Source of the DNA: Spirochaetaceae bacterium
GTDB lineage: Bacteria > Spirochaetota > Spirochaetia > DSM-2461
Length of the DNA: 64,000 bases
Assembly: GCA_051531975.1 (NCBI GenBank)
Contig: JAOPTT010000009.1
Span: 320,001-384,000 of the forward strand
Direction of reading: 5' to 3'
Shown here: one piece after another, positions 1 to 64,000 of the stretch
How the letters are laid out: each line of letters starts with the position of its first letter
Position numbering within the stretch: the stretch's first letter is position 1
Position numbers and translations under genes: made by a program
The notes under the pieces: generated by a model
Databases searched by the model: none
What the model was told of the DNA's origin: nothing
The model's input: the letters and a program-made list of their open reading frames with translations, nothing else

Positions 1-1168
1 CACTTCTAATGAGATTATTTGAAATGATATTTTCTTTGTTCACATCAATTGTACCAATATTATGGCCAAGTAAATATATACAATTGTAACCAGTATCTTC
101 TATTAAACTTCCATAAATCGTATTATTCTGCGCGTAATTATTAAAGATAACACCACAATAGCCACCATTGCTAATTCTACAAAATCTAAAAACATTGTTA
201 TAGGCATTCTCTAAGCTGATGACCCCTAATCTGTTTTCCTCAAGCTCATAGGCTTCAAAGTACACACCTCTATGTTCTATTGGATTTCTATGTTCTCTTC
301 CAGAATCAGTTATAGTAAATGTAATACCTTCGAACTCTATATTTTCAACTAAATTGCAGCTGCTGCTACCCTTTAACTTTATGATTTCTTTTATAGTAGG
401 AGCAATAATTTCTTGATTTTCTAACGAGTTATTACGTGACCAGTAGTAGAGATATCCTGTCTTACGATCAAGGTAAAATTCTCCAGGAGAATCCAGGAAT
501 TCATAAGCACCCTGCAAGAAATACCTAGCACCTTTATTCATTGGATACCGGGTTTCATTCTTAAAAGTAATAACACTATTATTCCAGTCAATATCATCAA
601 TAATATGTGTTTCACTAAACCAGTTCCAATCAGCATCACCAGGCCACATATAAATTGTTGCATTACTGTAATCAAATTGATTAATTTCCATTAAATCAAA
701 CACAATTTTCTTTTGCTGCTCATCTTCTACTTTATCGGTTACTCGCAGATATCCTTCATTTGGAATCCTTGCAAGAGTTTGTCTTTCGCCATTTTCAAAA
801 AGAGAATTAAATCGTAAATCTCCAACATAAGCTTTTTTAATTGGTCCGGAATGTTCTTCCCAATTATCTATCAACCTTCCACCAATTAGCTCAGGTTGTT
901 CTCCTGTAAAATTCTTATATTTGATTTTATAGCCATTCTTACCTGAATCTTCTTCATCAAATATAATTGTATTTTCAAGATAGTACTTCCCACCTCTAAT
1001 AAACACATCTCTATCGTATTCCATACCATTAATAGTTTGCCGTCTTATTACTTCTTTCGCTCTATTTATTGAGGCAAAAGGCATGTCCTGTGTACCGGGA
1101 TGCAAGTCATTTCCTGTCGTAGAAACGTAATACTCTTTTTTTAATTTGTCTGCTTGTTCCAAAAACAT
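1..1168 (-). CDS. Right-handed parallel beta-helix carbohydrate-active protein (GH141-like), 3' end runs off window
   Basis: Absent from the ORF track; read manually from ATG 1168 (RBS AAGGGA): MFLEQADKLKKEYYVSTTGNDLHPGTQDMPFASINRAKEV...VFIRGGKYYLENTIIFDEEDSGKNGYKIKYKNFTGEQPELIGG. The YVS..GND..PGT...PFAS and RGG.Y motifs are typical of beta-helix enzymes. Confidence 0.75.
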   Translation of the reverse strand, partial: MFLEQADKLKKEYYVSTTGNDLHPGTQDMPFASINRAKEVIRRQTINGMEYDRDVFIRGGKYYLENTIIFDEEDSGKNGYKIKYKNFTGEQPELIGGRLIDNWEEHSGPIKKAYVGDLRFNSLFENGERQTLARIPNEGYLRVTDKVEDEQQKKIVFDLMEINQFDYSNATIYMWPGDADWNWFSETHIIDDIDWNNSVITFKNETRYPMNKGARYFLQGAYEFLDSPGEFYLDRKTGYLYYWSRNNSLENQEIIAPTIKEIIKLKGSSSCNLVENIEFEGITFTITDSGREHRNPIEHRGVYFEAYELEENRLGVISLENAYNNVFRFCRISNGGYCGVIFNNYAQNNTIYGSLIEDTGYNCIYLLGHNIGTIDVNKENIISNNLIRS

Positions 1169-1179
1169 ATAAATTCCCT

Positions 1180-2964
1180 TTACAACTGACTGTCAATATT
1201 TCTATGTGGATTTCTATTTTCAGCCAAAGTAAGCATATTACTGACCTCTGCCCAACAACTTCCATTGAACACACCACCAACACACCTTGATGTTTCCCAA
1301 TCAGATAAGTTGACACGTTCACATATAAATCCCTGGGGTAATTTCTCTCTGGGTACTTTTATACCGCTACTTCCATGAACGGTAGCGTCTTTGGGCACAT
1401 CCCATGAGTAAATAGGTCTCTCATCTGTGGACATATACTGGCTGATAGTCGAAGAAATTTCCTTATACAGTTCAAAATACATTTCCTCTCCAGTGAATTC
1501 ATACAACTTAATGAGACTGTCACCTGACAAAGTACATATACCTGGTGCAGAGTGTTTATTTTGCACATTGGCAAACACAGAACCGGTGCTTTTCATATCA
1601 AGCCTGATAAATTCAGAACCTTCAGGAAATTTATAGTTATAAGTAACCACCCAACTGCTGCAAAGATGTGCTGCACTCTGTGCATAAGATAACCATTTTG
1701 CTTCTCCTGTTACATCATATAATTCAACATAACTCTCCAACAATGCAAAGGCGCTTTCACTATCAGGACACTGAAGTATCTCAGCAGGACCACCTGTTGT
1801 AAAACCTTTGGACAAGTATGTTGTATAATAGCCATCTGCAACTAATTTTGCAGTCTCCAGATACTTTTCATCACCAAAGTATTGATAGGCACTAGCGAGG
1901 CCTGCACCAACCAGGGCACCGCTTGTTGATCCTCCGACTCTAATCTCTCCCGTTTCCACATCAACATACTGTCCAATTTGACCATACCGATTAAAAACAT
2001 CTACAAACGCGTCGGCGCATTTTCTTGCACCTTCAATGAATGCATCAGGAATCTCTTCCATAATACTGAAGTGTTTAAAAAGGAAATAAAGTACATCGGC
2101 AGATCGTCTAGTCAGAGTAAATCCATCCGTACCTTCAACACCAAACCCATCGTGAACCACCGAACCATCTTCCGTTGTATTTGCGTAGAAAAAACCACTT
2201 TTACCCTGATTCTCGAAAACATGTTCCAAGGTTTTTATACCTCTTTCATATTCAAGTTTCCCACCTAATTTCATCATTGCATAACTGGATATTGCACCTC
2301 CAGTCCAGCCACTTTGCCATGATAACAGTGTCGAACCTGGAACATCAACTCCGTAAAATCCTTTTTCCTCATACCAGTTCATGGTATTATACTTATCAAG
2401 TTGAATTCTGATCTGTTCATTTCTCGGAAGAACATTAGGTAGTTCATCATCTAATCCCATAAGCTTTCTATTCTTGAAAAATATAGCAAAGAACTCCACT
2501 ATTGAATGACACTCTTCATTTATGACTTTATAGGGTATTTCCGCTTCTTTATCATGCCATTCATCATTATTTACAACCATCTTAGGCCAGACATACTTGT
2601 ACTTTCTCATAGCTGGGTAACTTAGTTGTATGCAGCCTTTTTCATAGGCTATACCTAGATTTTCTCCATCTATTTCCTGTACTGTAAAAACAAACAAACA
2701 TCTGTTATTGGACGGAGTCCATATACCAACGCAAGGTACTGAGACATCCCCTGTGGTCACTTCTATTACCCCACTTCCATCCATATTCAACCTTGGAACA
2801 TCTGTAATAAATGCAGGCATTACAATTTTTTGCTCATCCTGGTTGTACATTGGTGGATAGTTTTTCTTTAATGCTTCAAATTTATTACCATTATAACAAC
2901 ATGCAGGAAATAAAACATATTCATTGCTGTCGTACTCTTCGACATCTATTTTCACTATACTCAA
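1180..2964 (-). CDS. Uncharacterised (alpha/alpha)6 six-hairpin glycosidase-like protein
   Basis: 594-aa ORF with helical repeats (GDEKYLETAK, TGEAKWLSYA, TGEEMYFE) typical of alpha/alpha toroids; co-transcribed with a sugar ABC system. Confidence 0.55.
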   Translation of the reverse strand: MSIVKIDVEEYDSNEYVLFPACCYNGNKFEALKKNYPPMYNQDEQKIVMPAFITDVPRLNMDGSGVIEVTTGDVSVPCVGIWTPSNNRCLFVFTVQEIDGENLGIAYEKGCIQLSYPAMRKYKYVWPKMVVNNDEWHDKEAEIPYKVINEECHSIVEFFAIFFKNRKLMGLDDELPNVLPRNEQIRIQLDKYNTMNWYEEKGFYGVDVPGSTLLSWQSGWTGGAISSYAMMKLGGKLEYERGIKTLEHVFENQGKSGFFYANTTEDGSVVHDGFGVEGTDGFTLTRRSADVLYFLFKHFSIMEEIPDAFIEGARKCADAFVDVFNRYGQIGQYVDVETGEIRVGGSTSGALVGAGLASAYQYFGDEKYLETAKLVADGYYTTYLSKGFTTGGPAEILQCPDSESAFALLESYVELYDVTGEAKWLSYAQSAAHLCSSWVVTYNYKFPEGSEFIRLDMKSTGSVFANVQNKHSAPGICTLSGDSLIKLYEFTGEEMYFELYKEISSTISQYMSTDERPIYSWDVPKDATVHGSSGIKVPREKLPQGFICERVNLSDWETSRCVGGVFNGSCWAEVSNMLTLAENRNPHRNIDSQL

Positions 2965-2999
2965 GTTATTCTTCCTTTATTGATATAACTGAAATAATT

Positions 3000-3025
3000 C
3001 TTAAAAGAGGTTTCCCTCTTTTAAG
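3000..3025 (-). terminator. Stem-loop after SBP gene (partial terminator or mRNA stabiliser)
   Basis: Inverted repeat CTTAAAAGAGG-tttc-CCTCTTTTAAG. Confidence 0.6.
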
Positions 3026-3037
3026 GCTGTTAATTAC

Positions 3038-4573
3038 TTAATTTGAATAGAATGCATCGATCTGCTGCTGTGCCTCTTTTACAATAGCATCACCACCTGA
3101 TTTTCTAATTTTATCCAGAAACGTTTTTAATTCCGCTTCAGTATTCTCCAGGAAAATACCACACTCAAAAGCTGCGGAATATTCATCTATAATTGTACTT
3201 ACTGCGGACATTTCTGCTTTGACCGGATTTGAATCAAATGTAAATCCCAAAACAGAAGATGGGGTTGCAGAATCATTAAGTTCAGCTATAGCAGGACGCG
3301 TAAGTTTAGATTCGCCTTCCATTAAGTATGATTCCATATTTCCCGGTCCATATACCCATCTAACATCCGGATTATATCTATCAGTACCAACTTGAGTTTT
3401 TACAATAGTATTATCTCCAGCCATATTGTAATGAACACCTTCTATACCATAATTGATCAGGTTAAGAAAATCCTTATCACTGTAAAGAAGTTCAAAAAAC
3501 TGAATTGCTTTTTCAGGGTTTTTAGACGTCCGACTGATAGCAGTCAATGTTGCTGTTGATGAACTAGTCATAATAGTAGGATTATTAGGAGCTTTAAACA
3601 TCTCACTGTAGGTTCGGCTACCGTTGGATTCTGCAAGCGTAAGAGAGCCAGGGTGAGGATAGAAATTCCCATCCAACATCATTCCCACTTTACCTAAACC
3701 ATATAAATCACCTATGCCTGGCAATGCTATGGCATCTTCTTGTATATATCCTTTTTGCGCCCAATCAGCCATTAATAATACATAGTTCCTGAACTCATCG
3801 GATTTAAACTGATTCACTACTGTTCTAGTGTTATCTGCCAGTCTTACATAACCTGGAGCAGTCCTGCCTACAACATCATCAAATCCATTTGTCACCAACA
3901 ATTTATTCCAGTTAGCAAATCCAGGTTCACCACCGGCAGCTCCCCAGGCATAAACTTCCGGGTATTCACTTTTTACAAACTCAAGATAAGGTTCAAAATC
4001 TTTCAGACTACTGATTTTATTTATGTCAAAATCAATCTTTTCTATAGCTTTATCCATAATAGAAGCTGGAGCTCTCCACGCATTGGCCATATAGTTCATC
4101 TGCCAATTTAACATTCCATAAGTTTTCCCTTTAATTTTTGCTACATTTCTAAATTTCTGAGGTACAGTATCCGCGTATGCAGGTGCATATTTAGAAATTA
4201 AATCGTCTAGAGGTAAAAAAGCCCCTTTATCAACGTTTCCAGAGTAACTATTAGACCAGTTTCCAGTCCATGCCAAATCGTAAGGTTCTCCCGAAGCTGT
4301 AACCACCTGCATTTTTTGATCATAATCTCCCCATCCAATGTGAACAATTTTAAGCGTAGCTCCGATTTTTTCAGATAGAATAGAATTAATTTTATCCTCT
4401 ACAAGTCCCTGATCCAACTGCTCTCCGGGACCAATATGGTAGTACACCAATTCTACTAAATCGTCTTTTGTACTCTCAGTTTCACCACTAGCCCAACCCA
4501 TTGCCGGTAATAACAGAATTAATAACACTGCCAATACCATTTTGAAATTCATTCCTTCTTTGTTTTTAATCAC
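3038..4573 (-). CDS. Carbohydrate ABC transporter substrate-binding protein (LplA/DUF3502-type)
   Basis: Signal peptide, 'ASGEPYDL', 'KNPEKAIQF', 'YGIEGVHY', C-terminal 'LGFTFD..PVKAE'. GTG at 4573 follows GGAGG. Confidence 0.9.
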   Translation of the reverse strand: MIKNKEGMNFKMVLAVLLILLLPAMGWASGETESTKDDLVELVYYHIGPGEQLDQGLVEDKINSILSEKIGATLKIVHIGWGDYDQKMQVVTASGEPYDLAWTGNWSNSYSGNVDKGAFLPLDDLISKYAPAYADTVPQKFRNVAKIKGKTYGMLNWQMNYMANAWRAPASIMDKAIEKIDFDINKISSLKDFEPYLEFVKSEYPEVYAWGAAGGEPGFANWNKLLVTNGFDDVVGRTAPGYVRLADNTRTVVNQFKSDEFRNYVLLMADWAQKGYIQEDAIALPGIGDLYGLGKVGMMLDGNFYPHPGSLTLAESNGSRTYSEMFKAPNNPTIMTSSSTATLTAISRTSKNPEKAIQFFELLYSDKDFLNLINYGIEGVHYNMAGDNTIVKTQVGTDRYNPDVRWVYGPGNMESYLMEGESKLTRPAIAELNDSATPSSVLGFTFDSNPVKAEMSAVSTIIDEYSAAFECGIFLENTEAELKTFLDKIRKSGGDAIVKEAQQQIDAFYSN

Positions 4574-4600
4574 AAAGTCCTCCAAATTAAATTATATTTT

Positions 4601-4623
4601 AACAGATTTTTACAAAATCTGTT
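4601..4623 (-). promoter_or_regulatory. Intercistronic hairpin between permease and SBP genes
   Basis: AACAGATTTT-tac-AAAATCTGTT perfect inverted repeat. Confidence 0.45.
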
Positions 4624-4624
4624 A

Positions 4625-5539
4625 TTATCCTTTTACCGAGCCCATAGTTAATCCTTTAACAAAATATTTTTGAAAAAATGGAAATATAACTAACATAGGA
4701 GCCACTGCAGTAAGGCACATTGCCATACGGGCAGATTCTGTTGGGATACTGTCTGCTGATACAGAAGCACCCATCATGATCATTTTTTTAAGCGCATCAA
4801 TATTTGCCAACATACTTTGCAGCATGTGGGGTAACGTTATTAACATCCGGTCATCTATAAAGAGCATTCCAGTCCACCAGGTATCATTCCAGTATCGTAA
4901 AACCTGAAATAGTCCCAATGTTGCTATTGCAGGCTTGGAAAGAGGAATTACAAGAGAAAACAGTATTCTTATTTCCGATGCACCATCAATGTAAGCGGAT
5001 TCGGAAAGTTCCTTTGGTATCTGCTGAAAGAAGGTTTTTATAAGTAAGATATTAAATGCTTGAAGAGCATATGGAATGATATGCGCCCATATTGTATTTT
5101 TTAAATGCAGATAATTTACCATCAACATATATGTAGGTACTAATCCTCCGTTAAACAGCATTGTAAAGAATACAAAAAAAGAGAAAAAACGCCGGTATCG
5201 AAATGTAGGTAGGGATAGTGGATAAGCTATAAGTATGGATAGTATTAGGGAGATTACAGTACCTAAAACTGTTACAACCATAGAAACTATATAACTATCA
5301 ATTATCCGCTCTGGTGATTTAAATATATAACTAAAGGCTTCTAAATTAAATTGTCTTGGTATTATCTTATAGCCATGTTCATATATATAAGAATCTGATG
5401 AAAATGAGATTGAAATAACAGCTATTAACGGAATTATACATAACAGTGATATAGCTAGAAGTACTATATTCACAATCATCCTTGATAATGGTGATATACT
5501 ATTTAGTTTTCTTTTTTGGTTTACTTTAAAATAACGCAC
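4625..5539 (-). CDS. Carbohydrate ABC permease (LplC/MalG-type)
   Basis: EAA loop 'ELSESAYIDGAS', 'FNGGLVPTY', C-terminal 'FFQKYFVKGLTMGSVKG'. Confidence 0.93.
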   Translation of the reverse strand: MRYFKVNQKRKLNSISPLSRMIVNIVLLAISLLCIIPLIAVISISFSSDSYIYEHGYKIIPRQFNLEAFSYIFKSPERIIDSYIVSMVVTVLGTVISLILSILIAYPLSLPTFRYRRFFSFFVFFTMLFNGGLVPTYMLMVNYLHLKNTIWAHIIPYALQAFNILLIKTFFQQIPKELSESAYIDGASEIRILFSLVIPLSKPAIATLGLFQVLRYWNDTWWTGMLFIDDRMLITLPHMLQSMLANIDALKKMIMMGASVSADSIPTESARMAMCLTAVAPMLVIFPFFQKYFVKGLTMGSVKG

Positions 5540-6443
5540 TGTCTTTCTCCCATTTATTAACTACACCATTAGCTATCAGAATCGTTATAAGTCCGACAAT
5601 AGACTGATATAAACCAGCAGCTGTTGCCATTCCTAAATCTCCGGTAACTTTTAAAGAACGATAAACATATGTGTCCATGACATCAGTCGTCTTATACAAT
5701 ATTCCAAGATTTCTGGGCACATTATAGAAAAGACCAAAGTCAGCATAAAATATGCGGCCAATACTGAGTAAAACCATAATAGTAATAAGAGGGCGTATGT
5801 GTGGTAAAGAGATGTATATTGTTTGCTTCCATCGACCTACACCATCAATTGCAGCAGCTTCATAAAGTTGTTTGTCTACCGATATAAGTCCGGCGTAAAA
5901 GATAATGCACCAGTAGCCTATGTTTTTCCAGGTATTAAAAAAGATAAGAATCATTGGCCAGGATTTTGGATTTGTGTACCAGTTTACAGAATCGATATTA
6001 AAAAACAGTAATAACTGATTTAAAATTCCATAACGGGAACTTAAAAAACTATAAGCCATATAACTGACAACTACCCATGAGATATAGTATGGAAGAAACA
6101 AAGCTGTCTGATAAAATTTAATTGCTTTTTTACTAATTACTTCATTTAGTAATAAAGCCAGTGCCACACCACCTACTGTATTGCATATAATAAACAAAAC
6201 ATTATATCCAATAGTGTTTCGGGTAATTCTTAAGGCTGTATCTGTTTTGAAAAAGAATTCAAAGTTTTTGAATCCTACCCAGGGGCTTTTCAAAAATCCC
6301 AGATCGTAACGAAAATCCTTAAATGCCAGAAAAATACCAGCCATTGGTAGATAGTTATATACCAACATAACTGTGAATGGAATAATAAGGATTAAGAGTA
6401 ATTGTTTGTCTTGGGCTCTCCCAATTAGTTTTTTCTTATTCAT
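5526..6443 (-). CDS. Carbohydrate ABC permease (LplB/MalF-type)
   Basis: 'SPWVGFKNF', EAA 'LYEAAAIDG', 'DVMDTYVYR', 'AAGLYQS'. Confidence 0.93.
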   Translation of the reverse strand: MNKKKLIGRAQDKQLLLILIIPFTVMLVYNYLPMAGIFLAFKDFRYDLGFLKSPWVGFKNFEFFFKTDTALRITRNTIGYNVLFIICNTVGGVALALLLNEVISKKAIKFYQTALFLPYYISWVVVSYMAYSFLSSRYGILNQLLLFFNIDSVNWYTNPKSWPMILIFFNTWKNIGYWCIIFYAGLISVDKQLYEAAAIDGVGRWKQTIYISLPHIRPLITIMVLLSIGRIFYADFGLFYNVPRNLGILYKTTDVMDTYVYRSLKVTGDLGMATAAGLYQSIVGLITILIANGVVNKWEKDSALF

Positions 6444-6609
6444 GTAATAATTGTATGGCTGGCAAACTTAAACGGACAAGAGCCAAAATGCAGTGTTTTA
6501 TGTCAAAAAACTCATAATGTAAAAGTTTAAAAGTATCAAAAAGCAAAGATGCAGGATAATAATTAAAGATTCTCTTTGCCTGCAGTATTTCTTGATCTAT
6601 GATTAAAAT

Positions 6610-8892
6610 ATGCCTGTAAGAAATCAAAGTTATATGTTTAAACTCTTTTTCTCATTTGTGAGTCTAGTGACATTTATAGTACTTGTTAATTCTATTACTC
6701 AACTATTTCTATCAATAACAGAAGCAGAAAAAATAATGCATAATGCTGAACAACATAAAATGGAATTGATAAGTTACAGTGTTGACTATATGAATCAATC
6801 CACCAGGACTCTTATTCAAAATATGTTTTCAGATAATAATGTAAAGTTTTTACTGTCAACCAATGACCATGATTATTTAAAAGTACATAATTTTTTCAAG
6901 AATACTAAAAAAATTATAGCCAGCAGCCCCGAAGTACATTCTATATATCTATATAACTCAGTTCTTGATAACTACTATTCTACAACAAAGGATTTTTCCA
7001 GTACATCTGAAGATTTTTTTGATGAAGAAATTAATACATATATGAATCCTGGGAACACAATATTTTTAAAACCAATTTTCCGCAGACTCGCTGGTGGATT
7101 AGAAGTTTACTCATACATTTTATATGTTGATGTTTTTGAAAATATTAAATCCAGTGCAATTATTATAAATATTAAAGCTGATTATATAAAAAATATTATA
7201 GGTGGAATGCACTCAACCCTCTCATTAAATACTAAAATAATAATGACTAATAAAGAAGGTTATTTAATGGGGCCTGGAGAGAAATTGGAAGATATCACAT
7301 TTATAAAAAGGATTTTGGAAAGTAATAAAAAAAAGTCATACTTTATTGACACTTATCAGAATAAAAAAACATTAATAAGTTATATTTTAAAAGAAGATAC
7401 GGAATGGTTTTTTATATCACTGACCCCCTATAAGAGCATCACCGACTCTTTTAAAGTATTAAAAGTATTAATTTCACTTTCAGGGTTATTAATCCTTATT
7501 ATTGGTACTTTTTTTTCTGCACTTCTGGCAAAAAAGTTATATCTTCCATTAAAGGTTATTACAGAAACAGTAAGTGCTATAACTGGAAAAAATAGGTCAG
7601 GAAAAGATGAATTCACTTTAATAAAAGAGACCCTATCCGATTCTACAGCAAGGGCTGCACTTTTTGATTCATATAAACAAAAAAATAGCCAAACTCTTCA
7701 GACAGAGCTAATGAGAAAGCTTTTGAATCATACTGTGTCTGTTTCCGATGAAGTTATTAAGAAATGGGATGATTTAGAAATAGAGCTTGATTCCGAAAAA
7801 CCTTTTCATTTAATTCTAATTAATATAGATGATTTTTATGATCTTTCTTATAAACTAAGTTTTAATGATATGAACCTGTTATGGTTTTCTATAAATTCCC
7901 GATTTAGACAGGATCTAAGTTTCGATTTTAAATCACTATTTGTAAATATGAATGAAAGAGTATCCTGTATTATCGTCCAGAACAATAGTGAACCAAATAA
8001 CGGTGTTGAGGTTAAGTTAAGAAAGTTCCTCTCACTAATTCAAAATAAAATTTCAGAGGAGTTAGGTGTATCCATTACCATTACTATTTCAGATATTGGT
8101 CAAAGTTTATTATCACTGCCAAAGCTTTATTCTGAAACTTTGAATATGGCTGAATATCGATTATTAATAGGGCAGGGAAGCATAATAGAAAAAAAAGATA
8201 AAACTTTACAGACAACAGGATATCGTTTCCCTATTGAAGAGATACATAATTTAAATAAATTTATAAAAAACAGAGACTTTATTAATGCAAAAAAATCATA
8301 TTTATATATTGAAGAGAAATTAATAAATAATGAACCTTTTCAAATCCGTGTCGATTTAATACGTGTGATATCTTCTCTGTTTGATACAATTAAAACTTTG
8401 GAAATAAACAGCATTCTGGAATTTAATCTGGATTTCCCACAATTTATTGATGACTTAAACCGTCTGGATACAATGGGTCAAATTAGAAGCCTGTTTAATA
8501 ACTTTTTTGATAATATTGAGAATAAGTTTAATATTATTAAATTATCTAAAGTGGATGAGAATGTTGAAAAGATAAAAAAAATAATTGAACATGAATATTC
8601 AGATAAAGAGTTATCTACAAAAAGCATAGCTGACAAATTAAACATGTCTACCGGGTATATACGTCAACTATTTAAAGAATTTATGGGTGTTTCTATTTCA
8701 GAATATATTTTCTCAATAAGATTAGAAAAATCAGCAGAACTTATATCTATGCATAAACAATCATTTAAAGATGCAATGTACAGTGTTGGAGGGGATAATT
8801 ACCGGTATTTCTTAAGACGTTTTAAGGAGTATTTCGGACTGACTCCTAATGAATATCTTAAAAAAAATAATCAGGAATTTGTAGATAGATGA
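6610..8892 (+). CDS. Membrane-anchored AraC-family regulator with extracytoplasmic Cache-like sensor (YesS-like)
   Basis: Two TM helices flank a ~260-aa sensor domain; C-terminal AraC HTH ('YIRQLFK...ISEYI..IRLEKS', 'FKEYFGLTPNEY'); divergent from the ABC operon. Confidence 0.88.
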   Translation: MPVRNQSYMFKLFFSFVSLVTFIVLVNSITQLFLSITEAEKIMHNAEQHKMELISYSVDYMNQSTRTLIQNMFSDNNVKFLLSTNDHDYLKVHNFFKNTKKIIASSPEVHSIYLYNSVLDNYYSTTKDFSSTSEDFFDEEINTYMNPGNTIFLKPIFRRLAGGLEVYSYILYVDVFENIKSSAIIINIKADYIKNIIGGMHSTLSLNTKIIMTNKEGYLMGPGEKLEDITFIKRILESNKKKSYFIDTYQNKKTLISYILKEDTEWFFISLTPYKSITDSFKVLKVLISLSGLLILIIGTFFSALLAKKLYLPLKVITETVSAITGKNRSGKDEFTLIKETLSDSTARAALFDSYKQKNSQTLQTELMRKLLNHTVSVSDEVIKKWDDLEIELDSEKPFHLILINIDDFYDLSYKLSFNDMNLLWFSINSRFRQDLSFDFKSLFVNMNERVSCIIVQNNSEPNNGVEVKLRKFLSLIQNKISEELGVSITITISDIGQSLLSLPKLYSETLNMAEYRLLIGQGSIIEKKDKTLQTTGYRFPIEEIHNLNKFIKNRDFINAKKSYLYIEEKLINNEPFQIRVDLIRVISSLFDTIKTLEINSILEFNLDFPQFIDDLNRLDTMGQIRSLFNNFFDNIENKFNIIKLSKVDENVEKIKKIIEHEYSDKELSTKSIADKLNMSTGYIRQLFKEFMGVSISEYIFSIRLEKSAELISMHKQSFKDAMYSVGGDNYRYFLRRFKEYFGLTPNEYLKKNNQEFVDR

Positions 8893-9084
8893 ATCTCCGA
8901 ACTGACAATAAATTACCGCCAAAAAATATTTCAGTAATTTCATATTCTTTTAACATACCGATTCTGTATGTATGCTACTTCTAAAATCATTGCTTAATCT
9001 AATCGAGTTCACTCTCTCTTATCTCATCAACAGGAATTAAATTATTGCAAAGATTGTACTAATCTGACAAGAAAATCAGACTTG

Positions 9085-9122
9085 AAATTGATAATCCCTT
9101 ACATATAAGGAATTATCAATTT
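9085..9122. terminator. Probable intrinsic terminator downstream of ssb-like ORF
   Basis: AAATTGATAATCCCTTA-cata-TAAGGAATTATCAATTT near-perfect inverted repeat. Confidence 0.6.
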
Positions 9123-9127
9123 AAAAA

Positions 9128-10024
9128 TTATACTGCTACGTCGAGAACCTCTTCCTCTTTTACAGTATTTGCTAAGGTTTTAAACTCCACATGTTCCGTA
9201 ACTACTTTTATCCTAGAGTGTGGATTCTCGATTTCATCTACCCACCTATCCTGTTTAAGCCTTCCAACAACTCTAAACCCTCTACCCTTACAAAGATGTT
9301 TAAGACAACTTTCAGCTATTGTGGACCAGACTTCTATATTAAAGTAGGATACCTCTTTTACATAATAATCATCTTTTTTATAACTTCTGTTAAAAGCAAT
9401 TGTGAAATTACAGATAATTGTATCCTGGGGAGTTCTTCTCTCTACAGGGTCTTTAACTAAATTTCCCTCTAACAACATATCGTTATCACTATTCATAAAT
9501 TGCATATGCAAATGTGGCATTGTTGAATTCCCCGAATGCCCTAACTGTCCTATTGCATCATGTACTTTTATCTGCTGCCCAACTTTTACATTTACAGAAC
9601 CTTTTCTTAAGTGTTCTAATAATGCATATAGATTTTCTTGCACCTTTATCATTACATAATTACCGGTTACTAATTCTGGTGGTATACTATTTTTCATAAA
9701 ACCTTTGGTAACTTTTATGGTATTGATGAGATCTTTAAATATATTTACAGGATTCCTTTCGTTATTATCATTTTCTATGCGAATAACTTCACCATTAACT
9801 GGAGAATAAATGGTTTGGCCCCATCCATAGAAATCATCTAATTCCAATCCTTTTATTAAATACTGGAAGAAACTTTTACGATATGGCTTTTTGTTATTTT
9901 GTATCATCGCGAAGTCTATCGCATATTCTTCGCCAAACTTTGATGTCCCATGACTTGGAACTTTTGATCCAGGTGTGTTTGGTGATATATAAATCCCTTG
10001 TAAGGGAAAAGAAACAATGAGCAT
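9128..10024 (-). CDS. Chimeric ORF: C-terminally truncated M23 metallopeptidase fused in frame to a short single-stranded DNA-binding protein (SSB part about 9128-9496)
   Basis: M23 motifs 'GNYVMI', 'HLRKGSV.VKVGQ', 'GHSGNSTMPHLH' are followed directly by SSB OB-fold motifs 'LLEGNLVKDP', 'FTIAFNR', 'KGRGFRVVGRLKQDRW'. Likely start ATG 10024 (MLIVSFPLQG); the ORF is open to 10123. Confidence 0.8.
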   Translation of the reverse strand: MLIVSFPLQGIYISPNTPGSKVPSHGTSKFGEEYAIDFAMIQNNKKPYRKSFFQYLIKGLELDDFYGWGQTIYSPVNGEVIRIENDNNERNPVNIFKDLINTIKVTKGFMKNSIPPELVTGNYVMIKVQENLYALLEHLRKGSVNVKVGQQIKVHDAIGQLGHSGNSTMPHLHMQFMNSDNDMLLEGNLVKDPVERRTPQDTIICNFTIAFNRSYKKDDYYVKEVSYFNIEVWSTIAESCLKHLCKGRGFRVVGRLKQDRWVDEIENPHSRIKVVTEHVEFKTLANTVKEEEVLDVAV

Positions 10025-10184
10025 ATTTATACCTATATCCTTTTCATCTGATAATACTTTACTATATTTAAGATCTCTGCAGTAAGAACACAGTATTTCG
10101 TAGTTTGTTGAGTTTTTTGTCATTGTACACTTGTATTAGAAAACACGTTAACTTCATTACTTTATAAACAAGAGAGGAACAAAT

Positions 10185-10787
10185 ATGAACAGAAAGATAG
10201 GGATATATAGCTCGATTATTAATGCGTTGTCTGTTACTGCATTTTTATTTTTTTTAATCATTGGAAATGATTTTGGAAGTTATTTAGTATGTATGTTCAT
10301 CGCTTTTAGTTTTATTCCAATGATGTGCACATATAGTTTTTATTCTAGCCCTGATAAGAAGGTTGCGGGATATATTGCTATGGTATTTTCTTCAGTATAT
10401 GCAGTATTAATCTTATTAGTATACTTTGCACAAGTTACAGCAGTATCTCTTGATGGATTGAATGAACAAGCGACACAAATAATTGATTATTCTAAATATG
10501 GATTATTTTTTAGTTATGATTTACTTGGCTATGGAATTATGGCTCTTTCGACTTTTTTTGTAGGATTAACAATTGATGTAAAGTCAAAGAGAGATAAGTG
10601 GTTAAAGTGGCTTCTGATTATTCATGGAATTTTCTTTATTAGCTGCTTTATTATGCCCATGCTTGGTTTATTTAGCCCTAATATGGAGGGATCTGATTGG
10701 GTTGGTGTTGCAGTACTTGGGTTTTGGTGTGTTTATTTTATTCCAATTGGAGTCTTATCAGCTTTATACTTTAAGCAGAAGGAATAA
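10185..10787 (+). CDS. Hypothetical integral membrane protein (~6 TM)
   Basis: 200-aa hydrophobic ORF, RBS GAGAGG, 'YDLLGYG' motif. Confidence 0.75.
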   Translation: MNRKIGIYSSIINALSVTAFLFFLIIGNDFGSYLVCMFIAFSFIPMMCTYSFYSSPDKKVAGYIAMVFSSVYAVLILLVYFAQVTAVSLDGLNEQATQIIDYSKYGLFFSYDLLGYGIMALSTFFVGLTIDVKSKRDKWLKWLLIIHGIFFISCFIMPMLGLFSPNMEGSDWVGVAVLGFWCVYFIPIGVLSALYFKQKE

Positions 10788-10891
10788 ATACTGGACTATT
10801 CTTTAAGGGATCGGTACTTTTCATGTACAACATCACATAACACTCTATCTCTAGTAGAAAGTAGAATACGAGGATAACTTATAAAAAACTA

Positions 10892-10909
10892 ACCCTGCTT
10901 TTGCAGGGT
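10892..10909 (-). terminator. Terminator after purA
   Basis: ACCCTGC-tttt-GCAGGGT hairpin just past the purA stop. Confidence 0.6.
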
Positions 10910-10917
10910 CTATTATT

Positions 10918-12180
10918 TTATAAGTAAATTATTGCATCTCTATTTGAACCTACAGATACATATTTAATTTTAAAACCAATTAGTTCCTGAACTCTATTAA
11001 TATATGTTTTTGCACCTAATGGTAAATCATCAAACTTTCTAATATTAGAAATATCACACTTCCAACCTTTTAAAGTTTCATAGACAGGTTCTGCTATTTC
11101 TAACTCAGGGTTTGTAGGGAAGGTCGTTATAACTTCTGAATCTATCTTATATCCAGTGCAAATTTTAATCTCATCTAGGTAACCAAGAACATCTAATAGT
11201 GATAGGACTACATCAGTCGTTCCCTGAAGTTCACAACCATATTTACTAGCTACAACATCAAACCATCCAACTCTCCTATCTCTACCAGTTGTAGCACCAA
11301 ATTCTCCACCATTTAATCTAAGTGTTTTAGCTTCTGTTCCAGATAATTCAGATACAAATGGTCCAGCACCTACAGCACTAGAATAAGCTTTAACAACAGT
11401 AACTACACGAGTTAATTTAGCTGCTGGTATACCACAACTTACAGGAGCAAAAGAAGCCAAAGGGCTAGATGATGTTGTCATTGGATATATTCCGTGATCA
11501 GGGTCTTTTAGTGCACCTAGCTGTCCTTCCATTAAAATATTTCCATCGATATTGTTTGTTAATAACAGTTTTGTATCGGTTATATACTCTTTAATAAGTT
11601 TCCCTTGTTCTAATAGATCTAATGTAATCTGTTTTGCATCTAGTTTAGGATGATTATATAGATTTTCTAACAGTATATTTTTCTTCTCTATATTTCTTTC
11701 TACTTTTTTTAATAGTGATTCTTCATTAAACAGATCGGCTATTTGAATCCCAATTTTCAGATACTTATCTGAATAAAATGGTGCCATCCCAGACTGTGTG
11801 GAACCAAACTGCTCTTTACCTAATCTTTGTTCTTCTAGTTTATCTAGTAGTATGTGGTGTTTTAATACTACCTGTGCTCTGTGGCTAATAACAATATTAG
11901 GTTTTGGGACACCTCTAGAAATTAACTCATTATACTCAGATAAAAATGCCTCTATATTTACTGCAACTCCAGTTGCTAAAACATTAATAGTATTAGAATT
12001 AAAAACCCCAGAAGGTAGTAGGTGTAGCTGAAACTTACCATATTCATTTACAATGGTATGTCCTGCATTGTTTCCACCCTGGAATCGTACAACAAAATCT
12101 GAATCTTTTGCTAATAGGTCGGTAATTTTACCTTTCCCTTCATCTCCCCAATTTGCTCCTACAACTGCTGTAATTCCCAT
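10918..12180 (-). CDS. purA: Adenylosuccinate synthetase (divergent subfamily)
   Basis: 'GANWGDEGKGK', 'RFQGGNNAGHT', 'HLLPSG', 'EFGATTGRDRRVGWFD'. Confidence 0.95.
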   Translation of the reverse strand: MGITAVVGANWGDEGKGKITDLLAKDSDFVVRFQGGNNAGHTIVNEYGKFQLHLLPSGVFNSNTINVLATGVAVNIEAFLSEYNELISRGVPKPNIVISHRAQVVLKHHILLDKLEEQRLGKEQFGSTQSGMAPFYSDKYLKIGIQIADLFNEESLLKKVERNIEKKNILLENLYNHPKLDAKQITLDLLEQGKLIKEYITDTKLLLTNNIDGNILMEGQLGALKDPDHGIYPMTTSSSPLASFAPVSCGIPAAKLTRVVTVVKAYSSAVGAGPFVSELSGTEAKTLRLNGGEFGATTGRDRRVGWFDVVASKYGCELQGTTDVVLSLLDVLGYLDEIKICTGYKIDSEVITTFPTNPELEIAEPVYETLKGWKCDISNIRKFDDLPLGAKTYINRVQELIGFKIKYVSVGSNRDAIIYL

Positions 12181-12261
12181 ATTATCTCCTATTTACTGCT
12201 GATAAATCTAATAGTATAATAAGTTTATACATAAGTATAATTGATTAAATTTATGCATGAC

Positions 12262-12276
12262 ATAAGGTGTAGTTAT
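12262..12276. promoter_or_regulatory. Candidate LysR recognition site (T-N11-A)
   Basis: ATAA-ggtgtag-TTAT palindrome between divergent purA and lysR. Confidence 0.5.
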
Positions 12277-13161
12277 ATGGATTTGAATTTTGAATGGTAT
12301 AAAGTTTTTTATTATGTAGCAAAAGAGGGACAGATCTCTAAAGCTGCAAAAAAGCTATTTATAACCCAACCAGCTGTAAGCCAATCAATAAAACAGCTTG
12401 AAAAGAGTTTAGGTGGAGTTCTCTTTATTCGTAAACCTAAGGGTGTTATCTTAACATCGGAGGGTAGGCAGTTATTAAGCTATATAGAGAAAGCATTTAA
12501 TTATATCTCTGATGGAGAATTAAAATTTAAACAACTAAAAAATCTTGAATCTGGGGAGATTCGAATAGGGGCTAGTGATACACTGTGTAGTCACTATTTA
12601 ATAGATTATTTAGAGAAATTTCATACGGAATATTCTAGGGTTAAAATTCATGTTTATAATAAAACTTCCTATGAAATAATAGACTTATTAAAGAGTGGAG
12701 AAATAGATCTAGGTTTTATTAATATGCCTATAAATTTAGATAAATCCTTAGATATTATTAATGTTAAAAATCTTCAGGACTGTTTTATATGTAGCGATAA
12801 GTTCAGTGAATTAATCGCTAAGAAAGTTACACTGGAACAACTTAGTAAATACCCTCTTCTGTTATTAGAGCAGGGTAGTAACATGAGAAAGTTTGTGGAT
12901 CGGTATTTTGATAATAATGGAATTATTTATACCCCAGAGTTGGAATTAGGAAGTATTGATCTATTAACCAAGTTTGCCAGTGTAGGATTTGGTGTCTCTT
13001 TTGTAACTAAGGACTTTGTAAAAGAAGAGATTAAAAATAGTGATGTTTTCGTAATTGATATCCAAGAAGAAATTCCTAAAAGGTCTATTGGGATGGTTAA
13101 AGTTAAGGATAGACCTTTTAGTCATGCAGCCAAAGTATTTTATGACTATTTCACTAATTAA
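12277..13161 (+). CDS. LysR-family transcriptional regulator
   Basis: HTH 'ISKAAKKLFITQPAVSQSIKQLE', 'GEIRIGAS'; start ATG 12277. Confidence 0.95.
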   Translation: MDLNFEWYKVFYYVAKEGQISKAAKKLFITQPAVSQSIKQLEKSLGGVLFIRKPKGVILTSEGRQLLSYIEKAFNYISDGELKFKQLKNLESGEIRIGASDTLCSHYLIDYLEKFHTEYSRVKIHVYNKTSYEIIDLLKSGEIDLGFINMPINLDKSLDIINVKNLQDCFICSDKFSELIAKKVTLEQLSKYPLLLLEQGSNMRKFVDRYFDNNGIIYTPELELGSIDLLTKFASVGFGVSFVTKDFVKEEIKNSDVFVIDIQEEIPKRSIGMVKVKDRPFSHAAKVFYDYFTN

Positions 13162-14066
13162 ATATCTGTAGGGTGTATCGGTTCTGATTTTAAGGATCTT
13201 TGACTTAAAATTACACCAAATAGTATAACAATCGCGGATATAATCTGTATTACATTTAAGCCCTCACCTAAAATTAACCAACCAGTAATAATTGCCATTA
13301 CTGGGACTAAATTTATATAGGATGAAGCCTTAGATGCGGAAACTTTGCTAATTCCCCAATTATACAAACCAAATGCTCCTAAAGAGACAAATACTCCAAG
13401 GTATAACAGTATTGATATTAACTGTATTGTCCAATTGATATCGTTATTAACTAACTTAAATAGACCAGGTATAAAAAACATTGTTCCGGCTAATACCTGC
13501 ATAAAAGTTAATGTCCATGGATTATATCTTTTTGATAGTTTTTTAATTATTAACATATTACCTGCAGCAAATATCATGGCCGTAAATTCTAATATATTAC
13601 CTAAGACAGGATTTTCAGCAATACTATTAGATCCCTGGCTTCTTGTTAAAAAAACAACTCCAATCACTGATAAGGTTAGACCTAATATAGTTTTTATATT
13701 TATCTTTTCTGATAAAAATATCCAAGCCCCTAGGGTAACCAATATTGGTACAGTTGCAGATATTACACCAGCTTGAGATGATGTTGTTAACAGCAGAGCA
13801 TTAGATTCTAGTAGAAAGTATAAACAAGGTTGCATAAGAACCATTGGTAGAAGTAGTTTCCAATCACCTGGTAGATAATTATTAGGAAACAGTTTTTTAG
13901 AGAAAGGAAGTACTACAATTAATGCGGTTACCATTCTTATCCAGATAACAGAAAGTGGATGTAAACTTCTTAGTGATATTCTCATACCAACAAATGAACA
14001 GCCCCATAATATAACAGCGGCTATAATTGCTAAAATTGGAATTATGTTTTTAATTGTTCTATTCAT
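13158..14066 (-). CDS. DMT/EamA-family transporter
   Basis: ~10 TM in two EamA repeats ('ILWGCSFVG', 'FLSEKI', 'ILGEGL'). Confidence 0.92.
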   Translation of the reverse strand: MNRTIKNIIPILAIIAAVILWGCSFVGMRISLRSLHPLSVIWIRMVTALIVVLPFSKKLFPNNYLPGDWKLLLPMVLMQPCLYFLLESNALLLTTSSQAGVISATVPILVTLGAWIFLSEKINIKTILGLTLSVIGVVFLTRSQGSNSIAENPVLGNILEFTAMIFAAGNMLIIKKLSKRYNPWTLTFMQVLAGTMFFIPGLFKLVNNDINWTIQLISILLYLGVFVSLGAFGLYNWGISKVSASKASSYINLVPVMAIITGWLILGEGLNVIQIISAIVILFGVILSQRSLKSEPIHPTDI

Positions 14067-14089
14067 AAAATAAATATTATACAGATTGG

Positions 14090-14917
14090 TTAATTATGTA
14101 TTGTAAAATATTGCTTAGGTGTTGCTCCAGTATATTCACGAAACTTATTAGATAGATGACTCTGATCTGAAAATCCTGTTTCAAGTGCAATCTGAATCAG
14201 AGGTTTACCTTCTAATAGATGAACCTTAGCTTTCTCTATTCGTTTTTGCATCCTATATATATGTGGAGATGTACCTGTATTTTTCTTAAAAACCCGAAGG
14301 AAATGGTATTTACTTAAGCCTACCACATTAGATATCTCTTCTAATGATATTTTTTGATCTAGATTTTCCCTTAGTAGATCCGTCCCTATTTTAATTATGT
14401 TAGGCTCATGTTTTGAAACTACAGCACTGTTTTCTGATGTATATTTTGTTAGTTCTCCAACAAATTGTAAGAGATTACTCTCTTTTTCTAACAGATCAGC
14501 TTCTGATTGTATTGAATTATACAGATTCATAAACTCTATAGAACTTGATAGGTTTTTAATAACTACCTTCTCAAACTCAGGATTTATATCTTTGTCCTTA
14601 AAAATATCTTTAAATGATGCTGAAATAAGATCTTTTTCAATGTAGATCATTTTATAAGTCGAACTGTTATCTTTATATGGTGATCCTGAATGTAGAACTC
14701 CAGGGTTTATCATCGCTATATTTCCTGGTTTTACTAGAGAATTCTTTTTCTCTTTTTCTGTCCAGTAACTACCACCGGATTCCATTAAACTAAAAGCGTA
14801 TATGTTGTCATGAAAGTGTTTTGGAAAGCAGTGGTTACTATCTTTAACATCACAAAGTTCTATTCCTTTAAAATGTGGATCTCTTTTAAAATTTATAATG
14901 TTATTGGCTTTCATCAA
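14090..14917 (-). CDS. AraC-family regulator with cupin ligand-binding domain
   Basis: 'FPKHFHD', 'INPGVLH', HTH 'LSKYHFLRVFKK', 'GFSDQSHL..KF...GATPKQY'. Confidence 0.93.
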   Translation of the reverse strand: MMKANNIINFKRDPHFKGIELCDVKDSNHCFPKHFHDNIYAFSLMESGGSYWTEKEKKNSLVKPGNIAMINPGVLHSGSPYKDNSSTYKMIYIEKDLISASFKDIFKDKDINPEFEKVVIKNLSSSIEFMNLYNSIQSEADLLEKESNLLQFVGELTKYTSENSAVVSKHEPNIIKIGTDLLRENLDQKISLEEISNVVGLSKYHFLRVFKKNTGTSPHIYRMQKRIEKAKVHLLEGKPLIQIALETGFSDQSHLSNKFREYTGATPKQYFTIHN

Positions 14918-15068
14918 ATTAATATAACACTTTTATTTTTAATCATCAAATATCGGTTTTAATAAAACCTTAACTTCTGGTGTCCATTCTTTTATTTTCC
15001 TTGACAATAACACTTTATATCAAATATTATCAGTCTAAATATATTATTAAATAGATAAGGAATAATAA

Positions 15069-15650
15069 ATGAAAAAGATTGTTTTAATAGCAACATTGTT
15101 AGTTTTTGCTGGATTTACAGCATCTGCTCAGATTGGTTATGGAGTTAAAGTTGGATTACCATCATATATTGGAGAAGATGCAGAGGACTTAATAGCTGAT
15201 ACAGCAATTGGTTTTGGTGTGTTTTTAGATGTTGAAATACCTCTAGGTAGTTTGCTCTCTATACAGGGTGATGGTGGTTATTATTACGACGTACTAATGT
15301 TTGAGGATGGTTTCGATACTTTAACTACATCATGGATAAGTACACAGCTTAGACTTTTTGGTAAGCTTAAGTTACCACTTGGTCCTATTACTCCATTTGT
15401 TAAAGGTGGAATGGTTGTGACTTATATTGGTATGGGTACAGCTAGTGATGGATATAACTCCGCTGAGATAACGGTAGATAATAACATGTTATATGGTTAT
15501 GCAGTTGAAGCTGGTTTTGGATTTAAAAACTTAGCAGGAAAGACAGTTGAACTCGCTGCATTTTACCAAGAACATATAACCTCCTATGATTTCGAAGATG
15601 ATATTTCATTAGGTAGTATGGGTGTAAGTATTACTACTAAACTCTGGTAG
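15069..15650 (+). CDS. Outer-membrane beta-barrel protein (OmpA-like/porin-family)
   Basis: Signal peptide ending ASA-Q, 'YGVKVG', alternating amphipathic strands, terminal aromatic residue (…TTKLW). Confidence 0.7.
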   Translation: MKKIVLIATLLVFAGFTASAQIGYGVKVGLPSYIGEDAEDLIADTAIGFGVFLDVEIPLGSLLSIQGDGGYYYDVLMFEDGFDTLTTSWISTQLRLFGKLKLPLGPITPFVKGGMVVTYIGMGTASDGYNSAEITVDNNMLYGYAVEAGFGFKNLAGKTVELAAFYQEHITSYDFEDDISLGSMGVSITTKLW

Positions 15651-15663
15651 AAAGTCAATATAA

Positions 15664-15700
15664 ATAAAAAAGCCACCAAAATATTGGTGGCTTTTTTTAT
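15664..15700 (+). terminator. Intrinsic terminator
   Basis: AAAAAAGCCACCAA-aata-TTGGTGGCTTTTTTT. Confidence 0.85.
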
Positions 15701-15744
15701 GTAGTATATAATAGAGATGTTAATATAAAACATAAGGGATTTCC

Positions 15745-16776
15745 ATGGCAACAATTAAAGAACTGGCAGAAGCTGCAGGTGTTTCGGTTGGTACAGTAGA
15801 TAGAATATTACATAATAGAGGACGATTTTCGGCAAAGACAGCTGAAAAGGTTTTCGCTCTTGTTAAAGAGATGGGTTATACACCAAATCTTCATGCTAGA
15901 GGTTTAAAAAAGTCTTCTAAACACTCTTTTTCTGTTGTTATGCCTAATATTGACCAGGATGATGGCTACTGGGGTCTTATTTTAGAGGGAATTAACAGTA
16001 GCTTATTAGAATTATCCCCACTTGGAACTGAGTTAAATATTTATCACTTTGATAGATACTCCTCTAGTTCGTGTATTTCAGCTTTTGAAAAAGCTTTTAG
16101 TGACTCTTCTATTGGTGTTTTAGCTATTCCAGTAAGACCTCTGGATATTAAACATATTTTAGTTGATCAGAAAAAGCCTTATCTATTCATAGACTCTGAC
16201 ATCCCTGAAGTTGAAGAAAAAATAACATATATTGGTCAGGATTCATTTCAAAGTGGAGTTTTATCTGCAAAATTAATGTCTTTATTAATAAAAGGAAAAG
16301 AAAAATCAAATATACTAATCATTGGTCCATATGGTGATGATATCCACCTTCAGAATAGGATTGATGGATTTGAGACATCTATTAAAAACTTAATCTCATC
16401 ATTAAATATAACTACAATAAAAAATAGTATAGATACTAAAACTGATATTAAGGTTATAGAGACATTAAATGATTCTAATAACCTTCCTGATGGAATATTT
16501 GTTGCAAATTCTATGGTTTATACAATTGCTAATTATCTAAATAATAAGGGTGAAAAATATAAAAATATTCCACTTATAGGATACGATATTATACCTAAAA
16601 GCATTGAACTTATTTCTAATGGAATTATTGATTTTATTATTACTCAGCAGCCAACAGAGCAGGGTTATAGAGGTATAAAAACATTGTATGATAAACTTAT
16701 ATTAAAGCAGAACGTCGACTCTCAAATCATAATTCCTATGAATATTATTACAAAGGAAAATTTAGAAACATTTTAA
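15745..16776 (+). CDS. LacI-family regulator, probable arabinose repressor
   Basis: 'TIKELAEAAGVSVGTVDRILHNRG', 'YTPN..AR.L', periplasmic-binding-like domain. Confidence 0.92.
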   Translation: MATIKELAEAAGVSVGTVDRILHNRGRFSAKTAEKVFALVKEMGYTPNLHARGLKKSSKHSFSVVMPNIDQDDGYWGLILEGINSSLLELSPLGTELNIYHFDRYSSSSCISAFEKAFSDSSIGVLAIPVRPLDIKHILVDQKKPYLFIDSDIPEVEEKITYIGQDSFQSGVLSAKLMSLLIKGKEKSNILIIGPYGDDIHLQNRIDGFETSIKNLISSLNITTIKNSIDTKTDIKVIETLNDSNNLPDGIFVANSMVYTIANYLNNKGEKYKNIPLIGYDIIPKSIELISNGIIDFIITQQPTEQGYRGIKTLYDKLILKQNVDSQIIIPMNIITKENLETF

Positions 16777-16852
16777 TAAAGATTTATGGACAGCTATGTT
16801 AGAGGTTTGACCATATTTGGAAAAAGCTCTGGGAAGTATAATACTATTAGAT

Positions 16853-19096
16853 TTATTTATTACTGACTTTTCGTGTCAATAATAGATCAACTATTCTAAA
16901 CGGTTCCCCTCCACTGTTTTTAAAACATACTTTAATTTCATCCTTTCCCATGATGCTGCTTTTAGGCAATATAAGTTGTTTATCCAAATAATCTAAACCT
17001 TTAGAGGCTGTATTCTTAACTTCCGATACAATTACATTATCGACAATTACATTAAAACTAAAAATTCCACTCAAGGAGTATTTAAACTCCAGATAATTAT
17101 CCAATTCAGGATTAACCCTTAATAAATAACTTAATTCTCCATTTGGTAAAATCTCCCGATGCCTGTAACCATCCCTGGTATCAGAAATAGTGTTTTCACC
17201 ATAAATATTATGTTCTAATTCATACTGATCGTTACCAAGGGGAATCTTATCGATAATGGAGCATTCAAAAAGGGCTTTCTGCCTATGTCTTTTCTGATAT
17301 TTTTTTAATTCAGAACTATCTTTTTCTATTAATCTCCAATAAATTCCATATCTCTCTTTATACTGTAAATAGTGAGGTATAAATTTATACTCATTATTTT
17401 CATCACTAATGTAATATTCTGGTATTTCCCCAGATACAGGTTTTACTGTTACTGTTTTTTTAATCCAATCTTCAATGTTATTTACAATAAAAAAATCATC
17501 AATTTCAATGTTCTTAGTTGGAATAGTTACATCAACACCTGTTTTGGATATTTCCATATTATCTCTACCTAAACATGCACTTAACAGATTAGGCCCGTAT
17601 TTAAATGCATAAGTATTTGGACTATCACATAAGTTATGCAGTGTTAACTCCATAGGGAAATCTACTTCAATTTCTATACAACCACTAACTATTCCACTAA
17701 GTTCTAAAAAATCTTGGGATATTCTACTGCTTAAAGAACTGCGTCCTAAGACGACATTCCCTTTAACCCAACTTGGAATATGAAATTTTAAATTTACATA
17801 ACTCTCTTTTACATCTTTAAATGTTTCTAAAATAACTTTAAATTTTGACTTCTTTAAAAATTCAACATCAAGGGATAAAGAGATAGATTTATCATGCCAT
17901 TTATAATCAAATGACGCATAACGTGCAATGATTAACTCTTCCTCATTAAAATACAAAATACCATCGTTTAATTTTGTAAAGTTCTCCATACCACTACCAG
18001 TACAACACCAGAAGTTTTCAAAAGGTTCTCCAAATGTTTTAAAATACCCAGTAGCCATAGGTTGAAAATACATAGTCATTCCAGTCTCTGGATTCTGAGA
18101 TGGTAAAATTGCATTATTAAATGTATTTTCATAATAGTTAAGGTATTTTGACTTACCAGTTAACATAAATAGACCTTTAGATAACTTTAACATATTATAT
18201 GTATTACAAGTCTCACATGTACAGTTACTTCTCTCGGAATCCAAAATATCAGCTTCGCCAAAATGCTCCCATTCACTATTTCCACCTGTTATATATGTAT
18301 GGTGATTGATGACTATATCCCAAAAATTTTCTGCTGCCTCTAAATAAAAGTCCGTGTCATCTGTAACCATTACACGTTTCATTGCTCCAATAAATTTAGG
18401 AATTGTAGTATTTGCGTGTAAATTATTTAAAATATCATCTTTATTTGCAAGTGACTTAAAAAGTGAAAGCTCATCAAATTGATGTGCAGCTTTTAAGTGA
18501 TTTTTATTCTTCGTAATTAAGAACGTTTCATATAAGCAGTCATTCATTCCACCGTATTCAACGGCTAATACACGTTTTTGGATCTCATCTGACCAATTAT
18601 TTACACGGTTACTAATCCAGTTTGCTAGTTTAGTAATTATATGGAATGATTTCAGATCTTTCTTTAAATAATATACTGAAATTAATCCTGATAGAATTTT
18701 ATGCATAGTATACCAGGGAACCCAGGCTGGTTCTTTATTCTCCAATCTATCAAATAGAACTTCATTAAATGCTGATAAATAACCACTTTTATGCTGGCAT
18801 ATAGATAACTCATTAATTATATATTCAATTTTTTTACCTAAATCAGTGTCAGAGGAAAGTAAAAAAGCCTGGGATAGGGCAGTTAAGTAGTGTCCAAGGG
18901 TATGCCCCTGAATCTCACTTGATTCCCAACCTTCATATTGCTCTGCCTTTGCAGTTAAACCCTTCGTTGTGTAAAACCCAGATACTAAGCGATCGACATC
19001 TAATGATTTCAGGTAACGAACTTCTTGATAAAAAGCATTTATTAGAAAAGAATCTTTCAAAGAAACCTGATCCAATGCCACACTATTATATTTCAT
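16853..19096 (-). CDS. beta-L-arabinofuranosidase-like protein (GH127/GH146)
   Basis: 'GHTLGHYL', 'VPWYTMHK', 'EYGGMND', 'HANT', Cys motifs 'CETCNTYNMLKL' and 'FWCCTGSG'; ATG 19096 after AAGGTGG. Confidence 0.88.
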   Translation of the reverse strand: MKYNSVALDQVSLKDSFLINAFYQEVRYLKSLDVDRLVSGFYTTKGLTAKAEQYEGWESSEIQGHTLGHYLTALSQAFLLSSDTDLGKKIEYIINELSICQHKSGYLSAFNEVLFDRLENKEPAWVPWYTMHKILSGLISVYYLKKDLKSFHIITKLANWISNRVNNWSDEIQKRVLAVEYGGMNDCLYETFLITKNKNHLKAAHQFDELSLFKSLANKDDILNNLHANTTIPKFIGAMKRVMVTDDTDFYLEAAENFWDIVINHHTYITGGNSEWEHFGEADILDSERSNCTCETCNTYNMLKLSKGLFMLTGKSKYLNYYENTFNNAILPSQNPETGMTMYFQPMATGYFKTFGEPFENFWCCTGSGMENFTKLNDGILYFNEEELIIARYASFDYKWHDKSISLSLDVEFLKKSKFKVILETFKDVKESYVNLKFHIPSWVKGNVVLGRSSLSSRISQDFLELSGIVSGCIEIEVDFPMELTLHNLCDSPNTYAFKYGPNLLSACLGRDNMEISKTGVDVTIPTKNIEIDDFFIVNNIEDWIKKTVTVKPVSGEIPEYYISDENNEYKFIPHYLQYKERYGIYWRLIEKDSSELKKYQKRHRQKALFECSIIDKIPLGNDQYELEHNIYGENTISDTRDGYRHREILPNGELSYLLRVNPELDNYLEFKYSLSGIFSFNVIVDNVIVSEVKNTASKGLDYLDKQLILPKSSIMGKDEIKVCFKNSGGEPFRIVDLLLTRKVSNK

Positions 19097-19154
19097 CAAT
19101 ACCACCTTAAACAGAATTATATTAGCAATAGAAAATTTAGAAATGTTTTAAGAA

Positions 19155-19181
19155 ACTCCCGGGTGGAGATAACCCGGAAGT
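19155..19181 (-). terminator. Stem-loop after mmsB
   Basis: ACTCCCGGGT-ggagata-ACCCGGAAGT inverted repeat. Confidence 0.55.
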
Positions 19182-19192
19182 AATAAAATAAT

Positions 19193-20365
19193 TTATTTTG
19201 TTCGTTTTTTTGAATAGACATCAAATGCTACAGCTGATAGTAAAACCAAACCTTTAATAGCCTGTTGCCAGTCAATACTTACACCCATTATAGACATTCC
19301 ATTATTTAAAACACCCATAATAAGTCCACCTATAATTGCACCAATAATAGTTCCAATTCCACCTGTAGCAGATGCTCCACCAATGTAACAAGCTGCTATA
19401 GCATCAAGTTCAAATAAGTTACCTGCTTTAGGTGTTGCAGCATTTAATCTACCTGAGAATATAATACCTGCTAACGCTGCTAAAACTGCCATATTTACAT
19501 AAACACCAAATAGAACTTTATTGGTTTTAACACCTGATAATCTTGCAGCTTTTTCATTACCACCAAAGGCATAAATATGTCTACCAATTATTGTTTTGTT
19601 TGTCATAAAGGAATAAATCAGAACAAGAGATGCTAATAAAACTAGAACATTAGGAATACCTTTATATAGAGCTAACCATATAGTAAATAGGTTTATTACT
19701 ATTACCATAGCACTAGTAGATAATATAAAACTTAAAGGTGATGATATCTCAAACTTAAACTGTTTTTTCCCTAATCTTTTTTTATACATAAAAAATATGT
19801 ATAAAAGAGAGCAAATTATTCCTATAACAATGGTTGTTAAATGTAAACCTTTTCCATCACCTAGAATATCTGGAATAAAACCAGAAGCTATTTTTTGATA
19901 TGACTTTGGAAATGGAGCCAATGTTCGACCTTTAAGTAGTACCATAGTCAGACCTCTAAATACCAACATACCTGCTAAAGTTGCAATAAATGCTGGAATC
20001 CTGACGTAAGCAATCCAATACCCTTGCCATACTCCAACTAGCGCTCCTATTAGCAGAGAAATTATAATTGTTGGCAGTGTTGGTAGACCAAAAGTAACAG
20101 ATAAAGTTGCAGATACTGCTCCAACAAAAGCGGCAACAGATCCAACCGAAAGGTCAATATTTCCACCGGATAAAATGCATAACAACATACCAATTGCTAA
20201 AACCAAAATATAACTGTTTTGTAAAATAAGGTTTGTAACATTTAATGGTTTTAATAAAATTCCATTTGTAGTTATTTGGAACAGTATAATAATTGAAACT
20301 AGAGCAATTATCATTGCATTTTGTTTCATATGTCCTTTAAATTTATTTTTTATATCTATACTCAT
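19193..20365 (-). CDS. mmsB: Multiple-monosaccharide ABC permease (MmsB/GguB)
   Basis: 'IDLSVGS', '[15 protein letters not shown]', '[12 protein letters not shown]', 'FELDAIAAC'. Confidence 0.9.
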
Positions 20366-21903
20366 CTGTTCTCCCTCTTATTTTGCATAATGCATCTCAT
20401 AATACTTTCCTGGGATGCATCTTCACGATTTTGTTCTCCAACAATATACCCTTCATTCATTACATAGATCCTGTCACACATTCCTAATATTTCTGAAAGT
20501 TCTGAAGATATCATGATTATCGATTTACCTTGGGCTACTAGTTCATTTATAATTGTATAAATTTCATATTTAGCCCCGACATCAATACCTCTTGTTGGTT
20601 CATCAAGAATAAGTAGATCTGGTTCTGAAAATATCCACTTACTTAATACAACTTTTTGTTGATTACCACCGGATAAATTACCGGTTGTCTGAAGAATACT
20701 AGATGATTTAATATTCATTTTTTTTCGAAAGTCCTCAGCAACAATTACTTCTTGGTTTAAATCAAGAACACCGTTTTTACTGATCTCTTTTAGATTAGCT
20801 AAAGATATATTTCTTTTTATATCGTCAATTAGGATTAATCCGGCACTTTTTCTGTCTTCTGTTACATATGCAATATTGTGTTTAATTGCATCAGGGACAT
20901 CTTTAATATGAATCTCTTTTCCATCTTTAATAACTGAGCCAGTAATTTTACTACCAAAAGTTTTACCAAAGACACTCATTGCAAATTCTGTTCGACCAGC
21001 ACCCATTAAGCCTGCAATACCTACAACTTCTCCACGTTTAACATTTACATTTATATCAGTAAGAACCTTTTTATCTATGTTATCGGTATCATAAACATTC
21101 CAGTCTTTAACTTCAAAAAACGTCTCACCAATATTCTTTTCATTACGTATTGGATATCTATCAGTTAATTCACGACCTACCATGCCCTGAATTATTCTAT
21201 CTTCTGTAATTTCATCAACACCTTTCACAAGTGTTTCTATAGTACTACCATCCCGTATTACTGTAATTTCATCAGCAACTTTCGTAATCTCATTTAATTT
21301 ATGGGAGATAATAATTGATGTTACACCATGATTTTTTAACTCTAACAAAAGGTCTAATAACCTTTCAGAGTCATCATCATTTAGTGCTGCAGTTGGCTCG
21401 TCTAATATTAGAAGTTTAACATCTTTTGCCAATGCTTTTACAATTTCAATTAATTGCTGTTTCCCAACACCTATGCTATTTATATGTGTATTAGGGTTAT
21501 CAGTTAACCCAACCTTTTTTAATAACTCTATGGTTTTCGATAAGGTTTTATCCCAATGAATAATTCCTTTGTTTGCTTGTTCATTACCTAAAAAAATATT
21601 CTCTGCTATTGATAAATAAGGAATAAGGGCTAACTCTTGGTGTATTATTACAATCCCTTGTTTTTCACTATCTGTTATCTCTTTAAACTCACAATTTGTT
21701 CCATTATAGATAATATCTCCGGTATAGTTTCCATGGGAATAAACCCCACTTAAAACATTCATTAACGTTGATTTTCCGGCTCCGTTTTCACCAACTAATG
21801 CATGGATTTGGTGCTCTTTTACTTTTAAGTTTACATTATCTAAAGCTTTAACTCCTGGAAATAACTTTGTTATGTTTCTCATTTCTAAAATAATTTCAGA
21901 CAC
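20362..21903 (-). CDS. mmsA: Multiple-monosaccharide ABC ATPase (MmsA/GguA, tandem NBD)
   Basis: Walker A 'GENGAGKST', 'LSGGNQQK', '[13 protein letters not shown]'. Confidence 0.92.
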
Positions 21904-21927
21904 TTAAACTCCTTATATAAAGATGAT

Positions 21928-21952
21928 TAACCGGCTAATTAATAGCCGGTTA
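21928..21952 (-). promoter_or_regulatory. Intercistronic hairpin after SBP gene
   Basis: TAACCGGCTA-attaa-TAGCCGGTTA. Confidence 0.6.
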
Positions 21953-21964
21953 TTAAAATAAAGT

Positions 21965-23044
21965 TTATTGTAATTGATCCATTGTATAATAAGCAGAATC
22001 ATCGATTAGAACTTTTTTATAGTTTGTAATATCTACAGAAATTGGTTCACATAAATATGAAGGAACAACAATCTTTCCGTTAAAATATGTTGTAGTATCG
22101 TTAATTTCAGGTTCGCTTCCAGTTAATAAAGCCTGTACCATAGTTACTGCAACAGATGCTAAAGTTCTAGTATCTTTAAATACTGTGTGAGTTTGCTCGC
22201 CTGCAATAATTGATTTCATTGAAGCAACTTCTGCATCCTGACCAGTAATTATTGGTAAAGGAAGGTCATCGCTACCATAACCAATGTTTTTAACTGAAGA
22301 TAAAACACCAATTGAGATACCATCATAAGGTGATAAAATTGCATCTACTGTTTGTCCGTCTGCATAAAAAGCTGTTAAGATATTATCCATTCTTGTCTGA
22401 GCAGTTGCACCGTCCCATCTAAGAGTAGCACATTTATCCATTCCTTCTTGTTTAGACTGAATTACTAAGTTTCCTTCTAATATGTACTCTTCTAATACAC
22501 TTAAAGCACCATCGTAGAAAAAGTATGCATTGTTATCATCTGGAGAACCACCAAATAACTCAATATTAAATGGACCTTTCTCTCCTTTATCAAGACCTAA
22601 TGTTTCAACAATAAATGAACCTTGCTGAACACCAACTTTAAAGTTATCAAATGTTGCATAATATGATACATAATCTGAGTTTTTGATTAGTCTGTCATAA
22701 GCTATAACAGGAATTTCTTGCTCAGCAGCTTTCTCTAAAACACTAGTTAAAGCTTCACCGTCGATAGATGCAATAACAAGAGCATCAACACCCTTAGTTA
22801 TCATGTTCTCAATTTGAGATACCTGGTTTTCAACAACATCTTCAGCATATTGTAAGTCTACTTTATACCCTAAAGATTCAAGTTGTGACTTCATGTTATT
22901 ACCATCATCTACCCATCTTTCTGATGATTGAGTTGGCATTGCTACACCAATGTATTTAGCTCCATCATCTTCTTTGTTTCCAGTAGCAAATACTACACCA
23001 CATGTAACCAACAACATTAAAATAATGTTTAAACCTTTCTTCAT
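21965..23044 (-). CDS. chvE: Sugar-binding protein ChvE-type
   Basis: '[14 protein letters not shown]', '[11 protein letters not shown]', '[12 protein letters not shown]', 'TGQDAE', 'VFKDTR'. Confidence 0.92.
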
Positions 23045-23062
23045 TTATGACTCCTATAGTTT

Positions 23063-23117
23063 TGCGTTGTCGTTAACGCATCTAACTCATACTAGAGTCA
23101 TTTGCTTAGCTTGTCAA
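23063..23117 (-). promoter_or_regulatory. sigma70 promoter of chvE-mmsAB plus operator
   Basis: On the minus strand TTGACA-17-TAGTAT, followed by the 19-bp box ATGCGTTAACGACAACGCA (23063-23081). Confidence 0.75.
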
Positions 23118-23170
23118 ATTAATTATTGAAATATTTTAACAATTAATTATCTTTTATTTGAAATCTTTAT

Positions 23171-23216
23171 TTGACATACTGAATCTTAGAGTGTAATATG
23201 CGTTAACGAGCACGCA
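23171..23216 (+). promoter_or_regulatory. sigma70 promoter of araBDA-tkt plus operator
   Basis: TTGACA-17-TAATAT overlapping ATGCGTTAACGAGCACGCA (23198-23216), 17/19 identical to the chvE box. Confidence 0.75.
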
Positions 23217-23244
23217 CTAGCGATATTAAAATTAAGGAGACATA

Positions 23245-24927
23245 ATGAGTGAAAACTATGTTATTGGGTTGGACTATGGAAGTGACTCAGTTAGAGCTAT
23301 AATTGTTAATACAACAGATGGGAAACAGTTAAGTGAATCTGTTTTTAATTACCCTAGGTGGGGGAAAGGGCTTTATTCAATACCTGAACAAAATCAGTTC
23401 AGACAACACCCTTTAGATTACCTAGAAGGACTTGAACATACAATTAAAGAATCTATTCTAAAAGCCGGAGCGGATGTAGCAAAAAATATAAAAGCAATAG
23501 CTTTAGATACTACAGGTTCTACACCTTGTGCAGTAAATAAAGAAGGTATACCACTTTCTTTATTACCAGAATATAAAGAAAACCCAAATGCTATGTTTAT
23601 TTTATGGAAAGACCATACTGCAATCAAAGAAGCAGCTGAGATAAATGACTTTGCACATAATAGTTCAGATATAGATTATACAAAATATGTTGGTGGAATA
23701 TACTCTTCGGAATGGTTATGGGCTAAGATTCTTCATACTATAAGAGTAGATGAAGATGTAAGACGAGATGCATTCTCATGGGTAGAACATACAGATTGGA
23801 TTCCAGCTGTTTTAACAGGAAATACTAACCCGTTAACTATGGATCGGTTTCGATGTGCAGCTGGACATAAAGGTATGTGGAATGAAGAGTTTGGTGGGCT
23901 ACCTTCAAATAAATTTCTAAGCAGTATAGACCCTCTATTATATGGTTTAAGAGATAGAATGGGATCTAATACTGTTACTGCAGAGAAATCAAGTGGAACA
24001 CTTTGTAAAGAGTGGGCAGAAAAACTTGGGCTTTCTACTGACGTTGTAATTGGTGGGGCAGCATTTGATTGTCATTTTGGTGCAGTAGGTGGCGGAATCG
24101 AAGCCTACGACATGGTTAAAGTTATTGGAACTAGCACCTGCGATATAGTTGTAGCTCCAAAAGATGATTTTGGGGATAAACTAATTAGTGGAATATGTGG
24201 TCAGGTTGATGGATCTGTTATTCCTAACATGATTGGCTTAGAAGCGGGGCAGTCCGCATTTGGTGATGCATATGCATGGTTTAAAAATGTAATTTTAGAT
24301 CCTTCTATTAAAATCATTACAGAGAGTCCTACATTCACTGACGAAACAAAACAAATACTGCTTAAAGAGTTATCAGAATCTCTGATTCCAACTCTTAGCA
24401 GAGAAGCTGGGAAGTTACCAATAAAAAGTAGTGTCGTAGCTCTAGACTGGATAAATGGTCGTAGAACTCCAGATGCAAACCAAGAATTAAAAGCTGGCTT
24501 TATTGGACTAAATATTGGAACAACTGTATATCAGATGTTTAAAGCCGTAGTTGATGCAACTGCTTTTGGTGCCCGAAGTATACAGGATCGGTTCACTGAA
24601 CAGGGGGTAGAGATTAGGCGTGTTATTGCAATTGGTGGAATCTCTAGGAAGTCACCTCTTGTTATGCAAACATTAGCAGATGTTCTAAACAGAGAAATTA
24701 TTGTTAGTACTTCTGATCAGGCTTGTGCCTTAGGTGCATGTATGTTTGCAGCTGTTGCCGGTGGGGTATATAAGACCATTGAAGAAGCTCAAAAACATAT
24801 GAACAGTGGGTATGATTTAACATATACACCAATCCCAGAAAATGTAGTTGAATACGATAAACTATATGAAAAATATAGAACATTTGGATCTTTTGTTGAG
24901 TCAATTACAGGAGATAATAATGAATAA
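23245..24927 (+). CDS. araB: Ribulokinase
   Basis: 'GLDYGSDSVR', 'RQHPLDY', 'LWKDHTA', 'YSSEW', 'GLEAGQSAFGD', 'DWINGRRTP'. Confidence 0.95.
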   Translation: MSENYVIGLDYGSDSVRAIIVNTTDGKQLSESVFNYPRWGKGLYSIPEQNQFRQHPLDYLEGLEHTIKESILKAGADVAKNIKAIALDTTGSTPCAVNKEGIPLSLLPEYKENPNAMFILWKDHTAIKEAAEINDFAHNSSDIDYTKYVGGIYSSEWLWAKILHTIRVDEDVRRDAFSWVEHTDWIPAVLTGNTNPLTMDRFRCAAGHKGMWNEEFGGLPSNKFLSSIDPLLYGLRDRMGSNTVTAEKSSGTLCKEWAEKLGLSTDVVIGGAAFDCHFGAVGGGIEAYDMVKVIGTSTCDIVVAPKDDFGDKLISGICGQVDGSVIPNMIGLEAGQSAFGDAYAWFKNVILDPSIKIITESPTFTDETKQILLKELSESLIPTLSREAGKLPIKSSVVALDWINGRRTPDANQELKAGFIGLNIGTTVYQMFKAVVDATAFGARSIQDRFTEQGVEIRRVIAIGGISRKSPLVMQTLADVLNREIIVSTSDQACALGACMFAAVAGGVYKTIEEAQKHMNSGYDLTYTPIPENVVEYDKLYEKYRTFGSFVESITGDNNE

Positions 24928-25624
24928 TTATAAAGAACTTAAAGATATATGTTATGAAGCCAATATGGAAATTCCTAAAAGAAAATTAGCTATCTATACT
25001 TTTGGTAATGTAAGTGCATTTGATAAAAGTTCAGGTGTTTTTGCTATAAAGCCAAGCGGTGTTCCATACAGTAATTTAAAACCAGAGGATATGGTTTTGG
25101 TTGATTTAGAGGGTAAAATAGTTGAAGGGAAAATGAATCCATCCTCGGATACCAAAACCCATGTTGTTTTATATAAAACATTTCCAGAGTTAGGTGGAAT
25201 TGTTCATACTCACTCAACGTATTCTGTTGCATGGTCCCAGGCTTGTAGGGCGGTTCCTATCTATGGGACAACTCATGCAGATCATGTTGCAGGTAATATA
25301 CCAATAACAGAAATAATGTCAGATGAAATGATTAAAGGAAATTATGAGGAGCAAACAGGATACCAAATTCTGAATGTCTTAAAAAATAATGATCTGAGTC
25401 CAGCTGAAGTCCAGATGGTTTTAGTTGCATGTCATGGTCCTTTTACCTGGGGGGCAACTCCTGAAAAAGCTGTATATAACGCAGCCGTTTTAGAAGAGCT
25501 TTGTAAAATGGCATACCTAACAGAGGGAATCAATGCAAAAATAAATCCAATGAAAGATAGTTTAGTAAATAAACATTATCAGAGAAAACATGGTAAAGAT
25601 GCCTATTATGGTCAAAAGCGTTAA
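24920..25624 (+). CDS. araD: L-ribulose-5-phosphate 4-epimerase
   Basis: 'TFGNVS', 'IKPSGV', 'PSSDT.TH', 'HTHS', 'GTTHADH', 'HGPFTWG'; start ATG 24920 after AGGAG. Confidence 0.95.
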   Translation: MNNYKELKDICYEANMEIPKRKLAIYTFGNVSAFDKSSGVFAIKPSGVPYSNLKPEDMVLVDLEGKIVEGKMNPSSDTKTHVVLYKTFPELGGIVHTHSTYSVAWSQACRAVPIYGTTHADHVAGNIPITEIMSDEMIKGNYEEQTGYQILNVLKNNDLSPAEVQMVLVACHGPFTWGATPEKAVYNAAVLEELCKMAYLTEGINAKINPMKDSLVNKHYQRKHGKDAYYGQKR

Positions 25625-25649
25625 CAAGGACGCAAGAGGAGAAGATAAA

Positions 25650-27170
25650 ATGAAAGTTTATAATAAAATGAAAATATGGATGGTCTCAGGTAGTCAACAT
25701 CTATATGGAGAAGAGACTCTAAAACAGGTTAAATCTAATACAAAAGAAATATCAGACTATCTTGATACCCAAGACAATGTTTCTGCAAATGTTGAGTATA
25801 AAGGTATTTTAACAACTCAGGATGAAATTACAGATTTTTGCATAAAAGCAAGTGCTGATAAAAATTGTGGTGGTGTCATATTATGGATGCATACATTCTC
25901 TCCATCAAAAATGTGGATTAATGGACTTAAGTCTATGACAAAACCAATGTTACATCTACACACTCAGTTTGGAAAAAATATACCCTGGGATTCTATCGAT
26001 ATGGATTTTATGAATCTTAATCAGTCTGCTCACGGTGGTAGAGAGCATGGTTTTATTAATACCCGAATGAAAATAGATAGAAAAGTTGTTGTTGGATACT
26101 GGAAAGAGTCTGATGTTATTAAACAAGTAGACTCATGGATTAGAGCAGCAGCAGCTCATTTTGATATGAAAACAGGTAAAATTTGTCGTTTTGGTGACAA
26201 TATGAGAAATGTTGCAGTAACTGAAGGGGACAAAGTCGCAGCCCACATTAACTTCGGTTATAACGTTTTAGGTTATGGTGTTAGCGATCTTGCAAAAGTT
26301 ATTGAAACAATTAGTGAATCTCAGATAGACAGTTTAATTAGTGAATATCTATTAAACTACAAAGTTAGCCCTGAATTACAAGAAGATGGTTCAAGACATT
26401 CGTCTCTAAGAGATGCAGCTAGACTTGAATTAGGAATGGAAAGATTTCTTACAGATGGAGATTTTTGTGCATTTACAACAACATTTGAAGATCTTACAGG
26501 ATTGTGTCAACTACCAGGATTAGCCTGTCAGAGACTAATGGAAAAAGGTTATGGTTTTGCTGGGGAAGGAGACTGGAAAACTGCGGCATTAGTTAGAGCC
26601 ATGAAGGTCATGGGGAAAGGCAAACTTGGTGGGACTTCATTTATGGAAGACTATACATATCATATGGATTCAGATAATCCTATGGTTTTAGGTTCCCATA
26701 TGTTAGAAGTTTGCCCTACAATTTCAGGTGATAATCCTGTAAAACTAGAAGTTCATAAACTTGGTATTGGTGGAAAAGAAGATCCTGTTAGAATGGTTTT
26801 TAATGCTTCTGGTGGTGCATCTCTAAATGCATCGTTAATGGATATGGGAAACAGATTTAGACTTTTAATTAACGAAGTAGATACTTTAGATGCTATAGAG
26901 GATCTACCTAAACTACCTGTTGCAAGAGCTGTTTGGAAGCCACAGCCAGACTTTAAAACAGCAGCAGTAAGTTGGATATTGTCCGGGGGTGCACACCATA
27001 CAAGTTATAGTAAAGATGTTACATCAGAAATGTTAATAGATTATGCTGAAATATGTGGAATAGAGACAATCATAATAGATAAAGATACAACAATCCCAAA
27101 TCTTAAAAATGAATTAAAGTGGAATGACTTATATTATACAATGAAAGGTTTTGCTGGTGGGATCTCGTGA
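25650..27170 (+). CDS. araA: L-arabinose isomerase
   Basis: 'GSQHLYG', 'WMHTFSP', 'MNLNQSAHG', 'EGDWKT', 'SFMEDYTY', 'HMLEVCP', 'GGAHH'; start ATG 25650. Confidence 0.96.
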   Translation: MKVYNKMKIWMVSGSQHLYGEETLKQVKSNTKEISDYLDTQDNVSANVEYKGILTTQDEITDFCIKASADKNCGGVILWMHTFSPSKMWINGLKSMTKPMLHLHTQFGKNIPWDSIDMDFMNLNQSAHGGREHGFINTRMKIDRKVVVGYWKESDVIKQVDSWIRAAAAHFDMKTGKICRFGDNMRNVAVTEGDKVAAHINFGYNVLGYGVSDLAKVIETISESQIDSLISEYLLNYKVSPELQEDGSRHSSLRDAARLELGMERFLTDGDFCAFTTTFEDLTGLCQLPGLACQRLMEKGYGFAGEGDWKTAALVRAMKVMGKGKLGGTSFMEDYTYHMDSDNPMVLGSHMLEVCPTISGDNPVKLEVHKLGIGGKEDPVRMVFNASGGASLNASLMDMGNRFRLLINEVDTLDAIEDLPKLPVARAVWKPQPDFKTAAVSWILSGGAHHTSYSKDVTSEMLIDYAEICGIETIIIDKDTTIPNLKNELKWNDLYYTMKGFAGGIS

Positions 27171-29230
27171 ATTTAAATCCAGAAAACATAAAAAAATTAG
27201 GAGATTATCTACGATATCTTTCTACAATGGGTATCCAAAGAGCAAACTCTGGTCACCCAGGTCTACCCCTAGGATGTGCTGATATTGCTATCTCTTTATA
27301 TGGGAATATAATGAAGGGTACATCATCAAATCCAGAATGGATGAATAGGGATAGGTTTATTTTATCTGCAGGCCACGGTTCTATGTTAGTTTATGCGTTA
27401 AATTATATATTTGGTTATGATTTTTCTATTGGAGATTTAGCTAACTTTAGACAACTTAACTCTAAAACTGCAGGTCATCCAGAATATGAACATGAATTAG
27501 GAATAGAGACAACTACAGGTCCTTTAGGACAAGGGTTTGCAAATGCTGTTGGAGTTGCTATTGAAGCAAAAATGATGGCAGCTAGATTTAATACAATGGA
27601 CTTTACTCTGTTTAACTATAAAACTTATGTATTAATGGGTGATGGTTGTACTATGGAAGGTATGACTAACGAAGCAGCATCCATAGCAGGTTCTCTTGGC
27701 TTAGACAATTTAATAGCAATTTATGATGATAACAGTGTGACAATTGATGAATCTTCTATGGACCTTTTTAGAGAGGATGTTAAAGCAAGATATGAGGCTT
27801 TAGGCTGGGAAGTTTTAGAATCCCCAATAGGTACAGATCTAAAAGATTTAAATGATAAATTAGATACATTAAGAGACTCAAATTCTGGGAAACCAAAGCT
27901 ATTAATTGTTAAAACTAAAATAGGAGAAGGTCTAGATACTTTAAAGGGCCGACATAAAGCTCATGGTGCCCCTGTTGGAGTTAAAGAGATAGCTTATTTA
28001 GTTGAAAACTCTGACCTTAAAAATATTGCTAGAACCAATAACCAAGTAGAAGCACAGGAATTACTTGAAAAGCAGCTATTAACTGGTGACTTTTTCAATA
28101 TGTCAAACTTCAAAGATATTATAGCTGATGTTTTAGAAACAAGAGAGAGCTATAATGATGAGTGGGAAGCTCTACTTATCGGATATAAAATTAAACATCC
28201 AGATAAATATGCTAATTTATTAAAGCATAAAACAAATGGAATTACTAAAGAACTTAGAGATGAGTTATTAAATTATGTCGGAGAAGCTGATGCAACAAGA
28301 AATACTTCTGCAGATGTACTACAGATTGTTGCTAAGTTTACAGATAAAATAATTGGTGGTTGTGCAGACCTAGTAGCATCCACTAAAGCAACTATTAAAG
28401 GTGCAGATTATATTACTAGGTCAGACTTCTCTGGTAGAAATATAGCATTTGGAGTTAGGGAAGCTGCAATGGGTGGAATAGGAAATGGACTTGCTTTAAG
28501 TCGTGACTTTATCCCTTTTACATCAACATTTTTTACTTTTATAGACTATATGAAGCCAGCAGTTAGACTTGCATCTTTAATGAAAATAAATCATCTTTTT
28601 ATTTTTACCCATGACTCGATATATGTAGGGGAAGATGGGCCCACACATGAGCCTATTGAACATTTAGGAGCCACAAGACTTATCCCAGGACTTTATACTT
28701 ACAGACCTGCAAATGATATGGAGATGGGTTTTGCATATCTTGAGTTTATGGAAACAGAAGGGCCAGCTGTTATTTTAGGAACAAGACAGGTTTTAAACGA
28801 GAAGCTTTTTGGTTTAATAGCGGATAGAGAGAAGGCTTATGAGAGTTTTAAAAAAGGTGCATATGTTTTATTTGATACCAATGGTAAGGCCGATGTTACA
28901 TTAGCTGGCTCAGGTTCAGAAGTTAGTACTTTATTAGAAGCTAAAGATATTTTAGAGGCTAAGGGTAAAAAAGTTCGTTTAGTATCAATTCCATGTTTAG
29001 AGAAGTTTGAAGAACAGGGTAGGGGTTATGCTTTAGAGATATTAGGTGATGCACCAATCTATTTTATGGAGACTGCATCCCATAGAGGTAATAAAGTATT
29101 TTACAATGATAATATTTTGGTTCGAGATATTACAACTTTTGGTTGCTCAGGAAATTATAAAGATGTTGCTAAACATTTTGGTTTTGTAGGTGACGCTGCA
29201 GCTAAAGAAATATTAGACTTTATTCTATAA
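27167..29230 (+). CDS. tkt: Transketolase
   Basis: 'SGHPG', 'RDRFILSAGH', 'TTGPLGQG', ThDP motif 'GDG…DDN', 'THDSIYVGEDGPTH'. Confidence 0.93.
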   Translation: MNLNPENIKKLGDYLRYLSTMGIQRANSGHPGLPLGCADIAISLYGNIMKGTSSNPEWMNRDRFILSAGHGSMLVYALNYIFGYDFSIGDLANFRQLNSKTAGHPEYEHELGIETTTGPLGQGFANAVGVAIEAKMMAARFNTMDFTLFNYKTYVLMGDGCTMEGMTNEAASIAGSLGLDNLIAIYDDNSVTIDESSMDLFREDVKARYEALGWEVLESPIGTDLKDLNDKLDTLRDSNSGKPKLLIVKTKIGEGLDTLKGRHKAHGAPVGVKEIAYLVENSDLKNIARTNNQVEAQELLEKQLLTGDFFNMSNFKDIIADVLETRESYNDEWEALLIGYKIKHPDKYANLLKHKTNGITKELRDELLNYVGEADATRNTSADVLQIVAKFTDKIIGGCADLVASTKATIKGADYITRSDFSGRNIAFGVREAAMGGIGNGLALSRDFIPFTSTFFTFIDYMKPAVRLASLMKINHLFIFTHDSIYVGEDGPTHEPIEHLGATRLIPGLYTYRPANDMEMGFAYLEFMETEGPAVILGTRQVLNEKLFGLIADREKAYESFKKGAYVLFDTNGKADVTLAGSGSEVSTLLEAKDILEAKGKKVRLVSIPCLEKFEEQGRGYALEILGDAPIYFMETASHRGNKVFYNDNILVRDITTFGCSGNYKDVAKHFGFVGDAAAKEILDFIL

Positions 29231-29237
29231 GTTAATG

Positions 29238-29273
29238 TAAAAACCAGATTGTATAATATCAATCTGGTTTTTT
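29238..29273. terminator. Bidirectional terminator between tkt and GH43
   Basis: AAAAACCAGATTG…CAATCTGGTTTTTT. Confidence 0.8.
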
Positions 29274-29287
29274 ATTATGTTATGAAA

Positions 29288-30205
29288 TTAATAATCCATA
29301 TTAAATTTTACAACTTTGGTATGGCGATTTATATCATGAAGAGGATCACCTATAATCTCTTCATAATCTCTAGCATGGTATACCATTATTGGTGTTTTAT
29401 TGTCTTCTGCATAGGTGAAACAATTATGTCCTGGTCCAAACTCACTTATCTCACTATCAGACTTTCTTATTGGATTATTGTGTTTAATCCAGGACTCCTT
29501 GAGCATTAGATCATCATCTTCATTTGCAATAAGAACTCCCATTGCATAGTTAGCATCTGTTGCACTTCCAGAATAGGATAAAATAATACTACTATTTTGT
29601 TTTAAAATATAAGGTCCTTCATTTACTTTGTATCCAATTGTTTCCCATGGTAATTCTGGTTTTGTCAACATTACCTGCTTGCCCTCAATCTCAGAAGGGG
29701 ACTTCATTTTAGCAATGTAGATATTTGAGTTCCCATCTATCTGTGAATCCTTCTGAGCCCATAATAAGTATCTCTGACCATTGTTTTCAAATGTTGTAGC
29801 ATCTAAAGAGAATGATTCCCAGTTAGTTTTAACCTGACCAAGTTCCTTCCAGTTATTAGTTAATGGGTTAGTGTCCGTGCATTCAATTACATAGATCTTG
29901 TGGGCATTACCATCAAAATGATTTAAGGATACAGTATCTCTTGCAGCAAAATATATATACCATGCATCATCAATAAAGTGAATTTCTGGTGCCCATATAT
30001 AACTACTCATTTCACCTTTGTCATGTTTAAGCCAAATATCTACTTCTTTTGCTTTAGATAATCCTGAAATAGTTTTTGATCTTCTTAATATTATTTTATC
30101 ATATTCAGGAACTGTGGCTGTGAAATAATAAAATCCGTCCCCATGTTTATATATATGGGGATCTGCTCTATGCTCTATAATTACTGATGCTTCATCATAA
30201 TTCAT
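29288..30205 (-). CDS. GH43 alpha-L-arabinofuranosidase (GH43_26-like, cytoplasmic)
   Basis: 'RADP', 'WAPE', 'LDAT', 'VNEGP', 'GPGHN'. Confidence 0.9.
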   Translation of the reverse strand: MNYDEASVIIEHRADPHIYKHGDGFYYFTATVPEYDKIILRRSKTISGLSKAKEVDIWLKHDKGEMSSYIWAPEIHFIDDAWYIYFAARDTVSLNHFDGNAHKIYVIECTDTNPLTNNWKELGQVKTNWESFSLDATTFENNGQRYLLWAQKDSQIDGNSNIYIAKMKSPSEIEGKQVMLTKPELPWETIGYKVNEGPYILKQNSSIILSYSGSATDANYAMGVLIANEDDDLMLKESWIKHNNPIRKSDSEISEFGPGHNCFTYAEDNKTPIMVYHARDYEEIIGDPLHDINRHTKVVKFNMDY

Positions 30206-30289
30206 TTTATCTCCTCCTTTAACATTATTTGGGCGTAGCTCACCCGTAAAAAGTTTTAATTTTAATTTTTATATATTATTTATTTGATT

Positions 30290-33675
<3,386 letters not shown>

Positions 33676-33679
<4 letters not shown>

Positions 33680-34569
33680 GACTTCTCCTTTTTAAAAAAT
33701 CCCCAGAAAACAAGCTGAACTATGCTAATTATTAATATTATTAATAATAAAACAATACCAACTGCAGACCCCATTCCTAAATCACCAGATTGAAACCCTT
33801 TTCTATATACATAACCAACCATTGTTAAACCAATATTATTAGGAGAATTTCCTCCCCACAAGATGTAACTCTCTTCAAACATAGAAAATCCACCTAATAT
33901 ACTTATAGTAGTCACAAAAATAATAATTGGTTTTAATAGAGGGAGTGTTATTATACGAAATTTTTGAAAAATATTCGCTCCATCGATATCAGCGGCTTCA
34001 TATAACTCATGGGGTATTGCTTGTAGCCCTGACATAAAATAAACTATATTAATTCCTGTCCAACGCCATAAAGCTGTGATTACAAGTAAAAACATGGCAT
34101 GGTACCTACCAGCCATCAACCAAGACTGAGGTTCCAAATTAAACTTTAACAGTATAGAGTTTATAAATGCACTATCCGATGAGGCAAAAAGTAATCTAAT
34201 GACTGTTCCGGCAACAACAACTGATATTAATGAAGGGATAAAAAATATTGATCTAAATATCTTGCTACCTGCAAAATTATTACTATTTAATATAGTTGCA
34301 AATATGATTGGTATCGGGATTAAAACTGCAATTGTTAATACTGTGTATATAAATGAATTTTTTATAGCAATAAAAAAATGTTCATCATTTAATTGACTAT
34401 AATTTTCTAAACCTATAAACGTTACTTCTCCTGGTACTATATTTTGAAAGCTCATAATAATAGTAGAAAGTAATGGATATAGATAAAAAATAAAAAATGA
34501 AAAAATAAATGGTGCGACAAAAACATAGGGAACTATATCACGCTGCAATTTATTTGATCTTTTTATCAT
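33676..34569 (-). CDS. araP: Arabino-oligosaccharide ABC permease
   Basis: 'PYVFVAPF', 'WRWTG.N', EAA 'ELYEAADIDGA'. Confidence 0.85.
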
Positions 34570-34627
34570 TGTTACCACCTCAAATTAGAAAAGTACCCCT
34601 TTTAATAAGGGATACCTTATATATATT

Positions 34628-35926
34628 TTAATTTCTTATTTTATCTGCAGCATCTTTTAATGCTTGTGCTGGGGTTTTAGATTGATCACCTAAAGCTTGG
34701 AACATAACATCGTGTTTTATTAAATCCGAAAGTTCTGGTAAGTCAGATGTAATTGTTACAGGATTTATTTCGTCTTTTACTTCTAAAAGAATGCTAAAAA
34801 TATCATCATTTTGAAAGTATTTAGTAAATTTATTTTCTGCTTTTAAAGCTTCATCATTCCATACGGACCATCTTGGAGGATCAAATCCAAGAACAGACCA
34901 AAGTTCAATATTACTTTCCTCTGTTAATTTAGCAAAAGCTAGGAAGTCTTTAGTAATTTGTACATCTTCTGCTTGTTTTGTAACAACTGTAGCTGTTCCA
35001 CCCATACCAGCAGATCGTTTTCCACCTTTCTCCCAACTTGGAAGAGGTTTAATAACAATTTTACCTTCTAGTTCTGGCATGTAATCTGTAAATCGACCCA
35101 TGTACCACATTGGCATAAGTATTGAAGCATAATCTCCAGCGTTCATAGCACCATAATATTCCTCTGAATGATGAAATCCACCAGGCGCTGCTTCAGCAAT
35201 TTTGTTTTTATATATCATATCGTGTAAAAACTCTAAAGTACTGATATTCACACTATTATCTAATGCAACACTTCCATCGGTGTTGAAAAAGTCGGAATTA
35301 CGCTGAGAAATCATTGGCCAGAAAGTCCATTGATCAGTTGTCTCTACAGTTGTCATTAGTTTGCCAGTTACTGACTTAACTTTTGCCCCTGCAACTACAT
35401 AATCATCCCATGTTTCTATATCATCTACATTAACGCCGGCAGCAGTTAACAATTCAACATTGTAATACATCACAGCTGCACCTACATGAAATGGAAGTCC
35501 ATAATAGTTATTATCTTTTGAGTAGATTTGATATCTAGATAGAACTAATTCATCTGCAACCGGATCAATATAGTCATTTAGTGCTTCTAACTGGACTTGC
35601 CCTTTTAAATAATTGGGGAATTTACTAATCTCTATATCTGCTAATGCAGGGGCACCTACACCTGATTGCAATGCAATCAATAGTTTATTATGCATATCAT
35701 CGTATGGAAATGTTTCTGCCATCAATTCTATTTGTCTATCAGGATTTTCAATGTTCCATCTTTCTGCAGCAGCTTCATAAAATTGCTGATGTAATTCATT
35801 AAAAGTCCAAAATGTTACCTCTTGTGCTCCAGTTGCACTAGTACTTTCTTTTTGACCATTACCAAACATAGTAGTTGATAAAAGTAATAATAAAAAAATT
35901 ATTACTAATTGTTTCAAGTTGTTCAT
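34628..35926 (-). CDS. araN: Arabino-oligosaccharide-binding protein
   Basis: 'FWTFNELH', 'PYDDMHNKLLIALQSGVGAP', 'MPMWYM', 'SAGMGGT', 'LGFDP'. Confidence 0.88.
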   Translation of the reverse strand: MNNLKQLVIIFLLLLLSTTMFGNGQKESTSATGAQEVTFWTFNELHQQFYEAAAERWNIENPDRQIELMAETFPYDDMHNKLLIALQSGVGAPALADIEISKFPNYLKGQVQLEALNDYIDPVADELVLSRYQIYSKDNNYYGLPFHVGAAVMYYNVELLTAAGVNVDDIETWDDYVVAGAKVKSVTGKLMTTVETTDQWTFWPMISQRNSDFFNTDGSVALDNSVNISTLEFLHDMIYKNKIAEAAPGGFHHSEEYYGAMNAGDYASILMPMWYMGRFTDYMPELEGKIVIKPLPSWEKGGKRSAGMGGTATVVTKQAEDVQITKDFLAFAKLTEESNIELWSVLGFDPPRWSVWNDEALKAENKFTKYFQNDDIFSILLEVKDEINPVTITSDLPELSDLIKHDVMFQALGDQSKTPAQALKDAADKIRN

Positions 35927-35951
35927 AACTTCTCCTTAAAATTGGTATGCA

Positions 35952-36132
35952 TATCACATATTCGGGTATGTATCATATATTATGATCATAAAAAGAATGT
36001 GTCAAGCTAAATTAGTTGCAAGAAGGTGTTTTAAGATGTTTATGGTTGGAATTATGTATATTTAGGCTTTTTGTATATCATGAAATATGATATGGTGTGG
36101 TTAGTTATAGTATGTTATCATAATAACTAATA
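35952..36132. promoter_or_regulatory. araN promoter and repeated TATCA-N7-TGATA-like operators
   Basis: Minus-strand TTGACA(36005)-17-TAATAT. Boxes: TATCAcatattcGGGTA (35952), TATCAtatattaTGATC (35971), TATCAtgaaataTGATA (36076), TATCAtaataacTAATA (36116). Confidence 0.65.
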
Positions 36133-36158
36133 TGGTATACTTTTTAAGTGAGGGAATC

Positions 36159-37076
36159 ATGAAAGGTAAAATAATGCTTATCGATCCTATTAAGGATCTA
36201 AATATAATTAAAGGCTTAGGTTCTGAAATTAGAATAAAAATTCTTAATGAACTAAGACATGGAGAACAGAATATAAATGACCTAGCATCATTATTAGATC
36301 TACCACAATCAACAGTGGCAACCAATATTATCACTCTTGAAAAGGTCGGTCTTGTATCCTCTGAAATAAAAAAAGCAACAAAAGGAAATCAAAAAGTTTG
36401 TAAAAATAACTTTGATGAATATATTATCTCTTTTCAAGATGAAAAGAGTGTTGATAACGAGTCCATTGTTGTTGATATGCCAGTGGGTTTATTTATAGAA
36501 TATGATATATTAGCACCGTGTGGTATGTGTACATCACGAAAAATTGTAGGTTTTTTGGATACACCGGAATCATTTCTTGAACCAGAAAGAATTAGTGCTG
36601 GTCTTTTATGGTTTGAAAAAGGCTTTGTAAAATATCAATTCCCTAACAATTCAATAAATAAAAAAAAGAAAGTTAAAAAACTAGAAGTTATGGTAGAACT
36701 CTCATCAGAAATTCCTGGTACTAACGATAAATGGCTATCTGACATAACCCTTAATATAAATGAAAAAGAAGTAGGGACATGGACAAGTCCTGGAGATTTT
36801 GGAGACAAAAGAGGTAAATACACTCCAGAGTGGTGGAAACTAGAAGGATCACAATATGGCCTTTTAAAAACATGGACAATATCAGAAGAAGGCTCATTTG
36901 TTGATGGGAAGGCTATTTCAAACTTAACAATTGACGATTTAGAATTAGATCTGCATCACTCTATAAAAGTGAAATTCGAAGTAAAAGAAGATGCCGAGAA
37001 TGTTGGAGGTATTAATATCTTTGGAAAAGGTTTTGGTAATTATAACAATGATATTAAACTAATTTTATCATTTTAG
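36159..37076 (+). CDS. ArsR-type HTH regulator with large C-terminal domain (arabinan-locus associated)
   Basis: wHTH 'RIKILNEL…NINDLAS.LDLPQSTVATNI..LEKVGLV'; C-terminal 'PCG', 'WTSPGDFG..RG..TPEWW', 'GGINIFG..FGNY'. Confidence 0.85.
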   Translation: MKGKIMLIDPIKDLNIIKGLGSEIRIKILNELRHGEQNINDLASLLDLPQSTVATNIITLEKVGLVSSEIKKATKGNQKVCKNNFDEYIISFQDEKSVDNESIVVDMPVGLFIEYDILAPCGMCTSRKIVGFLDTPESFLEPERISAGLLWFEKGFVKYQFPNNSINKKKKVKKLEVMVELSSEIPGTNDKWLSDITLNINEKEVGTWTSPGDFGDKRGKYTPEWWKLEGSQYGLLKTWTISEEGSFVDGKAISNLTIDDLELDLHHSIKVKFEVKEDAENVGGINIFGKGFGNYNNDIKLILSF

Positions 37077-37085
37077 GAGACGGAT

Positions 37086-38420
37086 TTGAACTTAATACAC
37101 ATATATAAAGACTTTGCAGACTCTACTAAATATCTTTTTGTATGTAACAACTTATATGCAAATATGTTAACAAATTTTAAAGATTTTATTTCAGACAGAT
37201 CTATCTTCATAATTAATGATGAAAATACTAAGGTTGCTGCAGGTAATGAATTTATAGAGTTTTGTAAAAAAAACAGTATAAAAGTAAACTCAGAATATAC
37301 TTTCAAAAATATCCCTGAACTTGATGCTTCATATAAAAATGTCGAAATTTTAAAGGAATCCTTATCTAAAACAGATTCCATACCAATAGCAATTGGTAGT
37401 GGAACAATAAATGATTTAGTAAAACGTGCATCATTTGAATTGAATAGAAAATATGGAATTATAGCTACTGCGGCCTCAGTTGACGGGTATGCCTCAGATG
37501 GTGCAGCTATTTTATATAACGGTTTAAAGCAGACTATGCCATGTCCAGCTCCAGAATTTATAGCTGCAGATCCAAAAGTTTTAATAGATGCTCCTATAGA
37601 ATCTAGCTCTTCTGGTTATGCAGATCTTTTAGCTAAGAACCCTGCAGGAGCCGATTGGATTCTAGCAGATATAGTAGGTCTTGATAAAATAAATAGATCA
37701 GCATGGAATCTGATTCAGAAAGATCTGCTAAAGTGGACGACAAACCCAGAGAGGTTAGCTCAAAAAGATGAAGTCATTATTTCAGACCTTATGACAGGAT
37801 TAACCGTTTCTGGTTTTGCAATGCAATTAATGAAAAGATCTAGACCAGTCTCAGGAGCAGAGCATCTTATGTCCCATGTATGGGAGATGGAAAATTTAAT
37901 GTTTAATAACAAACATGTTTCCCACGGTTTTAAAGTTGCTATTGGCTCACTTTCGAGCGTTGCTTTAATGGAAACTATCTTAAATATAAATATATATGAT
38001 TTTGATATAGATAGTGTTATAAAAAACTGGCCTACTTGGGATGTTAGAAAACAAGAGATAATTGATGATTTTTCAGATTTAAATGATATTGAAAATCTAC
38101 TCACTATTAACAAAGAAAAGTATATAAAAAAGGACCAACTATATAAGAGACTTCTGGATATAGTAAATAACTGGGAACATATAAAGTTTGAAGTTAATAA
38201 ACATCTACTACCGTATAAAGAGTTAAAATATAGATTGTTTAAAGCTGGTTGCCCAACTTTACCACAAGATATTGGGTTAACAAAAAGTCACATATTAAGA
38301 ACTTATAAAAAAGCAGGTATGTTAAGAAATAGGTATACGATATTAGACTTTGTTTATGAAATGGGTTTAATGGATAACTGTTTAGAATCTATTTCAAAGT
38401 CAGATATCTATCTAAACTAA
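37086..38420 (+). CDS. araM: sn-glycerol-1-phosphate dehydrogenase (AraM/EgsA family)
   Basis: 'AIGSGTINDL', 'TAASVDGY', 'ADW', 'SRPVSGAEH..SH', 'HG.KV'; TTG start after AGGAG. Confidence 0.88.
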   Translation: MNLIHIYKDFADSTKYLFVCNNLYANMLTNFKDFISDRSIFIINDENTKVAAGNEFIEFCKKNSIKVNSEYTFKNIPELDASYKNVEILKESLSKTDSIPIAIGSGTINDLVKRASFELNRKYGIIATAASVDGYASDGAAILYNGLKQTMPCPAPEFIAADPKVLIDAPIESSSSGYADLLAKNPAGADWILADIVGLDKINRSAWNLIQKDLLKWTTNPERLAQKDEVIISDLMTGLTVSGFAMQLMKRSRPVSGAEHLMSHVWEMENLMFNNKHVSHGFKVAIGSLSSVALMETILNINIYDFDIDSVIKNWPTWDVRKQEIIDDFSDLNDIENLLTINKEKYIKKDQLYKRLLDIVNNWEHIKFEVNKHLLPYKELKYRLFKAGCPTLPQDIGLTKSHILRTYKKAGMLRNRYTILDFVYEMGLMDNCLESISKSDIYLN

Positions 38421-40240
38421 TTAGTATTACAAGGTATTAGGATTTTAAAACGACAACCTCCCTCTGGCCTATTACTAGCATAAATTTCACCACTGTATTT
38501 TTTAATAATTCCATAAATTACAGATAGACCAAGTCCCATATTGTGTTCATTTTTTTTCTTTGTTGAGAAGAAAGGTAAAAATATATCCTTTGAATACTTT
38601 TCATCTATACCTGTTCCACTATCGTCTATAATTATACATGCATTATTATCCTCTATATCTGTGTGTATATTTATAGTTCCCCCATTTGGCATTGCTTCAA
38701 AACTATTTTTCATTAAATTAAGAAAGACCTGTTTCATCTCATTTCGGCTACTATGAATAAAAAGCTCATCTACAGCTTTATTAAATATTATTTTAATTTT
38801 TTTATGTTTTGCATTAAACCTAATTAAATTAATCAGACTCACAATAAGATCATTAAGATCATAATATTCTAGGGATGAATTGTTGTTATCTGAAAATGAG
38901 ATCAGATTACTCACAATAACTTTAATATCGTGTAATTCCTCTTCTATTTCAGAAATAATTTCCCGGTGTTCTTTGTTTTTTGTACCCATGTTCAGATAAT
39001 TCAGATGGTTATATATTATTTCTAGGGGGTTATTAATTTCATGAGCTACACCAGCTGCTAATAACCCAACAGAAGCTAATTTTTCAGATAAGTTAATCTG
39101 TTCTCTCAATTTTTCTTGTTCAGAAATATCTTCAAATATAATTATATTTCCAATTAAAAATGCACCATCGTATATAGGGAAGGTCTTAAAGTTTATTATC
39201 TTCATCTCTTCTAATAGAGTAAAAGGAATATTATAACCAGAGGACTCTTTTTTACCTATAAATGCATTGTGTAAATCATTTAAAAGGGTTGTGTTTTTTG
39301 AATCTAATAATACTTCTAAATTCTTCCCTCTTAAGTTTTGTCCGCTAATATTAAAAAACTTTTTTGCTGTTTGATTTATTAGTTTTATATTATTTGCATC
39401 ATCTGTAACTATTAGATTTGTTGGAAGTTGTTGTAATATAGCTTCATTATATTTTAGTAGTTGATAAAACTCTTTACTGGTATTTGTTAACTCTTCATCA
39501 CTATTTAACTGAGAATGGCATAATTTAATCAAATTTAATCGATCTATATTATTAACCGAGTCTGTAATAAAAATTTGACCACTTCTTAATATAGAAAAAG
39601 TATGGGCAAAGTTATAGATATCATCTATTTTATGGGATAGACAAAGTATAGACATGTTATCTTTGATTTCATTTTTTAAAAGAGAGGTGATTTTTTTTAA
39701 ATCTGTACCGGATAATTTCTCAAGAGACTCATCCAAAATTAGTAATTTTGGTCTCCTAATTAGTGCTCTAATAATATTTATCACTATTTTTTCTGATAAA
39801 TATAGGTCTTTATACAGTCTGGTTGGATCTAAATCTATCCCATACTCTAAAAGAATCTTTTTCGATTCACTTAACATCCCGCTTTTATTAAGTTTAATGT
39901 TGTTCATAAAATTACATGGAGTAAAAAGATTTTCTGCAATTGTAAAGTTATCTATTAAGAAAATGTCCTGATGAACAGTCTGAATACCTAAAGATTGAGC
40001 CTTGGAAATTGATAAAGCATTTAACTTATTCCCAAAAAATATCATTTCACCACTGTTTACAGGTGAATTCCCAGATAAAATCTCCCCTATATATGTTTTC
40101 CCTGAATCGTGGTCTCCAACTATTGCATGTATTTCTCTAGGATATAGGTCTAGGGATAGGTTTTTTATAACATTGTGACTATCCACTATAAGTTCTATAT
40201 TGTCCAACTGTATAATTGGCTTTAATTTATGATATTCCAT
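38417..40240 (-). CDS. Soluble histidine kinase with N-terminal sugar-ABC ATPase-like domain and PAS domain
   Basis: N-term 'EIHAIVGDHDSGKT', 'VHQD', 'TIAENL', 'LLILDE', 'LSHKIDDI', 'ILRSG'. PAS 'ILQQLPTNLIVTD...INQTA'. H-box 'AAGVAHEINNPL', N-box 'QVFLNLMKNS', G1 'DSGTGI', F 'PFFSTK', G2 'GLGLSV'. No TM segment. Confidence 0.92.
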   Translation of the reverse strand: MEYHKLKPIIQLDNIELIVDSHNVIKNLSLDLYPREIHAIVGDHDSGKTYIGEILSGNSPVNSGEMIFFGNKLNALSISKAQSLGIQTVHQDIFLIDNFTIAENLFTPCNFMNNIKLNKSGMLSESKKILLEYGIDLDPTRLYKDLYLSEKIVINIIRALIRRPKLLILDESLEKLSGTDLKKITSLLKNEIKDNMSILCLSHKIDDIYNFAHTFSILRSGQIFITDSVNNIDRLNLIKLCHSQLNSDEELTNTSKEFYQLLKYNEAILQQLPTNLIVTDDANNIKLINQTAKKFFNISGQNLRGKNLEVLLDSKNTTLLNDLHNAFIGKKESSGYNIPFTLLEEMKIINFKTFPIYDGAFLIGNIIIFEDISEQEKLREQINLSEKLASVGLLAAGVAHEINNPLEIIYNHLNYLNMGTKNKEHREIISEIEEELHDIKVIVSNLISFSDNNNSSLEYYDLNDLIVSLINLIRFNAKHKKIKIIFNKAVDELFIHSSRNEMKQVFLNLMKNSFEAMPNGGTINIHTDIEDNNACIIIDDSGTGIDEKYSKDIFLPFFSTKKKNEHNMGLGLSVIYGIIKKYSGEIYASNRPEGGCRFKILIPCNTN

Positions 40241-41555
40241 ATTTTTCCAACTTATTATACAAGGTTTTTCTACTAATTTTTAATATTTCAGAAGTTCGTT
40301 TTTTATTATTACCAGTCTTTTGTAAAGTTTTAATTATCAGATTTTTTTCGTTATCTTTTATAATATCAAAGCTGTTTGTAAATTCTTTTTTTCCTAGAAA
40401 AGAGGGTGGTAGTTCATTTAGATCAATAATAGAGTTTGTGCAAATTGCGGCAGCATAGTTGACTATATTTTTTAGTTCCCTAATATTCCCTCTCCAATCA
40501 TTTTCCATCATTGATGATAAAAAGTCATATGTGTATTTTAGCTCTGTAGTACCATTATCTTTTTTAAATTGCTCTAGAAAATGATCTACTAATAGTGGAA
40601 TATCATCTTTTCTCTCCCTTAAGGGAGGTATATATAAAGTTGCAGTGGATAATCTATAATATAGATCTTCTCTAAACTGATTTTTCTTAATTAATTCTTT
40701 TAAGTCCTTATTTGTTGAGGCTATAAATCTAACGTCAATTATTGTCGTTGTTTCAGAACCGATTGGGCGTATTTCACTATTTTGAAGAGTTCTTAATATT
40801 TTAGCCTGGGTTTGTAGAGACATATCTCCTATTTCGTCTAATAACAGGGTTCCACCATTTGCTTTCTCAAAGACCCCTTTATATTTGTTATGAGCCCCAG
40901 TATAAGCACCTTTTTCATGACCAAAAAGTTCATTGTCTAATAAGTTTTCTGGGAACGCTGAACAATTTATTTTAATGATTTTTTGTCCACTTCGTAAGGA
41001 GTTATTATGAATGTATTCGGCTAACCCTTCCTTGCCTGTTCCACTTTCCCCTTGTATTAAAATTGGGAAATCCGTAGTAGATAACTTTTTTGCTTTTAAT
41101 AAAATATCTGTAATTAATTGATTTTCACTTATAATTTGAGGAGACAGGACTTTTACTTTCTGCTTAAGGTTACTATTCTCTATATTAAGTAACCTCATCT
41201 TAGAAGCATTTTCTACAATAATTAATAATTTATTAAACTCTAATGGCTTTTGGATAAAGTCAAATGCACCTAACTTAATAGCTTCCACTGCTATCTCTAT
41301 AGTTCCAAAACCGGTAATCATAATTACTGGAAGATGAAAATCATAATCTTTTATCTGTTTAAGAAGTTCAATACCATCTTCATCACCTAGTGCAACATCT
41401 AATAAAACAACATCGGGATGACTATTTTTTAATTCAATTAGACTTTCTTCACTATTTGTTTTATATGAAACACTGTACCCTATGTGTTCAAAATTTCTAC
41501 AAAGACTTTTACATAGTTTGATATTATCATCTATTATTAAAATTGACTTTTTCAA
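40227..41555 (-). CDS. sigma54-dependent NtrC/AtoC-family response regulator
   Basis: REC 'ILIIDD…LLDV…MITG…FIQKP', AAA+ 'GESGTGKE', 'FGHEKGAYTGA', 'LDEIG', 'FREDLYYRL', 'WRGNIREL', Fis HTH 'ISRKTLYNKL'. Likely TTG start 41555. Confidence 0.95.
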   Translation of the reverse strand: MKKSILIIDDNIKLCKSLCRNFEHIGYSVSYKTNSEESLIELKNSHPDVVLLDVALGDEDGIELLKQIKDYDFHLPVIMITGFGTIEIAVEAIKLGAFDFIQKPLEFNKLLIIVENASKMRLLNIENSNLKQKVKVLSPQIISENQLITDILLKAKKLSTTDFPILIQGESGTGKEGLAEYIHNNSLRSGQKIIKINCSAFPENLLDNELFGHEKGAYTGAHNKYKGVFEKANGGTLLLDEIGDMSLQTQAKILRTLQNSEIRPIGSETTTIIDVRFIASTNKDLKELIKKNQFREDLYYRLSTATLYIPPLRERKDDIPLLVDHFLEQFKKDNGTTELKYTYDFLSSMMENDWRGNIRELKNIVNYAAAICTNSIIDLNELPPSFLGKKEFTNSFDIIKDNEKNLIIKTLQKTGNNKKRTSEILKISRKTLYNKLEKYGIS

Positions 41556-41558
41556 AGT

Positions 41559-41610
41559 TGTTACCTTTTTACACATAAGGACTGTGTACCTATGTGTAAA
41601 ATTTATACAC
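41559..41610. promoter_or_regulatory. Candidate upstream activator sites for the sigma54 regulator
   Basis: Two TGT-N11-ACA dyads: TGTTACCTTTTTACACA (41559) and TGTGTAAAATTTATACAC (41593), about 95-145 bp upstream of the -24 box. Confidence 0.55.
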
Positions 41611-41703
41611 CCACCCAGAGTATCTGTCAAATAAAATATAGTAAAAACGTTAAAACCGGTATATATTGGTGTTTCAGGTATCTTTTAGTATTATTTACAA
41701 TTT

Positions 41704-41719
41704 TGGCACAGCAATTGCA
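41704..41719 (+). promoter_or_regulatory. sigma54 (-24/-12) promoter of ytfQRT-yjfF
   Basis: TGGCAC-agcaa-TTGCA, exact consensus with GG-N10-GC spacing. Confidence 0.9.
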
Positions 41720-41755
41720 TTTAGGTAGACAAACAATATTTCAAAGGGGAATAAA

Positions 41756-42721
41756 ATGAACAAAATGTTAAAAACATTAGCTACAGTGTTAATGGTGGTT
41801 ATGTGTCTACCAGGTCTTTTTGCTAGCAGTCAAAAAGAAGATGATGGGAAAATTGTAGTAGGTTTCTCACAAATTGGTTCCGAAAGTGCATGGAGAGTTG
41901 CAAATACTGAATCTATCACAAGTGAAGCGAAGAATAGACCAAACATTGATCTAAAGTTTTCTGATGCTCAACAGAAACAAGAAAATCAAATTAAAGCTTT
42001 ACGAACTTTTATTGCACAGGGTGTAGATGTAATAGCATTCTCTCCAGTTGTTGAGACAGGTTTTGAGTCTGTTTTAATAGAAGCAAAAGAAGCTGGGATT
42101 CCTGTAATTTTAACAGATAGAGCTGTTGATGTTAAAGATGATTCTCTGTGGGTTTCTTTTATGGGTTCTGACTTTGTTGAAGAAGGAAGAAAAGCTGCAA
42201 GATGGTTAATAGAAGAAGGTCATACAGATGTTAATATTGTTGAACTTCAAGGTACTGTTGGATCTGCTCCAGCAATAGACAGAAAAAACGGTTTTGAAGA
42301 AGTTATTAAAAGTGAACCTGGAATGAAGATTATTAAAACTCAAAGTGGTAGCTTTACAAGAACTGGTGGAAAAGAGGTTATGGAAGCTTTCTTAAAAGCT
42401 GAAGGTGATAATATCCAAGTTCTATATGCACACAATGACGATATGGCGATTGGTGCAATTCAAGCAATCGAAGAGTATGGTTTAATACCTGGCACTGACA
42501 TTATAATAATCTCTATTGATGCTGTAAGAGGCGCATTTGAAGCTATGGTTGATGGTAAATTAAACTGCACTGTAGAATGTAGTCCACTACTTGGACCTCA
42601 GTTATTTGATGCTGTTGAGGCGTTAATGAGAGGTGAAGAGATTCCTAAAAGAATTGTTACAGAGGAAAGTATTTATCCACAATCTGTTGCTGCAAGCACA
42701 ATTGATAGCAGACAGTACTAA
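41756..42721 (+). CDS. ytfQ: Sugar (galactofuranose-type) ABC binding protein
   Basis: 'VGFSQIGSESAWR.ANT', 'DAQQKQENQIKA', 'FSPVVETG', 'AHNDDMA', 'VECSP..GP'. Confidence 0.88.
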   Translation: MNKMLKTLATVLMVVMCLPGLFASSQKEDDGKIVVGFSQIGSESAWRVANTESITSEAKNRPNIDLKFSDAQQKQENQIKALRTFIAQGVDVIAFSPVVETGFESVLIEAKEAGIPVILTDRAVDVKDDSLWVSFMGSDFVEEGRKAARWLIEEGHTDVNIVELQGTVGSAPAIDRKNGFEEVIKSEPGMKIIKTQSGSFTRTGGKEVMEAFLKAEGDNIQVLYAHNDDMAIGAIQAIEEYGLIPGTDIIIISIDAVRGAFEAMVDGKLNCTVECSPLLGPQLFDAVEALMRGEEIPKRIVTEESIYPQSVAASTIDSRQY

Positions 42722-42735
42722 TAAAGGAGATATAA

Positions 42736-44268
42736 ATGCCTGATTCTAAAGCTGAACAACACCAGCTACTGGAAATCAGGGGTTTGAGTAAGAGCTTTCC
42801 AGGTGTGAAAGCTCTTCAATCTGTTGATTTCACCCTAAGGTCTGGAGAAATCCACGCCTTAATGGGTGAAAATGGAGCAGGTAAATCAACCCTGATAAAA
42901 GTACTGACTGGTTTACATAAAAGAGATAGTGGAACAATATTGATGAATGGACAACCATTTGAGTCTTCATCACCACTGGACGCATCACTAAAAGGAATAA
43001 GCACTGTATATCAGGAAGTCAACTTAGTACCAAACCTCTCTGTAGCAGAAAATATATATATTGGAAGACAGCCTACTAAAAGAGGTTTAGTTGATTGGAA
43101 AACAATGAATAACAAAGCCCAGGAAGCCTTAAAAAAACTGGATCTAGATATTGATGTTACAGAGCAGTTATCTTCCTACTCCATGGCAATTCAGCAGATG
43201 ATTGCGATTGCAAGATCTCTTGATATAGACGCTAAGATTTTAATACTGGATGAGCCAACATCAAGTCTAGATCAGGCTGAATGTAAGCAGTTATTCCTTA
43301 TTATGAATAAATTGAAAGTAAATGGCATGGGAATTATTTTCATAACTCATTTTCTTGATCAAGTTTATGAGAACTCAGACTATATTACAGTTTTAAAAAA
43401 TGGACAATTTGTAGGAGACTACCCTATAGAAGAATTACCTAAGATAAAACTTATTTCTAAAATGCTTGGTAAAGAAATTGAGGATATAGGTGATTTATCG
43501 ATCAAGCGTAAAACAACTTATAAAATCGATAGTAAAGAACTTATGAATCTAGAAAATATTGAGCGTAAAGGCGTTTTACATAAACTGAGTATGGATATTA
43601 AAGATGGAGAAATACTTGGACTTGCAGGACTATTAGGTTCTGGTCGAACTGAACTTGCAAAAATACTGTTTGGTATTGATAAACATACAAGTGGATATAT
43701 CAATATCAACGGAAACAAAGTACATCTAAACTCACCAAAAGCTGCAATATCAAACTCAATAGCTTTTTGTCCTGAAGATAGAAAAACAGAAGGGATAATA
43801 CCGGATCTGAGTGTTAGAGAAAATATTGTTCTCGCTCTCCAGGCAAGATATGGAGTTTTTAAAAGTTTATCAAAATATGATCAAGACGGAATTTGCAATA
43901 AATATGTTAAGCTTCTTAAAATTAAAGTATCTGGTTTAGAACAGAAAGCGGGGACTCTAAGCGGGGGGAATCAACAAAAATTAATTTTGGCCAGATGGTT
44001 AGCAATGGATCCAAAACTATTAATCCTGGATGAACCAACTAGGGGCATCGATGTAGGAGCAAAAGCTGAGATTGAAAAAATTATACATAAAATGAGTACT
44101 GAAAATAGATCTGTTCTGTTTATCTCTTCGGAACTAGAAGAGATTACAAGAATATGTTCAAGAGCAGTAATATTGAGAGATAGAAAAAAAATTGGAGAGT
44201 TATATGGTGATGATTTGTCAGCATCAAATATAATGAACCATATAGCTAAAGGAGTTCATCAGATATGA
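42736..44268 (+). CDS. ytfR: Sugar ABC ATPase (tandem NBD)
   Basis: 'GENGAGKST', 'ISTVYQEVNL', 'LDEPTSSLD', 'THFLDQVY', 'LSGGNQQK'. Confidence 0.9.
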   Translation: MPDSKAEQHQLLEIRGLSKSFPGVKALQSVDFTLRSGEIHALMGENGAGKSTLIKVLTGLHKRDSGTILMNGQPFESSSPLDASLKGISTVYQEVNLVPNLSVAENIYIGRQPTKRGLVDWKTMNNKAQEALKKLDLDIDVTEQLSSYSMAIQQMIAIARSLDIDAKILILDEPTSSLDQAECKQLFLIMNKLKVNGMGIIFITHFLDQVYENSDYITVLKNGQFVGDYPIEELPKIKLISKMLGKEIEDIGDLSIKRKTTYKIDSKELMNLENIERKGVLHKLSMDIKDGEILGLAGLLGSGRTELAKILFGIDKHTSGYININGNKVHLNSPKAAISNSIAFCPEDRKTEGIIPDLSVRENIVLALQARYGVFKSLSKYDQDGICNKYVKLLKIKVSGLEQKAGTLSGGNQQKLILARWLAMDPKLLILDEPTRGIDVGAKAEIEKIIHKMSTENRSVLFISSELEEITRICSRAVILRDRKKIGELYGDDLSASNIMNHIAKGVHQI

Positions 44269-45323
44269 AAAAAGGATTAAAAATTAAATTTTTAAAGAAC
44301 TTAAAGCCGGATTCCCGATTAGTATATCCACTCATGGCGCTTCTAGCTATCCTTCTATTTAATCTTATTTTTACAGAAGGTTTTTTTCATATAGAAATAA
44401 AAAATGGACACCTTTTTGGATCATTGATTGATATTTTGAATCGAGGGGCTCCAGTAATTTTATTAACTATTGGAATGACATTAGTTTATGCAACAGGAGG
44501 TGTAGATCTATCTGTAGGTGCCGTTATGGCAATCTCTGGGGCTCTTGCTGCTCAGTTGATCAGACCTGACTATGTTAAAGGAATACTTGAATACGGGAGT
44601 CAAACTTCAATAGTGATTGTATTATTAATTCCTATTTTATTATCCATATTATTAGGGTTATGGAATGGTTTCCTTGTAGCATATATAGGAGTACAACCAA
44701 TTATTGCAACCCTTATTTTAATGACAGCAGGCCGTGGAATTGCTCAGTTAATTACCCGTGGGCAAACTATAGTGTTTGAGCATGAACCATTTCAGTTTGT
44801 TGGTAGTGGATTTCTTTTTGGAGTTCCATTTCCAGTTATTATTGTAATAATAATTGCAGTCTTAACATGGTTAATAACTAGAAAAACTTCTTTAGGACTG
44901 TTTATAGAAGCAACTGGATCCAATTCACGTGCCAGTCACTATATGGGATTAAGCGTTAAACTAATAAAATCAATAACTTATGCCTTTTCAGGTTTATGTG
45001 CAGGACTAGCAGGAATAATTGTATGTTCTGATATTAGAGCTGCAGATGCAAATAATGCAGGACTCTTTTTAGAACTGGATGCAATAGCTTCAGTAATAAT
45101 TGGTGGAACTATAAATGGTGGAAGATTTTCAATATTAGGATCAATAATTGGAGCACTGATTATACAAGCTCTATCAACAACTATTATTACAAGAGGTATT
45201 CCTCCACAAGTTGTTCTGGTTTTCAAAGCTTTTATTATTATTATTGTAGCTTTGATACAATCTGAAAAATTACGAGAGAAGATTAAACAACATTTTCCTA
45301 AAGGAGAAAAAAATGAAGCTTAA
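44265..45323 (+). CDS. ytfT: Sugar ABC permease
   Basis: 'GHLFGSLIDIL', 'TGGVDLSVG', 'QPIIATLILM.AGRGIAQL', 'ADANNAGL..ELDAI'. Confidence 0.88.
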   Translation: MKKGLKIKFLKNLKPDSRLVYPLMALLAILLFNLIFTEGFFHIEIKNGHLFGSLIDILNRGAPVILLTIGMTLVYATGGVDLSVGAVMAISGALAAQLIRPDYVKGILEYGSQTSIVIVLLIPILLSILLGLWNGFLVAYIGVQPIIATLILMTAGRGIAQLITRGQTIVFEHEPFQFVGSGFLFGVPFPVIIVIIIAVLTWLITRKTSLGLFIEATGSNSRASHYMGLSVKLIKSITYAFSGLCAGLAGIIVCSDIRAADANNAGLFLELDAIASVIIGGTINGGRFSILGSIIGALIIQALSTTIITRGIPPQVVLVFKAFIIIIVALIQSEKLREKIKQHFPKGEKNEA

Positions 45324-46293
45324 ACTCAACCAAAAGAACATACCTCTTTTTACAACTTTTCTAGTTTTTTTAATTATTTATGCTTCTGGATCAATATTAT
45401 ACAGTGGGTTCTTTTCATTAAGGGTTTTTATTAATTTATTTATAGACAACGCTTTTGTAGGTATAATTGCTGTGGGTATGACTTTTGTTATAATATCCGG
45501 TGGAATAGATCTCTCTGTAGGTTCCTTGGTTGCGTTAACAGGAGTATTAAGTGCAAATTTACTGGCCAATACATCATTAAGCCCTATTTTTGTTATATTA
45601 ATATGCCTCTCTTTTGGTGCTTTATTTGGCTTTACAATGGGATATTTAATACATTATTTAGAGCTACCACCATTTTTAGTAACTCTAGTTGGGATGTTTT
45701 TGGCTAGAGGGTTGTCCTTTGTTATCAGTCTGGACTCTGTTCCAATTCGTGATGAACTATTTCTTAAATTATCACGTATGGCAATCCCACTAGGGAAAGG
45801 TGTCAAAATTCCTTTTATTGCAATTGTCTTTATTTTTATAGTTATACTAGGGGTATATATACTGCATAACACCAAATTTGGACGGAACGTATATGCTATT
45901 GGTGGTAATGAAAAATCAGCTCTTTTAATGGGTTTGCCAATTGGTAAAACTAAAATAATGATTTATACCTTAAACAGTACATTTTGTGCATTAGGTGGAT
46001 TGGTATATTCTATATATACATTGGCTGGTTATCCATTAGCAGGAACAGGTCTTGAACTGGATGTTATTGCTGCAGTCGTTATAGGTGGAACATTATTAAC
46101 TGGTGGAATGGGATTTGTAGAAGGAACATTAATCGGTATTTTAATACTAGGACTTATACAGACAATTATTATTTTTCAGGGTAATTTAAGTTCTTGGTGG
46201 ACCAAAATATTTATAGGAGTTCTTATATCAATGTTTATTCTACTTCAAAGATATTTATCAACTAGAACAATAAAAAAAAAGTCAGATAATTAA
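45313..46293 (+). CDS. yjfF: Sugar ABC permease
   Basis: 'NLFIDNAF', 'SGGIDLSVGS', 'GGNEKSALLMG', 'GTLLTGG', 'SSWWTKI'. Confidence 0.88.
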   Translation: MKLKLNQKNIPLFTTFLVFLIIYASGSILYSGFFSLRVFINLFIDNAFVGIIAVGMTFVIISGGIDLSVGSLVALTGVLSANLLANTSLSPIFVILICLSFGALFGFTMGYLIHYLELPPFLVTLVGMFLARGLSFVISLDSVPIRDELFLKLSRMAIPLGKGVKIPFIAIVFIFIVILGVYILHNTKFGRNVYAIGGNEKSALLMGLPIGKTKIMIYTLNSTFCALGGLVYSIYTLAGYPLAGTGLELDVIAAVVIGGTLLTGGMGFVEGTLIGILILGLIQTIIIFQGNLSSWWTKIFIGVLISMFILLQRYLSTRTIKKKSDN

Positions 46294-46325
46294 TCTATAA
46301 TATCAAAATACCATACTTATTAATT

Positions 46326-46360
46326 AAGAAAGCCACCCTGTTATATAGGTGGCTTCTCTT
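46326..46360. terminator. Bidirectional terminator between yjfF and proS
   Basis: AAGCCACC…GGTGGCTT hairpin with A/T tails. Confidence 0.75.
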
Positions 46361-46379
46361 TTATTTATGTATGAAAATC

Positions 46380-48125
46380 TTAAAGTTTACCAGTAACCCC
46401 AAGTTTCTCTGATTCTATTAGATCTTTTGTATACTGTTGTAATGTCCCTATTAAACCTTCTAAAGGAAGATTTTTATTCTCTTTACCACATCGGGTTTTA
46501 AACTCAACCTCATTTGATTCTAAAGTTTTATCACCTACAATAACTCTTAAAGGAATACCAAAAAGATCGGCGTCTTTAAACTTAGCACCGGCTCTCTCTT
46601 TTTTTCTGTCATCAAATATAACTTCGATTCCAGCTGCTAACATATCTTTATATAACTCTTCAGCTTTAGGTGATGCTTTACTTAAGTTAATTAGATGCAC
46701 ATGGTATGGAGAAACTGACATAGGCCATATAATTCCATTATCGTCGTGGTGTTCCTCTACAATACTTGCTAAAAGTCTACCAATACCAATACCGTAAGAA
46801 CCCATAATTACTGGTTTCTCTTTACCGTCAACATCGTTAAAAACAGCCCCAATAGCCTCAGTATATTTTGTTCCAAGTTTAAAGATATTACCAACTTCTA
46901 CACCTCTAGAGAAGTTTAGTTCAGCTTTACATACAGAACACTTAGCTCCTTGTTCAGCATTTGCAATATCAGTTACAACATTTGCTTTAAAGTCTCTATT
47001 TATTCTAACTCCGGTTAAGTGATAATTTAATCTATTTGCCCCAGCAACGAAGTTTCTATTTTTCTGAATAGTTTCATCAGCAATAATTACGGCATTCTCA
47101 ATTCCTACAGCGGAACCAAATCCTGCAATACAACCATGTGCTTCAATTTCTTCTACTGTAGCGGCTCTTAATTCTTTTGCTTTAATCCCATTTTGAACTT
47201 TAGTTTCGTTTACCTGTAAGTCACCTCTAATCTGAGCAATTACAAATTTTTCAACTTCCTCATGTCCATCTTGGAATGTTCCCATATAAAATACAGCTTT
47301 AACAGTGTCTTTTGCTTCAACATTTAAGAAGTGTGAAACATCCTCAATAGTTTTTGTATCTGGAGTTAAAACTTCTTTTAACTTTTCCTCTTCCTGTTTA
47401 GGAAAAAACTCTTTAGTAAAAGTTGCTACTTCGCTATTTGCAGTATAACCACAATCACATGTAACAAGGCTGTCCTCTCCCATAGAAGTTAAGTACATAA
47501 ACTCATGGGCCATTTTACCACCCATAACACCCATGTCTGAATTAACAGTAATAACTGGAAGCCCACATCTATTAAACATATTAAAATATGCGTGAAAATG
47601 CTCTTCATACTGCTCATCTAATTGTTTCCAGTTTGCAGCAGCAGAATAACTGTCTTTCATTGTAAATTCTCTAACTCTAATTAGACCGGCTCTAGGTCTA
47701 GCATCATCTCTCCATTTTGTCTGAAGTTGATAGATTGTTTGTGGTAATTGTTTATATGATATTATTTCACTTTTCATTAACGTTGCTGCAACCTCTTCGT
47801 GGGTCATGGCTAATACCATATCCCGGCCCCAACGGTCATTAAACTTCGTTAACTCTTTGTCGATTTCGTAGTATCTGTTTGTCTCTTTCCATATATCAGC
47901 AGGATTTATTACAGGCATGGTTATCTCTTGTCCACCAATTTTGTTCATCTCTTCTCTGATAATGTTTTCTATTTTGTTTATTGTACGTTTCGCTATAGGT
48001 AAATAACTATAAATTCCTGCTGCAAGTTGTCTAATAAAACCTGCTCTAACTAAGTACTCAGCACTTGCTGCTTCATCTTTTCCTGTAGGTCGTAAAGTCC
48101 TAGAAAATAACTGACTTTGTCTCAT
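46380..48125 (-). CDS. proS: Proline--tRNA ligase (bacterial type with editing insertion)
   Basis: 'MRQSQLF', 'LAMTHEE', 'RPRAGLIRVREFTMKDSYS', 'EVGNIFKLGTKY', 'MGSYGIG..R', 'GAKFKDADL'. Confidence 0.97.
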   Translation of the reverse strand: MRQSQLFSRTLRPTGKDEAASAEYLVRAGFIRQLAAGIYSYLPIAKRTINKIENIIREEMNKIGGQEITMPVINPADIWKETNRYYEIDKELTKFNDRWGRDMVLAMTHEEVAATLMKSEIISYKQLPQTIYQLQTKWRDDARPRAGLIRVREFTMKDSYSAAANWKQLDEQYEEHFHAYFNMFNRCGLPVITVNSDMGVMGGKMAHEFMYLTSMGEDSLVTCDCGYTANSEVATFTKEFFPKQEEEKLKEVLTPDTKTIEDVSHFLNVEAKDTVKAVFYMGTFQDGHEEVEKFVIAQIRGDLQVNETKVQNGIKAKELRAATVEEIEAHGCIAGFGSAVGIENAVIIADETIQKNRNFVAGANRLNYHLTGVRINRDFKANVVTDIANAEQGAKCSVCKAELNFSRGVEVGNIFKLGTKYTEAIGAVFNDVDGKEKPVIMGSYGIGIGRLLASIVEEHHDDNGIIWPMSVSPYHVHLINLSKASPKAEELYKDMLAAGIEVIFDDRKKERAGAKFKDADLFGIPLRVIVGDKTLESNEVEFKTRCGKENKNLPLEGLIGTLQQYTKDLIESEKLGVTGKL

Positions 48126-48241
48126 AATAATTATTACCTCTCTTAATCTGTAGCTACACACTTCCATAAGTTTAAAGTAGCTATCATTTAGTCCTATTAA
48201 AATAGCACTATAGAGAGGTATCCGTCAAATTTAATCGGGTA

Positions 48242-49474
48242 TTATATATCCTTTTTTACAAAAATAAGAGATGAGATGCAGTTCTTTTCAACTTTCTCTA
48301 TTGACCACTGTCCTTCATCTGTCTCAATTGTTAAACCAGCAGTTGGAAAGTTACCTATTCGCTCAGTTAAATATCCATTAATTGTTTGTGTTCCCATGTC
48401 ATGGGGTATCTCTAAATCTATTATATCTTCTATGTCGTAGAATGATGAATCTCCGGCAACTTTCCAAGTTTTATTATTAAGTTTTATTATTGGAGCTTCT
48501 TCAAACGTTTCATTTTCATCGTACATTTCACCAAATATTTCTTCTAATATATCTTCTCTGGTTACAATACCATCTAGTCCACCATATTCATCTAATACAA
48601 TAGCTATATTTAACTTCTCAATCTTAAATTTTATAAATAGTTCATTAACCTTATTGCTTCCTGGAACAAAAATAGGTTTATGAGAAAAATCCTTAATAGG
48701 GCGTTTTTTATCCTCTTCGCTTAGCTGAACAATATCCTTAAAAAGTATGATCCCTATAATGTTTTCATCGCTATGTTCAAAGATTGGAACTCTAGATTTT
48801 CCTTCAATTAATAATTCCTGAAAAATATCGTTAACACTGAGACTACCATCCAATCGTATAACATCTGTTCTATGGGTCATTATGCCGTGTATAGGAGTAT
48901 CGTTTATTCTAAATACATCTTTAACCATCTGGGATTCATAATCTTCAACTACACCCATTTTTGTACCAGCTTCAACTAAATTAATTAAACTCTCTTCAGT
49001 TATCTGCTGTTTAGGTTTTTTTACAAAAATCTTAGTTAACTGTGTACTGATAGAGGATATAAAAAAGATAAGAGGTTTAAATAATACAGATAAAACCAAG
49101 ATAAAGTTTATGGTTCTATAACAGATAGATTCACTTTTATCTAAAGCGATCTGTTTTGGTGTAACTTCTCCAAATATCAGGATAAACAATATTAGAGCAC
49201 CTGAGCCAAAACCAATATATGCATTACCAAAAATTCTAATGGTAATCATTGTCGTTAAAGTTGTAGCTGCAATATTTACAATGTTATTACCAATTAATAT
49301 TGTAGTCAGAAGTACCTGAGGGTTATTAATTAGCTTTTCAATCTTTAAGCCACGTTTATGATTTCTTTTAATTAGATTTTGAATCGATGATATAGATAAG
49401 GATGTAAATGCTGTCTCTGTACCTGAAAAAAAACTGGAAAGGATAAGTAGTATACCAAGTGCTATTAGATCCAC
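48242..49474 (-). CDS. CNNM/CorC-HlyC family Mg2+/Co2+ transporter ('hemolysin', DUF21+CBS)
   Basis: 'SSFFSGTETA', 'LIGNNIVN', 'FGEVTPK', 'IMTHR', 'SRVPI', 'VLDEYGG..GIVT.EDILEEIFGE'. Confidence 0.92.
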   Translation of the reverse strand: MDLIALGILLILSSFFSGTETAFTSLSISSIQNLIKRNHKRGLKIEKLINNPQVLLTTILIGNNIVNIAATTLTTMITIRIFGNAYIGFGSGALILFILIFGEVTPKQIALDKSESICYRTINFILVLSVLFKPLIFFISSISTQLTKIFVKKPKQQITEESLINLVEAGTKMGVVEDYESQMVKDVFRINDTPIHGIMTHRTDVIRLDGSLSVNDIFQELLIEGKSRVPIFEHSDENIIGIILFKDIVQLSEEDKKRPIKDFSHKPIFVPGSNKVNELFIKFKIEKLNIAIVLDEYGGLDGIVTREDILEEIFGEMYDENETFEEAPIIKLNNKTWKVAGDSSFYDIEDIIDLEIPHDMGTQTINGYLTERIGNFPTAGLTIETDEGQWSIEKVEKNCISSLIFVKKDI

Positions 49475-49545
49475 GTGGCTCTCTCTTTAATTATTAATCC
49501 CATCGAAAGGGGGTCGGGGTCTTCTGTTGTCACTAATTCGTTCAT
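49465..49545 (-). CDS. Putative leaderless 26-aa upstream ORF (MNELVTTEDPDPLSMGLIIKERATWI)
   Basis: Manual translation. ATG lies 7 nt after a TTGAAT-17-TATAAT promoter; its TAA stop falls inside the first codons of the CNNM gene. Confidence 0.4.
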   Translation of the reverse strand: MNELVTTEDPDPLSMGLIIKERATWI

Positions 49546-49645
49546 AAAAATTATTATAGTGTATCTTTTAGGTAGATTCAATATGTTATTTTAATGATAT
49601 CTTTTAGACAAAAATAGCATATCATATTACTTATAGGAGAAACTC

Positions 49646-51178
49646 TTGAAAAACCACAAATTTATAATACCTAAAGTCTCTAGTATGAAATTAAACAATT
49701 CGTTATTTGTATTACAAGAAACAAGTCAAATCTCTGTTTCATGTACACAACTAATTCCTAAAGCTGAGTTATTAGCACTGTATTTAAAGCCTAGTACAGG
49801 TTATAAATTACCTATTTCTGTTGGTAAAAAAGGTGACATTCAACTTATTTTAGAAGGTGATAATAATGAAAATTACATTTTAGAGGTAGGAGAGGGGTTA
49901 ATAGCAATAAAATCTGGATCTTTAAAAGGGATTATTAGAGGTATTATGACTCTAAGACAACTTTTACCAAAACAGATCTTTTCAGATAAAGTTGTAACGG
50001 GTATGACCTGGGAAATTACCGGTTGTCTTATAAAGGATGAACCTAAATTTAAGTGGCGAGGAATGCACTTAGATGTTGGTAGGCATTTTATGGACAAAGA
50101 GGATGTTTGTAAGTTTATTGATACAATTGCTCTATATAAGTTTAATCGATTTCATTTCCATTTAACTGAGGATCAGGGGTGGAGGATAGAGATAAAAAAA
50201 TATCCAAAACTAACAGAGATCGGTTCTACTAGATCATCATCATTAATTGGCTCATTGGAAGATAAACCAAAAAGATATGACGACACTCCACATTTTGGAT
50301 ATTATACCCACGAAGATATAAAAGAGATTGTTAGTTATGCACTATTAAGAGAGATAGAGATTGTCCCAGAAATTGATATGCCTGGACATATGCAGGCGGC
50401 AATAGCGGCTTACCCAGAGTTAGGGTGTACCGATATGACTTTAGAGCCTCTTTGCCATTGGGGAATCTCACAACATATATTAAATGTAGAAGAATCTACT
50501 ATTAACTTCATGAAAGATGTATTAGACGAAGTTATTGAGCTATTCCCTGGGGATTATATTCATATAGGTGGTGATGAAGCTCCAAAGTATGAATGGCAGG
50601 AACAGCGCCGGATTCAAGACCGAATGATAGAATTAGGTCTCAAAAGTGAAGATGAATTACAAAGCTGGTTTATATCCCAGGTTTCTAAGCATATTCAGAG
50701 TAGAGGAAAAAAAGTTATAGGTTGGGATGAGATTTTAGAAGGTGGTTTAGCTGAAGGTGTAGCAGTCATGAGTTGGAGAGGTGAAACTGGTGGAATTGAA
50801 GCTGCTAATTTAGGACATGAAGTAGTTATGACACCAGGGAGTCATGTCTATTTTGATCATTATCAGGATGACCCCAAAACAGAACCATTGGCAATGGGAG
50901 GCTTTACAGACTTAGAGAAAGTATATAATTATAACCCAATTCCAAAAGAACTTTCCAAAGATAAACATCACCTTGTTTTAGGTTCCCAGGGGCAGTTATG
51001 GACAGAGTATATGAAGGATTATAAACAGGTTGAATATATGGCATTCCCAAGAGCGTGTGTATTAGCTGAAGTTTTATGGTCCGATTCAAATAAAGATTAT
51101 TTAGCATTCAAAGAGGTATTAACTGCCCACCAAGATATTCTTAATAATTTAAATGTAGGATACTGCAAGCTTAAATAA
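49646..51178 (+). CDS. beta-N-acetylhexosaminidase (GH20)
   Basis: 'WRGMHLDVGRHF', 'HLTEDQGWR', 'PEIDMPGH', catalytic 'HIGGDEA', 'LWTEY', 'FPR'. Confidence 0.95.
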   Translation: MKNHKFIIPKVSSMKLNNSLFVLQETSQISVSCTQLIPKAELLALYLKPSTGYKLPISVGKKGDIQLILEGDNNENYILEVGEGLIAIKSGSLKGIIRGIMTLRQLLPKQIFSDKVVTGMTWEITGCLIKDEPKFKWRGMHLDVGRHFMDKEDVCKFIDTIALYKFNRFHFHLTEDQGWRIEIKKYPKLTEIGSTRSSSLIGSLEDKPKRYDDTPHFGYYTHEDIKEIVSYALLREIEIVPEIDMPGHMQAAIAAYPELGCTDMTLEPLCHWGISQHILNVEESTINFMKDVLDEVIELFPGDYIHIGGDEAPKYEWQEQRRIQDRMIELGLKSEDELQSWFISQVSKHIQSRGKKVIGWDEILEGGLAEGVAVMSWRGETGGIEAANLGHEVVMTPGSHVYFDHYQDDPKTEPLAMGGFTDLEKVYNYNPIPKELSKDKHHLVLGSQGQLWTEYMKDYKQVEYMAFPRACVLAEVLWSDSNKDYLAFKEVLTAHQDILNNLNVGYCKLK

Positions 51179-51183
51179 GAATA

Positions 51184-51215
51184 CCCCCTTAAAGTTATTT
51201 CCACTTTAAAGGGGG
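51184..51215. terminator. Probable bidirectional terminator
   Basis: CCCCCTTAAAGT…ACTTTAAAGGGGG. Confidence 0.6.
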
Positions 51216-51242
51216 CAGTTCATTTAATACAGCCTTCCTGTT

Positions 51243-52022
51243 TTACATACTTTTGTAATACTGATAAAAGTTCTCTTCAATATCTGCTAAAGATGGCATA
51301 GGAAAATATTTATGTTCATTTTCTGAAGTAAACATAAAGCCATGTCTAATTAATCTTGATGGGAACTCATGGAAAGATGAGTGTAATTTAATACCCTTTG
51401 ATATCTTGTCCGGTGTAGTCATAATTTCTTCTATAGAGTTATCTAAAATAGAAGGATGTACTCCTTGAATTGGAGAAGGCAATAGTGGATTCTCTTTAAA
51501 CTCTTTTTGGAATTCTACTGCGTCAAACTCTATCTGTGTATAGAAAAATTTAGGAGCACCCTTTCTGGTATCTGCCGTTAAGTCATTTCCATAATCTACA
51601 AAAGATTTAGTAGACATTGCTAATATTTTAAGAGGTGTAATCCCTGCAAAAATTTTGAATGCTGAAGGGTTTTTCCCACCTTTATACTCTTGGGATTTTA
51701 GCTCCATGACAGCCCCAGTTGAATTAGCAAGATATAAACTTTTAATTGCACTAAAATCTATATGCTCTAAAACTCTGTAAGAAGATATAAACTTTGTTGA
51801 TTTAGGTCTTCCATCAGCGTGTGGAACAGTTTTTTCTAAAGCCCAGTCAATATCAAAATAAGGGTGTCTAAAGTTTATATCAATCTCAGCAAATATAAGC
51901 TTCCCATTAAAATTCTGATTACTACCTGTTAAGTAGTGTTTTCCCAGTTGCTCAGGGGTTAACCCCGACGCAATCAATATGTTATTCGGATGCAGAACAA
52001 CATAGATATGTTTTTCACTCAT
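51243..52022 (-). CDS. Hypothetical protein with apparent internal duplication
   Basis: 259-aa ORF 3 nt downstream of hppA; no recognisable family motif. Confidence 0.75.
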   Translation of the reverse strand: MSEKHIYVVLHPNNILIASGLTPEQLGKHYLTGSNQNFNGKLIFAEIDINFRHPYFDIDWALEKTVPHADGRPKSTKFISSYRVLEHIDFSAIKSLYLANSTGAVMELKSQEYKGGKNPSAFKIFAGITPLKILAMSTKSFVDYGNDLTADTRKGAPKFFYTQIEFDAVEFQKEFKENPLLPSPIQGVHPSILDNSIEEIMTTPDKISKGIKLHSSFHEFPSRLIRHGFMFTSENEHKYFPMPSLADIEENFYQYYKSM

Positions 52023-52025
52023 GTT

Positions 52026-54086
52026 TTACCCCCAATAATTATTTAACATAGGTGCTATAACTAAAGATATAACAGCCATAAGTTTAATTAAAATGTTTAA
52101 TGATGGACCAGCAGTATCTTTAAATGGATCTCCAACTGTGTCCCCAACAACAGAAGCTTTATATACTTCTTCTGTTTTTTGTATCGTTTTATCAGCTTCA
52201 ATCATTTTTTTAGCATTATCCCAAGCTCCACCTGAGTTTGACATAAACGTTGCCATTAAAACACCAGAAGCTGTAACACCAACTAATAATCCAGCTAACA
52301 TTGCAGGACCACCTGTAAAACCTACAAGAATAGGTGTTACAATTGAAATAATCCCTGGTAACATCATCTTATTAAGTGCAGATTTAGTACTTATATCTAT
52401 ACACTTCATATAATCTGGTGTCTCTGTTCCAAGCATTATACCTTTATGCTCCTTAAACTGTCTTCTAACCTCTTCTATCATGTCAAATGCAGCTTTACCT
52501 ACAGCATCAATAGCCAATGCTGAGAATAGAAAAGGAACCATTGCTCCTATAAATACACCGGATAAAACCATAGTATCCATTAGATCTATAACACCAACAC
52601 CACTTAACTCTTTAAAGGATGCAAATAGGATTATAGATGTTAAAGCTGCAGAACCAATTGCAAAACCTTTACCAATAGCAGCTGTAGTATTTCCAACAGC
52701 ATCTAGTTCATCGGTTCTCTCTCTAACTACCTTAGGGAACTCCGCCATAACAGCAAGTCCTCCAGCATTGTCAGCTATAGGTCCATATGCATCTACTGCT
52801 AACTGAATACTTAAAGTTAATAACATACCTAAAGCACTAATACCAACTCCATAAAACCCTGCTAATTTATGCGAAATTAAAATTGCAGCTACTATTATCA
52901 TTATAGGTGCAACTGTGGACATCATTCCAACACCTAATCCACTAATTATATTTGTAGCAGAACCTGTTTTGCAAGCTGTTACAATTTTTTTTACTGGACC
53001 TGTACCGGTTCCTGTAAACATTTGAGTACTAATTCCGATTGCAACTCCAGCTGCAAGCCCTGTAATTGTAGCAATAAATATATCTAAAAAGTTCGCACCA
53101 TTATTAAATGTCTCACCTTTAAACATAAAATATGCGACAGGTAAAACAAGTAGTGTTGTTAAAATTGCTGCACCAAATGTTCCTGTGTTTAGAGCTGCTT
53201 GTGCTGATTTAGTATCTGTAATTTTTACAAAGAACATTCCTAAAATAGAACACAACGCACCAACACCAACAATTATTAATGGGAAGAATGCTAACTTTAT
53301 CTGCATCTCTCCTGTTGCAATTGCACTGATTCCTAAAATCATGGCACCAACTATTGATCCTACAAAGGATTCAAAAAGGTCAGCTCCCATTCCGGCAACA
53401 TCACCTACATTGTCTCCAACATTATCTGCAATTGTTGCAGGATTTCTTGGGTCGTCTTCTGGAATTCCAGCTTCTACTTTCCCAACTAAATCTGCACCAA
53501 CGTCGGCAGCTTTAGTAAATATACCACCACCAACTCTAGCAAATAGTGCAACTGATGAAGCACCTAATGAATAACCTGTTAAAATAGGGAAGATAGTATC
53601 TCTTAGAGTCGTTCCTTCCATTCCAAAAAACTTTGTTGTTACAAATAAAATAATAAAAAGTCCAAGAAGCGCTAAACCTGTAACAGTTAACCCCATTACT
53701 GAACCACCTCTAAATGCAACCTTTAAAGCGCTGTTTAATCCTTTCTCAGCAGCTGTTGTAGTTCTAGAGTTACTTGCAGTTGCTACCTTCATACCGATAT
53801 AACCTGCTAACCCTGAACAAAAAGCTCCTAAAATAAAACTAACAAACTGTAACTTAATGTAACCCTTATTTCCAATACCTAAAAATAGTGCAACTATAAT
53901 AATAAAGGGTAGTAGTGTTTGATACTCCCTTTTTAAAAATGCCATCGCTCCTTCTGATATGTATCCTGCAATCTCAACCAATTTACCTTCTTTAATAGGT
54001 TGCTTGTAGATCCACTTTGTTCTACTTAGTGCAAAGCCTAACGTGATAATTGCAGTACCAAGGGCGATATAAATAACCCAATCCAT
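52026..54086 (-). CDS. hppA: Membrane-bound K+-dependent, probably Na+-translocating pyrophosphatase
   Basis: '[20 protein letters not shown]', 'EDDPRN', 'DNVGDNVGD', 'GNTTAA' (Ala, K+-dependent type), 'ADLFESF', '[11 protein letters not shown]'. Confidence 0.96.
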
Positions 54087-54251
54087 TCCGATTTTCTCCT
54101 CTTCGTATAAGTAAAACTAATATTATGTATTAGTTTTGTAACTACTATAACTGATAAATTAGAACAATGCTATTAATTTTTTTAAAAGAATTATAATAAA
54201 ATGTGAATTTAAAACTTCACAATATAGAAATGTCGTTGTATGATTCCTGAT

Positions 54252-54267
54252 GAGCGAATGCTCGCTC
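54252..54267. promoter_or_regulatory. Palindromic operator candidate (TetR-like)
   Basis: GAGCGA-atgc-TCGCTC about 20 nt upstream of the 54287 start. Confidence 0.55.
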
Positions 54268-54286
54268 TATTGAATGGGAGGTTTTT

Positions 54287-55198
54287 ATGAAAAGAATTAT
54301 TACACTATTGGTTATTACTTTATTATCAATTAGCTCAATTATATCTATTGATCAGAAGCAGTTTGACAGGTTAGATGAACTTTTTAAACTAGATATGGAT
54401 AAAGATGGTTATGCTCTTGTTAAGCAGACTCTTCCAAAAGCTAAAACAGATTTAGAAAAAGCTGAAGTTTTATGGCGGTATTCTCAGTTTACCCACGAGA
54501 TGGCAACTATCATTAAAAAAGAAGGTGCAGATAAAAATATTGTTTTGGATAAATTCATGGAGGGGCATAAGCTTGCCACAGATTCTATAAAATTAAATCC
54601 AAAATCTCCTTGGGGATACTATTGGAGAGCTGCAAACATTGGTAGTTGGGGTAGTACTAAGGGAATAATAGATTCTGTTGGAAAAATAGGTGAAATGAAA
54701 GATGACTTAGCTATAGCCGTGGAAATTGATCCTAAACATGGAGATTCATGGTCAGTATTAGCTCTGTTATCCGCGGATGTTCCTGGAGTTCTTGGTGGAA
54801 GCATGGATAGAGCTGTAAGTTTAGATAGAAAAGCAGCCAGTGTTTGGAATGGGAAAGATGATCTTCCTATTGAGTGGTTTACAGAAATGGCTAACCACAT
54901 GTATAAACGTGATTGGAGTGTTAAAAAGAGAAACTCATCACTATCTAAGAAGTCAAAAAAGTTTAAAAAAGAGAAGTCTTTGGTTGATAAAAATGAATAT
55001 TATGAGGGCACGTTAGATTTCTCTAAAAAAGCACTTTATACGGATACCCCATTAAACAAGTTATCGGATAAAGAAGAGTCTAAACAGGTATATATATGGA
55101 TGGTGAAACAATTAGAAAAAATACCAAATAGATCTAAGTATCTAACTAAACGGCTAGAGGGTTTTAAAAACACCATAAAAGATAGGGATTGGACATAA
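54287..55198 (+). CDS. Exported TPR-like helical repeat protein
   Basis: Signal peptide; TPR-like 'SIKLNPKSPWGYYWRA', 'AVEIDPKHGDSW..LA', 'VPGVLGGS'. Confidence 0.7.
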   Translation: MKRIITLLVITLLSISSIISIDQKQFDRLDELFKLDMDKDGYALVKQTLPKAKTDLEKAEVLWRYSQFTHEMATIIKKEGADKNIVLDKFMEGHKLATDSIKLNPKSPWGYYWRAANIGSWGSTKGIIDSVGKIGEMKDDLAIAVEIDPKHGDSWSVLALLSADVPGVLGGSMDRAVSLDRKAASVWNGKDDLPIEWFTEMANHMYKRDWSVKKRNSSLSKKSKKFKKEKSLVDKNEYYEGTLDFSKKALYTDTPLNKLSDKEESKQVYIWMVKQLEKIPNRSKYLTKRLEGFKNTIKDRDWT

Positions 55199-55206
55199 CT
55201 ATTTCG

Positions 55207-55246
55207 ACTGCCCTTAAGGTTTTATAAAGAGCATCCTGTAGGGCAG
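55207..55246. terminator. Stem-loop between convergent genes
   Basis: ACTGCCCT…AGGGCAGT. Confidence 0.45.
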
Positions 55247-55250
55247 TTTA

Positions 55251-55910
55251 TTATATTGTTAAAGAACGGCGAATGAATAACATTATTTCTTTAATTAGAT
55301 CATCCTTATCTGGGTTCTGATTATTTAGAAATATATTCATTCTTTTTTTATAATAATCCGAGGTAAATGAAAACTGACACATCACTATTAGATTATCAAT
55401 ACAAAATGCAGAAGTATTTATGTCTAAACTAGAGTCTAATTGTCCCCGTTCGACTGCTTTTCGCAAAATGGTATGGTAATTAAAGGAGGTCATATCCTCT
55501 AGTTGGTGGGATAATCGATCTGCTAGATGGCTCATGCCCTGTGTCGTTAAGTCCAGGTAAAGTTGGTTCATTTCTTGATGATTTTGAGCGTATTTTTTTG
55601 CAACATTCAAAATATCTTCGAAAATTTGAAATATATCGACTTGGTCTAAATCTACTTCTGCTAAAGCAGCCTGTAAAATTTCATGGCCGTAATTTATTAC
55701 AGTTAGGTATAGATCGTCCTTGGATTCAAAATACGAATACATGGAACCAATACTAATTCCAGCTTCTGTAGCTATATTATTAATGTTGGTATATCGAAAA
55801 CCATATTTAGCAAAATTTGAGATTGCAGCATCAAGAACTTTCTGTTTTCTATCTGGATTTATTTTTGAGAATGTTGGTTTATTAAACAAGTTTTCTGTTG
55901 ATTCGGGCAT
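55251..55910 (-). CDS. TetR/AcrR-family regulator
   Basis: 'AAISNFAKYGF..TNINNIA..AGISIGSMYSYFESKDDLY'. Confidence 0.93.
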   Translation of the reverse strand: MPESTENLFNKPTFSKINPDRKQKVLDAAISNFAKYGFRYTNINNIATEAGISIGSMYSYFESKDDLYLTVINYGHEILQAALAEVDLDQVDIFQIFEDILNVAKKYAQNHQEMNQLYLDLTTQGMSHLADRLSHQLEDMTSFNYHTILRKAVERGQLDSSLDINTSAFCIDNLIVMCQFSFTSDYYKKRMNIFLNNQNPDKDDLIKEIMLFIRRSLTI

Positions 55911-56188
55911 AGGTTTATTTTAGCCTAACCAATAATAGTTTACAACAAAATTATACAATTAGAATCTTGTGACTTCATGTCCTAAGCTGTAATTGAAGTT
56001 AAATAAGTTGGTGAATAAGTATTTTAAAACTGAAGAATATTGGAGGAGAACTATAAAACTCATAATTAAATAGATTAATTATGCATTGTAGACCCATTAT
56101 CATATTGCGGTATATGGGTTATCGTATTACAATAACCCTAGTCGGATATAGAATGCATGTTCGTAAATACGATTAGGCAGGGAGAAAC

Positions 56189-56944
56189 ATGGCAGGGAAT
56201 AGGTCAGTTAAAAGAGGAATTCAAATACTAGATTTAGTCTCAAAAAGTAAACAAGGTATAAGTTTAAAAGAGATTGTCGCTAGATTTGAGATTCCAAAAA
56301 CTAGTGGGTTTGATATTGTTAAAGAGCTAGTGGACAGTGGTATGATTGTTGAAACTAGAGGTGAAATAAACACATATACTGTTGGATTAAAAGCGTTCCA
56401 GATTGGAAATGAATATTTAAGAGAGACTGATTTAATAACAACTGCAAAACCTTACGTTATATCAATGGCAGAAACAATAAATAAAACTGCATTTATTGCT
56501 GTAATGAGCGAGGGTTTTGTTACTTATTTATATAAATATGAACCACCAACATCGATTATTACAACTTCCAATATTGGAACAAAAAACTCTATTCATTGTA
56601 CATCTTTAGGTAAAGCTATGTTATCTGGAATGTCTGATGCAGAAGTTAAAAGTCACTTGAAATATATTACTTATACAAAGATGACAGATAAAACAATTAA
56701 GAATGAAAAAGAACTACTAGAGAGCCTTAAAGTCTCTAGGGAATTAGGTTATGCAGTTGATGATAGGGAGATTGAAGATCATACCCTATGTATCGGTTCT
56801 GCAATATATGACCATACAGGTAGTGTTGTTGCAGGACTATCCGTGTCTGGATTTTACAATAAAGATCGTGACGTAGCTTTCGAGGGAAATCAGATAAAAA
56901 ATGCAGCTTTAGAAATTAGTAAAAAATTAGGATATAAGGGGTAG
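56189..56944 (+). CDS. IclR-family regulator (KdgR-like role)
   Basis: 'SVKRGIQIL', 'IPKTS', 'HCTSLGKAML', 'GYAVDDRE', 'GLSVSG'. Confidence 0.93.
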   Translation: MAGNRSVKRGIQILDLVSKSKQGISLKEIVARFEIPKTSGFDIVKELVDSGMIVETRGEINTYTVGLKAFQIGNEYLRETDLITTAKPYVISMAETINKTAFIAVMSEGFVTYLYKYEPPTSIITTSNIGTKNSIHCTSLGKAMLSGMSDAEVKSHLKYITYTKMTDKTIKNEKELLESLKVSRELGYAVDDREIEDHTLCIGSAIYDHTGSVVAGLSVSGFYNKDRDVAFEGNQIKNAALEISKKLGYKG

Positions 56945-56947
56945 AGA

Positions 56948-58771
56948 ATGGATGAAGATATTCCAATGTCATTAAAAATGGGTGCTAAATCTTTTAAAGG
57001 TATAGAAGACTTAGCTAAAGGAAATAAGATAGACGAGAAACAGATACTAGATATTTGTGACTTTATAGATAACAGACTCGATTGTGCAGATTTTAGAGTA
57101 ATTTCAATTTTAAGAACACTATATTCTTATCAGGCTCTTCTTAGTAAAGAAACTATAACTAGAATGGAAACAACAATTTTAGGGTTTAAATATTGGATGG
57201 ATGAACCTGGGGATGATTCTATGTGTTACTGGTCAGAAAATCATCAGATTCTATTTTTTACCTGTGGTTATCTAGCTGGGCAGCTTTATAAAAAGTCAAA
57301 CTTTAAAAACTCTAACCGTAGTGGACTAGAGATGATGGAAATATTTAAACCAAGAATTATTGCTTGGCTAAAACAGAGGTTTGAACATGGTTTTGTGGAG
57401 TGGCATTCTAATACATATTATGAAGAAGATATTCCTCCTTTAACATTATTAATAGACTTTGCCGATGATAAAAATATACAAGTAAAGGCTACTATGATTT
57501 TAGACCTGTTTATTGCTGATATGGCGATGCATAACTTTAAAGGTCTATTTGCAGTAACCAGTGGTCGATGTTACGAAGAACAAAAAAGAGGTCCTTTGAC
57601 TCAAGATACTTTACAAATTGCAGAGTTTCTTTTTGGACAGAGATATTCCACTGACTTTGATTATTCTAGAATCTCAGCTAATTTAATACTTTGTAAAAAC
57701 TATAAACTTCCTAGTGTTATAAAGGATATAGCTTTAGATGAGCAAGAAACTGTAATAAAAACTAGTATGGGCCATGATTTAGCTGAACTTAAAGATATTA
57801 GAAAAGAGAAAGGGGTTGAGACTGGGAGTTACCTTCAGTGGGCTATGGAAAGTTTTACAAACCCTGAAATAATACAAAACACTCTAAAAATGTATAGAAA
57901 ATATAATATGAAGAGTAATATCTTTTTAAAAGATCTTGGGATGTTGGATATGAAGATATTAGGCCCTCTTTTACCTACAATATCTAGAGTTTTAAATCCG
58001 ATGTTAGACGGTGTTGCTATTCAGAAAGTAAACTCTTATACGTATAAAAACAGAGATTTTATACTTTCTACAGCACAAAACCACTATCCAGGAACTTTTG
58101 GTGACCAGCAACATATCTGGCAAGCTACTATAAATGAAAAAATTACAATTTTTACTACCCACCCTGGGATTGCTGCATTTGATGATAATGCAAGAAGTTT
58201 TTCTCCATCCTATTGGGTTGGAAACGCTAAAATGCCCCACAGTATTCAACATGAAAATATAAATATGTCTATCTATAAAGTTGATCAAAGAAAAGGGTTT
58301 ATGGAAAAAGAGAGACAACATTTTACCCATGCTCATTTCCCTACTGGGGAATTTGATAAGTTTGTAATAGAGGATAACTATATTTTTGGAACTGTTGACA
58401 ATGTTAAAGTTGCATTAATTGGTAAAGAAAAATTGTCAATAAACCCGGAAGATCCATCAGATATATTACAACACGGTAAAGTTACATACTGGATATGTGA
58501 GCTTTCAAATAGTGTTGAAACTTTTGAGGAGTTTATGTTAAGGATAAAATCCATTGATATTAAGTTTAATAATCTAAAGCTTAGTTATAAGGATTTAGAA
58601 TTAACATGGAAAGGGGACTTTAAGGTTAATAACAAAGTTATAGATACAAATTACAATCGTGTTGAGTCTATTTATGGAAATTCAAAACGGTGTGATCAAG
58701 ATATTGAAATTGCTTTTAATGGTAAAAAACTACTATTGAATTTTAATAAAAACAACCGGGTTGAACTATGA
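56948..58771 (+). CDS. Uncharacterised cytoplasmic protein, candidate oligosaccharide lyase (heparinase II/III-like architecture)
   Basis: 607 aa; helical N-half with 'WSENHQI', 'EWHSNTYY', 'GRCYE'; beta-rich C-half with 'GDQQHIW', 'PSYWVGN'; within a GH105-kdu operon. Confidence 0.5.
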   Translation: MDEDIPMSLKMGAKSFKGIEDLAKGNKIDEKQILDICDFIDNRLDCADFRVISILRTLYSYQALLSKETITRMETTILGFKYWMDEPGDDSMCYWSENHQILFFTCGYLAGQLYKKSNFKNSNRSGLEMMEIFKPRIIAWLKQRFEHGFVEWHSNTYYEEDIPPLTLLIDFADDKNIQVKATMILDLFIADMAMHNFKGLFAVTSGRCYEEQKRGPLTQDTLQIAEFLFGQRYSTDFDYSRISANLILCKNYKLPSVIKDIALDEQETVIKTSMGHDLAELKDIRKEKGVETGSYLQWAMESFTNPEIIQNTLKMYRKYNMKSNIFLKDLGMLDMKILGPLLPTISRVLNPMLDGVAIQKVNSYTYKNRDFILSTAQNHYPGTFGDQQHIWQATINEKITIFTTHPGIAAFDDNARSFSPSYWVGNAKMPHSIQHENINMSIYKVDQRKGFMEKERQHFTHAHFPTGEFDKFVIEDNYIFGTVDNVKVALIGKEKLSINPEDPSDILQHGKVTYWICELSNSVETFEEFMLRIKSIDIKFNNLKLSYKDLELTWKGDFKVNNKVIDTNYNRVESIYGNSKRCDQDIEIAFNGKKLLLNFNKNNRVEL

Positions 58772-60459
58772 GCCCTATAGGAAATACTATGAAAAAATTG
58801 AAGTTTAAAGAGATGGCAACATTTGCCTCAGGAGATCTTTTTGGTGGGGGAGCACAATTAATAATTGGTTTCTTCTATTTAAGGTTTTTAACAGATGTAG
58901 TAAGAATTAATCCAATTCTTGCAGGTACTGTTATTCTACTTTCTAAAGTTTGGGATGCAATAAGTGACCCACTGATGGGGAGTATTACTGATAATACAAG
59001 ATCAAAATATGGCCGTAGAAGACCATATCTATTAGCAGGTTTTTTCCTAATTGTTATAGCGTTTACCTTATTGTGGTACTCTCCAAACCTAGCGTCCCAG
59101 GGTTCGAAATTTGCATTTGTTGTTTTTAGTTATATGTTTTACTCCACCGTTTCTACGGTTGTAATGGTTCCATATACAGCAATGTCTTCAGAAATTAGTC
59201 AGGTAGTAAAAGAACGGGATATCGTTAATGGTGCTAGACTATTTTTCTCTCAGTTATCCTCACTTTTAGGTGCTGTACTTCCTATGTTAATAGTTGGAAT
59301 GTTCTCAGAAAAACTAGGGTATGTTGCCATGGGTCTTGTCTTTGGTCTATTTTATGCCGTTCCATTTTTGGGAATCTTCTTCTGGTGTAAAGAGAGAACT
59401 CCTATTCCTAAAGAGAGAACACATTTTAGTATTAAAAAAACTCTCTCTCCTTTTAAAATTAAAACCTACAGATCTCTAATTGGAATGTATTTATCAGCAT
59501 TTTTTGTAATGGATGTTGTTAGTGCAATATTTACATACTACATGACATATCTAATAGGCCGAGAAGACTTATTAGAATTAGTACTAGGTACAATGTTATT
59601 AACACAGATTGTGGCACTAGCCTTTGTAGTTGTGTTAGCTGAAAAAATTGGAAAACCTAAAACCTTTATATTAGGTTCTATTATATTTATTATAGGAGCA
59701 TTTGCCCTTGGTTTTTACAATGTTAATTGGCATATTGCAGCAATTTTTATTATATCTGGAGTTGTTGGTTTAGGTCTTATTGGGTGTATTGTTATTCCTT
59801 GGATTATGTTTCCAGACGTAACAGATATTTCTGAACTTGCATTTGGCGAGAGACGAAGTGGAGCATTTGCTGGATTTATGACATTTATGAGAAAGTTCTC
59901 TTCGGCTATAGGTATCTGGGTTGTTGGTTTTATGCTTCAGTTTTCTGGTTATATACTACCAGGAGATGTAATAATACCTGTTGATTCTAAAGTACAGATG
60001 AATGCTGAATCTAATATCGAAATAGATATGGGTAAAGATGGCTCCACTGATATTATAATAAATATGAACAACGAGGAAGTTACATTTGTAACAGACCAAG
60101 ATATGGAATATCAATTTTCTGAGGTTGTTCTAACAATGAAAAAGAGGGGAGAACAACAGCTTGCTATTGCAATTCAGAAAGACTTAAAAGTATCTAAAGC
60201 ATATGACTTTGGAGAAACTTCTACTATGAAGTCTATAAAATCATTTAATCAACCTGCTACTTTTATTATGGGTCTTAGAATTGTTGTATTTGTTCTACCT
60301 GGACTAATGCTATTGTTAGCAATTTTTATAGCTAAAAAATATCCACTAACAAAAGATGTACATAATCGTCTACTTCACTATTTCAAAATTAAAAATGGTG
60401 AGTCAGATGACACTATTACTGAAGAAGAGATTCAAGAATTAAAAGATATATTAATCTAA
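58768..60459 (+). CDS. MFS glycoside-pentoside-hexuronide (GPH/MelB) symporter with extra loop domain
   Basis: 'WDAISDPLMG.ITD.TRSKYGRRRPY', 'PDV.D..E…GERRSG', 'YPLT'. Confidence 0.9.
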   Translation: MSPIGNTMKKLKFKEMATFASGDLFGGGAQLIIGFFYLRFLTDVVRINPILAGTVILLSKVWDAISDPLMGSITDNTRSKYGRRRPYLLAGFFLIVIAFTLLWYSPNLASQGSKFAFVVFSYMFYSTVSTVVMVPYTAMSSEISQVVKERDIVNGARLFFSQLSSLLGAVLPMLIVGMFSEKLGYVAMGLVFGLFYAVPFLGIFFWCKERTPIPKERTHFSIKKTLSPFKIKTYRSLIGMYLSAFFVMDVVSAIFTYYMTYLIGREDLLELVLGTMLLTQIVALAFVVVLAEKIGKPKTFILGSIIFIIGAFALGFYNVNWHIAAIFIISGVVGLGLIGCIVIPWIMFPDVTDISELAFGERRSGAFAGFMTFMRKFSSAIGIWVVGFMLQFSGYILPGDVIIPVDSKVQMNAESNIEIDMGKDGSTDIIINMNNEEVTFVTDQDMEYQFSEVVLTMKKRGEQQLAIAIQKDLKVSKAYDFGETSTMKSIKSFNQPATFIMGLRIVVFVLPGLMLLLAIFIAKKYPLTKDVHNRLLHYFKIKNGESDDTITEEEIQELKDILI

Positions 60460-60472
60460 GGAGATTTTAAAT

Positions 60473-61543
60473 ATGGAAAATAAGTTTGATAAAATAATTG
60501 AACTTGCAGATGCTACAACCAAGAGACTTAAATATAATAAGATTCCTTGGATGTGGGGAGAGGCTCTGTTAATGCACTCTATGGGTCTGTTAAACGAAAC
60601 TTTAGGTGAGGACAGATATACAGACTATATTCAAAACTACGCTGACTACCACATAAACAAAGGGTGCAGAATAGATCAGTCTGATACGTTAGCACCAACT
60701 CTGGCTACTTACTATTTACAAAAAAAGTACCCAGAAATGGATTATAAAAAGACTACAGATCGAGGTCTGGATTACATTAAAAACTCAGAGAAGATTATTC
60801 ATAATATGCCTAACCACCTAGGCCACTCTCTAGAGGGTAAATTATATCCTAAAAGTATCTGGGTTGACTCAATAATGATGTACGGAGTTTTTACAAGTCT
60901 GTATGCAAAAGAGCAAAATGACGAGTGGTTAATGGACTTTGCTAAAACTCAGCCAGCCTTTTTTAGAAAATACCTCCAGGACTCTGATGATAAACTATTT
61001 GTTCATTGTTATTGGACTAAAAGCGAAAAACAGTACCCAAATAAGCTTTATTGGGGCCGAGGTAACGGTTGGGTAATTGGTGCAATGCCAATGTTAATTG
61101 GTAATTTACCAGATGGACCGGAAAAAGAAGAGTGTAAAGAGATTGTAAGAGAAGTAAGTGAGGCTATTTTACAATATCAGAGACCCGATGGTTATTTTGA
61201 GTCTGTATTAAATAGGCCTGGAACTACCTTAAAAGAGAGTAGCGCAACTTCATTAATAGCTGCTGGATGGTTAAGAGCAGTTAGGGAAGGTTACTTAGAT
61301 AAAAAATTCCAAGAGCCAGCTTTAAAAGCATTTAATGCTGTAGTGGACGACTTAATAATTAAAGATGGAATGTTAAGTATGCAGCACATAAGTGCACCAA
61401 CAATTGCAATGCAATTAATCCCTGAGTTAGGGTATAAATTACAATATAAGATGCAAAAATCAGAGGACTGGTCCTACGGGTTAGCCGCACTATTTTTTGC
61501 AGGTATTGAGTATAAGAAGACAATAGAATTAAAGGAAGAGTAA
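60473..61543 (+). CDS. Unsaturated glycuronyl hydrolase (GH105/GH88-like)
   Basis: 'WMWGEA', 'IWVDSIMM', 'YWGRGNGW', 'YQRPDG', 'ESSATS'. Confidence 0.85.
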   Translation: MENKFDKIIELADATTKRLKYNKIPWMWGEALLMHSMGLLNETLGEDRYTDYIQNYADYHINKGCRIDQSDTLAPTLATYYLQKKYPEMDYKKTTDRGLDYIKNSEKIIHNMPNHLGHSLEGKLYPKSIWVDSIMMYGVFTSLYAKEQNDEWLMDFAKTQPAFFRKYLQDSDDKLFVHCYWTKSEKQYPNKLYWGRGNGWVIGAMPMLIGNLPDGPEKEECKEIVREVSEAILQYQRPDGYFESVLNRPGTTLKESSATSLIAAGWLRAVREGYLDKKFQEPALKAFNAVVDDLIIKDGMLSMQHISAPTIAMQLIPELGYKLQYKMQKSEDWSYGLAALFFAGIEYKKTIELKEE

Positions 61544-61547
61544 CATT

Positions 61548-62384
61548 ATGAAATTAGACACAAGGTATTCGAATCATCCAACTGATTCAAAACATTACAC
61601 AACTGACCAGTTAAGAGAGCACTACTTAATAGAGAGTGTATTTGCAAAAGATGAAGTACTTTTTACATACTCACATTACGATAGAATTATAGCTGGTGGT
61701 GTTATGCCAGTAGAAAAGACATTAGAGTTAGCAGCTTCAAGCGAGCTAGGTGTTGAATTCTTCTTAGAAAGAAGAGAAATGGGTGTTATTAATGTTGGTG
61801 GAGCTGGATCTTTAGAATTAGACGGAAAAGTTTATGATATTGCACCAAGAGATGGAATGTATGTTGGAATGGGTGTTAAAAGTGTAAAATTCACTTCTAA
61901 CGATCCTAAAAACCCAGCAAAATTCTACATTAACTCTTGCCCAGCCCACGAAAGTTTTCCAACAGTAGAAATAAAGTTTGAAAAAGCAAACCCTGTACAT
62001 TTAGGAGAGCAAGCAAACTTAAATAAAAGAACTATATATCAATATGTTCACCCTGCAGTATGTCAATCTTGTCAGTTAGTTATGGGAATGACTCTACTAG
62101 CAGAAAATAACGTTTGGAATACAATGCCTTGTCATACCCACGAAAGAAGAATGGAAGTTTATTACTACTTCGACATGAAGGAAGATACAAGAATATTCCA
62201 CATGATGGGTGAACCAACAGAGACAAGACACATTGTAATGAAAAACGACCAAGCAGTTATATCCCCAAGTTGGTCAATTCACTCAGGTGTTGGAACAAGT
62301 AACTACACATTTATTTGGGGAATGTGTGGAGAGAATAAAACATTTACAGACATGGACCACGTAGCCATGGAAACATTAAAATAA
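61548..62384 (+). CDS. kduI: 5-dehydro-4-deoxy-D-glucuronate isomerase
   Basis: 'YSHYDR', 'FLERREMG', 'CQLVMG', 'WNTMPCHTHERRMEVY', 'SPSWSIHSG'. Confidence 0.97.
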   Translation: MKLDTRYSNHPTDSKHYTTDQLREHYLIESVFAKDEVLFTYSHYDRIIAGGVMPVEKTLELAASSELGVEFFLERREMGVINVGGAGSLELDGKVYDIAPRDGMYVGMGVKSVKFTSNDPKNPAKFYINSCPAHESFPTVEIKFEKANPVHLGEQANLNKRTIYQYVHPAVCQSCQLVMGMTLLAENNVWNTMPCHTHERRMEVYYYFDMKEDTRIFHMMGEPTETRHIVMKNDQAVISPSWSIHSGVGTSNYTFIWGMCGENKTFTDMDHVAMETLK

Positions 62385-62443
62385 TAGGAGTTTGTTATGA
62401 TAAAAGATAATGACCTCCTTAATTTCATTATAGGAGAAACAAT

Positions 62444-63208
62444 ATGTTAGATAAATTTAGTTTAGAAGGTAAAGTTGCAGTTGTAACAGGAGCATCCCAG
62501 GGGTTAGGTCAGGGAATGGCATTAGGTTTAGCAAAATCTGGAGCAGATATTGTTGGTGTTGGAATTGGTATTATGGACGAAACTAAAGCTTTAATTGAAG
62601 CTGCAGGTAAAAAGTTCATTGGTGTTAAAGCTGACCTGATTAATTGTAGTGTAGAGAGTTTAACTGATGTAATACAGGAGGGTGTTAAAGCTTTTGGTAA
62701 GGTTGATATTTTAGTTAACAATGCTGGTATTATTAGAAGAGAAGACTCTATTAACTTTTCTGAGAAAGACTGGGATGATGTTATGAACATTAACGTTAAA
62801 AATGTATTTTTTATGGGTCAAGCTTTTGCAAGACAGGTAATAGCACAAAAAACTCCTGGTAAAATTATTAACATAGCTTCTATGTTAAGTTTCCAGGGTG
62901 GTATTAGAGTTCCATCTTACACAGCTTCAAAGTCTGGTATTAAAGGTATTACTATGACTATGGCTAACGAATGGGGTAAGTTTGGTATTAATGTAAATGC
63001 AATTGCACCTGGTTACATGGCTACTGCAAATACAAAAGACTTAAGAGCTGATCCTGTTAGAAGTAAAGAAATTTTAGACAGAATTCCAGCAGACAGATGG
63101 GGTACTCCAGAAGATGTAGCTGGTCCTTGTGTTTTCTTAGCAGGAAATAACTCAGACTATATTAACGGTTATACAATTGCTGTTGATGGTGGATGGTTAA
63201 GTAGATAA
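62444..63208 (+). CDS. kduD: 2-dehydro-3-deoxy-D-gluconate 5-dehydrogenase
   Basis: SDR 'TGASQGLG', 'NNAGIIRR', 'IASMLSFQGGIRVPSYTASK', 'VDGGWL'. Confidence 0.96.
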   Translation: MLDKFSLEGKVAVVTGASQGLGQGMALGLAKSGADIVGVGIGIMDETKALIEAAGKKFIGVKADLINCSVESLTDVIQEGVKAFGKVDILVNNAGIIRREDSINFSEKDWDDVMNINVKNVFFMGQAFARQVIAQKTPGKIINIASMLSFQGGIRVPSYTASKSGIKGITMTMANEWGKFGINVNAIAPGYMATANTKDLRADPVRSKEILDRIPADRWGTPEDVAGPCVFLAGNNSDYINGYTIAVDGGWLSR

Positions 63209-63975
63209 TGAAAAATTTAGGTGTACAAACATTTACAATTAGAGAGCTAATTAAAACACCTGAAACATTAAGAAAAACTTTTACAGAGTTAGTTCAAATC
63301 GGATATAAACGGTTTGAGCTAGCCCGTATGAAATATGACCAAGCTGAACTAGATGTACTAAAGGATCTGCAAAAAGAGTTCGGCTTGGAATATGTAACAT
63401 GCCAGATAAAGTATAAGGTTATTCTTAAACGTTTTGACTGGCTTATGAAGTTTTCTAAAGAGCTTAACATTCCAACTTTAGAGGTTTCTGTAATTCCTAT
63501 GGATGCTTTCTTAAAAAAAGAGAAGGGTATGTTAGAACTTTCTAAAAAGCTAAATGATCTAGGGAAAAGAACCCAAGAGCATGGTGTAAATCTGCTATAT
63601 CATCATCATAACTTTGAACTTATCCCTATGGGGAGTAAAATAGGTTTTGACCATTTAGTAGACAATACAGATCCTAAATTAGTTAACTTTGTTATAGATA
63701 CATATTGGTTAGCTAGATCAGGTTTTGATCCTAACTGCTTTATAGACAGATATATTAGCAGGGTTACAGGTGTTCATTTACGTGATTGTGAATTTATTTC
63801 TAGTGGCTTTGGTTTTGGTTTTAAAGATCAAAAAATTGGTGCTGGTTCAATAAACTTTGAACCATTTAAAGAGGATAAATACAAAGACATAAACTTCTTT
63901 TCTGTGGAGCAAGCAACGTCTGATCCTATGGCTGACTTAAAGTTTAGCTATAATAACTTAATGAAAAATAGTTAA
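63208..63975 (+). CDS. Sugar-phosphate isomerase/epimerase (xylose-isomerase-like TIM barrel)
   Basis: 'LGVQTFTIRE', 'YHHHNFE', 'IDTYW', 'HLRD', 'VEQ'. Confidence 0.82.
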   Translation: MKNLGVQTFTIRELIKTPETLRKTFTELVQIGYKRFELARMKYDQAELDVLKDLQKEFGLEYVTCQIKYKVILKRFDWLMKFSKELNIPTLEVSVIPMDAFLKKEKGMLELSKKLNDLGKRTQEHGVNLLYHHHNFELIPMGSKIGFDHLVDNTDPKLVNFVIDTYWLARSGFDPNCFIDRYISRVTGVHLRDCEFISSGFGFGFKDQKIGAGSINFEPFKEDKYKDINFFSVEQATSDPMADLKFSYNNLMKNS

Positions 63976-64000
63976 AACATAAGCCAGAATAGACGCTGGC

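Follow-up and report, generated by a model that had tools for sequence, protein, structure and literature searches.

The window, a 64,000-nt stretch of a Spirochaetaceae genome, encodes a soluble histidine kinase that begins with a single ABC nucleotide-binding domain (NBD) of the sugar-importer type and belongs to a large, apparently unstudied family. From the place of this family beside sugar pumps and a sigma-54 switch protein we conclude that the kinase probably senses the pump and not the sugar itself. Control of the divergent ABC operon by the two-component system is well supported. The best explanation of its input is a transporter-coupled system in which the kinase would read the importer via its NBD, a reading to which we give about half of our confidence.

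The kinase and its family

Pfam places ABC_tran at residues 26-172 (E 1e-15), PAS at 266-342, HisKA at 392-452 and HATPase_c at 500-604, in agreement with the preliminary description, where a PAS domain and a complete kinase core were seen to follow the NBD. The first ~245 residues had been likened to the N-terminal half of a CUT2 ATPase; indeed, the NCBIfam YtfR model aligns with residues 15-253 over its positions 7-245 of 492, that is, over the N-terminal half (E 1e-33), and the XylG, AraG, RbsA and MglA models likewise align over this half. In the AF2 model, residues 8-233 have pLDDT 80-91, and Foldseek matches the NBD fold to LptB (TMt 0.86-0.89), FbpC and 1ji0. Residues 234-259 are a low-confidence linker ahead of the PAS domain, whose best Foldseek match is the LOV/PAS kinase YF1 (4gcz). 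The kinase was claimed to have no transmembrane or periplasmic sensor, and we found no membrane segment (the top Kyte-Doolittle 19-residue mean, 1.26, lies within the PAS sheet), nor was an extracytoplasmic ligand-binding domain flanked by membrane helices detected by Pfam, AF2 or hydropathy. The H-box His, the N-, G1- and G2-boxes and the adjoining cognate regulator place the kinase in the HisKA class (NtrB/AtoS-like), and H400, N508, N512, D540, G542, G569 and G571 are invariant among the best 120 homologues listed. It is not AtoS itself, since the NCBIfam AtoS model, covering residues 257-606, yields 237 bits, far under the cut-off of 646.

The motifs first read from the window hold in the translation. 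Walker A (GDHDSGKT) has its Lys and Thr, with Asp replacing the fourth-position Gly; the Q-loop (VHQD), Walker B (LLILDE) and H-loop (LSHK) are kept; LYLSEK stands where LSGGQ is expected and the D-loop is ESLEKL, neither of which qualifies as the respective ABC motif. Among 107 kinase NBDs, retention is high for K48 (98%; 98-100% across the family counts), Q91 (98%), D170 (100%) and N104 (88%), and the catalytic positions are relaxed (E171, 94%; H203, 84%). Gly45 of Walker A is present in 76% and replaced in 24%, the window kinase being among the latter. The family consensus is L-x-L-S-D-R at the signature and A-L-E-K-L at the D-loop, the Pro-Thr following Walker B is missing, and the residue after the Q-loop Gln, which is Glu in 93% of ATPase N-halves, is not retained. 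The CUT2 C-halves have LSGGNQQ in 100% of cases, and the true CUT2 N-halves themselves just LS[VI][AG]QQQ.

In a quick tree, 28 kinase NBDs formed one group (SH-aLRT 100) joined to the ATPase N-halves, with the C-halves apart. The N-terminal NBD of the CUT2 (TC 3.A.1.2) ATPases RbsA, AraG, XylG, MglA and YtfR is homologous to the first 250 residues of the kinase, and of the 57 alignment columns with at least 80% conservation in CUT2 N-halves, the kinase keeps 26; unlike these ATPases, it has PAS-HisKA-HATPase_c instead of the C-terminal NBD, has lost the signature and the D-loop, and carries His in place of Asn44 in Walker A. From this sequence comparison we infer that the kinase NBD derives from the N-half of a CUT2 ATPase.

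The search for the architecture proposed in the preliminary description (ABC_tran, PAS, HisKA and HATPase_c) showed it to be widespread: PF00005, HisKA and HATPase_c occur together in 120/120 of the best homologues listed (43-74% identity), whose named sources include Spirochaetales, Treponema, Spartobacteria, KSB3/Moduliflexus, Vecturithrix and Desulfomarina. The genome of the window contains three paralogues (30% identity), each with its own sigma-54 regulator, binding protein, two-NBD ATPase and BPD_transp_2 permease; only 4.1% of this genome is within 6 kb of any of the 17 CUT2 ATPases that it encodes. No description of the NBD-PAS-kinase family was found in a full-text literature search. 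A misassembly is rejected because the best 120 homologues share the architecture and the genome holds the three paralogues; with the open reading frame, relatives in several named lineages, invariant kinase catalytic residues and a DNA run (possibly the source sample itself) that contains 97% of the words sampled from the stretch, we give a negligible chance to readings of the fusion as assembly artefact, recent accident or decaying gene, in favour of which nothing was found.

The divergent operon and its counterparts in other loci

The kinase and the NtrC-type regulator had been described as encoded together and facing away from the ABC operon (Table 1), and the regulator frame and the kinase start do overlap by 14 nt; the real start of the regulator is probably the ATG at 41576 (M19). 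The system has all the features of an NtrC-family sigma-54 regulon: a REC domain, an AAA+ domain with GAYTGA, an HTH, a -24/-12 promoter, and rpoN elsewhere in the genome (C13:137711-138187). The promoter, earlier called perfect, indeed matches the consensus, and the ytfQ-like start (41756) follows 37 nt later. The inverted repeat precedes the -24 element by about 100-135 bp, and half-sites resembling it are found upstream of the ABC operon in two related loci (L118, L135).

Table 1. Features of the kinase locus and the divergent ABC operon (window coordinates)
Feature	Position	Strand	Evidence
NBD-PAS-histidine kinase gene, whole (607 aa, soluble)	38417..40240	-	
Kinase residues 1-255: single ABC NBD, CUT2 N-half type, and linker start	39476..40240	-	Pfam, NCBIfam, AF2, Foldseek, tree
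Kinase residues 260-372: PAS	39125..39463	-	Pfam, AF2, Foldseek
Kinase residues 373-604: DHp (HisKA, phospho-acceptor H400) and catalytic HATPase_c	38429..39124	-	Pfam, invariant residues
NtrC-type sigma-54 response regulator (REC, Sigma54_activat AAA+, HTH_8; GAYTGA loop)	40227..41630	-	Pfam; longest ORF
Inverted repeat TTTTACACATAAGGAC / GTACCTATGTGTAAAA, candidate activator-binding site	41567..41601		inferred
Sigma-54 promoter TGGCAC-N5-TTGCA, ahead of the ABC operon	41704..41719	+	consensus match
YtfQ-like periplasmic sugar-binding protein (Peripla_BP_4)	41756..42721	+	Pfam, NCBIfam
YtfR-like CUT2 ATPase, two NBDs: consensus N-half; C-half with GSGRTE Walker A and LSGGNQQ signature	42736..44268	+	
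YtfT-like permease (BPD_transp_2)	44265..45323	+	Pfam, NCBIfam
YjfF-like permease (BPD_transp_2), over NCBIfam cut-off	45313..46293	+	Pfam, NCBIfam

The operon was said to have its own ATPase, and Pfam finds two NBDs in the YtfR-like protein. The names ytfQ-ytfR-ytfT-yjfF, which are those of the galactofuranose importer, stand in part: YjfF exceeds the NCBIfam cut-off (431 bits vs 363), whereas YtfQ (383 vs 510), YtfR (680 vs 850) and YtfT (373 vs 535) are best matches under it, and hence the names do not fix the transported sugar. No solved structure matching the YjfF-like permease by sequence was found.

To see the context more generally, we considered 27 genome loci (28 fused kinase genes) and 79 metagenome loci. 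ABC importer genes are present in the locus for 27 of the 28 genes from genomes, and a regulator adjoins the kinase in 27 of 28, the remaining one being truncated at a contig end. All 65 metagenome loci in which its place could be assessed have the regulator immediately upstream; a permease or an ATPase of at least 400 aa is encoded in 23/23 loci with both flanks long and in 44/47 loci with at least one long flank. Thus, homologues almost always adjoin CUT2 ABC operons and sigma-54 regulators, as the preliminary description had predicted. Since the architecture is widespread and lies beside a regulator and a CUT2-type operon, the fusion is neither unique to this assembly nor, in its homologues, devoid of ABC permease neighbours, two outcomes that had been named as fatal to the original proposal.

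The strict sigma-54 pattern TGGCA[CT]-N5-TTGC[AT] occurs 16 times in 484 kb and 37 times in 887 kb of loci, vs 26 times in the 5.46 Mb of the window's genome, being about 7 to 9 times denser in the kinase loci. Most of the locus matches are on the right strand just upstream of the first ABC gene, and both paralogous systems have one-mismatch versions before their binding-protein genes.

Possible inputs of the kinase

For the transporter-coupled system that we favour, there is strong support that the soluble kinase phosphorylates the NtrC-type regulator encoded just upstream, and that the regulator, together with sigma-54, activates the divergent ytfQRT-yjfF-like operon at the promoter 41704-41719. 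Having no ligand-binding ectodomain, the kinase would read the importer through its N-terminal NBD. This domain retains the nucleotide-binding side (the Walker A Lys, Q-loop Gln and Walker B Asp) and the Q-loop/helical-subdomain segment, which faces the permease in ABC importers, without the motifs clamping two NBDs round ATP (the signature and the D-loop); therefore, its likeliest contact would be the cytoplasmic coupling loops of the permease dimer. Some YtfT/YjfF dimers may carry a kinase dimer in place of YtfR or in competition with it. Docking of the sugar-loaded YtfQ would then shift the permease conformation, and the shift would pass through the NBD, linker, PAS and DHp, setting the kinase activity. 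A basal transporter level would be required, and induction would be self-reinforcing. That the NBD docks on the transporter is a plausible hypothesis.

Several observations bear on this contact. An extra permease gene lacking its own ATPase is located convergently at the kinase 3' end in 10 of the 79 metagenome loci; in the tree these orphan permeases fall into three separate groups, and each group lies next to the operon permeases from its own loci. This arrangement is a hint for permease contact, although the orphan could be simply a second transporter subunit. Another hint is the correlation of NBD and permease distances (rho 0.20; 2/500 permutations as high), the corresponding values being 0.07 (kinase core) and 0.09 (regulator); it is small, obtained on related sequences, and the only significant one of six cross-comparisons. 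Overall, the kinase and regulator distances are nearly uncorrelated with those of the transporter (rho at most 0.20), which speaks against docking; rho is 0.79-0.85 inside the two-component system and 0.37-0.64 inside the transporter. This reflects either re-pairing of the modules or saturation of the distances. Also against docking, PAS varies most among the kinase domains, the sliding-window distance correlation has no peak at the permease GGNxxAxRLSGINV coupling loop, and the Glu after the Q-loop Gln and, in about a quarter of the family, Gly45 are not kept. Equally unfavourable, at one locus (L120) the kinase adjoins LacI and araB/araD/araA-like genes, and ABC genes are absent within 9 kb; at two others (L190, L192) one flank shows no such genes over about 9 kb.

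A bolder variant is possible, if doubtful: the kinase dimer could replace the ATPase on a subset of permease dimers, yielding a non-transporting receptor, so that the importer membrane domain would serve as the transmembrane module of the kinase, and in some lineages the partner would be the dedicated orphan permease paralogue. The signal would pass from the binding protein via the permease and the captured NBD to the PAS and DHp domains. If true, this would be a new transmembrane signalling route, with ABC NBDs as a new class of kinase input domains.

We consider it unlikely that the kinase is instead a cytoplasmic ligand sensor, whose PAS domain binds the imported sugar or a catabolite and whose NBD senses nucleotides (ATP/ADP, the energy state) or is purely regulatory, with no transporter contact and the adjacency reflecting operon regulation only. 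Between systems with different transporters as partners, PAS varies more than any other kinase domain (mean identity 0.32; NBD, 0.38; DHp, 0.49), as expected if it binds different cytoplasmic ligands; such variability, however, is general among PAS domains. This reading agrees with the retention of nucleotide-binding residues alongside relaxed catalytic ones, with the weak co-diversification with the transporter and with the catabolic neighbours at L120, but leaves unexplained why a CUT2 N-half-type NBD serves as the input in every case, why the partner operon almost always encodes a BPD_transp_2-type importer, and why orphan permeases are found at the kinase 3' end in three lineages.

A still less probable option, also raised in the preliminary description, is pairing of the kinase NBD with one of the NBDs in the transporter ATPase (YtfR or, in some loci, a single-NBD protein); through this NBD-to-NBD contact the kinase would sense ATPase turnover and thereby flux. 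The kinase NBD has no signature, and therefore would form a competent ATP site only with an LSGGQ-supplying partner; its Walker A/B side is consensus, and CUT2 C-halves or single-NBD ATPases could supply the signature. The distances between the NBD and the C-halves correlate at rho 0.09 (p 0.08), those between the NBD and the N-halves at 0.04. The contact motifs on the kinase side (the signature, the D-loop and the Pro-Thr after Walker B) are, however, lost family-wide, and in most partner ATPases one chain contains both NBDs, already paired with each other.

Comparison with known sensing systems

In PstSCAB-PhoU-PhoR and MalK-MalT, the state of an importer ATPase is relayed to the regulator of the same regulon. 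The relay consists of separate proteins (PhoU, or the MalK regulatory domain) with no known NBD-kinase fusion, unlike the kinase considered here, in which the NBD is fused.

In the passages cited, the BceRS-BceAB systems of Firmicutes are flux-sensing modules, in which BceS is a membrane protein in a membrane complex with the peptide-resistance transporter BceAB (PMC4513084, PMC10314905), and contacts between the BceB and BceS transmembrane helices are indicated (PMC10314905). As there described, the similarity lies in a kinase without a ligand-binding ectodomain and an ABC transporter acting as the sensor and inducing its own operon via the regulator; here, in contrast, the kinase is soluble and contains an ABC NBD of its own, and its partner is a CUT2 sugar importer that depends on a binding protein and is controlled by sigma-54. 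Membership in the Bce type is rejected, the kinase having no membrane segment and the permeases being BPD_transp_2 importer subunits, although the system may work like a Bce module.

Binding-protein-dependent sensor kinases, as covered by the cited part of a review (PMC8050422), include LuxP-LuxQ, XylFII-LytS, ChvE-VirA, TorT-TorS and HptA-HptS, which share with our system a CUT2-type (Peripla_BP_1/4) binding protein as the stimulus source; XylFII-LytS also induces a CUT2 xylose ABC operon. From the text of this review the words ATPase, BceS and PhoU are absent. Kinases of the LuxQ/LytS/VirA/TorS type are described there as transmembrane, with an extracytoplasmic domain binding the binding protein; as the kinase considered here has neither such a domain nor membrane helices, it does not belong to this type, and since it has no membrane segment, a binding-protein signal would have to cross through the permease. 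The same source gives a further likeness, GlnH-GlnX-PknG of Corynebacterium, where the path leads from a binding protein via a membrane protein to a soluble cytoplasmic kinase, differing in that PknG belongs to the Ser/Thr kinases, GlnX is no ABC permease and an NBD does not take part (PMC8050422).

In both documented routes, Bce-type flux sensing (PMC4513084, PMC10314905) and binding-protein-dependent kinases (PMC8050422), the kinase is membrane-bound according to the cited passages, whereas here it is soluble, with one captured transporter NBD as the input. If this NBD does dock into the permease, it would show how a signal can be taken directly from the conformational changes through which an ABC importer cycles, and a binding protein, a permease and an NBD-kinase would together make up a modular design for sugar-specific sensors.

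Domain structure of the fused kinase and origin of its NBD

The preliminary description had read this protein as a soluble histidine kinase carrying an ABC nucleotide-binding domain (NBD) at its N terminus, and this observation was confirmed, every one of the listed NBD motifs being found in the translation. Pfam recognizes ABC_tran (residues 26-172), PAS (266-342), HisKA (392-452) and HATPase_c (500-604), and no membrane helix was found in the protein, as the hydrophobicity of 19-residue windows peaks at 1.26, which is too low. Residues approximately 8-250 align to the first 240-250 positions, that is, the N-terminal NBD, of the NCBIfam models of CUT2 sugar ATPases (YtfR, XylG, LsrA, GguA, AraG, RbsA, AlsA and MglA; E from 1e-27 to 1e-33), and PAS-HisKA-HATPase_c occupies the place of the ATPase C-terminal half (C-half). 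In the AlphaFold2 model (120 homologues as input; mean pLDDT 78) the NBD (8-233), PAS, DHp and the catalytic domain are confident, and the linker (234-259) falls below 50. Foldseek matched the N-terminal third to complete ABC NBDs (LptB, TMt 0.86-0.89; FbpC, rmsd 2.2) and the C-terminal two thirds to PAS/LOV kinases (4gcz, E = 1.5e-24; ThkA; ZraS).

In a quick maximum-likelihood tree (IQ-TREE) of 75 NBDs, the kinase NBDs (n = 28) formed one group (SH-aLRT 100) joined to the N-terminal halves (N-halves) of the ATPases (support 89), the C-halves being separate (100). Thus, the simplest history is a single ancient capture of an NBD of the N-half type.

Motif frequencies were compared in 107 kinase NBDs, 69 N-halves and 69 C-halves, 33 of the latter cut by position rather than by domain match. 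The known asymmetry of CUT2 ATPases is visible between the halves. In N-halves, Walker A Lys, Q-loop Gln, Walker B Glu and H-loop His follow the consensus, but the signature is weak (LS[VI][AG]QQQ); C-halves are perfect in LSGGNQQ and D-loop but carry GxGRTE and replace the Q-loop Gln by Glu and the H-loop His by Ser. The kinase NBDs are N-half-like (K48, 98%; Q91, 98%; D170, 100%; E171, 94%; H203, 84%) and also retain the [FL][TS]VAEN[LI]F segment after the Q-loop (N104, 88%). Their dimer face has diverged further, with the signature L-x-L-S-D-R and P-T-S-A-L changed to A-L-E-K-L; Walker A Asn44, present in 100% of the ATPases, is His in 92% of kinase NBDs, and Gly45 is retained in just 76%. 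At 26 of the 57 N-half columns with at least 80% conservation, the residue is retained in at least 70% of kinases. In a more diverse set of 25 sequences, the H-loop His is missing in about ten and the Walker B Glu in three. From these motifs we infer that the kinase NBD would still bind nucleotide, that hydrolysis would be dispensable, and that canonical ATP-sandwich dimerization is unlikely.

Distribution and genomic neighbourhood

Each of the 120 best relatives in the database (identity 43-74%, length 593-646 aa) contains PF00005, HisKA and HATPase_c, the named sources among them being Spirochaetales, Treponema, Spartobacteria, KSB3/Moduliflexus, Vecturithrix and Desulfomarina; judging by these sequences, the fusion is real and common. 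The distribution within the phylum is patchy, since a full-length fused match occurs in just 14 of the 401 sampled genomes, the present one included. A scan of genome contigs with kinase-core patterns yielded mostly generic kinases, with fused forms at 6 of 80 loci. Two ESM Atlas clusters, both commonest in Actinomycetota (feature score 0.83), may represent further NBD-kinase architectures: ABC_tran+HisKA+GAF_2 (852-aa representative, 166 members) and ABC_tran+HisKA+HATPase_c (826 aa, 64 members). No description of an ABC-NBD kinase fusion was found in the openly accessible full-text articles searched; the domain-count papers contain Pfam tables only and leave the fusion undescribed.

The present genome (5.46 Mb, 29 contigs) encodes three fused kinases, the other two being 30% identical to the one in the window over its whole length. 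Both paralogues are preceded by a sigma-54 regulator and adjoined by genes for a binding protein, a two-NBD ATPase and a BPD_transp_2 permease. CUT2-type two-NBD ATPases number 17 in the genome; sequence within 6 kb of one makes up only 4.1% of it, and all three kinases lie there. At one paralogous locus (L089) a MCPsignal chemoreceptor gene follows the operon and the kinase has an AraC-type regulator as neighbour; at the other (L090) a 407-aa ORF (9449-10672) without Pfam match (E <= 1e-5) separates the binding-protein and ATPase genes. The window holds a second two-NBD CUT2-type ATPase (21190-21891, minus strand; C9:341190-341891; 513-aa frame) with no adjacent fused kinase seen.

In the genome loci (n = 27), which are not independent as several share genomes or genera, ABC importer genes were present for 27 of 28 fused kinase genes, and a regulator was adjacent to 27 of 28, the remaining one being cut by a contig end. 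The sole genome locus without ABC genes (L120) has instead a LacI-type regulator and araB-, araD- and araA-like genes; these LacI-family, FGGY kinase, class II aldolase/epimerase and L-arabinose isomerase genes follow the kinase (11153-16130), and a sigma-54 match (7314, minus strand) faces a gene for an Ig-like/ice-binding-like protein (4804-6564). The fused kinase at locus L130 (853-5823; sigma-54 match at 5845, minus strand) is cut off at the contig end and has as its neighbour a LIV/HAAT-type importer, made up of Peripla_BP_6, two BPD_transp_2 permeases and two single ATPases; thus the family is not strictly tied to CUT2.

An NBD-plus-linker alignment served to retrieve the metagenome loci (n = 79). 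All 65 in which the flank is sufficient have the regulator directly upstream. A permease or large ATPase was found in 23 of 23 loci whose flanks are both long and in 44 of the 47 that have a long flank on at least one side; the three others are L190, L192 and L153, the last with a binding protein and a fragment of an ATPase. An ABC component is absent from 18 loci; apart from L190 and L192, these are short contigs or have short flanks (n = 16). The 728-837-aa 'ATPase' frames that overlap the binding-protein gene at four loci (L175-L178) are probably long upstream open frames and no real fusion.

Regulation of the divergent operon

The regulator ORF lies upstream of the kinase and overlaps its start by 14 nt; the true regulator start is probably the ATG at 41576. 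The best matches of the divergent operon products are YtfQ, YtfR, YtfT and YjfF, with YjfF alone exceeding the curated cut-off, and no solved structure was matched by sequence to the YjfF-like permease. The flanking genes (33676-38420 and 46380-51178) gave no clue to the transported sugar.

Features of the window, paralogous kinases and orphan permease genes
Feature	Position	Strand	Details
Fused kinase ORF	38417-40240	(-)	607 residues
Regulator	40227-41630	(-)	REC, sigma-54 AAA+, HTH_8; GAYTGA loop (Pfam, translation)
Inverted repeat	41567-41601		16-nt arms
Sigma-54 promoter	41704-41719		TGGCAC-N5-TTGCA
Divergent ABC operon	41756-46293	(+)	Peripla_BP_4 binding protein, two-NBD ATPase, two BPD_transp_2 permeases
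Flank	33676-35926		CUT1-type permease, SBP_bac_1 protein
Flank	36132-37076		ArsR-type HTH protein
Flank	37086-38420		Fe-ADH_2-like 444-aa protein, convergent on kinase
Flank	46380-48167		Prolyl-tRNA-synthetase-like
Flank	48242-49474		CNNM/CBS/CorC
Flank	49646-51178		GH20 hexosaminidase
Paralogue kinase	G000:C9:282469-284271 (L089:9437-11281)		Outside window; own sigma-54 regulator and CUT2 operon
Paralogue kinase	G000:C3:76851-78524 (L090:11789-13585)		Outside window; own sigma-54 regulator and CUT2 operon
Orphan permease	L137:10323-11363		BPD_transp_2
Orphan permease	L143:11846-13024		BPD_transp_2
Orphan permease	L152:3722-4729		BPD_transp_2
Orphan permease	L157:4951-6051		BPD_transp_2
Orphan permease	L172:2046-3008		BPD_transp_2
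Orphan permease	L181:10373-11335		BPD_transp_2
Orphan permease	L182:7946-8908		BPD_transp_2
Orphan permease	L183:11811-12773		BPD_transp_2
Orphan permease	L184:8405-9397		BPD_transp_2
Orphan permease	L206:11822-12976		BPD_transp_2

The pattern TGGCA[CT]-N5-TTGC[AT] has 16 matches in 484 kb of genome loci, 37 in 887 kb of metagenome loci (30 of 79 loci) and 26 in the 5.46 Mb of the present genome, the enrichment being approximate because composition differs between the sources. Most strict matches are just 5' of the first ABC gene, on the same strand, and a one-mismatch version precedes the binding-protein gene in both paralogous systems and in the related locus L118. The genome encodes rpoN. 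Palindromes of the CACATA/TGTGTAA type are common to the window, L118 and another homologous locus (L135), and the inverted repeat in the window is a plausible candidate for the activator site. A scan of 38200-46500 for sigma-70 promoters (58 vs 42 expected) and terminators (4 vs 3.3 expected) was uninformative, and the sequencing runs listed as containing this DNA included none of RNA. That the two-component system controls the ABC operon is well supported and, in our view, highly probable.

Mode of sensing and comparison with known systems

Coupling to the transporter via the NBD is the best explanation of how the kinase senses, with about an even chance of being correct, and a putative docking to the permease is favoured over pairing of NBDs. 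In 10 of 79 metagenome loci a permease gene without an ATPase is convergent at the 3' end of the kinase gene, adding to a complete ABC operon in eight (L152 and L172 are without that upstream flank). These orphan permeases are paralogues of the operon permeases and form three separate groups, each beside the operon permeases of the same loci (FastTree); those of L181-L183 have a sigma-54 match at their 5' end. The role of the orphans could be that of dedicated kinase partners or just of a second subunit of the transporter.

The kinase NBD and the neighbouring permease show correlated pairwise distances (51 non-redundant modules; Spearman 0.20; 2 of 500 permutations as high). Lower values were obtained for the kinase core (0.07), for the regulator (0.09) and for the NBD compared with the two ATPase halves (0.04 and 0.09); all values derive from related sequences, and the tests numbered six. 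All these cross-correlations are small compared with those within the two-component system (0.79-0.85) and within the transporter (0.37-0.64), and 25-column windows (rho 0.03-0.25) gave no peak at the permease coupling loop GGNxxAxRLSGINV. Both the orphan permeases and the distance correlation point to the permease as a candidate contact.

The main rival, a PAS-ligand sensor with a nucleotide-sensing NBD, seems rather unlikely to us. It fits the fact that PAS is the most variable kinase domain, as would be expected of a ligand-binding PAS (mean identity 0.32, vs NBD 0.38, catalytic domain 0.41 and DHp 0.49). We rejected the idea that single-NBD ATPases obtain a missing N-half from the kinase: such ATPases (approximately 250-280 aa) at L122 (identical to L202), L129 (two) and L205 carry the complete canonical set (Walker A, Q-loop, LSGGQ, Walker B, H-loop), and hence are not defective proteins that the kinase would complete.

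The fused kinase has no extracytoplasmic domain, unlike the binding-protein-dependent systems LuxPQ, XylFII-LytS, ChvE-VirA, TorTS and HptAS, as these are outlined in PMC8050422; GlnH-GlnX-PknG, comprising a binding protein, a membrane protein and a soluble kinase, is a looser analogue from the same source. In its operation, the system with transporter coupling would be most similar to the Bce modules, where, according to PMC4513084 and PMC10314905, the kinase senses via an ABC transporter and then induces that transporter. As described there, the Bce kinase is membrane-embedded and the Bce transporter is of another type than the partner of the fused kinase, and hence the latter system resembles the Bce modules without being a member of them.
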